38,676 bases of DNA, taken from positions 1 through 38,676 of IMG/VR virus record IMGVR_UViG_3300029573_000020. One strand, 5' to 3'. This DNA comes from a virus. The position numbers were made by a program, and so were the translations under genes. Under the pieces are notes generated by a model. That model was not told the origin of the DNA. It did no database searches and saw only the letters and a list, made by a program, of their open reading frames with translations. This document shows positions 1-38,676 of this stretch, one piece after another (within the stretch, counting starts at the first letter, position 1; the number at the start of each line of letters is the position of its first letter).

Positions 1-74
1 GCCTCCAAGATGCTTTTCAGCTTTGTCGCACTCTGCTCTCCTGCCGTGCGGTGCTTCTTAGCCTCGTTGTTGAG
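1..74. repeat. Terminal duplication. 1..74 is identical to 38603..38676 (circular assembly overlap or terminal redundancy).
   Basis: Direct comparison of the two ends: gcctccaagatgcttttcagctttgtcgcactctgctctcctgccgtgcggtgcttcttagcctcgttgttgag is present at both termini. Confidence 0.9.
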
Positions 75-161
75 AGTGTTAATTTCGCCCTTGATAGCAG
101 CGATGAGGTCAGCACCGTTCTCAACTTTTTCCAGTGCTTCGTAAACCTGTTTCATTTCCAT
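1..161 (-). CDS. Phage scaffolding protein, N-terminal part. The gene wraps across the window junction and continues at 38602..38122.
   Basis: ATG at 161..159 (MEMKQVYEALEKVENGADLIAAIKGEINTLNNEAKKHRTAGEQSATKLKSILEA...) preceded by GGAGGT at 7-nt spacing. The reading frame continues exactly into the minus-strand ORF 38122..38610 once the 74-bp duplicated ends are collapsed. Confidence 0.7.
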   Translation of the reverse strand, partial: MEMKQVYEALEKVENGADLIAAIKGEINTLNNEAKKHRTAGEQSATKLKSILE

Positions 162-214
162 TTCTGATACCTCCATATCATGGGCCTCCGCCCTATATTG
201 TGCCCTCTCCTGGG

Positions 215-253
215 CAATAAAAAAGCGCATCTTGTGAAATTCACAAAATACGC
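215..253 (-). terminator. Rho-independent terminator on the minus strand, downstream of the toxin/immunity cassette.
   Basis: On the minus-strand RNA the segment GCGUAUUUUGUGAA/UUCACAAGAUGCGC forms a 14-bp stem (two G·U pairs, which are mismatches on the plus strand) followed by UUUUUUAUUG. Confidence 0.6.
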
Positions 254-313
254 TAATTATTAACTTGTTTGTTATATAAAAAAGCAACAGTATAGCTATG
301 AATTTAATTATTA

Positions 314-559
314 TTAATACCAAGCTTCCCATGATTCTTCTGGGAATTGACCATTTCTAACTAACTTATTAATATGAGAACACGCATGAAATTTATAAGC
401 ATCCCATATGCCAGGAATGTCTTTCAAAATGTCAAAATCATAGTTTTTAAGACCGACTTGAATAACACCATATTCTCCATCTTTTCCTTCTGGGTAGAAC
501 CTGTATTGTACGTATTCTTTTGTAAGTTTATGTAGAATAATTTTTACCATTAGAATCAT
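314..559 (-). CDS. Hypothetical 81-aa protein. Candidate immunity protein for the MuF C-terminal toxin-like domain.
   Basis: ORF immediately downstream of, and overlapping, the MuF-CTD gene. It lies in the same AT-rich (~33% GC) island and is followed by its own terminator. No family recognised. Confidence 0.45.
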   Translation of the reverse strand: MILMVKIILHKLTKEYVQYRFYPEGKDGEYGVIQVGLKNYDFDILKDIPGIWDAYKFHACSHINKLVRNGQFPEESWEAWY

Positions 560-2129
560 ACCTCTTATCTATAGCAGCCTTATAGTTATATTTCTTTTCC
601 GCTAGTATATGTGCTTCACTATAATTATAACCCATTTTTTTCATTATAGCTAGCTCTAAATGTTCATGATTAAGTAAAATAATATCGCAATCGCGTATAT
701 CTTTCCCGTTCAATAAACGAGTAAAGCTATCTGCCATATCTGGATCAGGAAGGAATGTACTAGTACCCGACTGTAGTTCGTGTTTAGTAATAAAAACATG
801 CTCAAAAATTCTATTTAATCTACTTATCGAATACCCTGTATTCTTATGTATTTTACTAGCAAAATCATTTTTGCCACAATCAATAATTCTGGCATAGGTC
901 TGCTTGGCCTCTTCTTCTAATTTAAAATATTCTTGAACACTGATTAACGCACCCATTTCAAATGTGTGCAGCCTGCCTTTTACTTCCCGCATTCCAGCAT
1001 ACCCACGCATATACTTGCGCCAATCCTTGCCATCTTCCCACGCCTTCAAGCCTTTACGCCCCAACACCTGCGCCCTGCGTGGCTCCGGCAAGCTATTCAG
1101 CCATTTGTCGCCTGCTTCCCGCACCTGGTCGCGCTGCTGCTGCATATCAACTTCGCCTTCAATGACTTCCACGTACCGGCATAAGCAATGCGGATGTACC
1201 GGCAAAGATGGCAGCTTATCATTGGGATATATTCCTGCACCTAAGCCATACATATCAGCTTTGGCGTACATGTCGCAGATATCAAAAACAGGGTGACGGC
1301 TGCTTAACTTGAATTTCACAGCCACAATATCAGCGTCATCTTTTATCTTTGCTATGAAGCCATCAGCCCATGCCCTCGCCATCTCGGTTCGGGTGATACG
1401 TTCGGCAACATAGCGGGATTTTTCGTTGACAGCAACTTCCACGGCCTTTTCAATAGCCTTTTCATTGCCTTTTTGCACTGCTTCCAGCAATTTATTATAG
1501 GCTGCCTGCAGTGCCTTGTTAGGTGCGCCATTTTTAGCCAGACGATTGATGTTGTCAATGGCCTGCCTTTGCTCAGCCAATGCCTGCAGGTCGTTGCCTG
1601 TAGCTTCCCTTACCTTCTGCAGATACTTTGGCAGGTTCTGCCTGCTGATAATATCCTTGCCACCGTTATATACGTTCTGGCCATCATCGCCATATCCGTC
1701 AAACAACGCCCTTGCAGCCTCAGTCCAGGTCTTGTTCCGGCGCATCTGCTCCTGCAGGGTGCTTACAATGGCATCACGCATTTTCACGCCTACGCCATGC
1801 AGCTTTTCGGATAGCGTCATGCCGCTTTCATCCCATTTACTGGCCAGCTCTTCGCCCATGCTTTCTACTTGCGCTTTAGTCAGCATAGTCGGAACGATAC
1901 CATAAGCATAAGCTGCAGCCTCTACAAGCGCAGGCTTCAGTTCCGGTAGCGTAAACAGCTTACCATAGTGGCGCTGCACATTATCCAGTGCCTCTTCAAA
2001 CTTCATGCCACTAGCAATCAGCCTTTGTAAGTAAGCTACTGCTTTTTTAGCATCCTTGCGCCAGCTTTTATTCAGTTTGTTAATCAGCTGCGCCAGTCTG
2101 TCCGTCGTCGCCATCATCGCCACCGCCAT
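528..2129 (-). CDS. Head morphogenesis protein (SPP1 gp7 / Phage_Mu_F family) with a ~140-aa C-terminal extension encoded in AT-rich DNA (528..~960). The extension is a putative polymorphic-toxin domain.
   Basis: The MuF-like core (…RITRTEMARAWADGF…HPHCLCRYVEVIEG) sits directly after the portal gene, as in SPP1. There is an abrupt GC drop at ~960 for the C-terminal domain. The start is taken at ATG 2129 (MAVAMMATTD). Confidence 0.75.
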   Translation of the reverse strand: MAVAMMATTDRLAQLINKLNKSWRKDAKKAVAYLQRLIASGMKFEEALDNVQRHYGKLFTLPELKPALVEAAAYAYGIVPTMLTKAQVESMGEELASKWDESGMTLSEKLHGVGVKMRDAIVSTLQEQMRRNKTWTEAARALFDGYGDDGQNVYNGGKDIISRQNLPKYLQKVREATGNDLQALAEQRQAIDNINRLAKNGAPNKALQAAYNKLLEAVQKGNEKAIEKAVEVAVNEKSRYVAERITRTEMARAWADGFIAKIKDDADIVAVKFKLSSRHPVFDICDMYAKADMYGLGAGIYPNDKLPSLPVHPHCLCRYVEVIEGEVDMQQQRDQVREAGDKWLNSLPEPRRAQVLGRKGLKAWEDGKDWRKYMRGYAGMREVKGRLHTFEMGALISVQEYFKLEEEAKQTYARIIDCGKNDFASKIHKNTGYSISRLNRIFEHVFITKHELQSGTSTFLPDPDMADSFTRLLNGKDIRDCDIILLNHEHLELAIMKKMGYNYSEAHILAEKKYNYKAAIDKRYDSNGKNYST

Positions 2130-3456
2130 TATCACCAAAAGCATGGCTATAATCCAGCTTTTCCTGCTCCAAGTGCTCTTCGTAGGTCTTCACCAGCGCG
2201 TCAAAGTCATCAGCCTTAAGCTCCGGCAGATAGCTGGTAAGAACTCTCTTGAACACTTCCATGTTAAATTCATCGCCAAAGTTCAAGCCTTTAGCAATTT
2301 CAGCATTAGCAAGCTCCTGCTCAACCTCACTGATTTTGAAGTCATTCGGGTAGTTCACACTGTATTCCAGCGGCACACCGGTCCAGATACTGAACAGCCT
2401 TGCCAGATTCTCTTCCGCTGCTTCCACGAGGTCTGCAAAATCGGATAAGATCTGATTGGTTGCCTCATAATCCCACGCTTTCGCCTGCCCGCTCTGCTGC
2501 TTGCTGGAGCCTGTTACGTTGACCACAACGGCCATGCGGTAAATCTCCTGCTGCAGTGTAGCAATCTGCGCTGCCAGCACCGTTGCAGGACCATCAGGCG
2601 GAGCGATGAACGCAGGTGCGTGGCTGCTCTCCGGCGGATATCCCAACGCATTATTGGTGCCGATGTTGATGCTGTCCGGGTCACTCGAAGGGTAACACAG
2701 AACGCTGAAGGTCTGATTGACCAGGATATCAGCCAACCAGCTGCACATATTGTAGATAGCAAGATTTGTTTTTGCTATGCTAAGGAATTCACTAGGTGGG
2801 AAAGGATTGTGACTATTCCTCACTTTGCTAACTAGAGGAACAACCGGTACGCGCCCAAGATTCCAGGTCCCGCTATGCTTGCCTTTGCTGTCGATAAGCT
2901 CCCAGCCTTCTGCCGTCAGTGTTCGTGTCGCCATCGTCTGTTCCTGGTATGCATCAGGCTCTACGAAAACAAACTTTGTGATACGTCCCAGCTTATCCTG
3001 ACAGATTTCCTTTACGGCATTAAGATTCACTACAAAAGCATAAGGCAGGTTATTGCGGTCCGCTTCCAGGTCTGCCACGCGCATATCCTCAGCATCGCCC
3101 TGAGCCTTATCCATAACGATATAAGCGACACCCTGCAGCTTCGCACTGCAGGCAGCCTGCTTCATAAGGTTCTGGATGCTGGTGCCCAAGAAGTCAACGT
3201 CCTTACTGAAGGTTTCCCACAGCTCCGAGCCTGCGCCGCTCCAGTCACGCACAGCCAGTGTTTTGAAGATTGGCGCTACATGAGCATTAACGCAGGGCGC
3301 AAGATAATTAAGGTAGTACGCCAGCTCGCGCCTCATGCCGTACTTTCCTGCATCCTCACGCGGGTGCTGGGTTAAATAGCTGCCGTCAAGAAAGCCTCCG
3401 CAGCCTTCATAGCCATCTTCCAGCATTTTGTATAATCCATGTTTATCATTACGCAT
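2080..3456 (-). CDS. Portal protein
   Basis: 459 aa. Located between TerL and MuF. ATG at 3456 with GAGGTG RBS. Size and position are typical of an SPP1-like portal. Confidence 0.8.
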   Translation of the reverse strand: MRNDKHGLYKMLEDGYEGCGGFLDGSYLTQHPREDAGKYGMRRELAYYLNYLAPCVNAHVAPIFKTLAVRDWSGAGSELWETFSKDVDFLGTSIQNLMKQAACSAKLQGVAYIVMDKAQGDAEDMRVADLEADRNNLPYAFVVNLNAVKEICQDKLGRITKFVFVEPDAYQEQTMATRTLTAEGWELIDSKGKHSGTWNLGRVPVVPLVSKVRNSHNPFPPSEFLSIAKTNLAIYNMCSWLADILVNQTFSVLCYPSSDPDSINIGTNNALGYPPESSHAPAFIAPPDGPATVLAAQIATLQQEIYRMAVVVNVTGSSKQQSGQAKAWDYEATNQILSDFADLVEAAEENLARLFSIWTGVPLEYSVNYPNDFKISEVEQELANAEIAKGLNFGDEFNMEVFKRVLTSYLPELKADDFDALVKTYEEHLEQEKLDYSHAFGDNGGGDDGDDGQTGAAD

Positions 3457-3469
3457 TTTTTCACCTCTC

Positions 3470-4852
3470 TTAATAGTTGACGCGCATCGGTTTAGGCCTT
3501 GCCACCTCCACGATGTCCTCACATACGCCTGTCAAAGCATCCGGAGCATCATCGTGTGTGTTCTTGCCTTCCTTCTGGTACTTGCTCAGTGCTGCATAAA
3601 ACTCCGGCCAGCGGTTCTTCCAATCGCTTGGGAAATAAATATGCTCCATGCACCACGTAGCATTAGACAAGATTCTTGCAGCCTTGTTCTTATGCTGCGT
3701 AAAGGTTTCAATGGTTGTATGGTTGCTATGCAGCAGCTTCTTCACGTTCCTGGCAAATCCACGCCCGCCATTGTTGCTTTCAAAGCGTGCCACATTCGTG
3801 CTGTTGCGTTCCAGTGCCATTGCCGTTGCCGGTTCAGTATCCTCCATGGGTGCCTTTGTGTATAAAACGTCAAGCACATACGCTTCATCCGCGAACGTGC
3901 GCCCATAGATAATGCAGCAAAGGTAATCGGCACCGGTATCAGCAGTATCGGTATAAGCACGAATCTGCTTGAAGGCAGGCAGCGCGCCGTCATAGGTCTT
4001 GAAGCTGCTGTACAGCCTGCCTTTGATATCAATCGGCTCCTGCTGGTAGTTGGCGCTCCATATGTCAAGCCCCATAAGCTGCTTCTTCTCCATGCAGCTT
4101 TCAGCATCCAGCACGCCATCACACAGCATGCTGCCGTCATCCTGCACTGCCTTCATGTTGATATGCACGATTTTTTCTGCCGGATAATATTCCAGCACCT
4201 TGCCTGCCAAATCATCACTAGCCCAACGCGTCATAATGACGATGATTTTATAATTGCCCTCGCCACGTGACAGCATGGTATTGGTGAACCAGTCCCAGTG
4301 CTTTTCTTTGACATTTTCGTTATAGGCTTCTTCCGCATTCTTGATTAAATCGTCTATGATCATCAGCCTGCAGCCAAAGCCTGTCGCTGTACCGGTTGGC
4401 GATGTAGCAAGGTAACTTGTCTGCTGTCCTTCGAGGCTCCACAGGTTCATAGCGCCGTCGCCACGCTTAATTTTGGTAGCGGGGAATACATCACTATAGA
4501 CCGGCTTATAAACATCCGCCTTGGCCTCACTGATGCTGTCACGCACGTTCTTGCTGAAGCGCGTCGACAGAGTTTCATTATAAGAGCCAATCATAACCTG
4601 CAAGGTGTTATCCCTGCCCAGCGCCCATTCCACGAAGTTGCTGGCCGTATAACTCTTGCCATGACGCGGAGGCATGTTCAGTACAAGTATCTTCTTATCT
4701 GAGGTCAAGAACCATTGCAAGGTATCGCACAGCTCCTGCAGATACTTGCGGTCACTCCGGTAGAAGTCGGGGTTCTTCAGCTGGGCGTAAAAAAAGAACC
4801 TGCGTCTTGCAAGTTCTATCTTTGCTCCCAATGTTATAAGCTGCTTATCCAT
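3470..4852 (-). CDS. terL: Terminase large subunit
   Basis: 460 aa. Walker A-like motif LNMPPRHGKS. A C-terminal nuclease-like region is present. The gene follows the TerS candidate with an 8-nt overlap. Confidence 0.9.
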   Translation of the reverse strand: MDKQLITLGAKIELARRRFFFYAQLKNPDFYRSDRKYLQELCDTLQWFLTSDKKILVLNMPPRHGKSYTASNFVEWALGRDNTLQVMIGSYNETLSTRFSKNVRDSISEAKADVYKPVYSDVFPATKIKRGDGAMNLWSLEGQQTSYLATSPTGTATGFGCRLMIIDDLIKNAEEAYNENVKEKHWDWFTNTMLSRGEGNYKIIVIMTRWASDDLAGKVLEYYPAEKIVHINMKAVQDDGSMLCDGVLDAESCMEKKQLMGLDIWSANYQQEPIDIKGRLYSSFKTYDGALPAFKQIRAYTDTADTGADYLCCIIYGRTFADEAYVLDVLYTKAPMEDTEPATAMALERNSTNVARFESNNGGRGFARNVKKLLHSNHTTIETFTQHKNKAARILSNATWCMEHIYFPSDWKNRWPEFYAALSKYQKEGKNTHDDAPDALTGVCEDIVEVARPKPMRVNY

Positions 4853-5201
4853 CCATACCAGCCAGCTTTTTCAGTTCTGCATCCGTCAGCCCTGCGAACG
4901 GATTAGAAAGCTCACCGGAGATTTCCACATTTTCTTTAGGCTTCAGGCCTACAGTATCACGATAAATTTCAAACGCCCTGATGTTGCCACGCTTGGCCTT
5001 CAGCTTCAGTGCATCCAGCATCTCCTTACGCTCATCGTCGGTCGTGAAGTCAGCGTCCAGCTCGCGGAACGACTTCAAGCGGCGGCGTGCTTCACCGGAT
5101 GCCTGCCCGCCTTTTTTGCCATTTCTCGCCGCTTCCTCGCCGCTTCGAAACCTTGTGGCTTTTCCATTCTTCAAATTATCCAGTTGTTTCTTTGTAGGCA
5201 T
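4845..5201 (-). CDS. terS: Terminase small subunit (putative)
   Basis: ~118-aa basic protein immediately upstream of and overlapping terL. ATG at 5201. Confidence 0.55.
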   Translation of the reverse strand: MPTKKQLDNLKNGKATRFRSGEEAARNGKKGGQASGEARRRLKSFRELDADFTTDDERKEMLDALKLKAKRGNIRAFEIYRDTVGLKPKENVEISGELSNPFAGLTDAELKKLAGMDG

Positions 5202-5589
5202 CCATCTCACACCACCTTAATCCCACATCATCAATAATATCCCAAAATTCTTCCACATCATGCGGCACAACGTAGAAGCCTGTTTCGTCTTTCTCAAAAT
5301 CAATACCAACATGATGCAGCTCATGCCTTAATAATGTTTCTAGCTGCTTTTCGCTAAAGCCAACTACATTCGGTTCATAGACCACAATAAAAAAATCATA
5401 AGGACAGCACCAGCTGTAGCGGTCGCTCACTAAGTTACAATCCGCAAATATCGTCCGCTTATTGCGCTTCTTCTCTTCCAGGCTGGATAAGTAGGCTATT
5501 TTTACTTTAGCGGCCTTGATATCCGCAAACTCTGGCAAGGTGCGTATCAGCTTATTAGCCATCAGCCTATACTTTTTACTGTGCTCCAT
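5176..5589 (-). CDS. Putative HExxH zinc metallopeptidase-like phage protein
   Basis: HELHH motif within LRHELHHVGIDFE. GAGGT RBS 5 nt before ATG 5589. Confidence 0.5.
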   Translation of the reverse strand: MEHSKKYRLMANKLIRTLPEFADIKAAKVKIAYLSSLEEKKRNKRTIFADCNLVSDRYSWCCPYDFFIVVYEPNVVGFSEKQLETLLRHELHHVGIDFEKDETGFYVVPHDVEEFWDIIDDVGLRWCEMDAYKETTG

Positions 5590-5790
5590 GATATACCTCG
5601 AATTCTTCTACCCTTGCCGGACGCGCCGCATTGCAGTGCGGTGTCCTTGCGTCCGGAAAGAAGGTGTTCTATTCCGGCGTGGTAAAAATTTACAAAAACC
5701 CACGCCCGGCAAAGGCAGAAAATATATAAAGGCAGTCACCGCAGTTTCTGCCCCTCACTACTTCGCCCGCAGGCTTTTCGTTATTCTTAT

Positions 5791-5877
5791 TGGTGCGTAG
5801 GGCTGGAATTGCACCAGCGTTGTATCTTACGTCACGGATTTACAGTCCGCTGCCTTCGCTACTCGGCTCACCTACGC
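5791..5877 (-). tRNA. tRNA-Tyr (anticodon GTA), type II with a long variable arm and slightly non-canonical features
   Basis: Minus-strand sequence GCGTAGG-TGA-GCC-GAGTAGCGAA-GGC-A-GCGGA-CTGTAAA-TCCGT-GACGTAAGATACAAC-GCTGG-TGCAATT-CCAGC-CCTACGC-A-CCA. It has a 7-bp acceptor stem, U33, the GUA anticodon, A37, a G53-C61 pair, an encoded CCA end and a CCGAG D-loop motif like bacterial tRNA-Tyr. Position 55 is G instead of U, and the D stem has a bulge. Confidence 0.55.
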
Positions 5878-6002
5878 ATATTAAAGCAGGGGGTGAAGGA
5901 ATTCTTGACGCCAGCTATGCTGCGCTGCGAATATTTGCAATGTCCTATTCGCAACTTGCATCTACTCCCATTCGGGAACCTTGACCCTGCACCCGGGTAT
6001 CT

Positions 6003-6560
6003 TTAAAATCTTACCATAACGCCACCCATGACATTATCAGCTCTGCCAGCTACCCAACCACCAGCATTGCCTTTCAGCGGGAAGTTAATAACGCCTACCG
6101 CGCCATCTTTAGAGATGCCAGCACCAATGCCCCAGCGCCGCGTTTTATCCACTACCGGTATCTTTATATTAAGATCCGTGCTGCTGGTCTGCGTCAGCGT
6201 CAGTTTATTCTTGTCAAACAGGTACTGTTCATTCTCTGCTTTGGCCACAACGAAGGCCTTGTCATTAACCTTAACATTCAGCACCGGCTTATTGAGCTTC
6301 ACGTCAATATCCGTTTTTTCCGGTTCGCTTTTAGTACTGCCATCAGCAGACTTGTAGATAACAGTTTCTTTAGGCACATAAGCGATTTCCGTTTTCACCT
6401 TGTCCCGGTATTCAACCTGGGTAACTACTTTTGTGTCAGCCACCGGGCAGGTATGCAGAACACCGCGCAGAACGAAACCGCCGGCAAAGGCTAGCACAGC
6501 AGCTATTATTAAAAATATTGCATTTTTACTTATCACTGTGCGCCTACCTTTCCATGGCAT
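6003..6560 (-). CDS. Hypothetical N-terminally membrane-anchored protein (185 aa)
   Basis: ATG 6560 (MPWKGRRTVISKNAIFLIIAAVLAFAGGFVL…) with GGTGGGG RBS. Single TM helix. The C-terminus is Gly-rich and ends in …GGVMVRF. Confidence 0.5.
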   Translation of the reverse strand: MPWKGRRTVISKNAIFLIIAAVLAFAGGFVLRGVLHTCPVADTKVVTQVEYRDKVKTEIAYVPKETVIYKSADGSTKSEPEKTDIDVKLNKPVLNVKVNDKAFVVAKAENEQYLFDKNKLTLTQTSSTDLNIKIPVVDKTRRWGIGAGISKDGAVGVINFPLKGNAGGWVAGRADNVMGGVMVRF

Positions 6561-6683
6561 AGTAAAAGCCCCACCGCCATTACAGCAGCAGGGCCTTGCT
6601 CCCTTGCGTCTCTTGTTTTCTTCTCCGCTTATTATAATTATATCATCAGCGGATACTGTCAAACAATGTCACAACATATATTT

Positions 6684-6869
6684 TTACAATTTTTTATTCC
6701 ATCTCTGAACTATTTCAAGGAAAAATTCCCCGTCTCTCGCCAGCTCAAATCTTTTATAGCATGGGCAGTAAATCCCTAAAACGCCTTGCTTATTAAATGC
6801 ACACCTTGGCTGCATGCCGCAGCAGTCATTGATTTTCAGGTTCAGTTTCTTTCTTTTCTTCTTCATCAT
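6684..6869 (-). CDS. Small Cys-rich hypothetical protein
   Basis: MMKKKRKKLNLKINDCCGM…CPCYKRF. Overlaps the 3' end of the ArpU-like gene in another frame. Confidence 0.3.
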   Translation of the reverse strand: MMKKKRKKLNLKINDCCGMQPRCAFNKQGVLGIYCPCYKRFELARDGEFFLEIVQRWNKKL

Positions 6870-7266
6870 GCGCCAGCCTTTCCAAGATGGCTGCATGGCG
6901 GCGGTGTACGCTGCGCCAGTTGATACCCATACGTACAGCCACTTCTTCCCACGTGTAGTTGCTGAAATAATGCATTCGCAGCATCATCTGGTCTTCAGCA
7001 GGCAGCGGTTCAATGGCCTTTTCAATATCCATCTGCAAACCTACCAGCGCGCCAAACTTTTCGTAATACAGACTGCGCAGTTTATCAGCCTTGGCAATGG
7101 CATTGGTTACATTGTCACGACCGCTATTGCCGCCACCGGGCATCCCTGTTAATTGCGAAATCCTTGGCGATGTCATCATGTTGGTAAGCTCGTTCACCTG
7201 GTCCTGCAAATCCATTATCTCCATTTTCAGATGCTTGCATTTACGCAGATCATATTTCGTTATCAA
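6826..7266 (-). CDS. ArpU/RinA-family late transcriptional activator (sigma-70 region-4-like HTH)
   Basis: C-terminal LPAEDQMMLRMHYFSNYTWEEVAVRMGINWRSVHRRHAAILERL resembles sigma region 4. It sits upstream of the packaging genes, as in Firmicutes phages. Confidence 0.6.
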   Translation of the reverse strand: MITKYDLRKCKHLKMEIMDLQDQVNELTNMMTSPRISQLTGMPGGGNSGRDNVTNAIAKADKLRSLYYEKFGALVGLQMDIEKAIEPLPAEDQMMLRMHYFSNYTWEEVAVRMGINWRSVHRRHAAILERLAHDEEEKKETEPENQ

Positions 7267-7440
7267 TTTTTCACCCTCTTTTCACGTCCACACCCGCAAA
7301 TATACCTAAATTCTTCACCGACTTTTTTTAGCTCCATCTTCCCATGTCAAACGCCACAACTACGTTCGTTGGGAAGATTATTTACAGAAAAATGATTTCT
7401 TTTAAATTTTCTTTTTAGGCTCATTTTGCGTCCCTTAACG

Positions 7441-7767
7441 TCAGACTTCTTCGAAAATCATATCCGGATACTTATACAGCAGCATTTTCCGCTTCAGCAA
7501 ATAGTCCTTTGTTCTAAAGCCCTTAGTGTCAACCACTACTATGCGCCCATCTTTATATTTGACAACAAAATCAGCAATGTACTTTATTGCTCTTTCGGTT
7601 TTGCCGGCATGTCTGAATTTAGGCTGCAGCTCGAACGTTACCTGACGTTCAAATTCTATAACCTCGCCCGCCATGCGCAGCACTTTCAGTTCGCAATAAT
7701 AATTTTTTTCTTTGATGCTGTCAAAGATGATGCCATCACATTCAACTTTTTTGTTATGGTATTTCAT
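7441..7767 (-). CDS. DUF1064-family phage protein
   Basis: MKYHNKKVECDGIIFDS… start typical of DUF1064. ATGA overlap with the upstream ORF's stop. Confidence 0.55.
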   Translation of the reverse strand: MKYHNKKVECDGIIFDSIKEKNYYCELKVLRMAGEVIEFERQVTFELQPKFRHAGKTERAIKYIADFVVKYKDGRIVVVDTKGFRTKDYLLKRKMLLYKYPDMIFEEV

Positions 7768-7937
7768 TGCTGCTTGCGCGTCCTTTCCCATTCAGCCAAC
7801 GCATCCGGCGTGCCAAATTCTTTTAACAGCTCACGCTGGCATTTTTCACAGTAAACTGGTCGACCGTTGTCGAAAATGCTCGATACAGCCTTTTCTTTAT
7901 CGCACCACACGCAAACTTCACCTGCGCTAGTTTCCAT
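7764..7937 (-). CDS. Small CxxC…CxxC zinc-finger protein
   Basis: METSAGEVCVWCDKEK…CEKCQREL. GGGGGTG RBS 6 nt before ATG 7937. Confidence 0.4.
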   Translation of the reverse strand: METSAGEVCVWCDKEKAVSSIFDNGRPVYCEKCQRELLKEFGTPDALAEWERTRKQQ

Positions 7938-7949
7938 GTTGCACACCCC

Positions 7950-8345
7950 CTAAAACGGAATCTCTTCGTCAAAAGGCACCTGCTGGCCGAAACTTTCCAT
8001 GCTCTGCGGTACTGGCTGCTGTGATGTCTGCTCCTTGCGCTCGATGAATTCGGCATGGTTGACGATTACTTCAGTAACCCAGCGCTTGCTTCCGTCTTTG
8101 GCATCATAGCTGCGGATTTGCAAGCGGCCTTCTACCAACAGACGTTGTCCCTTATGCACGTAGTTGCCGATTGTTTCTGACGTCTTTCCCCACGTTACGC
8201 AAGGGATAAAGTCCGCTTCACGGCTGCCGTCTTTAGTGTAGGGGCGGTCAACAGCCAGCGTAAACTGTGCTACGCAGGCACCGCTAGGGGTATATCTGAT
8301 TTCTGGATCTTTGGTCAAACGGCCTAACAGCATAATTCTATTCAT
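7950..8345 (-). CDS. ssb: Single-stranded DNA-binding protein
   Basis: MNRIMLLGRLTKDPEIRYTPSGACVAQFTLAV… OB-fold pattern with an acidic C-terminal tail …FDEEIPF. Confidence 0.9.
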   Translation of the reverse strand: MNRIMLLGRLTKDPEIRYTPSGACVAQFTLAVDRPYTKDGSREADFIPCVTWGKTSETIGNYVHKGQRLLVEGRLQIRSYDAKDGSKRWVTEVIVNHAEFIERKEQTSQQPVPQSMESFGQQVPFDEEIPF

Positions 8346-8451
8346 TCTCATTCTCTCCTTTCAGCACCAAACGCAGCACCAGTACAATGACCAGCGCCAG
8401 GCAGATTGTTCCTGCCGCATTGTAGATTAACTCAGTAAACGGTATATCCAT
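8338..8451 (-). CDS. Small hydrophobic peptide (37 aa)
   Basis: MDIPFTELIYNAAGTICLALVIVLVLRLVLKGENENE. TAATG overlap with the upstream gene. Not in the ORF track because it is under 60 aa. Confidence 0.3.
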   Translation of the reverse strand: MDIPFTELIYNAAGTICLALVIVLVLRLVLKGENENE

Positions 8452-8996
8452 TATTTATCCTTTCTTTCATCATCCCGAAGGAGATAGCAACCACAAATGG
8501 GGCAAAAATTATAGTATCTTAATGTCGATTCCTTACAGCAGTCGCAATACACTTTGCCATTCTCTTTGTTCCAGACTGCCTTAGCTACTCTAACTCCATT
8601 GCCTGGAGCAACCTTGATTCCTACCAAATTCTCAACCCCGACCTCCTCAATCTTTGAGCGGATTGCAGCGATGGCCTTGTGCAGATAATCAACATCTCCA
8701 CTATCACACCACATATTCAGATTTAAACGCACTGCTGTAATAAAGGACGGGTTTTGCTCATCTTGGTTTTTATCCTCAACGACTTCATTTTCTTTAACCA
8801 GTTTGTCGATATACCAGCGGGCTTTTTTCAGGTCCTCAACGCCATTCTTCTGGCCCCAGCGCCACAGATACTTGATGGCATTAGCGGTGCAAACAGCATC
8901 AATGCCTTTCAGGTTAATCGTAGCCGCCGCCAGTGCGTCGATGCACTCAACAACGCCTTGGGTGTAGTGCTTGGGATGGTTTACATTGTCAGTCAT
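8451..8996 (-). CDS. DUF3310-family protein with a C-terminal zinc ribbon
   Basis: N-terminal NHPKHYTQGVVECIDALAAAT… pattern of DUF3310. C-terminal CDCCKES…CPICGC. AAGGGGG RBS. Confidence 0.5.
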   Translation of the reverse strand: MTDNVNHPKHYTQGVVECIDALAAATINLKGIDAVCTANAIKYLWRWGQKNGVEDLKKARWYIDKLVKENEVVEDKNQDEQNPSFITAVRLNLNMWCDSGDVDYLHKAIAAIRSKIEEVGVENLVGIKVAPGNGVRVAKAVWNKENGKVYCDCCKESTLRYYNFCPICGCYLLRDDERKDK

Positions 8997-9187
8997 TATT
9001 TATTCCCCCTTATCCATTTCTCATGTCTTGCGGCAGTTCCGGCTGTCGCTAAATTTTTCAAGTTGGCCTGCCGTTTAGCTTCCAGCAATTTGTATTGCTC
9101 GGTTTTCCATTCGCTAAATGCGTTGCAGATAGCATGGCAGCCTATTCTTCTTACTTCGCATCCTCTGCAGGGTGATTTGCCTACCAT
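8996..9187 (-). CDS. Small Cys/His-rich hypothetical protein
   Basis: MVGKSPCRGCEVRRIGCHAICNAF… Translationally coupled to its neighbours. Confidence 0.35.
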   Translation of the reverse strand: MVGKSPCRGCEVRRIGCHAICNAFSEWKTEQYKLLEAKRQANLKNLATAGTAARHEKWIRGNK

Positions 9188-9372
9188 CTTTTCTTGCTCA
9201 CCTCTTCCTTTACCAGTCTGCCGGCTTTATGCGCCCGCCTTGCAATCTTTGCTTTGTCGTCGCAGCTGAAGGCAAGGAATGCAGGGCAGATAGTGATAAT
9301 TTCAGCAGGATTAAAGTAGTAGCGGTTGCAGCTGCCGTTCTCCTTCCCGCACACTTGGCATTTACGTTTCAT
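9181..9372 (-). CDS. Small zinc-finger hypothetical protein
   Basis: MKRKCQVCGKENGSCNRYY… GGAGGTG RBS 5 nt before ATG 9372. Confidence 0.4.
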   Translation of the reverse strand: MKRKCQVCGKENGSCNRYYFNPAEIITICPAFLAFSCDDKAKIARRAHKAGRLVKEEVSKKRW

Positions 9373-9383
9373 CTGCTCACCTC

Positions 9384-9683
9384 CTAAAACAATTCCTCTT
9401 TCGGCAGCACGAACCAATACTCTCCCAATGGACTAGGTGGGTACCACTCCCATTTATATCCCTGCTCCTTGCAGTACATCACCAAGGCATCAGAATCCAG
9501 GCACATACGCCCGCTCTTTCTGTACTGCTTTGCTATAGGCTCAAATTTCGCACGCATTTCATCTGCAGTATAGTGTTCAAGAGCACGGCGGCCGTCGAAT
9601 ATAAGACGTGATGCAAGTTTTTCCGCGTGCCAGATTTCGCCACGGCGTTGCAGTTTTTTCTCTAATTCTTCATTCCACTCCAT
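9384..9683 (-). CDS. Hypothetical protein
   Basis: MEWNEELEKKLQRRGEIWHAEK… GAGGT RBS 7 nt before ATG 9683. Confidence 0.4.
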   Translation of the reverse strand: MEWNEELEKKLQRRGEIWHAEKLASRLIFDGRRALEHYTADEMRAKFEPIAKQYRKSGRMCLDSDALVMYCKEQGYKWEWYPPSPLGEYWFVLPKEELF

Positions 9684-9688
9684 GATAT

Positions 9689-10192
9689 CTACCTCAATCT
9701 GCTGTTTCCGCATTTCTCCGGACAGTTGCTGCATACGTCATGATGGCAGCTGCGGTCGCACTCTTTGCAGCACAGATGGCAAAATTGGTTGATAGCGCAA
9801 TCTGTAACAGGGCGTTTACAGAACCACTTTGGTTTCAGCCGTTCAATAATCGCCGGTACCTGCCGTTCCTCTTTGTATGACCACTCTTCTTCAGGCTTCA
9901 GCAACGGCAGTAAAGGCTTTTTATCGGCGATTTTGACTTTTGCTCTGGTAGCGGCACGTTTGCTTTTCTTAATCTTGTTTTTGCATTCATCGCTGCCACA
10001 GCTGGTTATATATCCACGCTCAACAGCTACGGCAGTAGCATATCTTACCGCGCCGCAATCACACACGCAGGCAAAATGCGTTTGCTTATAAGATAAATTC
10101 AGCATCTTTTGCGCCATCGCCGGAGCAATAACCCCCGCAACAGTAAGCATGTCAAACTTACGCCCGACATATGAATTCCAATCTTTCCGCAT
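9689..10192 (-). CDS. Cys-rich hypothetical protein (167 aa)
   Basis: GGGAGGG RBS. 21 Cys across the protein, concentrated C-terminally (CKRPVTDCAINQFCHLCCKECDRSCHHDVCSNCPEKC). Confidence 0.45.
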   Translation of the reverse strand: MRKDWNSYVGRKFDMLTVAGVIAPAMAQKMLNLSYKQTHFACVCDCGAVRYATAVAVERGYITSCGSDECKNKIKKSKRAATRAKVKIADKKPLLPLLKPEEEWSYKEERQVPAIIERLKPKWFCKRPVTDCAINQFCHLCCKECDRSCHHDVCSNCPEKCGNSRLR

Positions 10193-10204
10193 CTTCCGCC
10201 CTCC

Positions 10205-11029
10205 CTAAAGCCCCAGCAGCTCATTCATGCTTCTGAAATCAGCTGCTACCTTCTGGCGGCGACGGCTCTTGCCGGTTACTTCTACCGGATGGCACATCTC
10301 CAGCACTCTGTCATAGATACGGCTGTTGCCGATGCTGTCAGGCTTTTTGATTTCGTCTATACTCAGGTTGGTTGTAATAATCATAGGCAGCTTTGCTCTA
10401 TACCGTGCATCAATCACATTGAATACCTGCTCCTGAGCGTATTCGCTCCGGCGCTCGGCTCCCAAATCATCCAGAACCAGCAGGTCGAACTGATTGAAGC
10501 TGTCAATATAGGCTTGTTTTTCCTCAATGCTCCACAATGTATTGAGCACCCGCGCAAAGTTGGTCATCAAGCAGGTTCTGCCGGAGTCAATCAGAGCATT
10601 GGCGATGCAGGCAGCAGCAAAAGTCTTGCCAGTTCCAACGCCACCATACAGCAGCAAGCCTTTGCCCTGCTCCCGAAACTGCGTAAAGTTGCCAACGTAG
10701 TTTTTAGCAGCCCTCATTATGCGCGGGTCCGCACCATCATCAGCTGCAAAGTTCCAATGCTGCATATCGCTTTCAAGAAAGCTGGCACGGCGATGCTGCC
10801 TGATGCGCTCCTGTCGCTTTTCAGCTTTGCGCTGCTGTTCTTCTGCCGCTAATTTTTCGGACTTGCACCGGCAGAGGCACGGCACTACCTTGACCATGCC
10901 AAGGAAGCTGCCGCGAAACTCTTTCGGCGTATGGCATTTACCGCAGTACAGCAGGCCATCTTTTTCGTAATCGCCCGGCGCTGGTTCTTCTGCTGCAATT
11001 ATTTTTTCCACCTTCGCAATAGATTCCAT
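10205..11029 (-). CDS. DnaC/IstB-like AAA+ helicase loader
   Basis: Walker A LLLYGGVGTGKTFAA, Walker B LLVLDDLG and an N-terminal zinc finger. GGAGGT RBS before ATG 11029. Confidence 0.85.
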   Translation of the reverse strand: MESIAKVEKIIAAEEPAPGDYEKDGLLYCGKCHTPKEFRGSFLGMVKVVPCLCRCKSEKLAAEEQQRKAEKRQERIRQHRRASFLESDMQHWNFAADDGADPRIMRAAKNYVGNFTQFREQGKGLLLYGGVGTGKTFAAACIANALIDSGRTCLMTNFARVLNTLWSIEEKQAYIDSFNQFDLLVLDDLGAERRSEYAQEQVFNVIDARYRAKLPMIITTNLSIDEIKKPDSIGNSRIYDRVLEMCHPVEVTGKSRRRQKVAADFRSMNELLGL

Positions 11030-11065
11030 TAAAACCTCCGTTATGTTTTCCACGTTATCACCTTC

Positions 11066-11827
11066 TTAGAAGTATTTGTCCAAATCAGTCATATCTTCAC
11101 CGCCTGCAGCCTTTGCAGCCGGTTTGTCGCGCCTTGCCCAATTACGGATAGTAGCAAGGTGGTTTTTATAGCTCTTGCCGCTGGATGCCATATATTCAGA
11201 CAAGCGCTGTATACGCTGGTCCCAATCAGCAGGGAATTCAGCCTTCAGCTTCTCCAGGTCATCATCAGACAGCAGCACGTTTTGATATTCGCCGTGTTTA
11301 TGGCGGGGGGATTTTTTAGATATACTCTTATTCTTATCTTTATCTATATCTTTATCTATATCTTTTTCTAGTACGTTACCTTGCGTTACTGTAACGTTAC
11401 ATGTAACGTTACTTTCACCGTCAAGCTGTCCCGCTGCAAGCAGCTTTTGCTTTTCCCGGTGCTTCGCAACCCTTGCCCGCGTCTGCTCTCTGATTTCTGT
11501 CAGCCTGTCTGTGCTCTGGTACTTCTCCCAGCTTGACAGAAAAATCATATTGTTGATAATCTCTATCATCCCAAACTGTTCAAAGGTCTTCAGCGCAAGC
11601 CTTACAGTCGAAATAGGCTTGTTAAACTGCGTGGCCAGCATTTCGTCCGTATATGGGATTTCCTTTGTCAGATAGATAAAGCCGCCATCATTGACATTAC
11701 CGGCAAGGCAGAGCAGCTGCACCCACATCAGCAGAAGGCTGTCGCCCTCCGGCATGCTGCCAATCTGTTTGATCTTGCGGTTGTCGAACATATCAACAGC
11801 AATCTTTATCCATTTCACGTCCGCCAC
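11066..11827 (-). CDS. Phage replisome organiser / replication initiator (N-terminal phage_rep_org_N-like domain)
   Basis: MADVKWIKIAVDMFDNRKIKQI…PEGDSLLLMWVQLLCLAGN pattern. An internal iteron cluster is present (see the repeat feature). Confidence 0.65.
   Translation of the reverse strand: MADVKWIKIAVDMFDNRKIKQIGSMPEGDSLLLMWVQLLCLAGNVNDGGFIYLTKEIPYTDEMLATQFNKPISTVRLALKTFEQFGMIEIINNMIFLSSWEKYQSTDRLTEIREQTRARVAKHREKQKLLAAGQLDGESNVTCNVTVTQGNVLEKDIDKDIDKDKNKSISKKSPRHKHGEYQNVLLSDDDLEKLKAEFPADWDQRIQRLSEYMASSGKSYKNHLATIRNWARRDKPAAKAAGGEDMTDLDKYF
11336..11413. repeat. Iteron cluster inside the replisome-organiser gene. Candidate origin of replication.
   Basis: ATCTTTATCTAT occurs 2.5 times (11336..11368). 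It is followed by GTTAC/GTAAC motifs including two tandem copies of the 12-bp palindrome TGTAACGTTACA (11390..11413). Confidence 0.5.
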
Positions 11828-11831
11828 TTTA

Positions 11832-12374
11832 TCAGCTCCCTTTCCATGCCGCTTTGATTATATCCAGTTCCCATGGAGGTAAGGTCTCAACGCCCACACT
11901 TTTAGCTTCTGATACAACACTGTCTATCAGTCTTGACATCTCGGCTGTTGTATAGGTGCTGCTGCCATAATATGCTATTAGACTGGTATATTCTCCATGT
12001 TGGTCAATAGTATCTGTCAACCAGCCCAGGCCATTACCACCCCACCGCGTTGAAAACTGCGGCACGGAAGAAGTAAGCATCTCTAAAGTTGTGAAACTAC
12101 CAACCTCACGTATATTTTTCTGATATACTACCGTTTTCGGTGCGTTAATCTTTTCCCCAATCTTATGGCACAATTCCCAACAATAGTTGTTAGCCCTAAG
12201 ACTTCTTCTTTCTTTTTTAGGTTCGATGGATATCGTATACGGCTTCTTGTCGCCCTGCATCGCGTTCAGGACTTCAAAAACATCCTGCCTATACAAACTA
12301 TCAAGCACCACCGTAAACTCTATTGTAGAGCCCATACAGGCCACGTCAGCTATATGTTTAATCTGTGCTTTCAT
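11832..12374 (-). CDS. NinB/Orf-like recombination mediator (putative)
   Basis: KKERRSLRANNYCWELCHKIGE resembles the lambda NinB segment ERNRSLDQNRKLWACLGDVS. Confidence 0.4.
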   Translation of the reverse strand: MKAQIKHIADVACMGSTIEFTVVLDSLYRQDVFEVLNAMQGDKKPYTISIEPKKERRSLRANNYCWELCHKIGEKINAPKTVVYQKNIREVGSFTTLEMLTSSVPQFSTRWGGNGLGWLTDTIDQHGEYTSLIAYYGSSTYTTAEMSRLIDSVVSEAKSVGVETLPPWELDIIKAAWKGS

Positions 12375-12528
12375 CTTTGTTGCTCTTTTCGAGTAAAATT
12401 CTGCCGCATCCCTTACAGATTTTTCCCGGCGTGCCGTCGTTGCTGTGCATGCAGTAAGAGCAACGGTAAGCAAAGCTCAAAGCTCCGTGGTAATAGGTTC
12501 TGATTTTAGAATAATCTTGACTTTTCAA
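12361..12528 (-). CDS. Possible small zinc-ribbon ORF (55 aa, TTG start)
   Basis: GGGGGTGA RBS, then TTG. Encodes …YRCSYCMHSNDGTPGKICKGCGRIL… Overlaps the NinB-like start. Speculative. Confidence 0.2.
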
Positions 12529-12540
12529 ATCTTCACCCCC

Positions 12541-12831
12541 TTACAAATAGTTCTTGCCGACTTCCGCCATCCACAAAACATAACCGCTTTTGGTGCCGTA
12601 CCGGTCCATATAGCACGATTGTGCGAACCGCTTGTACCGAAGGTCTACGTCATGGCGCTGGTGGGGGCTGTACGCCCCCCGATGATGCTCAGCGCACAGC
12701 CAGATAGTAAGGCCTAAGCGGTCTGCTATCTTGCGCCCCGCCGTACCATGGATTACATGGTGGCGTTCCAGGTTCAACGTAGTACCGCAGCAGAAGCATT
12801 CTTTTCTGTCCTGCAATATACTTTTTCTCAT
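12541..12831 (-). CDS. HNH-family endonuclease-like protein
   Basis: CFCCGTTLNLERHHVIHG…LCAEHH pattern. ATGA overlap with the single-strand annealing protein stop. Confidence 0.5.
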   Translation of the reverse strand: MRKSILQDRKECFCCGTTLNLERHHVIHGTAGRKIADRLGLTIWLCAEHHRGAYSPHQRHDVDLRYKRFAQSCYMDRYGTKSGYVLWMAEVGKNYL

Positions 12832-13484
12832 GCGTCCGCCCGCTTTCTTAGGCTGTTCATGCATTGCGCCCATTGTGCTGCCGTTATATCCTGCAAGTTA
12901 TTGAGCTGCAGGCTTTGCGCGATGCCTGCCACATCAACGCCCTTCTGCTTTGCCATCGTCTGCAGCTGCGCCAGCTGATAGCTGCTCACCTTGTCGGTAT
13001 GCTTCGCTGCAGCCTTCGTCTGGCGGGAAGCCTGTGGCTCGGTTCTGTGGCTTTCACCATACTTGCTGTCCCACAAGCCACGATACACATCAGCCGCAAC
13101 GCCGATGCACTTCATAGCGTTGCCCAGCGCGTCGGTAAGGCACATTTTATAGGCTTCGTCATTGGGAACAAGCCCGTTTTTGTTTTTCTCAACGATGAAG
13201 TCACCGCCGCAGCCGTAGACCGGTTCACTCCAGCCTTCTCCATCGTGATACATAAGCGCAACAGTCAGGAACAATAAAATCTGTCCGTCACCGCACTGGA
13301 ATGTCTTTTCATCGGCGATGTTAAACTTCCAGCCAATACCGCACGGCCCGAAAACCGAAGTCATAGCTTCAATCTTCCATTGCGGATTAATGTCGCTTTT
13401 GCCTTTTAAGTTGCCGCCCTGGATAGGCTTGATGGCTTCGGCAGGCGGAGCAGCAAGCTGACTATAGAATTTCATGTTATCCAT
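12828..13484 (-). CDS. Single-strand annealing protein, Rad52/Sak-like
   Basis: IEAMTSVFGPCGIGWKF matches the Rad52 N-terminal core motif (…NEMFGYNGW…). It sits between Gp157 and HNH in the recombination module. Confidence 0.5.
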   Translation of the reverse strand: MDNMKFYSQLAAPPAEAIKPIQGGNLKGKSDINPQWKIEAMTSVFGPCGIGWKFNIADEKTFQCGDGQILLFLTVALMYHDGEGWSEPVYGCGGDFIVEKNKNGLVPNDEAYKMCLTDALGNAMKCIGVAADVYRGLWDSKYGESHRTEPQASRQTKAAAKHTDKVSSYQLAQLQTMAKQKGVDVAGIAQSLQLNNLQDITAAQWAQCMNSLRKRADA

Positions 13485-13495
13485 AATAGACCGCC

Positions 13496-13987
13496 TTATT
13501 TAATCTGCAGGTTCTGGCGTGCTACCAGCTCGCAGCCCGGTACAGTTTCACCGGCCTTGATAGCCTTTTTGACTGCAACCTTGTCCAGCTCCGGATCTTT
13601 GAATTTCAGGAATTCTTCCGGAACATCGCCGATGCACTTTGCGTCAAACTCCACTGCTTCACTTTTACGGAAGCTCATAGCTACTTTGGCACTTTCAAAC
13701 TTTTTGCCGTTCAGATAACGGCCCAGAAAACCTTTAAGGCTTTCCGCTTTGGCCTTGGCAGCCTTTTCACGTTCTGCGAAAGCGTTCTTCTGCGCTTTCA
13801 ATGCTTCTGCGTCCGCTAACAGGTTTTTATACCAGCAGCCCAGGTTCTCAATCTTCTTGTCGCGCTCCATTTCCAGAGCTGCGATTGCTTCAAGGTCGAT
13901 GATTTCACCGCTTTCGGTATCTACAACGCGGCTTTCGTCCAACTTGACGCAGGCCGCCAGCTTTTCGTCTATATCAAACAGTTTCAT
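13496..13987 (-). CDS. Sipho_Gp157-family protein
   Basis: Charged helical N-terminal half (…DAEALKAQKNAFAEREKAAK…) and a C-terminal …DVPEEFLKF… region resembling PF05565 (recalled by eye, not searched). It neighbours the single-strand annealing protein, as is usual. Confidence 0.5.
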   Translation of the reverse strand: MKLFDIDEKLAACVKLDESRVVDTESGEIIDLEAIAALEMERDKKIENLGCWYKNLLADAEALKAQKNAFAEREKAAKAKAESLKGFLGRYLNGKKFESAKVAMSFRKSEAVEFDAKCIGDVPEEFLKFKDPELDKVAVKKAIKAGETVPGCELVARQNLQIK

Positions 13988-13988
13988 G

Positions 13989-14150
13989 CTATGCCTCCTT
14001 TAAACTTACGTTGTTTACGATGTTCTGGAGCTCCCGGGTGGTAAGGCCGGCAAACTGATCCATGTTAAACATTTCTTTGGTAATGCCTTTTGCAAGCAGC
14101 TGATTTTGGAAGTAGTCCATTGTCAGGCCGTCATAATCTCTTTCGTTCAT
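13989..14150 (-). CDS. Small hypothetical protein (53 aa)
   Basis: GAGGTG RBS 6 nt before the ATG. MNERDYDGLTMDYFQNQLLAKGITKEMF… Its 3' end carries the RBS of the Gp157 gene. ATGA overlap with the upstream gene. Confidence 0.4.
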   Translation of the reverse strand: MNERDYDGLTMDYFQNQLLAKGITKEMFNMDQFAGLTTRELQNIVNNVSLKEA

Positions 14151-14410
14151 CTGCGCACCTCAATGGGAATCAGCACGATGTCCCCCGGCTGAAGGTCACC
14201 ATTCAAGTTGCTGATTTTCTTTGTATAAAAGATGACCTCGCGAATATCTCTGCGGTCTCCTTCGCGCTGCATGGTGTCACCCACCAGGTGCCAAAGGGTA
14301 TCACCTTCGCCGGCCGTAGCCTTGACAACATAATTATCAACCGGACGCGTTGCATCCCATGCAGCCCAAACGCAGCAGGCTGCCAGCAGAATGAACAATA
14401 CTTTTTTCAT
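14147..14410 (-). CDS. Secreted/membrane-anchored LysM-like small protein (YneA-like architecture)
   Basis: N-terminal signal/TM MKKVLFILLAACCVWAAW. The remainder is GDTLWHL…NGDLQPGDIVLIP, which is LysM-like. AAGGAG RBS. Confidence 0.4.
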   Translation of the reverse strand: MKKVLFILLAACCVWAAWDATRPVDNYVVKATAGEGDTLWHLVGDTMQREGDRRDIREVIFYTKKISNLNGDLQPGDIVLIPIEVRR

Positions 14411-14412
14411 AT

Positions 14413-14619
14413 CTACAACTCCTTCACGTTAAACGGATCAGTAACATCCTTGCCGTCATATGTGCTGAGGAACTCTTCCAAAGATTCGCGACGACATTTA
14501 AGGTTGCCAAGCTTCATGAATCTCAGCAGACCGGATTTTTTGAGCTTGTAAACGTAATCAACATTACATTTCAGAATTTTGCTTACTTCCGCAACAGTCA
14601 AAAGCTCTATACTTGCCAT
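14413..14619 (-). CDS. Small HTH DNA-binding protein (excisionase/MerR-like HTH_17)
   Basis: MASIELLTVAEVSKILKCNVDYVYKLKKSGLL. GGGAGGGTGAG RBS. Confidence 0.5.
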   Translation of the reverse strand: MASIELLTVAEVSKILKCNVDYVYKLKKSGLLRFMKLGNLKCRRESLEEFLSTYDGKDVTDPFNVKEL

Positions 14620-14672
14620 AATCTCACCCTCCCTTCTTCCATCACTTCTCCGCATCCATAATTCTGATTTCT

Positions 14673-14930
14673 TCAAGCATTACGTTTCAGCAACCAACGA
14701 AACCAGAAATAGCTTGCAGAAATCATCATCATATTGGCAGCAGCCACTATGGAAGCTTCTTGTACTCCAATTAAAGCCCAAGAAACCATGACAGCTATAA
14801 TGCTTAATACATTTATGCTCAGGCAACACACCCAAAGCTTTTTGAATGCTTGTTCCAGGTCAATGGGTCCGCTTATCGCCGTGCGTCCGCAAAACGGGCA
14901 CACGGTTATTTTCTTTTCTCCCATCACCAT
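14673..14930 (-). CDS. Zinc-ribbon membrane protein (85 aa)
   Basis: CPFCGRT motif, then two hydrophobic helices. TGATG coupling to the antirepressor stop. Confidence 0.4.
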   Translation of the reverse strand: MVMGEKKITVCPFCGRTAISGPIDLEQAFKKLWVCCLSINVLSIIAVMVSWALIGVQEASIVAAANMMMISASYFWFRWLLKRNA

Positions 14931-15694
14931 CACGCCCCGCAAAACTTGTTGATAAAGTACTGCTGGCCTTTGCCGGTAACCTTAGTGGTTTTGCTGACGC
15001 TGACGTGGCCGTCACTGTGGGAAATAGCCGTTTCTTTAATCTTGAACAAGCCCATTTCCATAGCTCTCTGCGTGGGGCTGTTGTAATCTGCTCCGGCACG
15101 CTTAATCAGGTATCCTTGCTCACGCATCCAGTTAAACAAGCGCTTCTGACCAATCGGATGGCCGTTCTGCTTCAGAATCTTCGCAAGGTCACCGATCAGA
15201 ATCGTGCTGTCAGACGCGCTCACCGCATCTGCAAAGAGTACCTTCGGCTTCGCCGCCTGCAAGCTGGCTTCCGCCTGTTGGCGAGCTGCTCTTTCCTCTT
15301 TTAAAGTTGTCGCCAGCTTTATAATCGTGTCCGGGTCAGTTAGTGCCTGCTCAATTTTATCGGCCGTCAGATATCCACCGTGTTTTCTGATTGCCGGAAG
15401 CACCTCGCTGGTCACCCATTCTTGAAAAGCTTCTGCCTTATCGGTTTTCGCTCTCATTACCAAACTGTAAAGTCCGGCTTCATCAATAATTGTAGTTTCT
15501 TGTTTACCTCCAGGGGTGTCCAAAACAGACATACCTTTATGGTTATCTTTTACGTGTTCTCTGACAGCCTTAGCTGTTTGACTGTAACCTAATGCTTGGG
15601 CTACATCCTTACCAACAAACCACGGCTCACCATTTTGCTGAATGGTACGAATCTGACCAAAGTCAGGACTGTTGAAAATTTTAATGTTATTCAC
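14930..15694 (-). CDS. Phage antirepressor (Bro-N + KilA-C/ANT domains)
   Basis: N-terminal IRTIQQNGEPWFVGKDVAQALGY (Bro-N). C-terminal LIGDLAKILKQNGHPIGQKRLFNWMREQGYL (KilA-C). Confidence 0.8.
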   Translation of the reverse strand: MNNIKIFNSPDFGQIRTIQQNGEPWFVGKDVAQALGYSQTAKAVREHVKDNHKGMSVLDTPGGKQETTIIDEAGLYSLVMRAKTDKAEAFQEWVTSEVLPAIRKHGGYLTADKIEQALTDPDTIIKLATTLKEERAARQQAEASLQAAKPKVLFADAVSASDSTILIGDLAKILKQNGHPIGQKRLFNWMREQGYLIKRAGADYNSPTQRAMEMGLFKIKETAISHSDGHVSVSKTTKVTGKGQQYFINKFCGA

Positions 15695-15728
15695 TTGGCA
15701 CCTCTTTTCTTAAACGCCGTCTGTTTTT

Positions 15729-15747
15729 TGTAGACTATTTGTCTACA
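15729..15747. promoter_or_regulatory. Operator copy O2 (TGTAGACT-ATT-TGTCTACA), between the cro-like gene and the antirepressor gene
   Basis: Near-identical to O1. It overlaps the cro-like stop codon and lies 35 bp upstream of the antirepressor start. Confidence 0.55.
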
Positions 15748-15956
15748 TCACAGGCAAAAAAAATTGCTTCTTTTTCACTTAATTTAGAAATTCTAAGCAA
15801 ATCGCACATTTTAGAGATTTCACCAGCGTTGAACGGGACCTCATTGTTAATTTTTCTTTTTAATGTTTGATATGTAACTTTAAGTTCCGCTGCAATTCTG
15901 GCTTTTTTCAATCCGCTATCTGCAATAGCTTTTTCTAATTTGACTGTATCTGTCAC
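15735..15956 (-). CDS. Cro-like XRE-family HTH regulator
   Basis: LKKARIAAELKVTYQTLKRKINNEVPFNAGEISKMCDLL helix-turn-helix. Divergent from the repressor gene. GTG start with GGGAGG RBS. Confidence 0.65.
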   Translation of the reverse strand: MTDTVKLEKAIADSGLKKARIAAELKVTYQTLKRKINNEVPFNAGEISKMCDLLRISKLSEKEAIFFACDVDK

Positions 15957-15972
15957 GTTATCGCCTCCCTTT

Positions 15973-15991
15973 TGTAGACATTTTGTCTACA
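15973..15991. promoter_or_regulatory. Operator O1, the 8-3-8 palindrome TGTAGACA-TTT-TGTCTACA
   Basis: Perfect inverted repeat. It lies between the -10 of the leftward promoter and the cro-like RBS. Confidence 0.65.
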
Positions 15992-15996
15992 TCACT

Positions 15997-16025
15997 ATTA
16001 TATTTCTTTGTTTCCTGTTTGTCAA
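15997..16025 (-). promoter_or_regulatory. Leftward early promoter (PR-like). -35 TTGACA, 17-bp spacer, -10 TATAAT.
   Basis: On the minus strand TTGACA is 16025..16020 and TATAAT is 16002..15997. Both are consensus sigma-70 hexamers with a 17-bp spacer. Confidence 0.7.
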
Positions 16026-16044
16026 CAAAATTTTAGTGATTTTG

Positions 16045-16073
16045 TTGCATTTTTTTCTACACGATGTTACAAT
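16045..16073 (+). promoter_or_regulatory. Rightward repressor promoter (PRM-like). -35 TTGCAT, 17 bp, -10 TACAAT.
   Basis: TTGCAT 16045..16050 and TACAAT 16068..16073. A GTCTACA-like half-site (ttctacac) lies in the spacer. Upstream of RBS AAGGAGAG. Confidence 0.5.
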
Positions 16074-16102
16074 AAATTTAAACAAAAAGGAGAGTGAACA
16101 CA

Positions 16103-16552
16103 ATGACCACTATAGGAGACCGTATAAAAGCACGTAGATTAGAATTAGATATGTCGCAAGATGAATTAGCAAGATTAGTTGGATATAAATCGCGTTCATC
16201 TATCAATAAAATTGAAAGTGACGGCAGATTGCTACCCCAAAGAAAAATTATGGAAATTGCAAATGCGCTTAATACAACGCCAGCATATATTATGGGATGG
16301 GAAGAATCTAACGAAACCGAAGCTCCCTCCGTCCCCCTCACCCCCCGCGATGAACGCCAAATCGCCGCAGACCTCGAAAAAATGCTTGCCGACCTCGACA
16401 GCAAAAACTCTATGGCTGCCATGGGCGGTACCGTTGAAGATGATGAAGACAGAGAACTCCTGAAAGCAAGCCTGCAGGCTACCATGCGACTGGCAAAGAA
16501 AATCGCCAAAGAAAAATACACTCCTAAAAAATATCGCCACGAAGAGGAATAA
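16103..16552 (+). CDS. Phage repressor, XRE-family HTH (ImmR-like). No S24 peptidase domain.
   Basis: MTTIGDRIKARRLELDMSQDELARLVGYKSRSSINKIE HTH_XRE. Acidic C-terminal half. Followed directly by an ImmA-like gene. Confidence 0.8.
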   Translation: MTTIGDRIKARRLELDMSQDELARLVGYKSRSSINKIESDGRLLPQRKIMEIANALNTTPAYIMGWEESNETEAPSVPLTPRDERQIAADLEKMLADLDSKNSMAAMGGTVEDDEDRELLKASLQATMRLAKKIAKEKYTPKKYRHEEE

Positions 16553-16556
16553 TATC

Positions 16557-16976
16557 ATGGATATCAAGGCTGCTGTGAAGCAGCTTACACATAAGCACAA
16601 AACAAATAACCCCTATGAGCTGGCGCAGCTGCTGAACATCATCGTCATGTACGCAGAGCTTGGCAGCACATGGGGCTACTACACTACATATAAGCGTTCC
16701 AAGTTTATCATCATTAACCAGAACATATCCGAAGAATTGCAAGCATACACCTGCGCCCATGAGCTTGGGCACAGTGTTTTACATAAAGGCGTATCGACGC
16801 CATTCCTCAAAGCCCATACCCTTTTCAGCATAGAGAAAATAGAACGGCAGGCCAACACCTTCGCCGTGGAACTGCTCCTGCCGGATGAGCTGCTGCAGCA
16901 GTACCCGGAAACTTCCATTCACCGCCTTGCTGACATGGTAGGCGTGCCGATGGGGCTGGAAGTGCTTAAGAGGTAA
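16557..16976 (+). CDS. ImmA/IrrE-family HExxH metallopeptidase (antirepressor protease)
   Basis: AHELGHSVLH zinc-binding motif. Its position immediately downstream of the repressor matches the ImmR/ImmA arrangement. Confidence 0.75.
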   Translation: MDIKAAVKQLTHKHKTNNPYELAQLLNIIVMYAELGSTWGYYTTYKRSKFIIINQNISEELQAYTCAHELGHSVLHKGVSTPFLKAHTLFSIEKIERQANTFAVELLLPDELLQQYPETSIHRLADMVGVPMGLEVLKR

Positions 16977-16998
16977 AAAGGAACTTGGTAAAAACAGC

Positions 16999-17064
16999 CT
17001 TTTTTACCAAAGACGTCAGGTGTCTTTTGGAAAACGTGCCTTTTTTACCAAAGACGTTAGGCAT
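16999..17064. repeat. Two direct copies of GCCTTTTTTACCAAAGACGT(C/T)AGG
   Basis: Copies at 16999..17024 and 17038..17063 (26 bp, one mismatch). Non-coding, between immA and the first terminator hairpin. Confidence 0.6.
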
Positions 17065-17094
17065 AAAAAAAGACCGCCAGCGGAAGGCTGACGG
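17063..17094 (-). terminator. Minus-strand intrinsic terminator T3, embedded in 48-bp repeat copy A
   Basis: Minus-strand RNA CCGUCAGC-CUUCC-GCUGGCGG forms an 8-bp stem (the plus-strand mismatch becomes a G·U pair) followed by UCUUUUUUUAUG. Confidence 0.55.
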
Positions 17095-17201
17095 CAAGGA
17101 AGAAATTGACGATTTGATTGATGTTAAGCTGGCCAAGCTCCAGCGCAAGGCTGACGGTGGGGAGTTTAGGATAATAGATTTCGAAAGCGAGGAATGAAGA
17201 C

Positions 17202-17996
17202 ATGAAAGATGTAAAATTGTTTCAGAGTGCGCAAATTCGCTCCATTTGGAACGATGAAGCCGGAGAATGGTTCTTTTCTGTTGTCGATGTTGTCGGTGCA
17301 TTGACCGACAGTGCAGATAAATCAGCTTATTGGCGCAAACTAAAGCAAAGAATGAAGGTAGAAGGTAATGAAACCGTGACAAATTGTCACAGGTTGAAAT
17401 TGCTTGCAGAAGACGGGAAAATGCGTCTCACTGACACCGCAAATACAGAAGGTATTCTGCGTATTATCCAATCTGTCCCCTCACCTAAAGCCGAACCATT
17501 CAAGCAGTGGCTCGCGCAACTCGGTGCGGACCATATCCACGACCTTGAAGCAGCAGAAGCCTTCAACAAAGAAATAGACGCTCGCATTGAAGCACGAAAT
17601 AATATCAAACAGCATAACATTGCTCTCGCTGATGCAGCCTTTGCCGCAGGCGTAAAAACGAACCTTGACTTCGCCAAATTTCAAAATAGCGGTTACATGG
17701 GACTTTATGGCGGTGAAACCGCTGGCGATATAAAACGTCGCAAGAAACTTAAACCTAATCAAGAGATTTTAGACCACATGGGCAGTGTGGAACTCGGTGC
17801 GAACCTGTTCCGCATTACGCAGGCAGAAGACAAACTGCGCCGTGAGAATATCAGTAGCAAAGAAGCTGCCAACAAAGTGCATTACGAAGTCGGTCGTACC
17901 GTTCGCAAAACTATTGAAGAACTCGGCGGCACAATGCCAGAGAAATTGCCTACGCCAAGCGAAAGTATTAAGCAGCTCGATAAACCTAAAAAATAA
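17202..17996 (+). CDS. dinD: DinD-like (DNA-damage-inducible protein D family) protein with an N-terminal Bro-N domain
   Basis: N-terminal IRSIWNDEAGEWFFSVVDVVGALTDS (Bro-N). The C-terminal half (QNSGYMGLYGGETAGDIKRRKKLKPNQEILDHMGSVELGANLFRITQAEDKLRRENISSKEAANKVHYEVGRTVRKTIEELGGTMPEKLPTPSESIKQL) closely resembles E. coli DinD as I recall it. Confidence 0.7.
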   Translation: MKDVKLFQSAQIRSIWNDEAGEWFFSVVDVVGALTDSADKSAYWRKLKQRMKVEGNETVTNCHRLKLLAEDGKMRLTDTANTEGILRIIQSVPSPKAEPFKQWLAQLGADHIHDLEAAEAFNKEIDARIEARNNIKQHNIALADAAFAAGVKTNLDFAKFQNSGYMGLYGGETAGDIKRRKKLKPNQEILDHMGSVELGANLFRITQAEDKLRRENISSKEAANKVHYEVGRTVRKTIEELGGTMPEKLPTPSESIKQLDKPKK

Positions 17997-18023
17997 AAAA
18001 GACCGCCAGCGGAAGGCTGACGG
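17988..18023 (-). terminator. Minus-strand intrinsic terminator T2, in 48-bp repeat copy B. Begins at the DinD stop codon.
   Basis: Same hairpin as T3 (CCGCCAGC-GGAAG-GCTGACGG on plus). Followed on the minus strand by UCUUUUUUAUUUUUU. Confidence 0.55.
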
Positions 18024-18136
18024 CAGGGAAGATATTGACGATATTATAGCTGATACCTTTATTGCGTAAAGGTATCTTGTAAACACCTTTAAATTCTCTC
18101 TTTTTTTAAAGGTATCACGGAGATAGCTTTATGGCA

Positions 18137-18167
18137 TAAAAAAGACCGCCAGCTTTTCAGCTGGCGG
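18137..18167 (-). terminator. Minus-strand intrinsic terminator T1, downstream of the moron operon
   Basis: Perfect hairpin CCGCCAGC-UUUUCA-GCUGGCGG on plus. The minus-strand RNA is followed by UCUUUUUUAUG. It shares the ggcataaaaaagaccgccagc prefix with copy A. Confidence 0.65.
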
Positions 18168-18182
18168 AAAAATGTTGCTTCA

Positions 18183-18593
18183 CTATATTCTGCTTTTTAA
18201 AAAAGATGCTCCAATAGAGCCTACCGCAAGGAAACAGGCTCCACCTGCCACCCAAGGTTGACCTAAATATAGAGCGTAGGCAGCTACTCCGATAATGCAC
18301 ACTCCTAAGATAAACGCCATGTACTGACCTCGTTTATCACGCATAGCAGTCAAATCGAGTTCTTTGGCTTTTAATTCTCTTATAGCTTTTGCATTTTCCT
18401 TAAAATCGTTAATGATATCAGATGCTGAACCAGGAACAATGTTATCATATTCCGCTAAAATCTGAGGATGGGGAAGCAATCCTTCAAAATGTTCCGCAAC
18501 AACAATATCACCATTAGATGCAACTCTATTTCTAACTGATTTGTCGTCCTTTGCCGGTTTCGATTGTGCCAATTCTCTTTCCCACCTTATCAA
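18183..18593 (-). CDS. Membrane protein, DUF2335-like (putative). Moron.
   Basis: LPHPQILAEYDNIVPGSASDIINDFKENAKAIRELKAKELDL then two C-terminal TM helices. The start codon is uncertain (TTG; AAGGTGGG RBS upstream of an internal TTG). Confidence 0.45.
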   Translation of the reverse strand: MIRWERELAQSKPAKDDKSVRNRVASNGDIVVAEHFEGLLPHPQILAEYDNIVPGSASDIINDFKENAKAIRELKAKELDLTAMRDKRGQYMAFILGVCIIGVAAYALYLGQPWVAGGACFLAVGSIGASFLKSRI

Positions 18594-18759
18594 TAGATTT
18601 TCTCAAAGAACTGCCCGTCCTTAACCATGCAGCTTTTGAAATTGTACTAGGACTTTGAGGGACAAAATCTGCATAATTAGTATTAGGCATAATGGTAAAA
18701 GTAGAAAAGCCGCACATTACAGAGGCAATAAGCGCTTTAATTTTTGCCAATTTGTACAC
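18532..18759 (-). CDS. Small hypothetical protein overlapping the 5' end of the DUF2335-like gene
   Basis: AAGGAGGTG RBS, then GTG/TTG. Hydrophobic N-terminus. Coding status uncertain. Confidence 0.3.
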   Translation of the reverse strand: MYKLAKIKALIASVMCGFSTFTIMPNTNYADFVPQSPSTISKAAWLRTGSSLRKSIDKVGKRIGTIETGKGRQIS

Positions 18760-18784
18760 CTCCTTAATTATGTTGCACTTGTAT

Positions 18785-18815
18785 ATTGTACCACATTAGG
18801 AAAAACAACTCAATA
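18785..18815 (-). promoter_or_regulatory. Candidate promoter of the moron operon (extended -10 TGG-TACAAT)
   Basis: Minus-strand TGGTACAAT at 18793..18785, with a weak TTGAGT -35 at 17-bp spacing. Confidence 0.35.
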
Positions 18816-19052
18816 TAACTGTGCCCTTGTACACTTAATTTTAACATTTTTCGTTTTAAAAGTAAATTACCATAAGTAAATTTTACAAAGGGTCTGATTT
18901 TAATGTAAAAATCCCCCGGTGCTACCAACACCGAGGGACCTGCAAGAACGTGTTACCAGCACGCTCAACGTCATCAACCCCCGAACCACCAAGAGCTGAT
19001 TACTTTTTTATTATATCAGCTCTGCTCGTAAAATGAAAGGAGCTGATTTTTT

Positions 19053-20327
19053 ATGTCAACATTAAACGTAACAAAACGCGGCGATAAATGGCAGTACCGT
19101 TTCGAAACTGCTTCCGTCGACGGCAAGCGTAAGCGTGTTTCCAAATCCGGCTTTAAAACGAAAAAGGAAGCCGTGGAAGCCGGAACCAGGGCGCTGGCAG
19201 AATACAACGAAAGCGGTCAGACTTTCAATCTTTCCAGCATTTCCGTTGCGGATTATCTGGACAGTTGGATTGATACTTACTGCAAAATGAACCTAAAATA
19301 TAATACCCAGCTTGGCTATCTTTATACTATCGAAAATCATCTGAAGCCCAGCCTTGGTATGTATAGGCTGAAATCTCTTACACCCTCCGCCATTCAGGAA
19401 TTCGTAAATGCTCTGAAGCTGCGTGGTCTCAGCAGGGCAAGCATCGTCGGTATATTCTCCACGCTCTCTGCAGCGCTGGATTATGCTATTGAGCCGTTGA
19501 AGTACATCCAGTATAATCCATGCAATAACGTAAGAATCCCCAAGGATACGGCAGCCAAGAAGGAAACCCGGTACATCATAACACCGGAGCAGTTTAAGCA
19601 GATTTTAGAGCGCTTTCCGGAAGGCTCTAATTTTTATATTCCGCTTATGATCGGCTACTACACCGGCGTAAGAATTTCCGAATGCTTCGGCCTTACTTGG
19701 AATGATGTCGATTTTGATAATAAGACCATAAGTATCAGCAAGGCTTTGCTTAAGCGCAACTGTGGCGCAGATGTAAGGGAAATCCTGAAGAAGAAGGGCA
19801 AGAAGGAAGAGAAAAGCGCCTGGTATTTCAACAGCACAAAAACTTTCAAGTCCAACCGCATCATCAACATCGGTGATACACTCTGTGCTGCATTGAAAAA
19901 AGCTTATGACCGGCAAATGGCCAACAAAGCCTTCTATGACGAATACTACACAAAAATCTACAAAAAGCCGGAGCAGGACGAAAAAGGCGATACCATTTAC
20001 CGGCTCATAGAAATTGAAGCCGGAGTGCCCTGCCCTCTTGAGTCCGTGGATATGATAAACGTAAGGGAGAACGGCCAGCTGCTGAGTATGGACAGCATGA
20101 AGTATTGCAGCCGTGCAATCCACTATGAGCTGAAGATAAATTTCAACTACCATTCACTGCGGCATACACACGCTACAACGCTTATCGAGAACGGTGCCAA
20201 TATAAAGGACGTGCAGGAGCGTTTAGGACACTGCAACATAGAAACAACACTTAATACATATACCCACAATACCGACTACCTGAGAAATCAATCAGTAGAA
20301 ATCTTTGAAAAGGCGGTTCAAAAATAA
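19053..20327 (+). CDS. int: Tyrosine site-specific integrase
   Basis: C-terminal catalytic pattern …NYHSLRHTHATTLIENGANIKDVQERLGHCNIETTLNTYTH (R…HxxR…Y). AAAGGAG RBS. Confidence 0.95.
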   Translation: MSTLNVTKRGDKWQYRFETASVDGKRKRVSKSGFKTKKEAVEAGTRALAEYNESGQTFNLSSISVADYLDSWIDTYCKMNLKYNTQLGYLYTIENHLKPSLGMYRLKSLTPSAIQEFVNALKLRGLSRASIVGIFSTLSAALDYAIEPLKYIQYNPCNNVRIPKDTAAKKETRYIITPEQFKQILERFPEGSNFYIPLMIGYYTGVRISECFGLTWNDVDFDNKTISISKALLKRNCGADVREILKKKGKKEEKSAWYFNSTKTFKSNRIINIGDTLCAALKKAYDRQMANKAFYDEYYTKIYKKPEQDEKGDTIYRLIEIEAGVPCPLESVDMINVRENGQLLSMDSMKYCSRAIHYELKINFNYHSLRHTHATTLIENGANIKDVQERLGHCNIETTLNTYTHNTDYLRNQSVEIFEKAVQK

Positions 20328-20336
20328 ACAAAAAAA

Positions 20337-20381
20337 GGCGCCCAGACAGCAAATGATTGTTGTCTGAGCGCTTTGTTTTTT
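20337..20381 (+). terminator. Intrinsic terminator after int
   Basis: GGCGCCCAGACAGCAA-atga-TTGTTGTCTGAGCGC stem, then TTTGTTTTTTG. An A-run precedes it, so it may act in both directions. Confidence 0.65.
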
Positions 20382-20389
20382 GCTATTAA

Positions 20390-20800
20390 ATTGTGGCCAT
20401 CTAAAATTTTCGGCCACACGAGGGCCACAAATTACAGTTTTTCACCCTTCCGAAACCCTTAAAATGCCGTATTCATGCGGTTTAACAGCACCACAGTTTC
20501 AGCGGTTCGCCGTCTCCAATCACGCTTCGCTCACGCTCGCATTCTTGGACGGCTATCGCATGGCGCGCACCAACTGCTCACCGCGTCGCTCAGCTCCTTG
20601 TGAGCAGGGTGACGCACTCAACATGGCTCGTCAATAGAACTAGCTTCATCATAGGTATTTTACAGCCATAAGATTTCATTTATATTAGTTGAAAACTGCC
20701 TTAAATAAGGGATTGAAGCAACTAAGCTACATCTATTGTAATTAAATCGCTTTAGGGTACATTTTGTCAGCGGACACAAAACGGCCACAATGTACCCATT
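20390..20800. other. Candidate attP region: GGCCACA(A/C) arm-type repeats flanking a GC-rich ~200-bp island (20440..20640)
   Basis: Non-coding convergent junction between the int 3' end and the end of the lysis operon. Copies: TGTGGCCA 20392..20399 (inverted), GGCCACAC 20412..20419, GGCCACAA 20423..20430, GGACACAA 20772..20779, GGCCACAA 20783..20790. Confidence 0.45.
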
Positions 20801-20887
20801 GTTCAAGCTATTCAAATCGAACATTACTTAATAAGCTATTAATAATAAATTCGACGTTCCCTTGTTTTTTCCTGCCCCGGCTTTTTG

Positions 20888-21292
20888 TTACAGCTTTTCC
20901 TTGACTAAAACTACAACTACACCGCCGGCAATAATCTGCCAAAGCAGCCGCTGTCTTTTAACGCGCTTCTCCTCGCGCGCGGATGCCTGCAAGTATTTGT
21001 TGGCACTCTCCAATAAGCTGCTCTGAGCTTGCAGCTCTATCTGCAGCTTTATTGATTCCGTCTTGAGCTTGCTCAATTCCGCTCTCGACTCTTTCAGCGC
21101 TGCTTGTGATTCTGCCAGCGCTTGTCTGCTGGCTCTTGTTTGCTCTAATAGCAGATTCAAGCGACTGTCGAGCGCTGTCATCTCCGTTGCAGTCATCGTG
21201 TAGGTTGTAGCCGATGACGCCGCCGATGCAGAGGCAGACAACAGCAAGCACAATGTAGCTGCAGTAATTGCGCAATATTGTTTTAAGCACAT
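20888..21292 (-). CDS. XhlA-like lysis-associated coiled-coil membrane protein (134 aa)
   Basis: ATG 21292 overlaps the M15 peptidase stop (TAAGATG) with a GGGAGGG RBS. Sequence is MCLKQYCAITAATLCLLLSASASA…(coiled coil LNLLLEQTRASRQALAESQAALKESRAELSKLKTESIKLQIELQ)…RLLWQIIAGGVVVVLV with a C-terminal TM. Confidence 0.5.
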   Translation of the reverse strand: MCLKQYCAITAATLCLLLSASASAASSATTYTMTATEMTALDSRLNLLLEQTRASRQALAESQAALKESRAELSKLKTESIKLQIELQAQSSLLESANKYLQASAREEKRVKRQRLLWQIIAGGVVVVLVKEKL

Positions 21293-21293
21293 C

Positions 21294-21662
21294 TTAGCCC
21301 TCCCAAGTAAAGTATCCTGGAACGGAACCACCCTCGCGCATATCCACATGCACAAAACCGCTGTCAACGTAGGTGCCCACGCCATCGAAAATCTGCTTGC
21401 AGATATTGGCCAGCTCACGCACGCCCATGCCATCAACATAGATATCTGCAGCAGTGCCTTTGACATGCTGGCTGTTCCAGACGCCGCCCACAGCGCGATT
21501 ATGATCCGGACAACGATAGCCGCTGCTGATGTTAATCGGTCTGCCGATGCGCAGGCGCAGGTGCTCCAGTCCCAACAGGAATGCCATGCTGATACCGGTC
21601 GTAGGCAGCATGCCACAGCAACGGCATGCAAATTCAGCTTCAGAAAAATGTTCAGTTAACAT
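21294..21662 (-). CDS. Peptidase M15 family zinc peptidase (endolysin)
   Basis: FSEAEFACRCCG…SGYRCPDHNRAVGGVWNSQHVKGTAADI pattern of the Peptidase_M15_3 / L-Ala-D-Glu peptidase family. Confidence 0.75.
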   Translation of the reverse strand: MLTEHFSEAEFACRCCGMLPTTGISMAFLLGLEHLRLRIGRPINISSGYRCPDHNRAVGGVWNSQHVKGTAADIYVDGMGVRELANICKQIFDGVGTYVDSGFVHVDMREGGSVPGYFTWEG

Positions 21663-21667
21663 AGTAA

Positions 21668-22177
21668 TCAGCCCTTTCTCTTTTTAATGATAGCTGCCAG
21701 TTCCCCGACGGCCTCAATGCCTGCATCACTCAAATTCTCACAAATCGACAGCAGCTCCGTGATGACCAAGTATCCAGCCACCAAAGGAACGGCCCACACA
21801 GGCTGATGCAGCGTAATCATCGCCAAATCTACAAGCACGGCAGCAAGCACGCAGAGGATGTACACTATGACCTTGCCAACAAAGCGATGCTTCATCACTT
21901 CCGAGGAAATCAATCCTTCCGCACGCGCCGCCTCAATGCCGCCTATAATCTGCATCACAGACGGAGTTTGCCCCATGCCCTGCAGGCGCTTGTAAGACAG
22001 GCTCATCCAGCGAGTGAAGCAGTCCAAAAATACCAACGCGGTAAAAACCATAAACAACACCGCGTGTTTGTGCAGCAAGACGGCCAAAATAGCACCAATA
22101 ACCGATTTATAAGTAAAACCATGAGTCAAAGTGTGTGCCGCGTTATATACGGCGTAGCGCAAAGCTAAAAAATCCAT
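21668..22177 (-). CDS. Holin (putative; multi-TM)
   Basis: 169 aa with three or four hydrophobic helices. Directly upstream of the endolysin. TTAGGAGG RBS. Confidence 0.6.
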   Translation of the reverse strand: MDFLALRYAVYNAAHTLTHGFTYKSVIGAILAVLLHKHAVLFMVFTALVFLDCFTRWMSLSYKRLQGMGQTPSVMQIIGGIEAARAEGLISSEVMKHRFVGKVIVYILCVLAAVLVDLAMITLHQPVWAVPLVAGYLVITELLSICENLSDAGIEAVGELAAIIKKRKG

Positions 22178-22188
22178 TTCTCAACCTC

Positions 22189-22686
22189 CTAATTATTCAT
22201 TGCTACAGCTCTTACTTCATCCGCAGTAACTGCAGCTTCGACCCGTGCCTTAGCAGTTCTGTACGCAGTATGCAGTTTATTGCTGCGTGCGGCGACGGAA
22301 GCGATAATCATACGCAGGTCTGCGGCAGTTACCACCGCATCCTCATTGTCTGCCGTGGTCCAGCTAATTTTAGCGCCCTCTCCCTGTACATCGAGCGCAA
22401 TAATTGCGGCGTTGATGCGGTCGCGGGCTTTACTGTCGTAATCGTAGAGGTGCCCGCCATACTCCACCGGCTCGACCTCCGCAGCATCACGCTGACGCTT
22501 CAGTTCAAAAATTTTGCGGGTGCGGATATTTTCAATCGGTTCTTCGGTTTCCGCTACATTTACTCCCAGCTGCTCCAGATCAGTATCAGATATTGTGCGT
22601 GGGATAAATGTGCCGTCATGCGCCAGTGCCTCTGCCAAATCGTACAAGTTATCGTAGCTGTTAGCCTTGTATGTATACGTTTTCAT
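22189..22686 (-). CDS. DUF4376-like tail-fibre assembly/chaperone protein (putative)
   Basis: …EGAKISWTTADNEDAVVTAADLRMIIASVAARSNKLH… pattern. Directly downstream of the fibre genes. AAGGAG RBS. Confidence 0.35.
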   Translation of the reverse strand: MKTYTYKANSYDNLYDLAEALAHDGTFIPRTISDTDLEQLGVNVAETEEPIENIRTRKIFELKRQRDAAEVEPVEYGGHLYDYDSKARDRINAAIIALDVQGEGAKISWTTADNEDAVVTAADLRMIIASVAARSNKLHTAYRTAKARVEAAVTADEVRAVAMNN

Positions 22687-22700
22687 TATTTGCTCCTTGC

Positions 22701-23141
22701 TTAGTTAAAGATGATTTCTACTTTAAATTTCTTACCGACGTTAGCAGCAGTAAACATGCTTGATATATTTGACGGAACACGTTGAACGTAGGTGTAAAAG
22801 CCTGTTGCAGCACCTCGATATGATATTCTACCAACAGCAAGTGATTGAGGAACACCTGTTTCAAGTGGAGTGATGTTAAGACTAATATTACGGCTGCCCC
22901 CCGTCACACCCTCTTCTTTAAAGGCAACGTCAAGCCATCCACCATAATAAGACAGCATAACAAGAGTAACGGCTCTGCCATCGTGTGTAACATTGCCTGT
23001 AATCTCACCATAGTTGCCATTGTTGCGACTATACCCATATTGACCGCTCCGCCGTCCCATGGTCATGATAAAGGCATTATTCCCGGTATCCCCGCCGCTT
23101 CCAGCAGATTTTTTGATAAACATCATCCTGTTAAGTCCCAT
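22701..23141 (-). CDS. Hypothetical tail-fibre-associated protein
   Basis: GAGGTG RBS before ATG 23141. Gly/Asn-rich. Confidence 0.4.
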   Translation of the reverse strand: MGLNRMMFIKKSAGSGGDTGNNAFIMTMGRRSGQYGYSRNNGNYGEITGNVTHDGRAVTLVMLSYYGGWLDVAFKEEGVTGGSRNISLNITPLETGVPQSLAVGRISYRGAATGFYTYVQRVPSNISSMFTAANVGKKFKVEIIFN

Positions 23142-23151
23142 GGTTGTCACC

Positions 23152-24183
23152 TCATGTCAGCTTATTAGCCTGCACGATGCTGGTCAGGCTGCCGTAGCTG
23201 TCCTTGGTCATAAGGATGTTGAGCAGCAAGCCAGCGCTCGTGATTGCTAGGTCGGAAGCAGCACCGATATATTTAATTGTGCCGCCGTTGGTGATGGACA
23301 GCGCATAATCACCGCCGGCAGTGATATAGGCCGTAAACACAGTTGACTGATTGCTGCCCAACAGTGCTGATAACGTCGCAAGGTTAAGAGTAAACGCTCC
23401 TGTTGCATAATAGGACGCGGCTGACGTAGATGGGCTGACGGAATTTGTACTGCTGTACGGTGCGGAATACTGCTCATAACCAAGAGTTGCAAGGTTAAAG
23501 GTCTGCTGCGCCCGCCATGTATTCTGTCCGGATGTTTTGACAAAATCGGCAAGGTCTGATGTGTTAGCTTTGCCGCCAACAGCCATCTGCACAAACGCCG
23601 TTGTCGCTATCTGTGTAGAGTTTGTTCCGGCAGCAGCCGTCGGTGCTGTCGGCGCTCCGGTCAGCCGTGCCCCACCGTTCCAGCCGTTGCCGTTGATGTT
23701 ACCGACAAGGACGGCATTTGACTTATTGCCGGAGGTGCATTTGTAAAAATTCCAATTCGGGTCATATTCGTAAAAATCGACAGAATCATGCCCCGAATAT
23801 CCAAAGTCTATAGCATGGTAATATGAGTTAGCATCACCCTCGCCACGGAATTTGCGGCACTGGAAGTAGTTGGCTGCGGCCGAGCCAGTCTGGAAATTTG
23901 GTGCTGTGATGCCACCAGTGACTGTACCACCAGTTAAAGGCAGGTAATCGCCCGAACCGCCGCCCATGTTGGCTATCGCCTCGGTGACTACCTTGTTTTG
24001 GACAGGATTTGTGCTGGTGGTCGACAGCTCAGCATCAATGGTAACCTTTTGCATCAGGCCTACAATAGGGTTGCCGTCTGCACCTGTTGCCTTTACTCCC
24101 TCTGCCAAATCGGCAGCGGTGACGGTATCACCGGTAAGGTCTACCAAGGTGTTACCGCCATAAATAATCTTATTCACTGCCAT
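23152..24183 (-). CDS. Tail fibre protein
   Basis: N-terminal MAVNKIIYGGNTLVDLTGDTVTAADLAEGV anchor motif. LPLTGGTVTGGITAP collar-like motif and a Thr/Ala/Gly-rich shaft. Confidence 0.65.
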   Translation of the reverse strand: MAVNKIIYGGNTLVDLTGDTVTAADLAEGVKATGADGNPIVGLMQKVTIDAELSTTSTNPVQNKVVTEAIANMGGGSGDYLPLTGGTVTGGITAPNFQTGSAAANYFQCRKFRGEGDANSYYHAIDFGYSGHDSVDFYEYDPNWNFYKCTSGNKSNAVLVGNINGNGWNGGARLTGAPTAPTAAAGTNSTQIATTAFVQMAVGGKANTSDLADFVKTSGQNTWRAQQTFNLATLGYEQYSAPYSSTNSVSPSTSAASYYATGAFTLNLATLSALLGSNQSTVFTAYITAGGDYALSITNGGTIKYIGAASDLAITSAGLLLNILMTKDSYGSLTSIVQANKLT

Positions 24184-24195
24184 TTTTTACGCTCC

Positions 24196-24786
24196 TTAGC
24201 CTATGGTAACGGTTTTTCCGCCCTGAGCATTGTCGCTCTCGTTATACGGGATTGGCTCCACGGTAACCTGAGTAAGGTAATTAAATCCCCGAGTGCTGTC
24301 CGGCAGGATGGTCTGCGCCGTGGTCTTAGGTGTAGCAGTCTTAGCCTGCGCCTTAGCGCCCTCAGTGCCGCTCATAGTGCCCTCAACACCCAAGATGGAT
24401 ACACCGGCGCGGATGTTTGTTGCAATGATTTTGGCCTGCTCCGTGCTGGAGATGGTTACCTTGCCGCTGCCGTCATGATAGCCGATAGGGATGCTGTACG
24501 CTTCAGCTTTTTTACTGATGCTGCCGGTAACAGCGCCATTGTTCCTCATTTCGCCGGTAACTTTGATTTTATTGACATAAGCAGTCTTTCCACTCAAAAT
24601 TTCTGCGCTGGCAGCAGTCGCATCGCTGGTATCGGCGTCAAATGTACAAGCACCGGTAATAGCCGCGCCGCTCTTGTCATGTGCGATAACGCCGCTAAGC
24701 AGCTTATCAGCGGTAACGGTATCGCTGGTCAAATCAATCAGCGTTTTGCCGCCATACACAACTTTACTAATAGTTTTCTCAGCCAT
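24196..24786 (-). CDS. Tail fibre protein paralogue (shares its N-terminal domain with 23152..24183)
   Basis: MAEKTISKVVYGGKTLIDLTSDTVTADKLLSGV compared with KIIYGGNTLVDLTGDTVTAADLAEGV. GAGAGGT RBS. Confidence 0.55.
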   Translation of the reverse strand: MAEKTISKVVYGGKTLIDLTSDTVTADKLLSGVIAHDKSGAAITGACTFDADTSDATAASAEILSGKTAYVNKIKVTGEMRNNGAVTGSISKKAEAYSIPIGYHDGSGKVTISSTEQAKIIATNIRAGVSILGVEGTMSGTEGAKAQAKTATPKTTAQTILPDSTRGFNYLTQVTVEPIPYNESDNAQGGKTVTIG

Positions 24787-25075
24787 AGATTCCGACCTCT
24801 CTTTCATCTCCTATATAGATTGTAATACCGTCTGACAGGTTGCTTGTTTCGTAATACGGTATCTTTTCTACGGTAATATTTTTGACTAAGTGTTTGTTTG
24901 CTGTTGGCAGCTCCTGTGCCTCATGAGCTGCAGAGTGTACCGTATAGGCTCCCTCGTACAGCTCAGCGCCGATAACCGACCTTGCCGACAATGTGCCACA
25001 CAGGTTAGCTCTGCTGGGCGATAACGTGCCATGCAGCTCGCCTTTGGCAGCCGTCAGCGTGCCATGTAACCTCAT
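24779..25075 (-). CDS. Small tail-fibre-related protein
   Basis: LHGTL(T/S) ×3 repeats. C-terminal VEKIPYYETSNLSDGITIYIG parallels VEPIPYNESDNAQGGKTVTIG of the preceding gene product. Confidence 0.4.
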   Translation of the reverse strand: MRLHGTLTAAKGELHGTLSPSRANLCGTLSARSVIGAELYEGAYTVHSAAHEAQELPTANKHLVKNITVEKIPYYETSNLSDGITIYIGDEREVGIYG

Positions 25076-25401
25076 CAGTAGGTCACCTCCTCCATGAGCA
25101 AAAACTCGTGCGGCGGGATGACTGTATCTACATAGCCGTCAGCACGTTTGAGCTCGATGTCGTACACATAAGCGCCAAACGTCAGCCCCTCTGTATCGGC
25201 TGGTTTGATATCCAGCTCGCCGCCAGCAATGATTTTTTGCAGAACGATAGCGGGATTTCTGGCGGCTCTCCGGAGCGTAAACGTCAACACGTCACCCTCG
25301 GTCAGCTCAACAGGGCTGCCGTTGGCGTCAGTGATGGTGATGGTAAAAACACCGCTGTCGCCCCTGATCATGCTGATGTTGTTGTTGTCAACCTTAAACA
25401 T
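25075..25401 (-). CDS. Hypothetical tail protein (108 aa)
   Basis: TAAGGAGGTG RBS. Beta-rich composition. Confidence 0.45.
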   Translation of the reverse strand: MFKVDNNNISMIRGDSGVFTITITDANGSPVELTEGDVLTFTLRRAARNPAIVLQKIIAGGELDIKPADTEGLTFGAYVYDIELKRADGYVDTVIPPHEFLLMEEVTY

Positions 25402-25513
25402 GGCGTATCACCTCCTTAAAATAATAACCTTGCGTTGGGGATTAAACCGTGCGCAGCTCGCCAGGCTGAAATGCTTGTTGTTTCATAAGTTACTTACCTT
25501 TCTGATGTAAAAA

Positions 25514-26362
25514 TTAGCAAATAGTCCCTATTAACCAACCGTAATTGTACCAAGCATCAAATTCGTAAAATCCTCCGTACTCAGGACCTCCATTATCCGG
25601 GTACGTCCATTCTCCTGTATCCGGGTTGTATTCTGGAGCTTGACTATCGCCTGTCCAAAACGTATTGAAAAATCTGGGAACAATGCTTACTACTTGATTT
25701 TTTAAAATATATGTTGGCCTTTTATGGCTTTCTACGCCTTGTGGTGATGCATAATGAGCTTGTTGGTAAAGCTCATAGTAATAATCTTCTCCTAAATTGC
25801 ACGCAATTATTGGCTTTTCGCTCGCAGTAGAAATGTTATCTTTTTCTTCGCTTCCACATTTCAAGACGTTTATATAGGGCCGTTCAGAAGAAAAGACTAT
25901 TTCGTTCTTATCGTTTATTATTTCAAGCCCAGTGCCGTGTTCGCTAGGTGTCCTTGTGGCATGGTTAAAGATATACAGTGTCGACGTTGCTATAATATCA
26001 TCTCTTTCGATAGCAACTATGCCAATTTGTGCTACTGCGCTTCCGTCACCAAAAAAGCGAATAGTGTTTCCGATAGCTAAATAGGAAAACGGCACTTCGC
26101 TAGTTATTCCATTTAAACTTATCCCAACCAACGCATTGTCTGGTATCGAATGACCAGACGGAAATTCATAATAATAATTGTGCCATCCCGCCGTGCTACT
26201 AGACATATCTTTCTTCTTGCACTGTGATAACGGGAAACTGTCAACTACTTCCATGCAAGCAAATTTATCGTCGATAACGACTCTTTTATCATCGCCTATA
26301 ACTTCAAGATAAGTGCTCATATTATTCCATACCTTATCTTCGTGCCGAGTTGGTTTTTCCAA
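25514..26362 (-). CDS. Hypothetical protein in an AT-rich cassette (possible receptor-binding/adhesin module)
   Basis: 282 aa. Marked GC drop across 25440..26610. Aromatic-rich C-terminus …YNPDTGEWTYPDNGGPEYGGFYEFDAWYNYGW. Confidence 0.4.
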   Translation of the reverse strand: MEKPTRHEDKVWNNMSTYLEVIGDDKRVVIDDKFACMEVVDSFPLSQCKKKDMSSSTAGWHNYYYEFPSGHSIPDNALVGISLNGITSEVPFSYLAIGNTIRFFGDGSAVAQIGIVAIERDDIIATSTLYIFNHATRTPSEHGTGLEIINDKNEIVFSSERPYINVLKCGSEEKDNISTASEKPIIACNLGEDYYYELYQQAHYASPQGVESHKRPTYILKNQVVSIVPRFFNTFWTGDSQAPEYNPDTGEWTYPDNGGPEYGGFYEFDAWYNYGWLIGTIC

Positions 26363-26610
26363 AATATCCTATACCCGGTATCATCTATGCGCAAAATTGG
26401 ATATTCGTTATTACTGGGTTTGTATACCGGAGATACGTTACTGAGGATTATGTACCACAGCTTATTATTCGGATATCCTATGCCAGCGCTTGTGATTTCT
26501 CCGCTGCCTTGCAGAGTTGCTTGTCCTATTGTTCTTGTGATATTGCTGTTAGTATCTAATTTCACACTTCCGTCTGCGTTGTTTATTACTAAACCTTGAG
26601 CCATTACCAT
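26317..26610 (-). CDS. Hypothetical protein (97 aa) in an AT-rich cassette. Overlaps the next ORF by 46 bp.
   Basis: The start overlaps the stop of the gpJ-like gene. Fibre-like N-terminus MAQGLVINNADGSVKLDTNSNITRTIGQ. Confidence 0.35.
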   Translation of the reverse strand: MVMAQGLVINNADGSVKLDTNSNITRTIGQATLQGSGEITSAGIGYPNNKLWYIILSNVSPVYKPSNNEYPILRIDDTGYRIFWKNQLGTKIRYGII

Positions 26611-29600
26611 ACCCCCATTTTTACCCGAAGCACATTATTGCTGTCATATACTTCAATCAAGTTGTCTTTTATTTCCGTTCTTGCTCCGCTAGTTGCTGTA
26701 CGTAATGTACCGATAGTCGCGCAGATAGCTGACAGGCTATCTACCGCCATTTTATCAGCGCTGATGCTGCCTGCAAGCATATTGTTTGTAATCACATTGC
26801 CGTCAATCTGCGTATCACCTGTAACATGGACGTATTTGCCGTCAAGCAGGATTGTGCCGTCGGCGATGTTGATTTTTGTGATAATATCATTGCCGTCAAG
26901 GTCGATATTTTTCACCGCAAGGCTGATGGCATCCTGAGTTTGCTGTATAGTACTGTATGATTCTAATTTTTTATCAGTCGCATTATTCAGCTTAACAACC
27001 ATGTTGCTGATTGCCGTGTTGGTCTGCTCAATTGTACTGTAACCGCTCAGTTTTCCGTCAGTATAGCTTGCTACCTGCGAGCTGATGAGTGCTTCAGTCT
27101 GCTTAGTAGTACTGTATTGGCTGAGCGTGTCATTTTTAAAATTAGCAATGCTGCTGCTAATCATGCCAGATGTCTGCTCGGTCGTGCTGTATTTGCTGAG
27201 CGTACCGTCCCTAAAATCAGCAATGCCACTGCTAATCATGGCAGCTGTCTGCTTAGTAGTGCTGTACTGACTAAGCGTGTCATTTTTAAAATTAGCAATG
27301 CTGCTGCTAATCATGTTGGCTGTCTGCTCTGTGGTACTGTAATTACCCATGCTGCTTGCAACACGTGTAGCAATAAGTGTTTCTGTCTGTGTGGTCGTGC
27401 TGTAATCCTTAGCTAATTTGTCAGCGGTAATCTTACTGCTGTTCAGCGCTGCATTAGCGTCAGCTAAAGCGTTATTGCTATTTTGTAACGCAGTGTTTGC
27501 GTTGGCCGTAGCGTTGGCAATGTTGTTTTTTATAGTCGCATCGAGCTTATCGGCGGCAATGCTTCCTGCCTCTATCAGCCCTGCGTCAATCGTTGCTTTC
27601 ACGGTTACTGTTTCGCTGCCGCTGTATCTGCCGTCACCGAAATAATTGTAATAGCAAGCCTTGACCTCATAAACGCCAGCATCGAGAGATTTATAATAGC
27701 TCAGGTTCGCTGTTTTATCGTCGCTGTCATTCGTCGCTCCGTCAAAGTACCAATGCACGCCGATACAATTATTCGGAATGCTATCTAACACGCGACATTC
27801 AATGCCCTGCATTTTTGCCTTGACGCTGATTTTCGGTGCTGTCGGCGTTGCGAAATTGTATGCTGCTGTTGCTGGGGCGCTGACCTTGCCGTAGGCTGAC
27901 ACAGCAAAAACGTAAATCGTGCCGTAACGTGCGGTTATAGCGTTTGTTGTATAGCTGTTATCTGCCGTGCGTGCGATAAAATTAGCGTTATCAACACCAA
28001 CGTTAGCATCTAGCCTGATTTCGTAATATTTTATATCGGCGTTGTGCACCTCGTCCCATTTGATTACAACAGCATCTTTTAAAGTGATGCTGAGGTTTGC
28101 CGGCGCTGTTGGTGTTGCTGTGCTGATTGCAACTAAAATATTTGTCTGTGCCGATGCGTCGGGTGTCTCGACATTACCAAAAATATCCTGCGTACATACA
28201 GCGATTTGATATCTCTTGCCGATATCCACCTGCGGCAATGTAGCTGATTTGTAGCCGCTGCCGCCGTATCGCCACGCTTCGCCGTATTGTCTGTACCATA
28301 CCTGCGCTTGCTGATAATTATCAAAATCAGCTGGCGACCACTCAACGATAATATCATGATAGACAATCTTGCCACCGACATCACGATATTTATTATAAGC
28401 TGTTACGTCTGTACAATTCGGCAGGTCAGACACAGCAGCGACGCAGCTGTAACAATCAACGTCAGCCAGGTTTTGCCCGTTCGCCTTAAATTCGTTAAAT
28501 GCAGGGAATTTAAAATACAGCGTTCTGCCGATATGCTGTTTGGTAAGCGGGACAACGTATATACCGCCGTCCAAAACGGCAACATCCTCGCCGTAGCTAT
28601 GCGCCTTTGCCGTTGTGCCGTACTGACCACGTATCAGCCCTGTGAGCTGATACAGATTGCTGTTTAACAGCGTTGCACGTGTATAGCTCATGCATTCGCC
28701 GTTTATCCAAATCAGTGTATTACCGTTGGCTGCATCCTGTGCGCTGCCTGTCAGCAGCTCAACGGGGCGCTGATTATTTAAGCGGATATATGCGCTCGTT
28801 GCATCAGCCGTCATTGTTCCCGCTGTTGTGCCGTAGATGCTGTTGATGCCCTGTGTGCCGATATTGCTGTAATCGCCGTCCTTATCGCTGACAAAAACAT
28901 TGCAGCCGCCCCACGTCTTGGCAGCGCCTTGCAATGCTATCCATAATTCGCAGCCGCTTGCGCTTGTCACGAGGTCGGACGGCGGAATGATAAACAATGG
29001 ACGCGCTGTATTGCCAGGTTCTACGTTAAAATCTTGGTATTGGTAATCATTGACAACGGTGTATTTTGCTTCGCTGTACGCTCCGGGCGCTCTCTGTACA
29101 GCTGTTACAGTGAGGATACCGGTTTTCGCCTCGGTAATCTCACTGACCATTACCACCTGTCCGGCAATGCCAATCGCCTCATCAGTGATACGCAGCAAAT
29201 CACCCGGCTCCAACCTGCAATATTTCCACGGCAGCCTAAACGTATATTGATTGCATTCCGTCTGTGCGATGCGTGTTTTCATTTGTGCGTATTTCAGCGC
29301 TCGTTCTTTTGTGTGATACCATTTAGCATCATAGGTAACGCTTCGCACGCCGTATTTTTTGATGCTGTCAAGGTCTTGATAGCTGACCGATTCTTCCTCG
29401 TAATCGTTGGCGCGGTTTAAAAAATTTACAGTAATGTAATTATAAATTTCCGTGCTGTCCTTACGTTTAACGATTACAGGCGAGCCGCTTTGCGGAATAA
29501 AATCATCAGCCGTCAGATCATACATAATCTGTGTGTTTGGCGACCATTCGGCGCGTTGAACATCGTCGCGTACAGCGAATTTAAAACGGTCTACGCTCCA

Positions 29601-30332
29601 ATACATATATGTATTGGTAAGCTCCAGCAGATTAGCAATAATTGTTTGAGCTTTATCCTGCCTGCTGAATGCATCGTTTGGCGTGCTGATAAGCAAATCA
29701 GCATTGCTGCAATATTTGGCGTAATCTGCAAAACTCGCCTCGTCGATGTATGAGCCTAAGCCGATTTTACTCAATATGTCCTTAATGACATAAGCGGGAT
29801 TTGCATCGGTGTTATCGGCAATCAATGTGCCGCGGACCTCAAAGCTATATGACGGCATTGAGGCATTATCCTCGCCTAAAAAAATCCTGCCATACAGATA
29901 CGCTAAATTATCATAGCCTGTTGCGATGTCAGCATGATTTGTGCTCATGTAGGTTGTCGGCTGGCTGTTATCGCCCTTGTTGAGCGCCAATCCTGCACCC
30001 TCGTTATTGGTGTTGGCGTTCAATGCGCCTAAGCCTGCGTAGGCTGTATCGCCCACCCACACTTTATTGATACCGCTTATCACGCCCTCGCCCAACGCAA
30101 GCTCAGCATAAACATAATACAGATATGTTATGGTGGTGCTTTTTGATTTGCCGCTTTTCTGCGTAGTGCGTTTTTCTTTCGTTTCAAAATCCTGATAACA
30201 CATCAGGTTCGGCGACACCTTACACGTGCCGTACAACAGCGGCACGGGTGTGCCAAACTCACAGACGGTGCTTTGGAAAGCGTCTATTTTTTGCGAGCGG
30301 CTCGTAAATTTCGTACCTTTAAAAAGTCCCAT
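26604..30332 (-). CDS. Central tail / host-specificity protein (gpJ-like Phage-tail_3 N-region + FN3 domain + repeat shaft + C-terminal domain)
   Basis: 1242 aa. TTGGAGGT RBS. FN3-like PTAPANLSITLKDAVVIKWDEV…YEIRL. Seven YSTTEQT-type ~20-aa repeats. It follows the NlpC/P60 gene as in lambda K→J. Confidence 0.7.
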   Translation of the reverse strand: MGLFKGTKFTSRSQKIDAFQSTVCEFGTPVPLLYGTCKVSPNLMCYQDFETKEKRTTQKSGKSKSTTITYLYYVYAELALGEGVISGINKVWVGDTAYAGLGALNANTNNEGAGLALNKGDNSQPTTYMSTNHADIATGYDNLAYLYGRIFLGEDNASMPSYSFEVRGTLIADNTDANPAYVIKDILSKIGLGSYIDEASFADYAKYCSNADLLISTPNDAFSRQDKAQTIIANLLELTNTYMYWSVDRFKFAVRDDVQRAEWSPNTQIMYDLTADDFIPQSGSPVIVKRKDSTEIYNYITVNFLNRANDYEEESVSYQDLDSIKKYGVRSVTYDAKWYHTKERALKYAQMKTRIAQTECNQYTFRLPWKYCRLEPGDLLRITDEAIGIAGQVVMVSEITEAKTGILTVTAVQRAPGAYSEAKYTVVNDYQYQDFNVEPGNTARPLFIIPPSDLVTSASGCELWIALQGAAKTWGGCNVFVSDKDGDYSNIGTQGINSIYGTTAGTMTADATSAYIRLNNQRPVELLTGSAQDAANGNTLIWINGECMSYTRATLLNSNLYQLTGLIRGQYGTTAKAHSYGEDVAVLDGGIYVVPLTKQHIGRTLYFKFPAFNEFKANGQNLADVDCYSCVAAVSDLPNCTDVTAYNKYRDVGGKIVYHDIIVEWSPADFDNYQQAQVWYRQYGEAWRYGGSGYKSATLPQVDIGKRYQIAVCTQDIFGNVETPDASAQTNILVAISTATPTAPANLSITLKDAVVIKWDEVHNADIKYYEIRLDANVGVDNANFIARTADNSYTTNAITARYGTIYVFAVSAYGKVSAPATAAYNFATPTAPKISVKAKMQGIECRVLDSIPNNCIGVHWYFDGATNDSDDKTANLSYYKSLDAGVYEVKACYYNYFGDGRYSGSETVTVKATIDAGLIEAGSIAADKLDATIKNNIANATANANTALQNSNNALADANAALNSSKITADKLAKDYSTTTQTETLIATRVASSMGNYSTTEQTANMISSSIANFKNDTLSQYSTTKQTAAMISSGIADFRDGTLSKYSTTEQTSGMISSSIANFKNDTLSQYSTTKQTEALISSQVASYTDGKLSGYSTIEQTNTAISNMVVKLNNATDKKLESYSTIQQTQDAISLAVKNIDLDGNDIITKINIADGTILLDGKYVHVTGDTQIDGNVITNNMLAGSISADKMAVDSLSAICATIGTLRTATSGARTEIKDNLIEVYDSNNVLRVKMGVW
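26850..27430. repeat. Imperfect tandem coding repeats (~60-bp unit, 120-bp higher-order) inside the gpJ-like gene
   Basis: ctgcttagtagt(a/g)ctgta(t/c)tg(g/a)ctgagcgtgtcatttttaaaattagcaatgctgctgctaatcatg recurs at ~27098 and ~27248. Encodes the YSTTEQTxxMISSSIANFKNDTLSQ repeats. Confidence 0.8.
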
Positions 30333-30762
30333 CTTTCAACCTCCAAAATCCCGTTGCCCTGCTCCTGCCTTTTGCATCCAGCAGCAACGGCTCATCCAAA
30401 TCTGTGATGCATGTGCCGTTATCGGCTGAGCAATGGATGATGCAGCCATTGCCTAAATACATTGCAAGATGTGCATAATTGCTGCGCCCCCAGCGATATG
30501 AGATAACATCGCCGGGCTGAAGCTCATCAACCTCATAGCAATATTTTGTCAGATATGCAAGCACAAGTTCTTTACAATCTTTTTGACAATACCAATCACC
30601 GCTGTAACCAAATTCCATAGGTATGTCAGCCCATCCCATTTCTTTATAAATATTGGTAATGAGCGTGCAGCAGTCAAGCCCTGCACCCTTGACGTTAGCG
30701 CCGTTGATGTGCGGCGTGCCCACATAGCTCAGCGCTGTTTCGTATAATTTGTTATTCATCAT
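30319..30762 (-). CDS. NlpC/P60-family cysteine peptidase tail protein (lambda gpK-like)
   Basis: Cys motif GLDCCTL and His motif HLAMYLGNGCIIHC. Located just upstream of the gpJ-like gene. Confidence 0.7.
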   Translation of the reverse strand: MMNNKLYETALSYVGTPHINGANVKGAGLDCCTLITNIYKEMGWADIPMEFGYSGDWYCQKDCKELVLAYLTKYCYEVDELQPGDVISYRWGRSNYAHLAMYLGNGCIIHCSADNGTCITDLDEPLLLDAKGRSRATGFWRLKDGTF

Positions 30763-31361
30763 AATTTCACCAGCACATTTTTACTAGGTTTTAACGGAAT
30801 CATACAGGTGTATGCATCTTTGCTTGCCGTGCTGACTATGCCTGACTGCTCCTGATACACATTCTGAGGCGCGAACGTCCTCAGCGGTACAGATGCATTT
30901 AAACCAATGGTTTCACTCTTTACAGATAATTTGACGCTGATGCCGCCGCATGATGACACCTCGCAGCGTCCATTAAACAGCGACAACACCCCCAGCACAG
31001 CGCCATTTTCAGCGTCCAAAAATGCACGGCTGAGAGTTAGCTGACAATCATCAAATTTGCCCTCGTGCACGGCCTTTAGCAAAAACATGTTATCCACGTT
31101 ATCATTATGCTGGCGGTCGGCGCTGATTGTGACAGACAGCGTTTCTACGGACGGCTGTCCCGCTGTCTTGGTCTGGTCACGGCTGATGATAAACATATCA
31201 TGTCTGTATGTTTTGCCATTAAAGCTGACATCGCTGTCAAAATCAGCAATGTGATATACACTCCCGCTGCTCAGCGTCAGCGTAAACAAATCGCAGCAGA
31301 TAAATTCGTTGTCAGCGTTGAGATGCTGAGCGAGGTCTAACATGCAGTTTTTCATGTTCAT
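30759..31361 (-). CDS. Tail hub/minor tail protein (DUF2163/gpL-like position)
   Basis: ~200 aa between the distal tail protein and NlpC/P60. Assigned from synteny with lambda and gene-transfer-agent tail-tip modules. Confidence 0.4.
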   Translation of the reverse strand: MNMKNCMLDLAQHLNADNEFICCDLFTLTLSSGSVYHIADFDSDVSFNGKTYRHDMFIISRDQTKTAGQPSVETLSVTISADRQHNDNVDNMFLLKAVHEGKFDDCQLTLSRAFLDAENGAVLGVLSLFNGRCEVSSCGGISVKLSVKSETIGLNASVPLRTFAPQNVYQEQSGIVSTASKDAYTCMIPLKPSKNVLVKL

Positions 31362-31915
31362 CACCTCACTGTAACCAATTTCAAGTCAACGTTGTTTACA
31401 TTCGCAAAAGACTGGGTAACAGAAAGCGTATCTGTGAAGCGTACACGCCAATAATAGTCAAAGCTTGCTTTGACAACGCTTTTTGACGTCGCATCTGGCA
31501 CTGTCAGTACGTCCCCATCCAATGTAAAATCTACAGTCTCGTTATCATCAACATAAACCCGTACATTGTCGGCCTTTTCGCAAGGCAGGACATAGCCGCC
31601 ATTTTTAATAAACAGCTGATATTTACCGTTGTCATCTCTGCTAAGATCCTGTAGTTCGACGCGAGCGCCATAATCCTTGTAAAAGAAAGGTAAAAGGGTA
31701 CCCTTGCATTTTGCATAAAAACCCATTAGCAGCGACAGATTCTTATTGTCTAATGCTGTAAAACTAACATTAAAGGACAGTTTAGGATACAGTTGGCTAC
31801 AAATCGCCCTACGCCTGCCACTGGCGGTTTCTGTCTGTGTGACCTCCCACGCCTGCTGCAGTGTACTGCTCCATGCTGTTTCACCGCTGTCAAGCGGAAA
31901 TATTCTTTCAGCCAT
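31361..31915 (-). CDS. Distal tail protein (DUF2460/gpM-like position)
   Basis: ~185 aa immediately after the tape measure. Assigned from synteny. GGGGG RBS before ATG 31915. Confidence 0.4.
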   Translation of the reverse strand: MAERIFPLDSGETAWSSTLQQAWEVTQTETASGRRRAICSQLYPKLSFNVSFTALDNKNLSLLMGFYAKCKGTLLPFFYKDYGARVELQDLSRDDNGKYQLFIKNGGYVLPCEKADNVRVYVDDNETVDFTLDGDVLTVPDATSKSVVKASFDYYWRVRFTDTLSVTQSFANVNNVDLKLVTVR

Positions 31916-31926
31916 ATGCATCCCCC

Positions 31927-34833
31927 TTAAAAAGTATCAAACGCCGTGTTGAAGTTGCGGTTGTCGTCTAATGTTGCCTGCTTTAGAACCTGCATGCCTC
32001 CACGCGCCAAAAAGTCAGCAAAGCTGGATGCATCCAACGCTGATACGTTAAGAGTGATGCTGTTGCTCGTAGAGCTGCTGGAGGAAGCAACGCTGGCAGG
32101 ACGATTATAAGCACCGCCGGAACCGACAAGCCCGCCGCTGGCAAAGCCTCTCAAACGCCCTGTATTCAGGCCATTAAGGAACGGTACGCCCAAACGGTCT
32201 ACAGCCTGAGCGTTAAGTACGTACTCACCATTTGAGAGCATAGCCGGAACACTATCACTCGTACCGGTACCGGGACCAGCGACAGAACCACCTGAAGCAA
32301 AGGCTTTGCCGAAAGCACCCTTCCAACGTGCCGCAAAACCACCACCGCCGCCAGTGCAAGCAGCTACAATGGTTGCGTAAAGAGCTGCCTGGATAAGCTG
32401 GGAGATAAGCTGCTGCAGGACGCTTTTCATAGCATCGCCGAAGCTCTTAGCCCCGGTAATCCAATCAGTTATAGCACCGGAAAAATCCTTCGCCAGCTGA
32501 TTGCTGGTCTGCTGAATCTTGCTGATGGTATTGATTTTCTGCTGTTGCTCATCGTACTTCTGATTGATTGCAGTCAGTGCTTCCAATTTCAGTTTATCGT
32601 CCAGAAAAGGACTATTTGTCACAGACTCAGTAGCTTCTTCCTTCCACTTGTCATTCTTCATAGTCATCTTCCCGACGGCGTCAGAAGCATTGTAATCAGC
32701 CTTCCAGCTGATTTGCTTATTGCTATAATCAAATTTAGCACTTTCAGTATTAGCAGCAGCGGACTGATTGATATTATCAATCGTATATTGATGCGTTTTC
32801 TTAAGTAAAGCCAGCTTCTCATTAAGCATGTCCAGTTCTTTTTGAGATGCTCCACGCAGCTGCGCTTCCTTAAGAGCATTTTCAGCAGCAAGCATCTGTT
32901 CCGTGTAGGCCAGTTCCTCTTCCTGCAGTTCCTGCTTTTTGTTGAACTCAATTTCTTTAAGCTGAATCTGATATTTTTGAGCGTCAGTGCCATACTTTTT
33001 TGCAATAGCATTTTGAGCTGCCCACATGTCTTTTTCTTTTTTCAAAACAAGCCGGACATAGTCGTTTTCGATTTTCTTCCGCTCCTGAGCTATCCTGTTT
33101 TCGTCCTGCAGAGCCTTTAAGGCTACATTCTCCTGCTTTAAGGCAGAACTTCTTCCGGAACCAAGATTGCCTTTATCAGGGTTCTGAAAAAGATTGCTTG
33201 AATCAGATTTTCTGGTAGTCTTTTTTGCTTCCTCATAGATTTTATAATCTTCCTGAATCTGAGCAAGTTCAGCATCAGCATTACGAGTATCAACAACAGC
33301 TTTTTTCGCTGCGAAAACTCTGCCGAACAAATCAATGGCTTTTTTTGCAAAATCCTCTACTTCTTTAATAGCATCACCAAGCATAGAAGAAAATTTGCTA
33401 AACCAATTATCTTGGTCTCCTGTAATATCTGCCCACATATCACCTATTGCACCAACAATCCAATTTACAACACCAAGAACGGCTTCTGTAATGGCGGTAC
33501 CGATGATAACAACAGTATCAAGAATAGCCTGTACTGCTATGTTAACAGCATCAACAATTTCATCCCAATAAGTAACTACCAAAGCAGCAACAGCACCCAT
33601 TGCAGCGCCTATAGCAACCATACCTGCAGTAAGTCCCAGCACCGCTCCTAACGTCGCTACGGCTGCAACCGATACAACAGCAAGAACAGCAGCAAATGCA
33701 CCTATTACAGCGATAACAGGAGCAGGCACGCACTCTTTGATGACGTCGCCTAAGCTCTTGCCCTGCTCTGTCGCAGTCTGCATCTTCTGCTGAAACTCTC
33801 CCAGTCTGTCAGACACATCCTTTAAGATACCCTTGATGTTAAAGGCTTCCGTCAGATATTTGCCTACAGCAGCGGAAGTGTTGCCGGCAGTTTCTTCGAT
33901 GTTAGCCAGAAGACCGGAAACCTCGTCCGAAGTCTTAGCCATCATGCCGCCGAACTGATCGTTCATGCCTGCGACAATGGTCTGCACGGCTGCTTTAGAG
34001 TCAATAGCGCCTTTAGAACAAAGGTCCTTCATCTCAGCTACTGTTTTACCTGCAGCCTGCGCCAGCATATCCCATGCCGAAATGCCTGCGCTGGTAAGCT
34101 GCATCATGTCCTGCGCATTGAGCTTACCGCTAGTCTGCATCTGCCCTAATGCGTATGCAAGACGGCTAACACCTTCAGTGCCTAAGCCTAAACCGCTGGC
34201 GGCATCGCCTAGGTTGGTAAGCATAGGGATAATCTCTTCAGCTTTAAAGCCGAACGCCATCAGCTGCTGACCTGCGCTTACAACACCGGGTACGTCGAAG
34301 GGTGTTTCTGCAGCAAACTGCTGTAAGTCCCTCAGCATCTGCGTACCTGCCTCAGCAGATTTCAGCATGGTCTGGAAGGCAATCTCATACTGACGCATCT
34401 GTGCTGCAGCCTGTACGGACGCTATGCCCATATTAAGGATACCGCCCGCCATCCCGGTGAAGACGCTGCCAAGCTGCACTGCAGCAATAGCGCTAAGCGC
34501 TCCACTCATCTTGTTGCATTTATCAGCAAAGCCTTTTATTCCGCTGGTTGCCTTTTTGGACTGCTTGCTGACAGTTTCCAGCTCATCGCCTACGCGCCGG
34601 ACATTCTTGCTGTCGATGCTGTCCAGGCTCTTGCGCATTGCTTTCACGTCGGAATTCAGCTGCTGAAACATTTTGGCAATATCGGTAAGAATGGCTGTCG
34701 ATTTGCTCATTTTTGCGGACATTCTGCCGGCAGCTTCACCTGCAGCTTCTACTGCTGCTGCAGTTCTGCTGAAGCCTTGCTCAGCCTGTTTGCTATCCGC
34801 TGTAATTTTGACGGATATTTGTTTATCTGCCAT
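31927..34833 (-). CDS. Tail tape measure protein
   Basis: 968 aa. Long helical/coiled regions. Internal hydrophobic TM-like block (VPAPVIAVIGAFAAVLAVVSVAAVATLGAVLGLTAGMVAIGAAMGAV). Gly-rich C-terminus. Follows the G/G-T chaperone genes. Confidence 0.9.
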   Translation of the reverse strand: MADKQISVKITADSKQAEQGFSRTAAAVEAAGEAAGRMSAKMSKSTAILTDIAKMFQQLNSDVKAMRKSLDSIDSKNVRRVGDELETVSKQSKKATSGIKGFADKCNKMSGALSAIAAVQLGSVFTGMAGGILNMGIASVQAAAQMRQYEIAFQTMLKSAEAGTQMLRDLQQFAAETPFDVPGVVSAGQQLMAFGFKAEEIIPMLTNLGDAASGLGLGTEGVSRLAYALGQMQTSGKLNAQDMMQLTSAGISAWDMLAQAAGKTVAEMKDLCSKGAIDSKAAVQTIVAGMNDQFGGMMAKTSDEVSGLLANIEETAGNTSAAVGKYLTEAFNIKGILKDVSDRLGEFQQKMQTATEQGKSLGDVIKECVPAPVIAVIGAFAAVLAVVSVAAVATLGAVLGLTAGMVAIGAAMGAVAALVVTYWDEIVDAVNIAVQAILDTVVIIGTAITEAVLGVVNWIVGAIGDMWADITGDQDNWFSKFSSMLGDAIKEVEDFAKKAIDLFGRVFAAKKAVVDTRNADAELAQIQEDYKIYEEAKKTTRKSDSSNLFQNPDKGNLGSGRSSALKQENVALKALQDENRIAQERKKIENDYVRLVLKKEKDMWAAQNAIAKKYGTDAQKYQIQLKEIEFNKKQELQEEELAYTEQMLAAENALKEAQLRGASQKELDMLNEKLALLKKTHQYTIDNINQSAAANTESAKFDYSNKQISWKADYNASDAVGKMTMKNDKWKEEATESVTNSPFLDDKLKLEALTAINQKYDEQQQKINTISKIQQTSNQLAKDFSGAITDWITGAKSFGDAMKSVLQQLISQLIQAALYATIVAACTGGGGGFAARWKGAFGKAFASGGSVAGPGTGTSDSVPAMLSNGEYVLNAQAVDRLGVPFLNGLNTGRLRGFASGGLVGSGGAYNRPASVASSSSSTSNSITLNVSALDASSFADFLARGGMQVLKQATLDDNRNFNTAFDTF

Positions 34834-35140
34834 TGCCTACCTCCTTCCTCTGACGCTCAAAATCAGCATAGAAGCGTTCCCGCTCCCTTGCCTGCTCTTC
34901 TTTGGTCTTCTGCTTCAGGAACGGTCGCATCAGTGTACCTGCTTTGGCAGGCTTGCGGAGATGCGGGGAAATGATGTTGGCTACCCAGTAAGCCGTTTCC
35001 CAGCGCTTTGCCATTCTTATTTCATTACATGCATCAACCATATCGTTAAACTCAAACACTGAAAGCCTGTCAAACTCCCAAGGTTTAAGCCTTAATTCAC
35101 CAAAAGCAAGGGTTTTAGCTGCATTGTACCATGTCCGCAT
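34823..35140 (-). CDS. Tail assembly chaperone C-terminal (T-like) segment, expressed as a G-T fusion by a -1 frameshift
   Basis: The -1 frame is open from the slip site at 35170..35176 through MRTWYNAAK… to 34823. It overlaps the tape measure start by 11 bp. Confidence 0.6.
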   Translation of the reverse strand: MRTWYNAAKTLAFGELRLKPWEFDRLSVFEFNDMVDACNEIRMAKRWETAYWVANIISPHLRKPAKAGTLMRPFLKQKTKEEQARERERFYADFERQRKEVGNGR

Positions 35141-35166
35141 AGATACGCAGCCACCACCCTCGCTAA

Positions 35167-35541
35167 TTAGTTTTTTTCGTATTCAATATCAGCCTTCTGC
35201 TCATCGGTCAGTTCGTCCGGGAACAGCTGATAATAAGCTCCCACGCCTAAAATACCGCTGGCAGCCACAGCCTTCACAACAGGCAGCTGGATATCGGCAA
35301 TGCTGTAACCGTTTTCCATGGCCTCGTCAATCTTTTCAGCATAATACTGTTCAGTCTTATTGCCGTTCTGGCTCATGCCTACACTCAGCAGTACCAGCAG
35401 ATTCTTCAGACTCAGCTTGTCAGCGTCCTGCAGCACCTCGCCAATCGGACATTTCAACATGTCCTCTACGCGGCGCAGACGGCCGATGTTAAACCAAATC
35501 TGCTGACCTTCACCAAAAGCCTTAATGTTAATCTTTTTCAT
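35167..35541 (-). CDS. Tail assembly chaperone (gpG-like)
   Basis: 124-aa acidic protein between the major tail protein and the tape measure. Ends …IEYEKN with the slippery heptamer at its last codons. Confidence 0.65.
   Translation of the reverse strand: MKKINIKAFGEGQQIWFNIGRLRRVEDMLKCPIGEVLQDADKLSLKNLLVLLSVGMSQNGNKTEQYYAEKIDEAMENGYSIADIQLPVVKAVAASGILGVGAYYQLFPDELTDEQKADIEYEKN
35170..35176 (-). promoter_or_regulatory. Programmed -1 ribosomal frameshift slippery site A_AAA_AAC
   Basis: Minus-strand …TAC GAA AAA AAC TAA. The 0-frame codons AAA AAC form X_XXY_YYZ. The -1 frame continues LISEGGGCVSMRTWY into the T-like ORF. Confidence 0.6.
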
Positions 35542-35596
35542 TCGTTATCCTCCATATAAGAAAAAGGCCAGCTAAGTGCCAGCCTTATTTTAAGAA

Positions 35597-36055
35597 TCAG
35601 CCCTTGCTCTGTTCGCTGAGGGGACCATCGCCGCTGATGGTGCCTTTAAGAGTAGCAACATCATCATGCGGAGTGCTCAGAGAGCATTCAGTAATAGAAC
35701 CCCAACCGGTAACAAAGCTCTTATCCGGATATTCAAATTTAACATGCACCTGCTTGCCTGCTAAGAAAGCTGCTTCCAAGAACTTGGCACCGGTATCACC
35801 CGCAAGGTAAACGGTTTCAAGGTCGATAGACCAGCTGCGCAAACCTGGCAGGGTAGATTTCCAACCACCGGAAGTCTTATGGGAAGCATCAATCTCGTCA
35901 GCTTCACGGTTCAAATCACCGCTGCGCTGACCACCCAGCAGAGTCCAGGTCGGAGCTGCTTCGGTAGTACCGGTATTCAGGTAAATCAAATAATCTTTGC
36001 CCGCAGTCGCAGTGCTGGTCGCATCGGTACGGGTCGGGAAAGTATATTCACTCAT
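35597..36055 (-). CDS. Major tail protein
   Basis: 152 aa. TTAGGAGG RBS before ATG 36055 (MSEYTFPTRTD…). Position and size fit. Confidence 0.6.
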   Translation of the reverse strand: MSEYTFPTRTDATSTATAGKDYLIYLNTGTTEAAPTWTLLGGQRSGDLNREADEIDASHKTSGGWKSTLPGLRSWSIDLETVYLAGDTGAKFLEAAFLAGKQVHVKFEYPDKSFVTGWGSITECSLSTPHDDVATLKGTISGDGPLSEQSKG

Positions 36056-36066
36056 ATCTGTTCCTC

Positions 36067-36453
36067 CTAACAATCAAAATAAACTTCATAGGTAATCAGC
36101 GCCATGCCTGCATCAGACTTGCCCTGCGCCACGCCGAAAACGATTTCTTTCACCTGGCTGTCAATGCACCAGCCGCCTAAATCGTGATAATGCGTCAGTA
36201 AGGCATCCAGCTTATCAGCCAAGGCATCGACGCCTTCAATGCTTGCCGTATCCAGCAGGTAGATGCTGTATGTCAGTACGCCCTTGCGCCCGCTCTTAGT
36301 CATCTCCACATAGGTGATACGGTCACAGCTCACAGTGCCTTCCAGCTTATTGCCACGGCCGGCACCGGTAACAAGGCTGCTCCAATGCACTTCCGGTATC
36401 TGGTCCTGCAAAAGTCCCATGATAACATCTGTAATTTCGGTACGTCTGCTCAT
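36067..36453 (-). CDS. Neck/tail-terminator-like protein (putative)
   Basis: 128 aa. ATGA-coupled to the upstream gene. Sits between the head-completion genes and the major tail gene. Confidence 0.35.
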   Translation of the reverse strand: MSRRTEITDVIMGLLQDQIPEVHWSSLVTGAGRGNKLEGTVSCDRITYVEMTKSGRKGVLTYSIYLLDTASIEGVDALADKLDALLTHYHDLGGWCIDSQVKEIVFGVAQGKSDAGMALITYEVYFDC

Positions 36454-36824
36454 GAGCGATACAGGGGAATACTTGCTCTCCCCTGCCCTCCGGTGACGCC
36501 GAAATCAGCAGCTGTAATACTTGCCATAAGGCGTTCCATCTCAGCCTTGTACAGCTTCAGCTTCTGTGCGTATATGTCGCTGTTTTCTACACCGCCAGCG
36601 CCGTTAAATACAGTCGTAGGGTCTGTGCCGGTCTGCAGCAGGCATCTGTTATAGCAGGCTGCCACAACGCCCAAGCGCTTGACTATGTAGGGTACAGGCT
36701 CTGGAATATCGGTTACCTTCAGCCTGCTTGCCAGGCTGTTTATGATTTCATTGCCATAAGCAATATCATCATAGGTACAATTCAATACCGCGTCCTGTAT
36801 ATCTCCAAAATCAATGTAATCCAT
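36450..36824 (-). CDS. Head–tail connector/neck protein (putative)
   Basis: 124 aa. GGGAGG RBS. TAATG overlap. Confidence 0.35.
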   Translation of the reverse strand: MDYIDFGDIQDAVLNCTYDDIAYGNEIINSLASRLKVTDIPEPVPYIVKRLGVVAACYNRCLLQTGTDPTTVFNGAGGVENSDIYAQKLKLYKAEMERLMASITAADFGVTGGQGRASIPLYRS

Positions 36825-37273
36825 TATAAACCTCCCAGCAGACTGTCTAAAGCCTTGGCAAATCTGCTGACAATAACAGGCTGCATAACATCAGCTGCCG
36901 TATAAAGAAAATGGTCCGCCTTTATGCCGGGGTGACGCACGCGCTTGCTGAAGACAAATTCCTTGTTTACGGCAAAGCGCAGCACTTTTTTACTGCGTGG
37001 CACAATCAAATGCGCCTTAGTGCCTTCGTGCTGGAATACAGCTGTACTGCTTCCAAGATAAACAGTGCCTTGGTTCTCCTTCACTTCGCTCATAATGCTT
37101 TTTTCAGTCATACCGCTTCTGGTAACGAAACGATGATGGTCACGCGCATATTCCCTGACATCTCTGACGGCCATCTTCACCTGTCTGCGTACCATGTCGC
37201 GCGTTTGGACCGGTGCGGCCTCGAAAGCACGCACCAGCTCATCAAATTCGCGCGTAATCCCTACGCTTTTCAT
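36824..37273 (-). CDS. HK97 gp10-family tail-component/head-completion protein (putative)
   Basis: …VFQHEGTKAHLIVPRSKKVLRFAVNKEFVF…HPGIKADHF pattern reminiscent of TIGR01725. Confidence 0.45.
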   Translation of the reverse strand: MKSVGITREFDELVRAFEAAPVQTRDMVRRQVKMAVRDVREYARDHHRFVTRSGMTEKSIMSEVKENQGTVYLGSSTAVFQHEGTKAHLIVPRSKKVLRFAVNKEFVFSKRVRHPGIKADHFLYTAADVMQPVIVSRFAKALDSLLGGL

Positions 37274-38097
37274 TATTCAGCAGCGGTCTTATGTACGTAG
37301 ATAGCACCTTTCTTGTTCTCCAGAACGAATGCATCATAGCGCACACGACCTTCAACCAACCAGCCGTTGATACCAGGCGGGTTATCATGAATCTTATAAT
37401 CTGCCAGCTTAACAGGAGCACAGCAGGCGATAGGATTGGTAATGATAAACGCAGTTTTAGCCGGCATGTAGGATGCAGGTACCACGATAATAGGAATGCC
37501 GTCCACCATACCAACCTGACCTTTTACCAGCATGTTTTGTGCCAGATCAGAAGCCTTGATGAAGGATTCATCCTGCTTCAGCAGCTTGAAGTAAGATGCA
37601 GCCACATAAGCAATACGGTTACCTAAAGGCGCTTTCTCGTCGGTCAGCTTCTCGGTGCCGTCGAGGAAGGCGCTGTAAGCGTTAGCCTTGGTAACTGCAG
37701 CGGTTGCGCTGTTCTTAGCGCCTGCAGCGATTTTTGCCAGACGATAAATATCCAGCTCCGGAATAATTACCTCGTCAATCTGACGCTGTAATGCTGCACC
37801 GGCCTCTTTCAGCATAACGGTATCCTGATAGTTGCTCTTGTCGATGGTGAAGGTGAAGGAACGGTCCTTAGTCAAGGTCAGCTCCTGAACGGAATCCTCC
37901 AGCTCTGCCGGGGTACCATAACGGTTTGCGCCGGTAGAAGTGTAATCATTCATGTCGGCGGTAGGAATGGAATAAACCTTTACAGTCTGCACACCGGTGA
38001 AATCATAATCGTTGTTGATTGCCGGAGCAGTCAACGGGCCAGTCTTGAAGCGCTCGTCAATTTTTGCGCTATACTTATCTGCATAGTTAATAGTCAT
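37273..38097 (-). CDS. Major capsid protein (putative)
   Basis: 274 aa. GAGAGGA RBS before ATG 38097 (MTINYADKYSAK…). Immediately downstream of the scaffold gene. Confidence 0.55.
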   Translation of the reverse strand: MTINYADKYSAKIDERFKTGPLTAPAINNDYDFTGVQTVKVYSIPTADMNDYTSTGANRYGTPAELEDSVQELTLTKDRSFTFTIDKSNYQDTVMLKEAGAALQRQIDEVIIPELDIYRLAKIAAGAKNSATAAVTKANAYSAFLDGTEKLTDEKAPLGNRIAYVAASYFKLLKQDESFIKASDLAQNMLVKGQVGMVDGIPIIVVPASYMPAKTAFIITNPIACCAPVKLADYKIHDNPPGINGWLVEGRVRYDAFVLENKKGAIYVHKTAAE

Positions 38098-38121
38098 AAT
38101 AAACAATCCTCTCTTTCGTCA

Positions 38122-38676
38122 TTAAGAATTAAAGCCACTGAGGAACGGATCATCAGAACCGCTGCCACCGCCATTGCTGCCGCCACCGCCTGCACCGTTG
38201 GCCTTAACTGCCCAGCTGTTCTCCTTCAGCCAGCCGTTAACGCCGTCTTCCAGGCTGATTTCTTTGCCGTCGCTGCCGGTATAGGCAAGGCTTTCATCGT
38301 CTTTGACAACGATACTGCCTTCCAGCAGCTTAGCCATGTTCTGCGGACTCGCAGCATTGCCCTTGGTCAGCAGCTCTACAGCCTTAGCCATCTTCATGCC
38401 GTCAAGACGCTTAGTCTTTTCAGCTTTGGCGGTCTCAGTCATATCAGCCAGCTGCTTAGTGACCTTGCCAACCTGCGCGGTTAAGTCAGCAATCTGCTTT
38501 GCGACCTCATCAGGCTTTTTGCCGCCCTGGGCAAATTGGTCTAATGTAGTCTTAAGTCCTTTGGCTTTGTCTACCACATCGTCACCATCGACCAAACCAA
38601 CAGCCTCCAAGATGCTTTTCAGCTTTGTCGCACTCTGCTCTCCTGCCGTGCGGTGCTTCTTAGCCTCGTTGTTGAG
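38122..38676 (-). CDS. Phage scaffolding protein, C-terminal part (continues from 161..1 across the junction)
   Basis: Helical, charged protein …ADLTAQVGKVTKQLADMTETAKAEKTKRLDGMKMAKAVELL… with a Gly-rich tail. Sits between the MuF/immunity cassette and the capsid gene. Confidence 0.7.
   Translation of the reverse strand, partial: LNNEAKKHRTAGEQSATKLKSILEAVGLVDGDDVVDKAKGLKTTLDQFAQGGKKPDEVAKQIADLTAQVGKVTKQLADMTETAKAEKTKRLDGMKMAKAVELLTKGNAASPQNMAKLLEGSIVVKDDESLAYTGSDGKEISLEDGVNGWLKENSWAVKANGAGGGGSNGGGSGSDDPFLSGFNS

Follow-up and report, generated by a model that had tools for sequence, protein, structure and literature searches.

A candidate polymorphic toxin–immunity cassette at the C-terminus of a MuF-type head protein in a temperate Phascolarctobacterium phage

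Introduction

The human gut is believed to be rich in MuF-fused toxins, and about two thirds of MuF C-terminal extensions carry no known domain. To our knowledge, only two MuF toxin activities have been characterized: the (p)ppApp synthetase Apk2 and the ADP-ribosyltransferase Bxa. In SPP1, a small number of copies of the MuF protein gp7 bind to the portal, become packaged inside the capsid and exit with the DNA. MuF toxins with adjacent immunity genes were described by Jamet et al. (2017; PMC5576092), and 75% of the MuF toxin domains in that study also occur on other delivery domains, for example LXG, Rhs and CdiA. Toxicity and neutralization have been demonstrated experimentally for Apk2/IapK and for Bxa (PMC12226406; PMC11699363), and MuF fusions have been discussed as virion-delivered effectors (PMC5512222).

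Here, we report a computational analysis of a MuF locus in the virus record IMGVR_UViG_3300029573_000020; the window is the whole of this record, 38,676 nucleotides. We describe the MuF-type core of the head protein, its C-terminal domain (hereafter X), the small partner gene that overlaps it and the exchange of this segment among sibling phages.

Results

Genomic context

The source phage (genome GC 0.470) is called temperate because it encodes an integrase of the tyrosine type (19053–20327) and an ImmA/IrrE peptidase, and because prophage copies are present in Phascolarctobacterium genome contigs; antirepressors are encoded as well. The window was assembled as a circle, with a terminal repeat of 74 nt, so that the scaffold gene, which starts at 161 on the minus strand, continues at 38122–38676; its C-terminal part matches the head scaffolding protein families phrog_206/194. 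The head and packaging genes follow the order terminase (PF03237), portal, MuF, small ORF, scaffold and major head protein. The MuF gene therefore lies directly 3' of the portal gene, as in the MuF polymorphic toxins of Jamet et al. (2017). A megablast search of window positions 1–5000 found no match among GenBank phages. The features of the locus are collected in Table 1.

Table 1. Features of the MuF locus, in window coordinates.
Feature	Position	Strand	Basis and remarks
Portal protein gene	2080..3522	−	phrog_145, E = 2.2e-48; ORF call; directly precedes the MuF gene, with overlap
MuF-type core, aa 1–392 of the 538-aa head protein	969..2144	−	PHROGs matches
Domain X, aa 393–538, cassette-specific toxin-like C-terminus	528..968	−	Sibling divergence from ~968
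Small partner gene, candidate immunity	314..550	−	78 aa from ATG 550; 81 aa from ATG 559
Intrinsic terminator	214..254	−	14-bp stem 254..224, 3-nt loop, then TTTTTATTG
Exchangeable low-GC cassette: X coding part, partner gene and terminator stem	227..968		blastn junctions, 13 sibling loci
Head scaffolding gene, 5' end (MEMKQVYEALEKVENG...)	1..161	−	Conserved right flank of the cassette

The MuF core

The initial annotation, made from the sequence alone, had described a MuF protein fused to an AT-rich C-terminal domain, and the 538-aa ORF is indeed present at 528–2144 on the minus strand; position 2129, taken there as its start, is the second in-frame ATG of an ORF that reaches 2144. Evidence more sensitive than Pfam places the N-terminus of this protein in the MuF superfamily. 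The core matches the head morphogenesis family phrog_1657 (E = 1.4e-26) and phrog_4728 (E = 2.2e-14), the minor head protein family phrog_115 (E = 1.2e-10) and, at E = 7.7e-5, the MuF region of Bxa in phrog_16625. It carries an H-P-H-C-L-C-R motif, of which H-P-H-C-x-C-R aligns with the HPxCRC of PF04233 carriers, and hhalign of the core against PF04233-positive proteins gave an E-value of 1.6e-4 at a probability of just 50%. The MuF identity rests on PHROGs; the Pfam match to PF04233 is sub-threshold (E = 0.24; 12.6 bits, under the cut-off of 29.6). The TIGR01641 (SPP1 gp7) match is likewise under its cut-off (E = 0.024), and a Pfam search of the window protein gave no match to PF06152. The core terminates in a conserved linker, ...WRKYMRGYAGM-REVKGRL.

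A low-GC island

The abrupt loss of GC reported near position 960 was located at 968/969, where the value falls from 0.506 in the core (969–2144) to 0.311 in the cassette (227–968). The latter is the lowest among all 742-nt segments of the genome (mean 0.471, s.d. 0.038). Third-position GC behaves in the same way, falling from 0.554 in the core to 0.238 in X and 0.232 in the small ORF. Both X and the small ORF are under purifying selection (dN/dS 0.10–0.23).

Exchange of the cassette among sibling phages

Loci sharing this MuF core were collected from IMG/VR (40 loci) and from genomes (12 loci). Across 30 sibling phages the core is 87–97% identical, and at least ten unrelated types of C-terminal extension occur on the shared cores, all starting from the same residue (aa 393); alignment with related phages thus shows the C-terminal domain to be swappable, as had been suspected. 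Among near-identical phages the last ~110–215 aa, the small ORF and the terminator stem are swapped as one unit, and the type of small ORF switches with each type of extension. The GC content of the extensions is 0.32–0.39, compared with 0.50 in the core. Ntox50 (E = 1.7e-28) and TNT (E = 2.9e-25), both Pfam toxins, are among the sibling extensions, in addition to HExxH-type and other extensions; Tox-MPTase3/4 gave no more than weak matches at the same slot. One sibling (L039) has a 20-aa tail only and no small ORF, and three others (L023, L058 and L060) retain decayed toxins beside intact immunity genes.

Orphan cassettes that keep part of the conserved region, as in polymorphic toxin systems, are present at two loci. 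Locus L005 contains two cassettes bearing MuF stubs, and its orphan X cassette is 80.6% identical to the window over 947..202. In a Gemella locus (L048), orphan CdiA_C, X and ART cassettes stand between a full MuF–ADPrib_exo_Tox gene and the scaffold gene, in this order; each of these orphans has a MuF stub of ~70 aa.

The cassette junctions were mapped by blastn against 13 sibling loci. The left junction is the conserved end of the core (...YMRGYAGM-RExxSRL, aa 392/393). The right-hand junction is the 3' end of the terminator, between GCTT and TTTTATTG, with sibling homology returning at 226; the scaffold-side flank is 97–99% conserved in all siblings. The strong minus-strand terminator that had been called ahead of the scaffold gene is a stem followed by a T-run, with a ΔG of −18.2 kcal/mol. 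Each cassette type has its own hairpin, which differs in stem sequence and lies equally far (~61 nt) from the ATG of the scaffold gene. A promoter scan within the cassette found six candidates against 4.5 expected, which is not above chance and thus lends no support to a lysogenic promoter of the partner gene's own.

The small partner ORF

The overlapping 81-aa ORF proposed at 314..559 was found on the minus strand inside the low-GC island; it is conserved, under purifying selection and linked to X. A start at ATG 550 is favoured by the family length (78–79 aa), by the start of the HMM alignment and by the spacing of an AAGAGG sequence 10 nt ahead of it. The overlap with the end of the MuF gene is 23 nt from ATG 550 or 32 nt from ATG 559. 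The partner family comprises 78 clusters, nearly all of 77–82 aa, with a dN/dS of 0.11–0.23, and its fold is predicted confidently (pLDDT 94.1) as five strands and one helix.

A partner homologue follows X in 24 of 25 occurrences, the lone exception being at a contig end. This linkage spans Streptococcus (S. suis and S. mitis), Staphylococcus, Clostridioides (C. difficile phage CDMH1), Gemella and Oscillospiraceae, and extends to a phage with a MuF–zincin–X protein; partner ORFs beside other cassette types were not found. The partner diverges faster than X (mean identity 31% versus 44%); in one pair of loci (L006/L010) X is 83% identical and the partner 52%. The two co-vary (Mantel r = 0.72, p = 2e-4), although weakly when close pairs are left out (r = 0.27, p = 0.03). 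Charge is not diagnostic, with a median pI of 7.9 in X and 5.1 in the partner.

Domain X: family, predicted fold and carriers

The initial failure to assign the C-terminal domain to a toxin family was borne out, as neither X nor the small ORF matched any Pfam, NCBIfam, PADLOC or PDB family. Pfam searches of 76 X members and 55 partner members gave no family for either domain, and phmmer and profile searches of X against PDB sequences returned nothing significant. The suggestion that the pair may be new holds insofar as no named family matches it, but the pair is not rare: X has 2,421 homologous representatives (clusters at 50% identity). A profile search was needed to see this, since a single-sequence word-indexed search found just two relatives. 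The MuF protein of phage CDMH1, which contains an X homologue, was classed as 'Cter-Unk' by Jamet et al. (2017; PMC5576092).

The AF2 model of X (pLDDT 89.8) is all-α, with seven helices and one β-hairpin. The invariant residues are Y417, F451, R476, L477, D487, L491, H493, E494, E497, A511 and H512. In the predicted structure H493-E494-x-x-E497 lies on one long helix and H512 on the next. A weak helix-turn-helix likeness was seen over the KIxxNTGxS region (phrog_379, E = 0.08; HTH_36, E = 3e-4 in one member); it is too weak to use and is absent from actinobacterial copies.

X forms the C-terminal end of 257 out of 259 proteins. Among 99 long carriers, 45 have PF04233, 27 PF06152, eight VG15 and one a portal domain; every N-terminus identified in this set was of the MuF superfamily or a portal, and X was found on none of the delivery domains LXG, Rhs or CdiA. 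Tripartite MuF–zincin–X proteins and PBECR3–X proteins exist. The sole non-MuF carrier seen is a 5,865-aa protein of actinobacterial type (70% GC) with four X copies; a partner ORF was not found within 5 kb of it, and X is therefore not always accompanied by the partner family. In Oscillospiraceae, stand-alone X (143 aa) and 78-aa partner pairs occur amid helicase, WYL, HIRAN and McrB-like genes. Stand-alone X copies often keep a MuF-linker stub.

Discussion

We propose, with a probability of about 0.75, that positions 227–968 of the window are one allele of a polymorphic toxin–immunity cassette on the MuF C-terminus. The architecture of MuF-fused polymorphic toxins, to which the locus had been likened from the outset, is supported by a portal-adjacent gene, a polymorphic extension and a small ORF that tracks its type, all in a temperate phage. 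These data support X and its partner as a new toxin/immunity family inside the known MuF polymorphic-toxin class, toxicity being argued from context. X would be carried by the capsid and reach the cytoplasm of the cell infected next, if virion incorporation and ejection proceed as for SPP1 gp7. The 78-aa protein, presumably produced by translational coupling, would bind X and hold it inactive in the producing cell and in lysogens, providing immunity, and cells without a matching partner would be inhibited by X.

The same route of delivery could serve another purpose. X may be a virion-injected host-takeover or anti-defence effector (a 'polyvalent protein', following the T4 Alt paradigm) that acts early for the benefit of the phage, with the small partner as an assembly-time inhibitor or chaperone silencing X in the producing cell until packaging. 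X is found almost exclusively on head-packaged MuF-superfamily proteins and never on secretion-system carriers, the tripartite MuF–zincin–X proteins resemble polyvalent effectors, and the strong terminator right after the partner gene would make portal, MuF and partner one expression unit, all of which suit an injected effector; Iyer et al. (2017; PMC5512222) make the case for MuF fusions as effectors delivered along with the DNA. The absence of X from LXG, Rhs and CdiA carriers fits a phage-specific effector as well as a general antibacterial toxin, and both roles involve capsid delivery and a neutralizing partner, so that they overlap mechanistically. However, this slot is common to the classic lethal toxins Ntox50, TNT, CdiA_C and ART, the orphan arrays and the decayed toxins whose immunity genes are intact are typical signs of toxin/immunity conflict rather than of takeover, and X–partner pairs also stand alone outside phages. 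We therefore consider an injected effector unlikely. That X and the small ORF form a toxin–antitoxin addiction or abortive-infection module, hitchhiking at a recombination hot spot to stabilize the prophage or exclude other phages and owing nothing to MuF delivery, is very unlikely. The stand-alone pairs do occur amid defence-type genes in Oscillospiraceae, orphan pairs adjoin host genes and the gene overlap recalls type II toxin–antitoxin pairs, but in the large majority of the family X forms a covalent C-terminal extension of a MuF-superfamily protein, the linker stubs on stand-alone copies suggest an origin from fusions, and PADLOC returned no match.

There is scarcely any room for the view that the last 146 aa belong to MuF as an ordinary structural or morphogenetic region, incidentally AT-rich and accompanied by a spurious or unrelated ORF. 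Siblings with nearly the same core replace this region or drop it altogether (L039), and the small ORF belongs to a conserved family that is under purifying selection and has a confident fold; these observations outweigh the annotation of homologues in CDMH1 and elsewhere as 'minor head protein' or 'head maturation protease', as well as the match to phrog_115 'minor head protein', which extends into the first ~65 aa of X. An assignment of X to a known enzyme class, either an ADP-ribosyltransferase or a diverged HExxH zincin peptidase, is improbable. The H493-E494-x-x-E497 spacing is that of HExxH, H512 lies on the following helix and zincin-type cassettes are common at this locus, but hhalign gave 0.6% for a zincin, and X lacks an HExxH motif with a third ligand on a zincin fold. 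The R...STS...E pattern in which the initial annotation had seen a hint of an ADP-ribosyltransferase did not survive comparison: the S-T-S stretch is variable in homologues, the predicted fold is all-α rather than β-rich and no ART family of Pfam matched.

Within the toxin–immunity reading, X is most likely an enzyme and probably a metal-dependent hydrolase. No known toxin family or fold matches X, and its activity is therefore a guess based on about eight invariant residues; a hydrolase is suggested by H493-E494-x-x-E497 and H512, together with the invariant D487, R476 and Y417. A bolder proposal, which we put forward tentatively and with the odds somewhat against it, is that X is a new enzymatic fold with an HExxE...H centre and an activity unrepresented among bacterial toxins and phage effectors, and that its partner is a new immunity fold. 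The argument for a new activity draws on the MuF-only carriers, the tandem use behind a zincin and the four-fold repeat in the giant actinobacterial protein. If it is correct, X, with more than 2,400 clusters, would be among the most abundant MuF cargoes in Firmicute phages, with a capsid-specific delivery.

In any case, one of the unassigned MuF extensions can now be described as a very large and sharply bounded family with a dedicated partner protein. The locus offers residues that are candidates for catalysis, as well as a natural set of phages isogenic except for the cassette. The precise junctions, at the RExxSRL core end and at the terminator tail GCTTTTTTATTG, reveal the mode of cassette exchange. 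It thereby becomes testable what X does, whether its partner acts specifically as an immunity protein and whether competition between Phascolarctobacterium strains in the gut is decided by capsid-delivered toxins.

The locus shares several features with known systems. Like the MuF toxins of Jamet et al. (2017) and Zhang et al. (2012), it combines a portal-adjacent MuF, a variable C-terminus and a small downstream ORF (<150 aa), and like them it belongs to a temperate Firmicute phage of the human gut whose sibling alleles carry recognized toxin domains. There are also distinguishable differences. X is not a catalogued toxin domain, the core falls under the PF04233 and PF06152 thresholds and, unlike the domains of polymorphic toxins generally (Zhang et al., 2012), X is not common to different delivery families. 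With Apk2/IapK/Aph1 and Bxa it shares the gene layout: a MuF N-terminus, a C-terminus that is toxic or, here, putatively so, and an adjacent gene for a non-enzymatic binding immunity protein, here a candidate. Apk2 is a RelA/SpoT-type (p)ppApp synthetase and Bxa an ADP-ribosyltransferase, whereas X is predicted to be an unrelated all-α domain, and in contrast to Apk2/IapK/Aph1 it has a single partner of ~78 aa and no second immunity enzyme that degrades the product.

The phage Mu gpF domain Ct_MAD/MuF-C is likewise an uncharacterized domain at a MuF C-terminus; unlike X it is 251 positions long and proteobacterial, and hhalign of the X profile against Mu gp30 gave a probability of 0.25%, so this identity was rejected. 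In polyvalent proteins (Iyer et al., 2017; PMC5512222) MuF is, as proposed here, a capsid-targeting module fused to enzymatic effectors. The window protein differs in having a single putative effector with a dedicated, candidate neutralizing partner, and X is not among the Pfam LPD or PBECR domains. Finally, the orphan arrays at the two loci resemble those of Rhs, CdiA and MafB in their 5'-truncated cassettes, each with a conserved stub for recombination and its own immunity gene. The difference is that the stub is here the end of a phage head protein, and that the array lies within a head-morphogenesis operon, in the interval between MuF and the scaffold gene.

Results

Locus and host

An exact 74-nt terminal direct repeat (1-74 = 38603-38676) marks the window as a complete, circular phage assembly. 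Minus-strand features are, in order, the terminase large subunit, portal, a 538-aa MuF-type protein, a small ORF, a terminator and the start of the scaffold gene; the scaffold gene is split across both window ends and the major head gene lies at the far end. Since the phage genes include an integrase, an ImmA/IrrE peptidase, antirepressors, a tape measure and a tail protein, the phage is temperate and siphovirus-like. Its host, named by prophage copies, is Phascolarctobacterium (gut Negativicutes). Three contigs with a Phascolarctobacterium-type prophage (L052, L056 and L060) come from 'Escherichia coli' / 'Bacteroides sp. CAG:545' metagenome bins, labels that probably reflect binning errors rather than host range.

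Coordinates of the head-gene locus in the window and of additional downstream genes in compared loci (L-numbers)
Locus	Feature	Coordinates	Strand	Remark
Window	Terminase large subunit	3470-4852	-	PF03237
Window	Portal	2080-3522	-	phrog_145, E 2.2e-48
Window	538-aa MuF-type protein	528-2144	-	
Window	Small ORF (partner)	314-559 or 314-550	-	
Window	Hairpin terminator	254..224 + T-run	-	
Window	Scaffold gene, start portion	161..1	-	remainder 38676..38122
L009	Extra membrane protein	4894-5088		
L010/L022/L030	Extra membrane protein	4896-5117		
L011	Extra membrane protein	4928-5110		
L037	Extra membrane protein	4695-4907		
L056	Extra membrane protein	1409-1666		
L005	Extra membrane protein	5375-5587		
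L029	YjcQ-like ORF	4869-5186		
L033	YjcQ-like ORF	2939-3307		
L065	YjcQ-like ORF	5514-5846		

Cassette exchange behind the MuF core

The 538-aa protein consists of a core (aa 1-392) and a C-terminal domain, X (aa 393-538). Between residues 221 and 333, the protein hits PHROG families for head morphogenesis and minor head proteins (phrog_1657, E 1.4e-26), as well as the MuF region of the Bxa toxin family. Matches of the core to Pfam PF04233 and TIGR01641 are sub-threshold only, and profile-profile comparison with clear PF04233 carriers gave E 1.6e-4 but only 50% probability; MuF-superfamily membership is therefore based on the PHROGs, an HPHCxCR motif and the post-portal position. The abrupt GC drop described in the initial annotation was confirmed: GC is 0.506 in the core (969-2144) versus 0.311 in 227-968 (genome 0.470), the lowest value among all 742-nt windows (sd 0.038), and GC3 falls from 0.554 to 0.23-0.24. 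The second-lowest GC of the genome (0.345) occurs at ~15521-16260, near antirepressor and lysogeny-control genes, and may mark another acquired moron.

Scanning core aa 1-385 against IMG/VR yielded 40 loci, 30 of them at 87-97% identity (siblings). Read onward from the core end, the ORFs all have ...YMRGYAGM-RExxSRL in common and then diverge completely. The extensions comprise the window type (L016, L019), a sister type from the same family at ~45% identity (12 loci), Ntox50 (PF15542, E 1.7e-28), TNT (PF14021, E 2.9e-25), three or four HExxH types with weak Tox-MPTase3/4 matches, a JAB-like type, an HGxPKxHP type and further types without assignment, so that known toxins occupy the same slot; one relative (L039) has a 20-aa tail only and no small ORF. 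All extension types are AT-rich (0.32-0.39) in ~50% GC phages. Cassettes are exchanged at defined junctions, placed by blastn at window ~956-1019 (left) and 226 (right), which delimits the cassette to 227-968, the precise extent of the low-GC island; Ntox50 siblings have the same terminator, and their right junction lies at 301. Unrelated extensions on 87-97% identical cores bear out the proposal that the C-terminal domain is swappable.

The RExxSRL-type peptide at the core end (window 969-989, aa 386-392; equivalent in L006-L063) is present in every cassette type, even on cores 45% identical, with variants GKQESRV, VNPTSRL, MKPKSRL and GSPLSRL; it may anchor recombination or mark a site of processing.

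A hairpin and T-run end every cassette type ~61 nt before the scaffold ATG. Stem sequences differ between types; the conserved 3' end, GCTT-TTTTATTG, is the right cassette junction. The terminator previously noted before the scaffold gene is real and, being present in every cassette type, is a general feature of the locus, not a peculiarity of the window allele. Portal, MuF and partner genes would form one transcription unit stopping before the scaffold gene. Many siblings additionally encode, between the immunity and scaffold genes, a predicted membrane protein of 60-85 aa (…LKTTLGIVQAGLILGKLFG…; phrog_1374) that the window lacks; it is preceded by its own terminator. A YjcQ-like ORF of ~105-122 aa is the second downstream gene after several different cassette types.

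Partner genes

Partner type strictly covaries with toxin type. The downstream ORFs (50-96 aa) are specific to the extension type: 66 aa for Ntox50, 54 aa for the HEMIH type, 80-83 aa for HGxPK, 87-96 aa for TNT and, in every case in the window family, a 77-82-aa homologue of the 81-aa ORF. HMMs of the X and partner families, run over all compared loci, located a partner ORF next to 24/25 X domains, at distances of -13 to +39 nt, the remaining one being cut by a contig end, and found none beside any other cassette type. The pair also occurs in phages of Streptococcus suis, S. mitis and Staphylococcus pseudintermedius, in C. difficile phage CDMH1, whose homologue was coded 'Cter-Unk' (Jamet et al., PMC5576092), in a MuF-zincin-X phage, a Gemella chromosome, Oscillospiraceae MAGs and metagenomic contigs.

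The partner family comprises 78 clusters, almost all ~79 aa, with a confidently predicted fold (pLDDT 94.1) of five strands and one helix. The family evolves under purifying selection (dN/dS 0.11-0.23) and diverges faster than X (mean identity 31% versus 44%; 52% versus 83% for the L006/L010 pair). Partner and X distances correlate (Mantel r 0.72, p 2e-4), weakly once close pairs are removed (r 0.27, p 0.03). Conservation, selection and adjacency to X make the 81-aa ORF a genuine gene, as had been suspected; the ATG at 550 (78 aa) is favoured by family length, HMM start and Shine-Dalgarno spacing, and makes the ORF overlap the MuF gene by 23 nt.

Two Oscillospiraceae loci (L046/L047 4001-4665) encode X as a free-standing protein (143 aa) with a 78-aa partner, between a 1,034-aa protein with weak PADLOC TmtA matches and WYL, HIRAN and McrB-like AAA genes; the surroundings resemble a defence island and include no visible phage head module.

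Domain X

An exhaustive profile search with X retrieved 2,421 cluster representatives, 676 at E <= 1e-30. X reaches the protein C-terminus in 257 of 259 proteins examined. The N-termini of 99 longer carriers include Phage_Mu_F (45), Phage_min_cap2 (27), VG15 (8) and portal (1), and none of these carriers is of the LXG, Rhs or CdiA type. The X-bearing gene is under purifying selection. Some X proteins have an HExxH zincin or PBECR3-like domain between MuF and X; the tripartite form with an ATLF/Peptidase_Mx1-like zincin (HEFAH…EFFAE) recurs (P0231, P0308, P0324, P0285; L065 3001-5478), and L065 has a 60-aa ORF and a YjcQ-family gene after the X partner ORF. A 5,865-aa protein (P0199; L051 5001-22598) contains four internal X copies (E 1e-19 to 1e-23 each), with no partner-family ORF within 5 kb; its 778-kb contig has 70% GC and another giant ORF (2,591 aa) upstream.

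Invariant residues from Firmicute phages to actinobacterial copies are A413, Y417, F451, R476, L477, D487, L491, H493, E494, E497, A511 and H512. With H-E-x-x-E on one helix, His on the next and Asp, Arg and Tyr all invariant, X could be a metal-dependent hydrolase. The ADP-ribosyltransferase hinted at by an R...STS...E pattern fails, because this stretch is variable and the fold all-alpha. The Mu gpF tail and an HExxH cassette of the same locus were also considered as relatives of X and rejected as unrelated.

Orphan and decayed cassettes

In Gemella sp. zg-570, an array opens with a full-length MuF-ADPrib_exo_Tox gene and a 139-aa partner, followed by 5'-truncated genes each retaining ~70 aa of MuF core (...PRHPRCRCVLVAYIDVD...FDREE), fused to CdiA_C, X (then an 81-aa partner), an ART domain and a further domain; a scaffold gene lies downstream. 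Logan contig L005 has two stub-bearing cassettes adjoining host genes, one with 80.6% DNA identity to window 947..202. Orphan modules of the Rhs, CdiA and MafB systems are known to be organised likewise. Behind the last Gemella orphan cassette (L048 6590-7838) come two ORFs, of 59 aa and 138 aa, the longer with an HD-hydrolase-like motif (…HDVVEDS…); the layout recalls that of Apk2-IapK-Aph1.

In three Ntox50 cassettes (L023 4156-4765; L058 3697-4008; L060 3277-3691), a premature stop severs the toxin part from MuF; the 66-aa immunity ORF of L023 is intact despite the broken toxin. This looks like toxin loss with immunity kept.

Discussion

MuF proteins of the SPP1 gp7 type bind the portal, are packaged and exit with the DNA. 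MuF-X would be packaged for delivery into the cell infected next, and in producers and lysogens X would be neutralised by the 78-aa protein. X may be an enzyme whose active site is the H/E cluster. In Apk2/IapK and Bxa, a toxic C-terminal domain is neutralised by an adjacent small protein (PMC12226406, PMC11699363). The main rival explanation treats X not as a competition toxin but as an effector injected for host takeover or anti-defence; the restriction of X to MuF carriers favours this rival, which has the logic of delivery plus neutralisation in common with the toxin reading. Cassette swapping, partner tracking and known toxins in the slot support a MuF-fused polymorphic toxin with downstream immunity, as the initial annotation had proposed.

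The interest of the family lies in its size and in the absence of a recognisable fold or activity; clear candidate catalytic residues and a natural allelic series make for straightforward experiments. Our results support X and its partner as a new toxin/immunity family; the system itself is of a known kind, belonging to the MuF polymorphic-toxin class.

Follow-up and report, generated by a model that had tools for sequence, protein, structure and literature searches.

In T4-type phages, repeated regulatory cassettes (promoter-early stem-loops, PeSLs) mediate shuffling (Arbiol et al. 2010, PMC2839356; Comeau et al. 2014, PMC4122927): a short conserved, terminator-like stem-loop sequence lies between non-essential variable ORFs, and insertions, deletions and replacements can be traced to recombination between its copies. 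These PeSLs belong to lytic phages and combine a promoter with a terminator in a non-coding cassette; both activities as well as mini-circles have been demonstrated. Defence genes are also known from positions downstream of a prophage repressor, with which they share the promoter, e.g., BstA of BTP1 and rexAB of lambda cI-rexAB (PMC8585504), a site recognised as a hotspot of mosaic diversity. Variable anti-phage cargo between conserved flanks is typical of the P2/P4 and other phage diversity hotspots (Rousset et al. 2022, PMC9122126), homology being restricted there to the flanking core genes. Integron cassettes are mostly promoterless ORFs in one orientation behind one promoter, each bounded by a repeat with hairpin potential. 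Morons in the strict sense (Juhala et al. 2000) possess a promoter and a terminator of their own. The prophage locus described here combines known kinds of organization, i.e., a defence hotspot downstream of a repressor and PeSL-like shuffling.

The window (the whole stretch of 38,676 nt analyzed, IMG/VR record IMGVR_UViG_3300029573_000020) harbours on its plus strand (i) the gene for an ImmR-like HTH repressor of the prophage (16094..16552; Pfam HTH_3, 4.8e-13), (ii) that for an ImmA-like M78 metallopeptidase (16557..16976; Pfam Peptidase_M78, 1.1e-20) and (iii) that for a 264-aa Bro-N/DinD-like protein (17202..17996; Pfam Bro-N, NF008573, PDC-S13). Downstream follow a convergent minus-strand unit, closed by a DUF2335 membrane-protein gene (18183..18593; Pfam DUF2335, 9e-11), and a plus-strand tyrosine integrase gene (19053..20327; Pfam Phage_integrase, Arm-DNA-bind_4); these neighbours agree with those named in the initial annotation. 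A conserved segment of ~146 nt upstream of the integrase gene (18907..19052, plus strand; blastn) is common to more than 30 loci with different cassettes and forms the right border of the variable region. Two 36-nt direct repeats (16985..17061, plus strand; copies 16985-17020 and 17026-17061, 83% identity), previously noted at a length of 26 bp, are located downstream of immA. Each is an A/T-rich palindrome, TTGGTAAAAA-N5/6-TTTTTACCAA, with a weak folding signal, and the segment travels with the immA 3' flank in six related loci (L002, L007, L009, L020, L152, L126).

The direct repeats reported to bracket the Bro-N/DinD gene are real. A repeat search of the window recovered a 61-nt pair (17066-17126 and 17995-18055, copies A and B) with 89% identity, the originally described 48-nt core differing by 2 mismatches between the copies. 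The third copy (C) is partial and consists of 18 nt (18136-18153, 100% identical to copy B), and a fourth, overlooked partial copy of the hairpin core with 1 mismatch is present at 17140-17157. The motif AAAAAGACCGCCAGC occurs 3 times in the window versus 0.09 expected, a number reached in 0 of 100 shuffles. As had been proposed, the stop codon of the gene (TAA, 17994-17996) is fused to the repeat, sharing bases with the A-run of copy B. Terminator scan and folding also agree with the proposed minus-strand hairpin in each of the three copies: a G+C-rich hairpin followed by a U-run, as in intrinsic terminators, is found on this strand at 17095-17073, 18024-18002 and 18167-18146, with fold energies of -15.2, -15.2 and -20.9 kcal/mol and fold z-scores of -3.7, -3.6 and -2.9 for A, B and C, respectively. 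The plus-strand folds of copies A and B are weaker than the minus-strand ones because of a C-A mismatch. Between copies B and C, an inverted-repeat search detected a long imperfect palindrome (18058..18140; fold z -4.3 and -4.4 on the two strands), which is present only in the window and in L001, i.e., only in this prophage.

Megablast of positions 15700-19100 against 50,697 GenBank phage records yielded no match, and the exact 25-mer of the window hairpin retrieved nothing from IMG/VR. The relatives read TACC where the window reads GACC and differ in their loops, which became apparent only after protein-anchored retrieval. At a permissive threshold, no Rfam family exceeded its gathering score in 16500-19100 or in the interrupted module of L013; a PyrR hit (33 bits versus a cutoff of 54) was treated as chance.

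In related prophages, mostly of Phascolarctobacterium, the repeat is part of a module of ~113-141 nt that forms the genuine 3' terminus of an XRE-type repressor gene (...IKKYRQLDADGKEEIDDIIDVKLAKLQRKAEEDVESLG*), with the hairpin lying within the repressor codons YRQLDADG. Search with a module profile yielded 165 hits in 83 loci, with at most 5 hits and never mixed orientation per locus; since a few metagenome projects contributed many of these loci, which also overlap on the same contigs, independent events are fewer than this hit count. The first copy is in frame with, and terminates, an HTH_3 repressor ORF of 118-134 aa in L013, L012, L005, L008, L016, L018, L060 and others. An identical tail is found on four different HTH heads, and two different tails on one head. 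In the genuine copies (20 unique), loop variation consists mainly of synonymous Leu/Asp codon changes, with Asn replacing Asp in three distant repressors. The relic copies (45 unique) have no repressor ORF attached, most have a stop codon few codons upstream, and they display non-synonymous loops (RK, PD, LY, QK) and frame-breaking indels. Among 185,579 scanned species genomes, true copies were confined to prophage immunity regions, almost all in Phascolarctobacterium bins, the remaining hits being chance terminators or an unrelated gene. The ImmR-like repressor of the window prophage does not belong to the repressor type from which the repeat originated, and nhmmer detected no module copy in the 3' end of its gene.

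Copy A (17066..17201, plus strand; nhmmer profile positions 2-141, 131.8 bits, 7e-39) is a relic, apparently not translated, of an XRE repressor gene and corresponds to its last ~38 codons. Its hairpin (17073..17095, minus strand, terminator-like, with the T-run at 17066-17072) corresponds to the codons YRQLDADG of the ancestral repressor. The region also holds the leader and ribosome-binding site of the Bro-N/DinD gene, and its tail is rearranged, 17140-17163 duplicating the hairpin core. Copy B (17995..18055, plus strand; profile positions 1-58, 40.9 bits, 7.6e-11) is a 3'-truncated relic, the first base of which lies inside the stop codon of the Bro-N/DinD gene; its terminator-like hairpin (18002..18024, minus strand) has its T-run at 17995-18001. 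Copy C (18136..18167, minus strand) contains a hairpin (18146-18167) with a perfect stem of 9 bp, the first arm of which comes from the 18-nt repeat; a T-run follows on the minus strand. Copy C is probably the intrinsic terminator of the convergent DUF2335 operon, as predicted from this structure. In L005, the corresponding place is held by a module hairpin, with the DinD stop codon immediately on one side and the DUF2335 3' end on the other. The assumption that truncated copies always retain the whole hairpin was dropped in view of shorter pieces in L002, in L013 (first piece) and in window copy C; such pieces escape detection by the module profile.

The question raised by the initial annotation, whether the repeats are coding, finds a twofold answer: they are derived from the last ~38 repressor codons, while the copies in the window appear as untranslated relics. 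Translation of the window repeats, either as part of a 70-aa ORF (16985-17197) or by A-run frameshift or read-through extending the DinD-like protein, is extremely improbable. The differences between copies A and B are conservative in frame (K/R, E/D, L/I), a pattern explained by descent from a real repressor tail. The 70-aa ORF was annotated by the gene caller in L001; the same ORF remained uncalled in L002, has no family match and a TTG start, and is made of palindromic spacer plus relic. An A-run followed by a hairpin does resemble a slippery site, but both the length of the A-run and its frame with respect to the upstream gene differ among loci, and several relics contain stops or indels, therefore excluding a conserved recoding.

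The related loci share one layout, in which the repressor gene is followed by repeated units of a plus-strand cassette and a module copy, then by minus-strand genes and the integrase gene. The plus-strand cassettes behind the repressor are separated by truncated, untranslated module copies, always in one orientation. Cassette products match AbiD, Abi_alpha (PDC-S47), a KilA-N protein (PDC-S22), PDC-S02, PDC-M24A, MazF-like and NYN proteins. Cassettes without known function include those for a 335-aa PDC-S02-like protein and a 252-aa MazF-domain protein. As in the lambda rexAB and BstA loci, genes of abortive-infection or defence type, including the one for the KilA-N protein, directly follow the repressor on the same strand and are probably expressed in the lysogen. 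Those loci have not been described as cassette arrays split by duplicated repressor tails, and the host is here a member of the Negativicutes. The array is flanked by the repressor tail on the left and the ~146-nt segment upstream of int on the right; in contrast to the P2/P4 hotspots, the left flank is re-duplicated after each cassette. It resembles integrons in that its mostly promoterless ORFs have one orientation, presumably behind one promoter, and in the repeat with hairpin potential that closely borders each of them. It differs from integrons by the lack of an IntI-type integrase and of attC architecture (R''-L''/L'-R', extrahelical bases), the repeat being a 9-bp hairpin in a coding relic and the only integrase a phage-type enzyme with arm-binding domain.

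Breakpoints, internal deletions and mixed variant combinations reveal repeated recombination within the module. L002 carries the same Bro-N/DinD gene and an identical copy A, then switches inside the hairpin to an Abi_alpha cassette. L004, L010 and L020 have lost sequence by deletion between hairpin and internal repeat CCAGCGCAAGGC, the tail of window copy A having been converted in the opposite direction. Loop type (TGGAT or GGAAG) and downstream variant (TTG or ATT) occur in all four combinations, and the second copy of L012 occupies the exact position of the genuine repressor tail in L016. Thus, as in case of PeSLs, copies of a stem-loop alternate with variable ORFs and contain mosaic breakpoints. 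The module differs from PeSLs in that it originates from a repressor coding tail in the immunity operon of a temperate phage and shows no consensus plus-strand sigma-70 promoter in window copies A or B; a perfect TTGACA-17-TACAAT was found only where extra DNA interrupts the module (L006, L013, L015, L019, L023).

The relic copies share a precise 5' edge: in at least 12 different upstream contexts, the junction falls into the A-run that precedes (T/G)ACCGCCAGC. Homologous recombination alone leaves such precision unexplained; it would take either microhomology of TAA plus A-run, inheritance from one founding event or some site-directed process. Precision at the 5' boundary together with a variable 3' extent recalls one-ended or hairpin-directed elements, and copies do bracket the gene, as would be expected if it had been mobilised by a small autonomous repeat, either of MITE or REP type or in the shape of a hairpin on which a transposase or recombinase acts. 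MITE- and REP-like elements are scattered over many unrelated sites in both orientations; the true module copies all lie behind the repressor, a single genomic position, within one group of prophages, and those of a locus share one orientation. Since, in addition, terminal inverted repeats and target duplications are lacking, the arrays contain no transposase or extra recombinase, and the sequence is demonstrably the coding tail of a repressor gene, such mobilisation is very unlikely. Hence, the earlier suggestion that the repeats mobilised the gene is retained in general, as a link between the repeats and the gene's movement, but not in the form of an autonomous element.

Based on these comparative sequence data as a whole, the repeats descend from the terminal part of a phage repressor gene and, as relics of it, quite probably mark the borders of exchangeable accessory-gene cassettes.

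According to the initial annotation, the three copies may form an array of antisense terminators that insulates the immunity operon; the hairpins would then be selected for stopping minus-strand transcripts of the integrase-proximal genes before they reach this operon, the repressor ancestry being incidental. In line with this, all three sites combine hairpin and T-run on the minus strand only, and the plus-strand C-A mismatch becomes a minus-strand G.U pair in 63 of the 65 unique copies. Furthermore, the module hairpin of L005 abuts the convergent DUF2335 3' end as the only candidate terminator there, and where the module is absent behind the gene (L011, L016, L018), another hairpin with minus-strand T-run takes its place. 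Beyond hairpin prediction, the proposal gained no support. Compensatory changes amount to zero in the 65 unique copies, the nearly invariant stems rendering covariation uninformative, and single stem changes are tolerated about equally for either strand. The stems do not stand out from the rest of the module by their conservation: their diversity in the relics, 0.03-0.05, is only modestly lower than the ~0.13 of the remaining module, a value inflated by the variable tail, the outlier being the loop with 0.33. L002 has a broken hairpin and L024 a modified one. A synonymous-site test of the hairpin is affected by ascertainment bias, the genome hits having been picked by the nucleotide pattern itself; of the only two unbiased repressors, that of L093 keeps the hairpin and the distant one of L094 has partly lost it, not retaining the full stem. 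Most relics elsewhere precede plus-strand cassettes, which leaves no convergent transcript in need of a stop, and, with copy C as the end of the minus-strand unit in the window, A and B would be redundant. Among the window copies, placement as a working terminator is clear only for copy C. A selected insulator array is therefore unlikely, even though hairpins could be retained for termination; most likely, the repeats mark cassette exchange points rather than a purpose-built terminator array.

The 264-aa protein was originally viewed as a DinD homologue with a Bro-N N-terminus, and this domain architecture is borne out. Bro-N (PF02498) covers residues 11-106 (5.7e-13; 49.7 bits, exceeding the gathering cutoff of 25.6), and residues 119-261 align with E. 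coli DinD, as represented by NCBIfam NF008573 ('DNA damage-inducible protein D'; 8e-54). Full identity as DinD is not supported, since this alignment spans only profile positions 127-271 of 288 and its 182.9 bits do not reach the equivalog cutoff of 242. Bro-N replaces the N-terminal half of DinD, and the gene is prophage-borne and has no SOS box. A near full-length match was obtained with PADLOC PDC-S13 (PDLC04920; 8.1e-70, residues 3-244 to positions 6-258 of 286), PDC systems being candidates rather than validated defences. No sequence relative of the protein was found in the PDB, and no prior description of PDC-S13 or of Phascolarctobacterium prophage defence loci in the literature.

According to Uranga et al. 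(2011, as cited in PMC4457935), DinD of E. coli acts as an inhibitor of postsynaptic RecA filaments, and the C-terminal half of the 264-aa protein is clearly homologous to it. Accordingly, the protein had been considered a RecA modulator in a phage that induces via ImmA; it would then act on RecA and tune the prophage's own induction or recombination. This is rather improbable in view of the score below the equivalog cutoff and of an N-terminal half that is Bro-N and not the DinD N-terminus. A LexA (Cheo) box (CGAAC-N4-GTTCG, at most 2 mismatches; a Firmicutes-like motif was assumed for the Negativicutes) is absent from the vicinity of the gene, and LexA-box-like sites across the window number 2 versus 10.8 expected. 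Moreover, the gene behaves as a swappable cassette: with 98-99% identity, it was found in differing contexts in 22 IMG/VR contigs, following repressors both with and without ImmA. Its company of Abi and PDC cassettes and the PDC-S13 match also speak against a RecA-directed function, as does the occurrence of dinD-domain genes within type I R-M operons (PMC9881135) and in Streptococcus satellites.

The gene was also designated a moron, which it resembles as an accessory gene between immunity genes and integrase that is absent or replaced in relatives. In the strict sense the designation does not apply: a consensus scan around 16977-18180 detected no plus-strand promoter-like or terminator-like site, and the gene looks embedded in an operon. 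The most suitable reading is that of a candidate defence cassette within the immunity operon, most likely a prophage-expressed gene of defence type that would be read through from the immR-immA promoter.

The following course of cassette exchange may be envisaged. A cassette behind an XRE repressor shares its strand and presumably its transcript, and directly after the XRE repressor tail is also the native place of the Bro-N/DinD gene. Recombination between phages would join the end of one cassette to the A-run/hairpin region inside another phage's repressor tail; crossovers between existing copies would have the same effect. Every such event may leave a truncated tail copy between cassettes, which would then offer 30-113 nt of homology for further insertion, deletion or replacement. 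In the window, copy A would be the relic that arrived together with the gene, whose leader and ribosome-binding site it still provides, copy B the truncated relic behind the gene, and copy C, sharing the first hairpin arm, the putative terminator of the convergent DUF2335 unit. More tentatively, one may speculate that the conserved repressor tail serves as a universal docking site, at which a cassette plus tail copy could be inserted, excised (possibly as a circle) and swapped by short-homology recombination. Every phage of the family would have to carry the tail, such that any repressor could receive cassettes, and hairpin plus A-run would set the precise cassette border. In this way, integron-like, lysogen-expressed defence arrays might be built without a dedicated integrase.

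With these findings, a repeat that seemed a local oddity becomes a rule by which the loci of one gut prophage family can be read: the repressor is followed by a series of cassettes of defence type, with a copy of its own tail at each border. The findings also caution against reading 'DinD-like' phage genes as RecA regulators. If the tail copies drive exchange, they would provide temperate phages with a simple, enzyme-free route for trading anti-phage genes. In that case, searching for repressor-tail relics would be a cheap computational handle on new cassettes, and the tail would be a natural site for engineering cargo into Phascolarctobacterium phages.

The 264-aa protein encoded on the plus strand at 17202..17996 contains a Bro-N domain (residues 11-106) and matches the DinD model NF008573 over residues 119-261 (8e-54). 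The initial annotation as DinD homologue can be retained for this C-terminal half, to which the homology is confined, but not in the sense of an equivalog, since the score of 182.9 bits remains below the respective cutoff (242). Neighbouring genes encode an HTH repressor, an ImmA-like M78 peptidase, a convergent DUF2335 protein and a tyrosine integrase.

The repeats and hairpins initially described around this gene were recovered, whereas their interpretation is supported only in part. Repeat search aligned 17066-17126 (copy A, extending to 17201) with 17995-18055 (copy B) over 61 nt at 89 % identity (2 mismatches in the previously described 48-nt core); a third copy of 18 nt (C) is located at 18136-18153, and an additional partial hairpin core within the tail of copy A (17140-17157). 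The 15-mer AAAAAGACCGCCAGC occurs three times in the window versus 0.09 times expected by chance, and the stop codon of the gene contains the start of copy B. Consensus scanning predicts minus-strand terminator-like sites at 17095-17073 (copy A), 18024-18002 (copy B) and 18167-18146 (copy C), with RNA folds of -15.2, -15.2 and -20.9 kcal/mol, respectively; for copies A and B the plus-strand RNA folds more weakly than the minus-strand RNA. GACC, shared by all three copies (TACC in most relatives), suggests local homogenisation.

Exact-protein look-up and protein-anchored retrieval yielded the same prophage (L001), a relative with another downstream gene (L002) and 22 IMG/VR contigs harbouring 98-99 % identical Bro-N/DinD genes in varied contexts. 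Inspection of flanks revealed that in nearly all retrieved loci a conserved module of ~141 nt (AAATACCGCCAGC-loop-GCTGACGGCAAGGAAGAAATTGACGAT...GAGAGTTTAGGATAATAG...GAGGAATGAAGAC-ATG) precedes the start codon, while a second copy, full or truncated, begins at the stop codon. A module profile search returned 165 matches in 83 loci (up to five per locus), orientation being mixed within none of the 83. In the ORF listings of two related loci (L012, L013), an HTH_3 repressor gene (118-134 aa) has the first module copy as its true 3' end, with SLSLTQQEETHIKKYRQLDADGKEEIDDIIDVKLAKLQRKAEEDVESLG before the stop codon: the "terminator hairpin" corresponds to the codons for YRQLDADG and the A-run to the two preceding lysine codons. 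On sequence grounds, the repeat originates from this repressor 3' end. The same tail is found on four unrelated HTH heads, and one head carries two different tails (L012 versus L013), which makes the tail an exchange unit in its own right.

Of 66 unique 5'-complete copies, 65 were long enough for scoring. Those extending a reading frame that is open for 80 codons or more (genuine copies, n=20) display mainly synonymous loop changes (Leu/Asp codons), with Asn replacing Asp in three distant repressors. The 45 relic copies lack a connection to a repressor ORF, and most are preceded within a few codons by a stop; their loops would alter the peptide (GGAAG or GCAAG, RK; CGGAT, PD; TATAT, LY; AGAAG, QK), and some contain frame-breaking indels or stops. 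Copies A and B belong to the relic class. The window's own repressor is of another, ImmA-associated type and lacks the module. The conservative differences between A and B (K/R, E/D, L/I) are explained by inheritance from real coding sequence and are not evidence for translation of A or B. A 70-aa ORF (16985-17197) without match in protein-family profile searches is a palindromic spacer spliced to the relic. The spacer region (16985-17061) comprises two direct repeats of 36 nt, both of them A/T palindromes (TTGGTAAAAA-N5/6-TTTTTACCAA), which are conserved directly behind immA in six other loci as well (L002, L007, L009, L020, L152, L126). They could act as a pair of operators or form a weak structure, although the folding signal is weak.

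With respect to the proposed terminator insulator array, the location of copy C, and that of the L005 hairpin directly between the gene's stop codon and the 3' end of the DUF2335 gene, is that of a true terminator serving a convergent gene. Copies A and B may have retained termination activity but are probably redundant relics; the comparative data provide no sign of selection for termination at these sites. The 65 scored copies contain no compensatory stem changes, single stem changes are about as well tolerated on one strand as on the other, and the stems are only modestly less diverse than the remaining module, the loop being the outlier.

Evidence that the module has undergone recombination comes from several loci. 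L002 and the window have the same sequence up to the end of the gene, copy A included; beyond it, the L002 sequence changes over within the hairpin (TAAAACATACCGCCAGC|AAAAAAATTAG) and continues into an Abi_alpha cassette. The window and L005 differ by the B tail, an 80-nt palindrome and the first C arm, as would be expected if crossing over between two hairpins had inserted or removed this sequence. This long imperfect palindrome between copies B and C (18058-18140; 36-nt arms, 72 % complementary) is predicted to fold strongly as either strand (z -4.3 and -4.4) and, among 160 loci, is present only in the window and L001, i.e., one prophage. L004, L010 and L020 share a deletion between hairpin and internal repeat CCAGCGCAAGGC, and the copy A tail carries the reciprocal conversion. 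All four combinations (4/4) of loop type and downstream TTG/ATT variant were found. The second copy of L012 occupies the exact position of the genuine repressor tail of L016, with identical downstream DNA, and is therefore regarded as a decapitated repressor. In L018 (2578-2973), an ORF starts with an N-terminus of canonical DinD type (...RYACYLIAQNGDPRK) and passes in frame, at KEEI, into the repressor-tail module; this chimeric ORF, ending in EEIDDLIDVKLAKLQRKAEEGVESLG, is apparently a product of recombination at a short common string.

Arrays, mosaics and family matches are read directly from the compared sequences. The common layout consists of a plus-strand repressor, repeated units of plus-strand cassette and module copy, minus-strand genes (e.g., for a HicB-like antitoxin), and an integrase or serine recombinase. 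Model matches identified as cassettes AbiD/Abi_2, PDC-S22 (a 283-aa KilA-N protein), PDC-S02, PDC-M24A (DUF6978), PDC-S47/Abi_alpha, a MazF-domain protein, an NYN-domain protein, a canonical DinD-like gene and the window's Bro-N/DinD gene (PDC-S13, 8.1e-70, nearly full length). In L013 (680-1521) and L008 (3936-4283), arrays with the Bro-N/DinD gene also include the canonical DinD-like gene in split or truncated form; thus, two paralogous DinD-domain cassettes can share one repressor. On the right, the variable region is bounded by a ~146-nt segment ahead of int (18907-19052), which is common to more than 30 loci of differing cassette content (92-96 % identity over its full length in about ten, shorter pieces in the others) and may represent the int promoter/regulatory region. 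In L013 (3880-3975), L006, L015, L019 and L023, an insert of ~150 nt splits a module copy behind GAAATTGAC and generates a perfect TTGACA-17-TACAAT promoter; downstream of this promoter, a short transcript-like segment ends in a GAAGGCCATCG...CGATGGCCTTC-TTT terminator. This insert, without matching Rfam family, may be a small RNA gene.

E. coli DinD was reported as inhibitor of postsynaptic RecA filaments (Uranga et al. 2011, cited in PMC4457935). No LexA box was found near the gene, assuming a Firmicutes-like motif, and no solved structure of a relative of its product. The gene forms a cassette behind ImmA-type and plain repressors alike. DinD-domain genes are also present in Streptococcus satellites and Campylobacter phages, as well as within type I R-M operons (PMC9881135). 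A defence-type role is favoured, based on the PADLOC match (PDC-S13) and the neighbouring cassettes. A second Bro-N protein (254 aa, minus strand, 14930-15694), combined with a KilAC/ANT antirepressor domain, is encoded in the early lytic operon; thus, the prophage possesses two Bro-N genes that differ in their C-terminal domain.

Consensus scanning detected no plus-strand promoter- or terminator-like site between immA and the gene or after the gene, which is consequently not a moron in the strict sense, as initially proposed; rather, it would be expressed from the immR-immA promoter, since no such site intervenes. Homologous recombination between tail copies, offering 30-113 nt of homology, would allow arrays to grow, shrink and swap, whereas new junctions would arise by microhomology at TAA plus A-run. 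The module's own TAA serves as stop codon of several upstream ORFs, i.e., the DinD-like gene (ending in KPKK), a KilA-N gene (KLQK) and immA (LKK). The module's 5' edge is precise across at least 12 contexts, a precision which this mechanism leaves unexplained.

A small mobile repeat element, the other initial proposal, was rejected: in a hairpin-pattern genome scan true copies were almost restricted to Phascolarctobacterium assemblies (including P. succinatutens CAG:287), with one orientation per locus. The remaining matches were either chance terminators beside tRNA genes or belonged to an unrelated gene whose product contains ...KYRQLIADG. The latter, from Clostridia MAGs (L118, L123, L128, L135, L140, L148, L159; ...HTYAAEKYRQLIADG...), has all 21 specified nucleotides of the pattern; a KYRQL-ADG peptide with these codons therefore recreates the hairpin without terminator context. 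More distant DinD homologues of other phages (35-46 % identity) lack the module. An integron was likewise rejected, IntI and attC being absent.

Lambda rexAB and BstA (PMC8585504) share the position of a defence gene behind the repressor and presumably its mode of expression, and PeSLs of T4-type phages (PMC2839356) the repeat-mediated shuffling. Unlike in these systems, the repeat here stems from the repressor's own coding tail by duplication, is deposited anew behind each cassette, lacks a promoter in the window copies and belongs to temperate phages of a Negativicutes host. The literature searched, with incomplete coverage, contained no prior description of repressor-tail-bounded cassette arrays. 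For the window alone, the finding amounts to a candidate defence gene flanked by recombination relics; family-wide, repressor-tail-bounded cassette arrays constitute a tidy, testable and possibly useful rule.

Follow-up and report, generated by a model that had tools for sequence, protein, structure and literature searches.

Gene context of the attachment region

The DNA analyzed here (the window) is a stretch of 38,676 nucleotides from a viral record. In it, an attachment (att) region sits between the 3' end of an integrase gene (int, plus strand) and the last gene of a minus-strand lysis cluster (Table 1). In Pfam searches, the integrase scored 95.1 bits for PF00589 (cut-off 27.1) and 51 bits for PF14659, and its residues 12-53 matched PF14657 (Arm-DNA-bind_4) with 35 bits against a cut-off of 22.3. 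On the basis of these domains, the product of int is predicted to be an arm-dependent tyrosine recombinase with a separate N-terminal arm-type DNA-binding domain. Relatives of this integrase are encoded at 16 IMG/VR loci, with 97-98% identity in 8 IMG/VR contigs. Positions 18900-21300 were compared by blastn with 50,697 GenBank phage records, and no match to a known phage was obtained.

Table 1. Features of the integrase-lysis junction in the window
Feature	Position	Strand	Remarks
Tyrosine integrase, 424 aa	19053-20327	+	N-terminal arm-binding domain (Pfam)
Terminator hairpin and T-run at int 3' end	20339-20381		Inverted repeat GCGCCCAGACAGCAA / TTGTTGTCTGAGCGC, then T-run
P arm (R')	20339-20500		162 bp; two copies in lysogens, one beside int at attL and one left over beyond attR and the island
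Arm-type site GGCCACA, inverted, P arm	20392-20398	-	Exact copy; identical in L009; altered in remnant copies L034 and L040
Arm-type site GGCCACA, P arm	20412-20418	+	Exact copy
Arm-type site GGCCACA, P arm	20423-20429	+	Exact copy, 11 bp from the preceding one
Phage-borne replacement rlmD 3' end	20459-20500	-	In frame, E-T-V-V-L-L-N-R-M-N-T-A-F-stop; contains core2 GAAACTGTGGTGCTG
GC-rich island, host DNA	20501-20619	-	119 nt; native rlmD end and downstream DNA
Core (core1)	20618-20633		16 bp; common to attP and island-bearing attB; TGACGAGCCATGT(G/T)GA on minus strand
P' arm	20634-20905		Kept attached to the lysis genes in integrated relatives
Arm-type site variant GGACACA, P' arm	20772-20778	+	One mismatch
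Arm-type site GGCCACA, P' arm	20783-20789	+	Exact copy, 11 bp from the GGACACA variant
Last lysis-cluster gene, 110 aa	20958-21290	-	Hypothetical
M15 endolysin	21294-21662	-	Lysis cluster
Holin	21668-22177	-	Lysis cluster
attP in rlmD sense			...TTCTAT TGACGAGCCATGTGGA AACTGTGGTGCTGCTAAACCGC...
attB in rlmD sense			...CCCGA TGACGAGCCATGTTGA GTGCGTCACC...

On the int side, the module starts at 18907 or 19036, where related phages break from each other; on the other side, phages with the same lysis genes and other integration modules diverge at ~20905-20925. Therefore, int and attP form a 2-kb exchangeable cassette. A host junction upstream of int (18880-19050) was considered and rejected: an integrated relative, L017, shows colinearity with the window over 15053-20500, and the breaks at 18907 and 19036 mark the boundaries of modules that differ between related phages.

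A reading made earlier from the letters of the window (hereafter, the sequence-only reading) had described a GC-rich segment at 20440-20640 in a stretch with no credible ORF. The GC-rich block is real but narrower. GC content is 63.0% in 20501-20619 (hereafter, the island), 43.9% in 20337-20500 and 34.3% in 20637-20890, relative to 47.0% in the whole window, and 20440-20500 is not GC-rich. An ORF of 85 aa at 20380-20637 showed no Pfam match, in agreement with the sequence-only reading, and a coding island was rejected. A tRNA or tmRNA as the integration target was also rejected, as ARAGORN found none in the att region; elsewhere in the window, it found a phage tRNA-Tyr at 5791-5877, the sole tRNA/tmRNA of the window. 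At the gathering score, no Rfam family was detected in the att region. At relaxed E-values, RsaJ, trpB and SQ2397 appeared, all below threshold and all covering the int terminator hairpin.

Arm-type repeats flanking the core

The 38.7-kb window contains 5 copies of GGCCACA, relative to a chance expectation of 4.87, and 4 of them fall in the att region, at 20392-20789. In a placement simulation, clustering of 4 of 5 randomly placed sites within 400-554 bp had a probability of 2.5e-5 to 6.6e-5; for the att region alone, the Poisson probability of the GGCCACA count is 9e-7. Of the five GGCCACA-type copies that had been counted there from the letters, four are exact and clustered as described, whereas the one at 20772-20778 is the one-mismatch variant GGACACA. 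Direct pairs of sites are spaced by 11 bp in both the P arm and the P' arm.

All three P-arm sites are contained in a 44-nt block, AAATTGTGGCCATCTAAAATTTTCGGCCACAnGAnGGCCACAAAT (n, spacer positions). This block was intact, except for spacer changes at 20419 and 20422, in 5 of 5 integrase-linked copies compared with the window, including that of L009, a relative with 83% identity in the integrase and ~76% in the diverged flanks. Decayed chromosomal copies showed substitutions in the block (L034, L038, L040 and L041) or a deletion that removes its last bases (L043). Being intact beside an integrase gene and mutated in relics, the block suggests that the arm sites are under selection only where the integrase is present. 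The pair of sites in the P' arm was invariant in 8 of 8 distinct haplotypes covering it, weak evidence in that these sequences are all at least 94% identical. A diverged P' arm from an L009-type phage was not recovered, as a scan for the L009 att sequence matched its own contig only. We infer that the integrase recognizes the GGCCACA-type repeats through its N-terminal domain, the three at 20392-20429 in the P arm as well as the two at 20772-20789 in the P' arm.

Integration into the 3' end of rlmD in Phascolarctobacterium succinatutens

When 185,579 species representatives were scanned with an invariant 49-nt piece of the island, 1 genome matched, a metagenome-assembled genome of Phascolarctobacterium succinatutens (L030). 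Its match lies at an unoccupied site, where L030:4509-4656 is 97.3% identical to positions 20486-20633 (148 bp) of the window. The gene at this site, rlmD (rumA), encodes a 23S rRNA (uracil-1939-C5)-methyltransferase (TIGR00479, 508.7 bits against a cut-off of 183.55). In L030, rlmD (3182-4552) ends in ...DMFPMTSHVECVTLLTRS-stop and is followed by 89 nt and then by core2, GAAACTGTGGTGCTGCT. The DNA past core2 (GACTAAAG...) reads as a second, unused ending (ETVVLLTKVQNEQYEK-stop), after which there is a GmrSD-like gene. In IMG/VR, a 25-nt invariant piece of the island was matched at the rlmD att locus only. The suggestion that the GC-rich piece might be the 3' end of a host gene, to be sought in candidate host genomes, was thus borne out by L030: in the island, positions 20590-20619 are the final 10 native codons of rlmD, E-C-V-T-L-L-T-R-S-stop, and positions 20501-20589 are 89 nt of DNA downstream of them. 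The dinucleotide TC at 20499-20500 recurs at 20618-20619, so the island boundaries can be shifted by 2 nt.

The host is P. succinatutens, and attB is the 3' end of rlmD. This family of gut phages is thereby assigned to a host species, with its integration site defined almost to the base.

Junctions of integrated relatives bounded the attachment site on both sides. On the int side, three lysogen sequences (L002 and L009 from IMG/VR, and L017) leave the window after 20500 and continue into rlmD on the opposite strand; in L017, an ENA scaffold, the integrase is exactly identical to that of the window. On the lysis side, the order is P' arm, core and island. The breaks at 20500 and at 20618-20633, with arm repeats flanking the crossover, upheld the proposal that an attP lies here. 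In anatomy and protein domains, the window family is predicted to have an arm-dependent lambda-type attP.

To place the crossover, four sites were compared: attB (L030), attL (L017), attR (L120) and attP (L006). All have TGACGAGCCATGT(G/T)GA in common. At 20620, the G/T polymorphism follows the host side in both attL and attR, which puts the crossover on its rlmD-5' side, within 20621-20633. This interval has the sequence ACATGGCTCGTCA and encodes M-T-S-H-V close to the end of host rlmD; strand exchange by the catalytic domains of the integrase would take place within it. The whole core falls in the codons M-T-S-H-V-E, 10 codons ahead of the native stop.

In two IMG/VR relatives with integrases 97-98% identical to that of the window (L004 and L006), 20500 is joined directly to 20620, without the 119 nt of 20501-20619. 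From these direct joins, the island is no part of the family attP; the true attP of the family is the window sequence minus 20501-20619. The sequence-only reading had taken the island as the attP core that matches attB. This did not hold: the shared segment is only the 16 bp of 20618-20633 beside the island, and in lysogens the island sits outside the prophage, just beyond attR.

The phage supplies a new end for rlmD

Integration severs the last 10 native codons of rlmD, and an in-frame ending carried by the phage substitutes for them. In the rlmD frame, the phage side reads ETVVLLNRMNTAF-stop (20459-20500, minus strand). It includes core2, the right half of the ancestral att identity. The translations of attL (L017) and attP (L006) both read TSHVETVVLLNRMNTAF-stop. 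With an ending supplied in frame by the phage, rlmD therefore stays full-length in the lysogen: in L017, a 460-aa gene was called, with TRAM and methyltransferase domains, and L009 also retains an in-frame rlmD ending, as read from its sequence. The displaced native end persists at the distal junction, as the island follows P' and core in at least 10 lysogen contigs.

Relic P arms beyond the island

Using the 110-aa lysis-side protein and patterns from the island, we collected lysis-side loci, which fell into three types. In type A (L020, L021, L024-L027 and L035-L037), the order lysis genes-P'-core1-island-core2 continues into native host DNA with the GmrSD-like gene. Type B (L029) has a different host ending and no island. 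In type C (L022, L023, L028, L039, L042, L120 and L121), the order lysis genes-P'-core1-island-core2 is followed by a complete copy of the P arm and terminator (20339-20500), and a 522-aa gene takes the place of int.

The junction between the island and a P arm was found in 6 metagenome contigs, none of which (0/6) continues into an integrase gene. Three are host contigs without an adjoining phage (L038, L040 and L041), in the order rlmD-core1-island-core2-P-arm copy; two are of type C; in the remaining one (L043), the P-arm copy is cut by an IS3-family element. In IMG/VR, no such junction was found beside int. The relic copies of the P arm part from the int-side copy between 20338 and 20339. 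Many strains of P. succinatutens therefore carry a relic P arm just past the island, in the preferred explanation the leftover of a prophage that is older and has decayed. Integration at the rlmD 3' end of this species is layered, and the hotspot contains stacked pseudo-ends, prophage relics, insertion-sequence copies and swappable defence genes.

Both ends of one prophage were seen on a single scaffold of 201 kb, to which L017 (int side) and L120 (lysis side) belong. Its order is rlmD, attL without the island, P arm, int and, at the other end, lysis genes, P', core1, island, core2, relic P arm and the 522-aa gene. The prophage on it is ~38,477 bp long, relative to an expected 38,602 - 119 = 38,483 bp. 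The two P-arm copies (162 bp) differ at position 20471 only, with G beside int and A in the relic; the window has A.

Origin of the island junction in the window

The window has a terminal repeat of 74 bp (1-74 = 38603-38676) and closes into a circle of 38,602 bp, in which host DNA is joined to phage DNA on both sides, an arrangement seen in the window only. False circular viral contigs arise when both ends lie in a repeat longer than k, and the overlap then mimics a direct terminal repeat. A prophage flanked by two P-arm copies would lend itself to such an error: an assembly closing through the 162-bp repeat would yield a false circle of phage plus island.

Contigs from run ERR911958 (L018, L019 and L122) are 100% identical to the window. 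The MEGAHIT k=127 contig k127_36078 is recorded as 38,724 bp long; L018 corresponds to its final 5,413 bp, the part retrieved, and the 100% identity applies to this part. This contig ends at 20465 (= 20338+127), and a k=31 Logan contig from the same run ends at 20368 (= 20338+30). Both ends point to a branch at 20338/20339, exactly the point at which the P arm beside int and its relic copy part. A unitig bounded by this branch and by the SNP at 20471 has a predicted length of (38602-20344+1)+20465 = 38,724 bp, equal to the recorded length; the start of k127_36078 at 20344 (= 20471-127) was deduced from its length. The ends of such a unitig overlap by 122 bp, and closing it on the overlap gives a 38,602-bp circle with int, the P arm (A allele) and the island adjacent to each other, which is the unique length and the junction of the window. 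The k=127 unitig crosses the core unbroken, with no sign of excised phage DNA in that assembly. In a SPAdes contig (L121) that shares 99.98% identity with the window across 8.4 kb, the P arm is followed by the 522-aa gene instead of int.

The adjacency of int, P arm and island in the window is probably an artefact of circularization and less likely a rare recombinant. Taking the evidence jointly, we put a probability of roughly 0.68 on the following: 20339-20905 is the attachment region (attP) of a temperate phage of P. succinatutens, and the island junction originates from a false circle.

The chief alternative, which we consider unlikely, is that the circle is real. According to this alternative, homologous recombination between the 162-bp P-arm copies at attL and in the relic past attR looped out a phage genome that carries the island, as a miniature form of specialized transduction. 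The direct repeats that it requires do flank the prophage on one scaffold, and the window joins the relic allele (A at 20471) to int, as a recombinant would; however, closure of the unitig on its 122-bp overlap predicts the A allele and the length of 38,602 bp just as well. The contigs of ERR911958 end exactly where an integrated prophage with two P-arm copies predicts, and the absence of a break at the core in the k=127 unitig also argues against free circles. In IMG/VR and the metagenome collection, no other contig has the island beside an intact int. Lambda attP has spacing requirements; judged from these, an extra 119 bp between core and P arm would probably impair integration by the integrase.

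Two observations keep the recombinant under consideration. The 74-bp terminal repeat lies in a structural gene, away from the P arm, so the window differs from the MEGAHIT unitig as assembled: it was re-cut once circularized, or a different assembler walked through the repeat, and the latter could mean that reads support the junction. The idea that the P-arm repeat gave rise to the 74-bp repeat at a different k was rejected: it needs k=103/104 (boundary at the 20471 SNP) or k=118/119 (clean 162-bp repeat), and the repeat would then fall in the P arm, not at 1-74. The second observation is the island/P-arm junction in host chromosomes, which indicates that a P arm was truly joined to the island at some time. 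A past phage carrying the island, or a past integration at the second half-site, must have existed to account for it. That the window itself represents such a phage, a real circle that gained 119 nt of host DNA in its attP when its own P arm recombined with the relic of an earlier prophage, we consider improbable. If true, it would be a natural snapshot of phages acquiring the 3' ends of target genes and would also show how relics in a hotspot reshape the att sites of incoming phages.

With the false circle as the preferred origin of the junction, the window carries a practical warning: a circular, complete-looking contig can be a prophage closed through a repeat. What sets this case apart from other false circular contigs is the repeat, made up of an att arm and a decayed copy of it. 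Closure on such a relic puts the false join within the attachment site, where it mimics capture of host DNA in attP.

The island as a possible old insertion into attB

With the island taken out, core1 joins core2 in a 31-bp run that matches attP exactly. One host lineage (L029) runs straight through the insertion point (GTGGAAAC), with the first 19 bp of this stretch. From the continuity of the 31-bp run in attP and of its first 19 bp in L029, the island looks like an old insertion into an ancestral attB.

We considered whether the island might be an integral part of a long common core of attP and attB, and hence of the functional attP, in the manner of phages with the 3' half of a tRNA gene. 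The 148 bp (97.3% identical) shared by the window and the unoccupied host site would agree with this, but the attP of close relatives (L004 and L006) and all three int-side lysogen junctions (L002, L009 and L017) lack the island, which lies on the host side of attR, with the crossover at 20621-20633. We regard a long common core as very improbable. There is just as little likelihood that the island is an independent functional element (small RNA, regulatory hairpin or miniature mobile element): its insertion-like interruption of the 31-bp stretch and an 8-bp inverted repeat within it (CTGCTCAC/GTGAGCAG) could be read this way, but it matches no Rfam family, folding z-scores of just -1.5 (plus strand) and -2.1 (minus strand) are not compelling, for which a structured RNA was rejected, and multiple genomic copies were not seen, the 25-nt piece being confined to a single locus in IMG/VR and the 49-nt piece to 1 of the 185,579 representatives.

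Comparison with known integration systems

The system is ordinary in kind, with a new host and a new integration site; its sole unusual feature, host DNA in attP, most likely comes from closure of the contig through a prophage relic. As in lambda Int and Tn916-type systems, the tyrosine recombinase has a distinct arm-binding domain at its N-terminus, a short core is flanked by repeated arm-type sites, and attP is just downstream of the int 3' end, here with a minimal span of ~280 bp (-116 to +162 from the crossover). The differences are an arm motif (GGCCACA) and a core sequence with no relation to those of lambda, and a target that is a protein-coding gene of a Negativicutes bacterium. Sites for Xis or bending proteins were not identified in the window, and arm binding is a prediction here.

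The element e14 integrates in the 3' end of icd of E. coli and supplies an in-frame ending, and the displaced native end is left at the far junction (PMC6379469). Integration in rlmD resembles that of e14 and phage 21 at icd in all three respects: the 3' end of a coding gene as the site, an ending supplied by the element and a displaced pseudo-3' fragment. The host and the gene are different; in rlmD, 10 native codons are replaced by 13 supplied by the phage, compared to 163 bp in icd, and the rlmD target carries several stacked pseudo-ends.

In Streptococcus and Clostridioides difficile, rumA is also an integration hotspot, there for integrative conjugative elements (ICEs), whose integration exchanges the 3' part of the gene; these ICEs use serine integrases, with the att site within the integrase gene, and the reading frame is changed (PMC4701971). 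The target family, 23S rRNA (uracil-5)-methyltransferase, and the exchange of the 3' part are common to both systems, whereas the phage of the window has a tyrosine integrase, arm sites and an intergenic attP, and the frame of the target gene is kept.

Layered 3' end of rlmD in the host

The 3' end of rlmD (rumA), at which the phage integrates in Phascolarctobacterium succinatutens, is layered in the host, as found in the attB region (4509-4700) of the unoccupied site L030. A run of 31 bp that is unbroken in attP is split in L030 by the native end of the gene (ECVTLLTRS-stop) plus 89 nt, downstream of which there is a second, unused rlmD ending (ETVVLLTKVQNEQYEK-stop). The 119-nt piece, the GC-rich island of host DNA, appears to have been inserted into attB long ago, and it shortens the identity between attP and attB from 31 to 16 bp.

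An in-frame replacement ending of rlmD (ETVCALNRIKP-stop) is also kept in L009 (7430-7470), a diverged relative whose integrase is 83% identical to that of the window, which is consistent with selection for an intact host gene. In L029, from another host lineage, the rlmD frame runs on beyond attR, the lysis-side junction, for about 100 more codons (4673-4960; ETVCLLSKLNTKQHIEVELNMDELDL...RYFGMI-stop). This long alternative C-terminal extension is possibly the leftover of another integrated element.

Decay of the relic P arm and variation downstream of rlmD

The relic P arm (the leftover chromosomal copy beyond the island) of some strains is interrupted within the int terminator by a sequence common to the contigs L034 (from about 13580 onward) and L043 (200-1103). 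In L043, a transposase gene of the IS3 family (rve-type) comes after this sequence, and the relic P arm bears a 32-bp deletion.

The DNA downstream of rlmD differs among strains (L030:4809-7527 versus L022:5267-8298 and the metagenome contig L038), and L038 returns to the L030 backbone at about L030:7479. Where L030 has a GmrSD-like gene and split RhuM-like genes, other strains encode a 522-aa protein without any family match, one of 117 aa and a nuclease of the Rpn family. The locus looks like a hotspot for defence or mobile elements.

Other features of the phage genome

Positions 1-74 of the window are repeated exactly at 38603-38676; through this 74-bp direct terminal repeat the window closes into a 38,602-bp circle. 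A structural (scaffold-like) gene, uninterrupted in scaffold L123, contains the cut point.

Features of the phage genome and of the host locus downstream of rlmD
Feature	Location	Strand	Basis or content
tRNA-Tyr (GTA) gene	window 5791-5877	-	Rfam tRNA, 51.2 bits
Lysogeny-side module adjoining int	window 14090-18593		gene calls made for L017, an identical locus
1242-aa tail gene	window 26604-30332		repeated units indicated at 27097-27341
GmrSD-like gene	L030:4809-7527 region		PADLOC HEC-06/Orf5
Split RhuM-like genes	L030:4809-7527 region		PDC-S05

According to the gene calls, the products of the lysogeny-side module are an HTH repressor accompanied by an M78 peptidase of the ImmA/IrrE type, two Bro-N proteins and a DUF2335 membrane protein. 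Window 20906-21236 makes up the greater part of the 110-aa ORF that ends the lysis cluster; because the relatives L044, L047 and L049 possess the P' arm and the endolysin without an equivalent of this segment, the ORF is dispensable or swappable. BLAST self-offsets indicated repeated units in the tail gene, about 150 bp apart and 88% identical.

Follow-up and report, generated by a model that had tools for sequence, protein, structure and literature searches.

The window, the whole 38,676-nt stretch of viral DNA analysed here, carries a holin-endolysin lysis cassette that lies at one end of a Phascolarctobacterium prophage. The holin gene is the first of the cassette, its final unit is a pair of overlapping genes here called f1 and f2, and a tyrosine integrase gene just past the cassette marks the prophage end. 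The features are listed with their evidence in brackets.

21668..22177, minus strand: holin, 169 aa (Pfam Phage_holin_4_1, E=4.6e-11; PHROG holin)
21294..21662, minus strand: endolysin, 122 aa (Pfam PF08291 Peptidase_M15_3, E=1.1e-23; PHROG endolysin, E=1e-32)
21298..21304, minus strand: Shine-Dalgarno GGGAGGG, common to f1 and f2 (sequence)
21288..21292, minus strand: overlapping starts ATGTG (f1 ATG 21292, f2 GTG 21290)
20888..21292, minus strand: f1, 134 aa (translation, homologues, AF2 model, hydropathy, alignment, selection tests)
20958..21290, minus strand: f2, 110 aa, wholly within f1 (translation, homologues, profile search, AF2 model, hydropathy, weak PHROG match)
20888..20957, minus strand: f1-only segment 3′ of the f2 stop, putative C-terminal anchor module RQRLLWQIIAGGVVVVLVKEKL (exchanged among relatives)
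19053..20327, plus strand: tyrosine integrase (Pfam Phage_integrase, E=5e-27, and Arm-DNA-bind_4)

The endolysin is a Peptidase_M15_3 domain alone, with no cell-wall-binding domain, and its TAA stop lies at 21296..21294 on the minus strand. GGGAGGG overlaps the final endolysin codons, 5 nt from the f1 ATG and 7 nt from the f2 GTG. f2 is in the peptidase frame, one codon past the peptidase stop, and f1 is in the +1 frame relative to f2. A first-pass annotation of this DNA had described a 134-aa frame from ATG 21292 with a 110-aa frame from GTG 21290 fully nested in it, and all of these coordinates hold. The GGGAGGG ribosome-binding site and the TAAGATG at the peptidase stop that it reported are confirmed, and GGGAGG[G/C/A] followed by TAA[G/A]ATGTG is kept in 39 of 40 related loci, with no variation in the ATGTG itself. 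It had also taken a 247-aa ORF (21631..20888) for an overprint across the peptidase gene; this is indeed the f1 frame extended upstream across that gene, and the extension is not conserved, because the open stretch upstream of the f1 start differs in length between related loci (53 to 407 nt). A scan for promoters and terminators gave no signal above shuffled expectation.

Coding in two frames

We found both frames open in all 40 related loci. Were f1 the only gene, f2 would be an accidental open frame within it; f1 is the longer of the two and starts with ATG, and alternative frames of coiled-coil genes can seem protein-like. Yet the probability that the f2 frame would be open for 110 codons, given the f1 protein and genome codon usage, is 1.3e-4 in the window and falls to 7e-10 in other lineages, and the longest open +2-frame run in 13 real window genes is 82 codons. 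f1 codon 2 alternates between Cys and Trp (TGC, TGT or TGG), while the TG of the f2 GTG is always kept. In all, 54 distant full-length relatives of f2 retain its transmembrane (TM) helix and C-terminal motif.

Conversely, f2 could be the only gene and f1 an accidental open +1 frame. The probability of an open f1 frame given the f2 protein is 2.5e-3 in the window, where +1-frame runs of at least 110 codons occur 3 times in the 13 genes; the open f1 frame itself extends over the endolysin gene as well. Openness by itself is weak support for f1 because such long +1 runs are this frequent, and it is the comparative evidence, rather than openness, that settles the reality of f1. Every one of the distant lineages described below has an open f1 frame, even at 29% GC; the per-lineage chance of +1 openness there ranges from 7e-3 to 7e-10, and the probability set against an accidental f1 frame is as low as 1e-7. 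At 21-32% protein identity, f1 relatives still have its signal peptide, its motifs, its coiled coil and its anchor.

The pattern of nucleotide change bears on both single-gene readings. Diversity at codon positions 1, 2 and 3 is.10/.086/.34 in the endolysin gene and.079/.040/.31 in the holin gene, while in the f1/f2 overlap it is flat and low (.062/.087/.105). Past the f2 stop, position 3 of f1 is again the most diverse, which is the diversity pattern of a single gene in the f1 frame and speaks against f2 alone, as does the occurrence in this part of f1 of three interchangeable anchor types. Of 644 sites in the flanking genes where a silent change is possible, 386 show one. Against this rate, changes silent only in f1 were seen at 43 of 210 (Fisher p = 5e-24) and changes silent only in f2 at 47 of 205 (p = 9e-21), so that each class is about 3-fold depleted; the first depletion argues against f1 as sole gene and the second against f2. 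In the overlap, 44 of 488 possible sites show a change silent in neither frame, and 4 of 5 show one silent in both. Constraint is stronger on f2 over the f2 TM helix, stronger on f1 over the f2 linker, and even elsewhere. The constraint on f1 is weakest where the f2 TM helix is encoded, and the codons for that helix (xTx read as Txx in +1) account in part for the hydrophobic core of the f1 N-terminus, a point in favour of f2 alone; in this N-terminal region f2-silent changes stand at 16 of 44 against 386 of 644 in the flanking genes, indicating some constraint on f1.

Together, these comparisons show two real protein-coding genes in 20888..21292 (minus strand), in two frames, with starts 2 nt apart behind one ribosome-binding site. 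Both single-gene readings are already contradicted, and we hold each to be very improbable. The first-pass annotation had allowed that the XhlA-like frame (f1) might alone be real, an option that falls with the conservation and constraint of f2, and it had proposed following each frame through related phages; both frames prove conserved at the protein level, with synonymous-site constraint in both.

Architecture of f1 and f2

f1 opens with a Sec-type signal peptide (residues 1 to ~25) made up of a Lys n-region, a hydrophobic core and an ASASAA cleavage region. The conserved mature N-terminal motif TTYTMTATEM follows at residues 29-38, a second conserved stretch, LLESANK.LQASA.EE, at 94-107, and by hydropathy a basic cluster and a 15-residue hydrophobic tail at 106-134. 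In the AF2 model (pLDDT 85) residues 2-25 and 35-133 are helical, the latter as one long helix. Alignment with relatives shows f1 to combine a predicted signal peptide bearing a signal-peptidase-I-type site, an N-terminal motif, a coiled-coil helix and a swappable, putative C-terminal anchor.

The possibility that f1 is a lipoprotein was rejected. Cys15 is preceded by ATL, AIF or ATW and is replaced by Tyr in L032-L034, and a lipobox, sought as [LVI][ASTVI][GAS]C, is absent from f1 in close and distant loci. Because it lacks the lipobox, f1 falls outside the o-spanins and u-spanins as these are defined. A small-x-small site (ASA, SAA, VSA, CSA) precedes the TYTIT motif in all f1 lineages, and Cys is missing from mature f1. 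An internal start at Met33 or Met38, yielding an XhlA-like protein free of the signal peptide, was rejected as the source of the main product: it has no usably spaced Shine-Dalgarno sequence, the N-terminal region is constrained, and the signal peptide is found in all distant lineages. It may give a minor product.

In the window, the C-terminal hydrophobic helix of f1 has five to six basic residues before it and one or two after it. With the positive-inside rule applied to these flanking charges, the topology of the C-terminus is ambiguous, since they do not fit a Sec-exported protein halted in the inner membrane. If the helix did lie in the inner membrane, nothing evident would reach the outer membrane, and both proteins would be inner-membrane proteins.

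f2 has a short, basic N-terminus (K3, R7), a TM helix at residues 9-28 (Kyte-Doolittle 2.24 over 19 residues), the acidic linker NLHDDCNGDD, and a helix at 39-109 that terminates in the family motif LIGECQQILAGIRARGE, which includes the conserved Cys96. The AF2 model (pLDDT 73.5) has helices at 2-31 and 39-109. We predict a bitopic membrane protein, N-in/C-out, with ~80 helical residues outside the membrane.

The database homologues number 265 for f1 and 464 for f2, nearly all of the latter exactly 110 aa. A profile built from the close family of the window f2 found 54 full-length representatives at 50% identity (104-137 aa), with the motifs V.DNG.G...R.QL after the TM helix and LI.ECQQIL..VR.RGE at the C-terminus. 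The layout of basic N-terminus, TM helix, acidic linker and helical domain recurs in 46 distant relatives, and nothing else in the module is as well conserved as the C-terminal motif; its Cys (ECQQIL) is invariant in the close family and is Ser or Gly in some distant members.

Neither protein has a Pfam family or a significant match to a PHROG with functional annotation; apart from the matches given below, Pfam and PHROG searches with f1, f2 and distant relatives gave coiled-coil noise only, and in these two collections no significant homology to characterised spanins was found. f1-like proteins match phrog_6631, whose function is not annotated. The window f2 matches PHROG Rz-like spanin families weakly (E=0.058 and 0.15). 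Within the f2 family, P0254 matches the Rz-like spanin phrog_89 at E=3.8e-5 and others reach E=3e-3 to 6e-3, matches that could stem from a common TM-plus-coiled-coil composition. phrog_18860 ("unknown function") is matched weakly by the window f2 (E=0.019) and by two distant f2 members (E=4e-5, 2e-3). Sequence searches of PDB gave generic coiled coils (SMC, SNAREs, tropomyosin, viral fusion proteins); a fusogen reading of the viral fusion protein matches was dismissed, these being taken as compositional.

Both genes might be real and their products work at the cytoplasmic membrane, partnering the holin or regulating the timing of lysis in a way functionally like XhlA plus BhlA/UviB, with no action on the outer membrane. 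In Firmicute phages XhlA has a coiled coil and a C-terminal TM helix, and proteins of the BhlA/UviB type have an N-terminal TM helix and a coiled coil. XhlA (PBSX; PF10779) and BhlA/UviB are, like f1 and f2, small lysis-cassette proteins with one TM helix and a coiled coil, and the helix of f1 is placed as in XhlA and that of f2 as in BhlA. The basic cluster that precedes the C-terminal helix of f1 would suit a cytoplasmic coiled coil, and P0257 of the f2 family weakly matches a PHROG "hemolysin" family. However, neither Pfam XhlA nor BhlA is matched even at E<=1 (for XhlA, f1 and four distant f1-like proteins alike), and the genes differ from these also in overlapping and in having double-membraned hosts. 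In every lineage f1 keeps its signal peptide and small-x-small site despite complete sequence turnover, which argues for a coiled coil outside the cytoplasm, and Megamonas f1 lacks the C-terminal TM helix altogether. XhlA is not known to have a Sec-type signal peptide. f1, which reminded the first-pass annotation of XhlA, does not belong to that family, and we regard the holin-partner reading as unlikely, though still worth weighing.

Relatives, neighbours and hosts

The distant DNA comprises 11 loci or groups: L042, L043, L044, L046, L047, L048, L049/L050, L051-L055, L056-L058, L059 and L060. All 11 have an open +1 frame whose product is f1-like: it has a signal peptide, the motif [YF]T[IV]TE.EL, a coiled coil, the motif S.E/DSAN..L..Y..E and an anchor. 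The starts are ATGTG in L060, and ATGnATG or ATG-6-ATG in L046, L047, L048 and L059. The pair is kept together down to about 25-35% protein identity; these comparisons show an old, conserved module. Searching for homologues with distant f2 members led mostly to the Phascolarctobacterium group again. A tblastn search with four family members found no match in 50,697 GenBank phage records, a search in which the low-complexity filter may mask coiled coils.

Three interchangeable types of anchor occur among the relatives of f1. The second helix type is AQRNTAIVAAVGLLAYAINK. Megamonas prophage f1 has, in place of a C-terminal TM helix, a Gly/aromatic beta-type tail of ~40 aa that ends in GWQI[NK]F. 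This G-x-x-hydrophobic-x-Phe-COOH terminus resembles the C-terminal signal of outer-membrane beta-barrels that is recognised by BAM. Trimeric autotransporter and TolC-type anchors likewise have a coiled coil followed by a Gly/aromatic beta segment; the Megamonas tail differs in its length of only ~40 residues and matches neither Pfam YadA_anchor nor other outer-membrane-protein families there. A weak likeness to a single PQQ beta-propeller blade in PDB (E about 0.05) is not significant, but it leaves some doubt that the tail anchors the protein in a membrane.

An endolysin gene stands immediately upstream of the pair, both in the window and in every distant locus for which there is context. 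The neighbouring endolysins are of M15_3, Amidase_2, Amidase_3 or GH25 type, 119-207 aa long, with no wall-binding domain. Hosts were identified for three lineages: Phascolarctobacterium for one, and Megamonas and an Acidaminococcaceae MAG for the two others, through flanking host proteins that match exactly. All are Negativicutes, which have an outer membrane; L043, L044, L046, L048, L049 and L060 stand outside this host count, and with hosts identified for three lineages only, the pair may or may not be confined to double-membraned bacteria. Against a role as holin partners stand the double membranes of all identified hosts, the single-domain endolysins adjoining the pair, and the holin already present in the cassette, to which L043 adds an upstream BhlA-like TM-plus-coiled-coil protein.

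A candidate lipoprotein-free spanin

The standard route through the outer membrane is a lipoprotein spanin. Such a spanin should fail in these hosts, since the Lol pathway and outer-membrane lipoproteins are reported missing; Lol is "practically absent from Terrabacteria" (10.1101/2021.05.31.446380). The literature we searched does not address the passage of double-membraned-Firmicute phages through the outer membrane, nor did we find there any discussion of the spanins of Negativicute phages. The f1/f2 module is a concrete candidate for this missing step, and it is present in prophages of Phascolarctobacterium and Megamonas, abundant genera of the human gut. We put at about one half the probability that the pair does the work of a spanin without a lipoprotein, disrupting the outer membrane.

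The pair shares several properties with established spanins. Like lambda Rz/Rz1 and P2 LysB/LysC, it closes the holin-endolysin cassette of a phage whose host has two membranes, and its genes overlap out of frame, the partner being +1 to the Rz-like gene. In Rz/Rz1, as here, constraint is partitioned between the frames along the common DNA (PMC6139136). f2 resembles an Rz-type i-spanin in its N-terminal TM domain, its predicted N-in/C-out orientation, its putatively periplasmic helical domain and its Cys, invariant in the close family, and the order of basic N-terminus, TM helix and acidic linker fits an i-spanin topology. In two-component spanins both subunits have periplasmic cysteines that serve covalent homodimers; f2 has this Cys, though not in all distant members, and mature f1 has none.

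The partner is where the pair departs from this model. An Rz1-type partner is a small proline-rich lipoprotein, whereas f1 is a coiled-coil protein of 130-170 aa with a signal-peptidase-I-type signal and an anchor of its own; lacking a lipobox, it does not make with f2 a canonical Rz/Rz1 pair. The overlap, too, is near-total, with starts 2-6 nt apart behind one ribosome-binding site and a partner that is the longer and extends past f2, while an o-spanin of a lambda-type pair usually begins 0.4-0.5 of the way along the length of the i-spanin (PMC6139136). Of the embedded spanin-like pair and Rz/Rz1-like arrangement offered in the first-pass annotation, the nested frames stand, both of them under purifying selection and paired down to about 25-35% protein identity; the canonical form does not, and the roles are the reverse of those in lambda, the inner 110-aa ORF being Rz-like and the outer ORF its putative partner.

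f1 alone might also disrupt the outer membrane, after the manner of a single-chain spanin or viral fusion protein, with its C-terminal helix in the inner membrane and its N-terminal motif, freed by cleavage, reaching the outer membrane; f2 would then be an accessory or inhibitor. T1 gp11 invites the comparison. In this unimolecular spanin the N-terminus lies at the outer membrane and the TM domain is C-terminal, and u-spanins are reported to have no cysteine in the mature protein (PMC6139136). f1 has the same order of parts (signal peptide, motif, coiled coil, basic cluster, C-terminal TM helix); it agrees with gp11 also in its size (~130 aa), its N-terminal export signal, its place as last gene of the cassette and the absence of periplasmic Cys from the mature protein, and most f1 variants share the C-terminal hydrophobic helix. 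But gp11 has a lipoprotein signal and a beta-rich periplasmic part, where f1 is a long alpha-helix with no such signal, and the TYTITE.EL motif is polar, unlike a hydrophobic fusion peptide. Megamonas f1 retains the common N-terminal motif while dispensing with the TM helix, and L046 and L049 have AQEKTYTIT in common but differ in their tails. Unlike gp11, f1 always comes with an overlapping gene whose constraint equals its own and whose C-terminal motif is the best conserved. Action of f1 by itself therefore seems to us improbable.

If the two proteins do act together on the outer membrane, they would, in a double-membraned host, perform the third step of lysis. f2 would take the role of the inner-membrane, Rz-like spanin subunit, and f1, as its exported coiled-coil partner, would link to the outer membrane or attack it, replacing the Rz1-like lipoprotein subunit, which should be unworkable in these hosts because the Lol pathway is missing. 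The near-coincident starts would set the ratio of f1 to f2, and the DNA common to both genes would keep the two coiled coils co-evolving. In its fullest form, which we advance more tentatively and at somewhat less than even odds, the proposal is of an undescribed two-component spanin class, in which an inner-membrane subunit like Rz and a coiled-coil subunit exported by Sec, encoded by near-totally overlapping genes with starts 2-6 nt apart behind one ribosome-binding site, would serve double-membraned hosts unable to send lipoproteins to the outer membrane, namely the Negativicutes with their missing Lol. The second subunit would reach the outer membrane through a protein anchor, which in Megamonas phages would be a beta tail of BAM type with a terminal Phe and in other phages a cationic hydrophobic helix.

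As an example of near-total dual coding, too, the locus is unusually clean: ~110 codons are used in two frames, and both products are helical membrane proteins. Gene callers give one frame per contig (265 f1 and 464 f2 entries), so that half of the module is missing from every annotation.

Layout of the lysis cassette

The lysis genes of the window are on the minus strand, and the tyrosine integrase on the other strand places the cassette at a prophage end:

22177..21668, minus, holin (Phage_holin_4_1), 5′ end of the cassette
21662..21294, minus, endolysin, single-domain Peptidase_M15_3, 122 aa
21304..21298, minus, GGGAGGG, within the final endolysin codons
21296..21294, minus, endolysin stop TAA
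21292..20888, minus, f1, ATG start, 134 aa
21290..20958, minus, f2, GTG start, 110 aa, nested within f1
19053..20327, plus, tyrosine integrase

The f2 frame is that of the endolysin, starting one codon past its stop, and f1 is +1 relative to f2. The coordinates, starts, ribosome-binding site and nesting reported in the first-pass annotation all agreed with the sequence. Its reading of a 247-aa ORF call as an overprint across the peptidase gene also held: the call is the f1 frame continuing open upstream across the endolysin gene, over a stretch of 53 to 407 nt among relatives that is not conserved. Long alternative frames overlie the endolysin gene on both strands (20888..21631, minus, with 113 codons in the f1 frame; 21348..21659, plus, 103 aa); with extents not conserved in relatives they look like by-products of composition, and they show that ORF length by itself is no reliable guide here. 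The sole tRNA gene in the window is tRNA-Tyr (5791..5877, minus).

When one protein was kept constant and the window genome's codon usage applied, the other frame would be open across the overlap with a probability of 1.3e-4 for f2 and 2.5e-3 for f1. The +2 frame of 13 real genes in the window stayed open for 82 codons at most, and +1-frame runs of at least 110 codons occurred three times; given such frequent long +1 runs, the case from this one sequence is a good one for f2 and for f1 only a moderate one.

The f1 protein has an n-region with Lys, a hydrophobic core of 13 residues and an ASASAA region, and at its C-terminus about 15 hydrophobic residues come after a cluster of 5-6 basic ones; its AF2 model (pLDDT 85) comprises helix 2-25, a loop and one helix, 35-133. 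Cys15 was considered as a lipobox cysteine and rejected, since the preceding residues are unfit and three loci have Tyr instead. The f2 protein has K3 and R7, a strongly hydrophobic helix (9-28) and an acidic NLHDD linker, and is predicted to lie N-in, C-out; its AF2 model (pLDDT 73.5) has helices 2-31 and 39-109, and Cys96, part of the terminal motif, is invariant across the close family.

Selection on the two frames among close relatives

Both products have database entries made by gene callers, 265 for f1 (one named entry being from Phascolarctobacterium succinatutens) and 464 for f2, where nearly all of the best 120 matches are exactly 110 aa. We took 40 related loci as DNA, which removes gene-caller bias. 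Both frames are open in 40/40, and the start context GGGAGGGCTAA[G/A]ATGTG is kept in all 39 loci having the start. Codon 2 of f1 is Cys or Trp (TGC/TGT/TGG), a radical amino-acid change, yet the TG of the f2 GTG is always retained and with it the f2 start.

Nucleotide diversity at codon positions 1/2/3 was 0.10/0.086/0.34 in the endolysin gene and 0.079/0.040/0.31 in the holin gene, and 0.062/0.087/0.105 (f1 positions) in the overlap, where none of the three classes acts as a free third position. Past the f2 stop f1 shows the ordinary pattern again (0.076/0.053/0.179 in one tail type, 0.164/0.079/0.291 in another). All possible single-base changes were scored as seen or unseen across the related loci. 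In the flanking genes 386/644 silent changes (0.60) and about 0.10 of amino-acid-changing ones were seen; in the overlap the counts were 43/210 (0.20) for changes silent in f1 only, 47/205 (0.23) for f2 only, 44/488 (0.09) for neither and 4/5 for both. Counted relative to the consensus, not a tree, and among related sequences that are not independent (a minor caveat in view of how large the effects are and of the deep lineages, which are independent), f1-only-silent and f2-only-silent changes are each depleted about 3-fold against flanking silent changes (Fisher p=5e-24 and 9e-21) and stand about 2-fold above the silent-in-neither class (p=5e-5 and 2e-6). Over its TM helix f2 is the more constrained frame, over the f2 juxtamembrane linker f1 is, and elsewhere the two are equal. 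The first-pass annotation had considered that both frames might be translated or only the XhlA-like one be real; frame-by-frame conservation at silent sites, one of the checks it had suggested, places both f1 and f2 under selection, and this depletion and the openness at every locus bear out translation of both. The outcome it had named as refuting, conservation of a single frame, did not arise.

A 9-nt insertion polymorphism at about 21205..21197, with equivalents in the related loci L007, L010 and L017-L035, adds TYT to f1 (TTYTTYTMT) and NLH to f2 (NLHNLHDD) at the same place; this tandem duplication in the f2 linker is tolerated in both frames. The 107-aa database protein P0243 (window about 21292..20958) is an f1/f2 chimera, its first ~47 residues being f1 (MWKKHCAITAATLC...LDSRLNLL) and the rest the f2 frame (...QEHQASAERITSS...LIGECQQILAGIRARGEAH). 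Either a frameshift or deletion of natural origin has joined the two frames in this protein, or it is an assembly error. Three Phascolarctobacterium-type prophage-region contigs, L037 and L039 (CAVCLW01...) and L041 (JAUMVS01...), are deposited as 'Escherichia coli isolate ...cleanbin' and 'Phoenicibacter congonensis' MAGs, and are most likely mis-binned.

Distant relatives and their hosts

A search of 1.84 billion representatives with an f2 profile (E<=1e-3) found 54 proteins of 104-137 aa, save two longer (186 and 206 aa), most aligning over nearly the whole profile, with the chimeric P0243 as main exception. They have an N-terminal TM helix, then a V.DNG.G...R.QL segment and a C-terminal LI.ECQQIL..VR.RGE, features indicating that f2 belongs to a real, wide family; P0245, the f2-like protein of locus L043, is ~38% identical to close relatives of the window f2.

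Distant DNA came from 11 loci or locus groups (L042, L043, L044, L046, L047, L048, L049/L050, the L051-L055 group, L056-L058, L059 and L060). The +1 frame is open over the entire f2-like gene in 11/11, with a chance per lineage of 7e-3 to 7e-10, smallest at loci of 29-32% GC because stops are frequent in alternative frames there. In all 11 the +1 product is built like f1, at 21-32% identity to it: a Sec-type signal peptide that has a small-x-small site, a conserved [YF]T[IV]TE.EL motif 0-4 residues from that site, one long coiled coil, a conserved S.E/DSAN..L..Y..E motif and a C-terminal anchor. The spacing between the two starts is in every case 2-6 nt (ATGTG in the window and L060; ATGnATG or similar elsewhere). 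We regard dual coding as nearly certain, as secure as sequence analysis permits, and the pair is an old module.

The f1 anchor is encoded outside the f2 overlap and comes as two unrelated helix types within the close family. Megamonas prophages have in its place a Gly/aromatic segment of ~40 residues, with ...TIGWQI[NK]F or ...GLQ[CY]RF at its end. L046 has a similar tail (...AGYKVRF) and L049 a helix tail, and their mature N-terminus, AQEKTYTIT, is identical despite the differing tails; the anchor types are therefore interchangeable on one body. The phage contig of L046 also carries a giant protein of >4,500 aa (13959..20384+) with SLT, Peptidase_M15_3 and SNF2-helicase domains.

The host of the window's family is Phascolarctobacterium, and distant hosts were found by exact-sequence look-up of flanking host proteins: the uracil permease beside L047 is a Megamonas protein, and ribosomal protein S2 and ribosome recycling factor beside L059 belong to an Acidaminococcaceae MAG. 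The lineages with an assigned host, three as against six without one, are all from Negativicutes, Firmicutes having an outer membrane. Wherever context was available the pair comes after the endolysin, and these endolysins are all short and single-domain (M15_3, 119-124 aa; Amidase_2, 167 aa; Amidase_3, 182 aa; GH25, 193-195 aa), the type usual in phages of double-membraned hosts.

A candidate role in outer-membrane disruption

We consider the pair a candidate spanin-equivalent, with a probability of about 0.5. The holin would open the inner membrane, the endolysin would cut the cell wall, and the f2/f1 pair would remove the outer membrane. f1 would be exported, and its coiled coil (~80 residues, ~12 nm) has the length to span the periplasm in combination with the ~70-residue f2 helix. 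By prediction, f2 fits the i-spanin type by its position, its size and its topology, and by having a helical periplasmic domain and a conserved Cys, and the arrangement would work like an overlapped or embedded two-component spanin. f1 lacks the lipobox that defines an o-spanin. No significant homology to known spanins was found, the best spanin-family match (E=3.8e-5) being between one distant relative of f2 and phrog_89, one of the Rz-like PHROG families. Gene geometry differs as well: the start of the o-spanin in lambda-type pairs usually falls at 0.4-0.5 of i-spanin length, whereas here the starts almost coincide and the longer gene is the partner, f1. Without a lipobox or significant homology and with this atypical geometry, the pair is set outside every described family. 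A T1-type u-spanin (gp11) was rejected for f1, as was XhlA, to which the first-pass annotation had likened it and to which it has no HMM match.

The sole variable, membrane-directed module of the pair is on f1. In Megamonas prophages its tail ends in G-x-x-hydrophobic-x-Phe, resembling the consensus of the beta-signal recognised by BAM; such a signal would anchor f1 by its C-terminus to the outer membrane. The window f1, with its cationic hydrophobic helix, may by analogy also act there, the weakest step of the mechanism. Proteins that are exported by Sec and end in a hydrophobic helix would normally halt in the inner membrane, and the basic cluster of f1 flanks the helix on the side that does not fit such a topology. 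The main rival reading, which we think less likely, is that the pair acts at the cytoplasmic membrane as a holin partner or regulator.

According to Witwinowski et al. (10.1101/2021.05.31.446380), the Lol system is 'practically absent from Terrabacteria', and their Bam and Lpt are without outer-membrane lipoprotein components; a lipoprotein o-spanin should thus not be usable in these hosts. In the literature searched, no paper dealt with the spanins of Negativicute phages, and a comparative study of 485 Negativicute prophages annotated holin and lysin only.

Locus L043 has an extra 103-aa protein (1124..1435) with an N-terminal TM helix and coiled coil, a BhlA-like build, upstream of a holin-like gene and a putative 188-aa endolysin and apart from the overlapping pair. 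In Megamonas prophages a GSP_synth-like (glutathionylspermidine-synthase family) gene of ~420 aa adjoins the lysis genes (L047, 6843..8099; L058, 365..1639). Since the peptidoglycan of Negativicutes carries polyamine modifications that serve to tether the outer membrane, a polyamine ligase encoded by a phage next to its lysis genes may merit a look.
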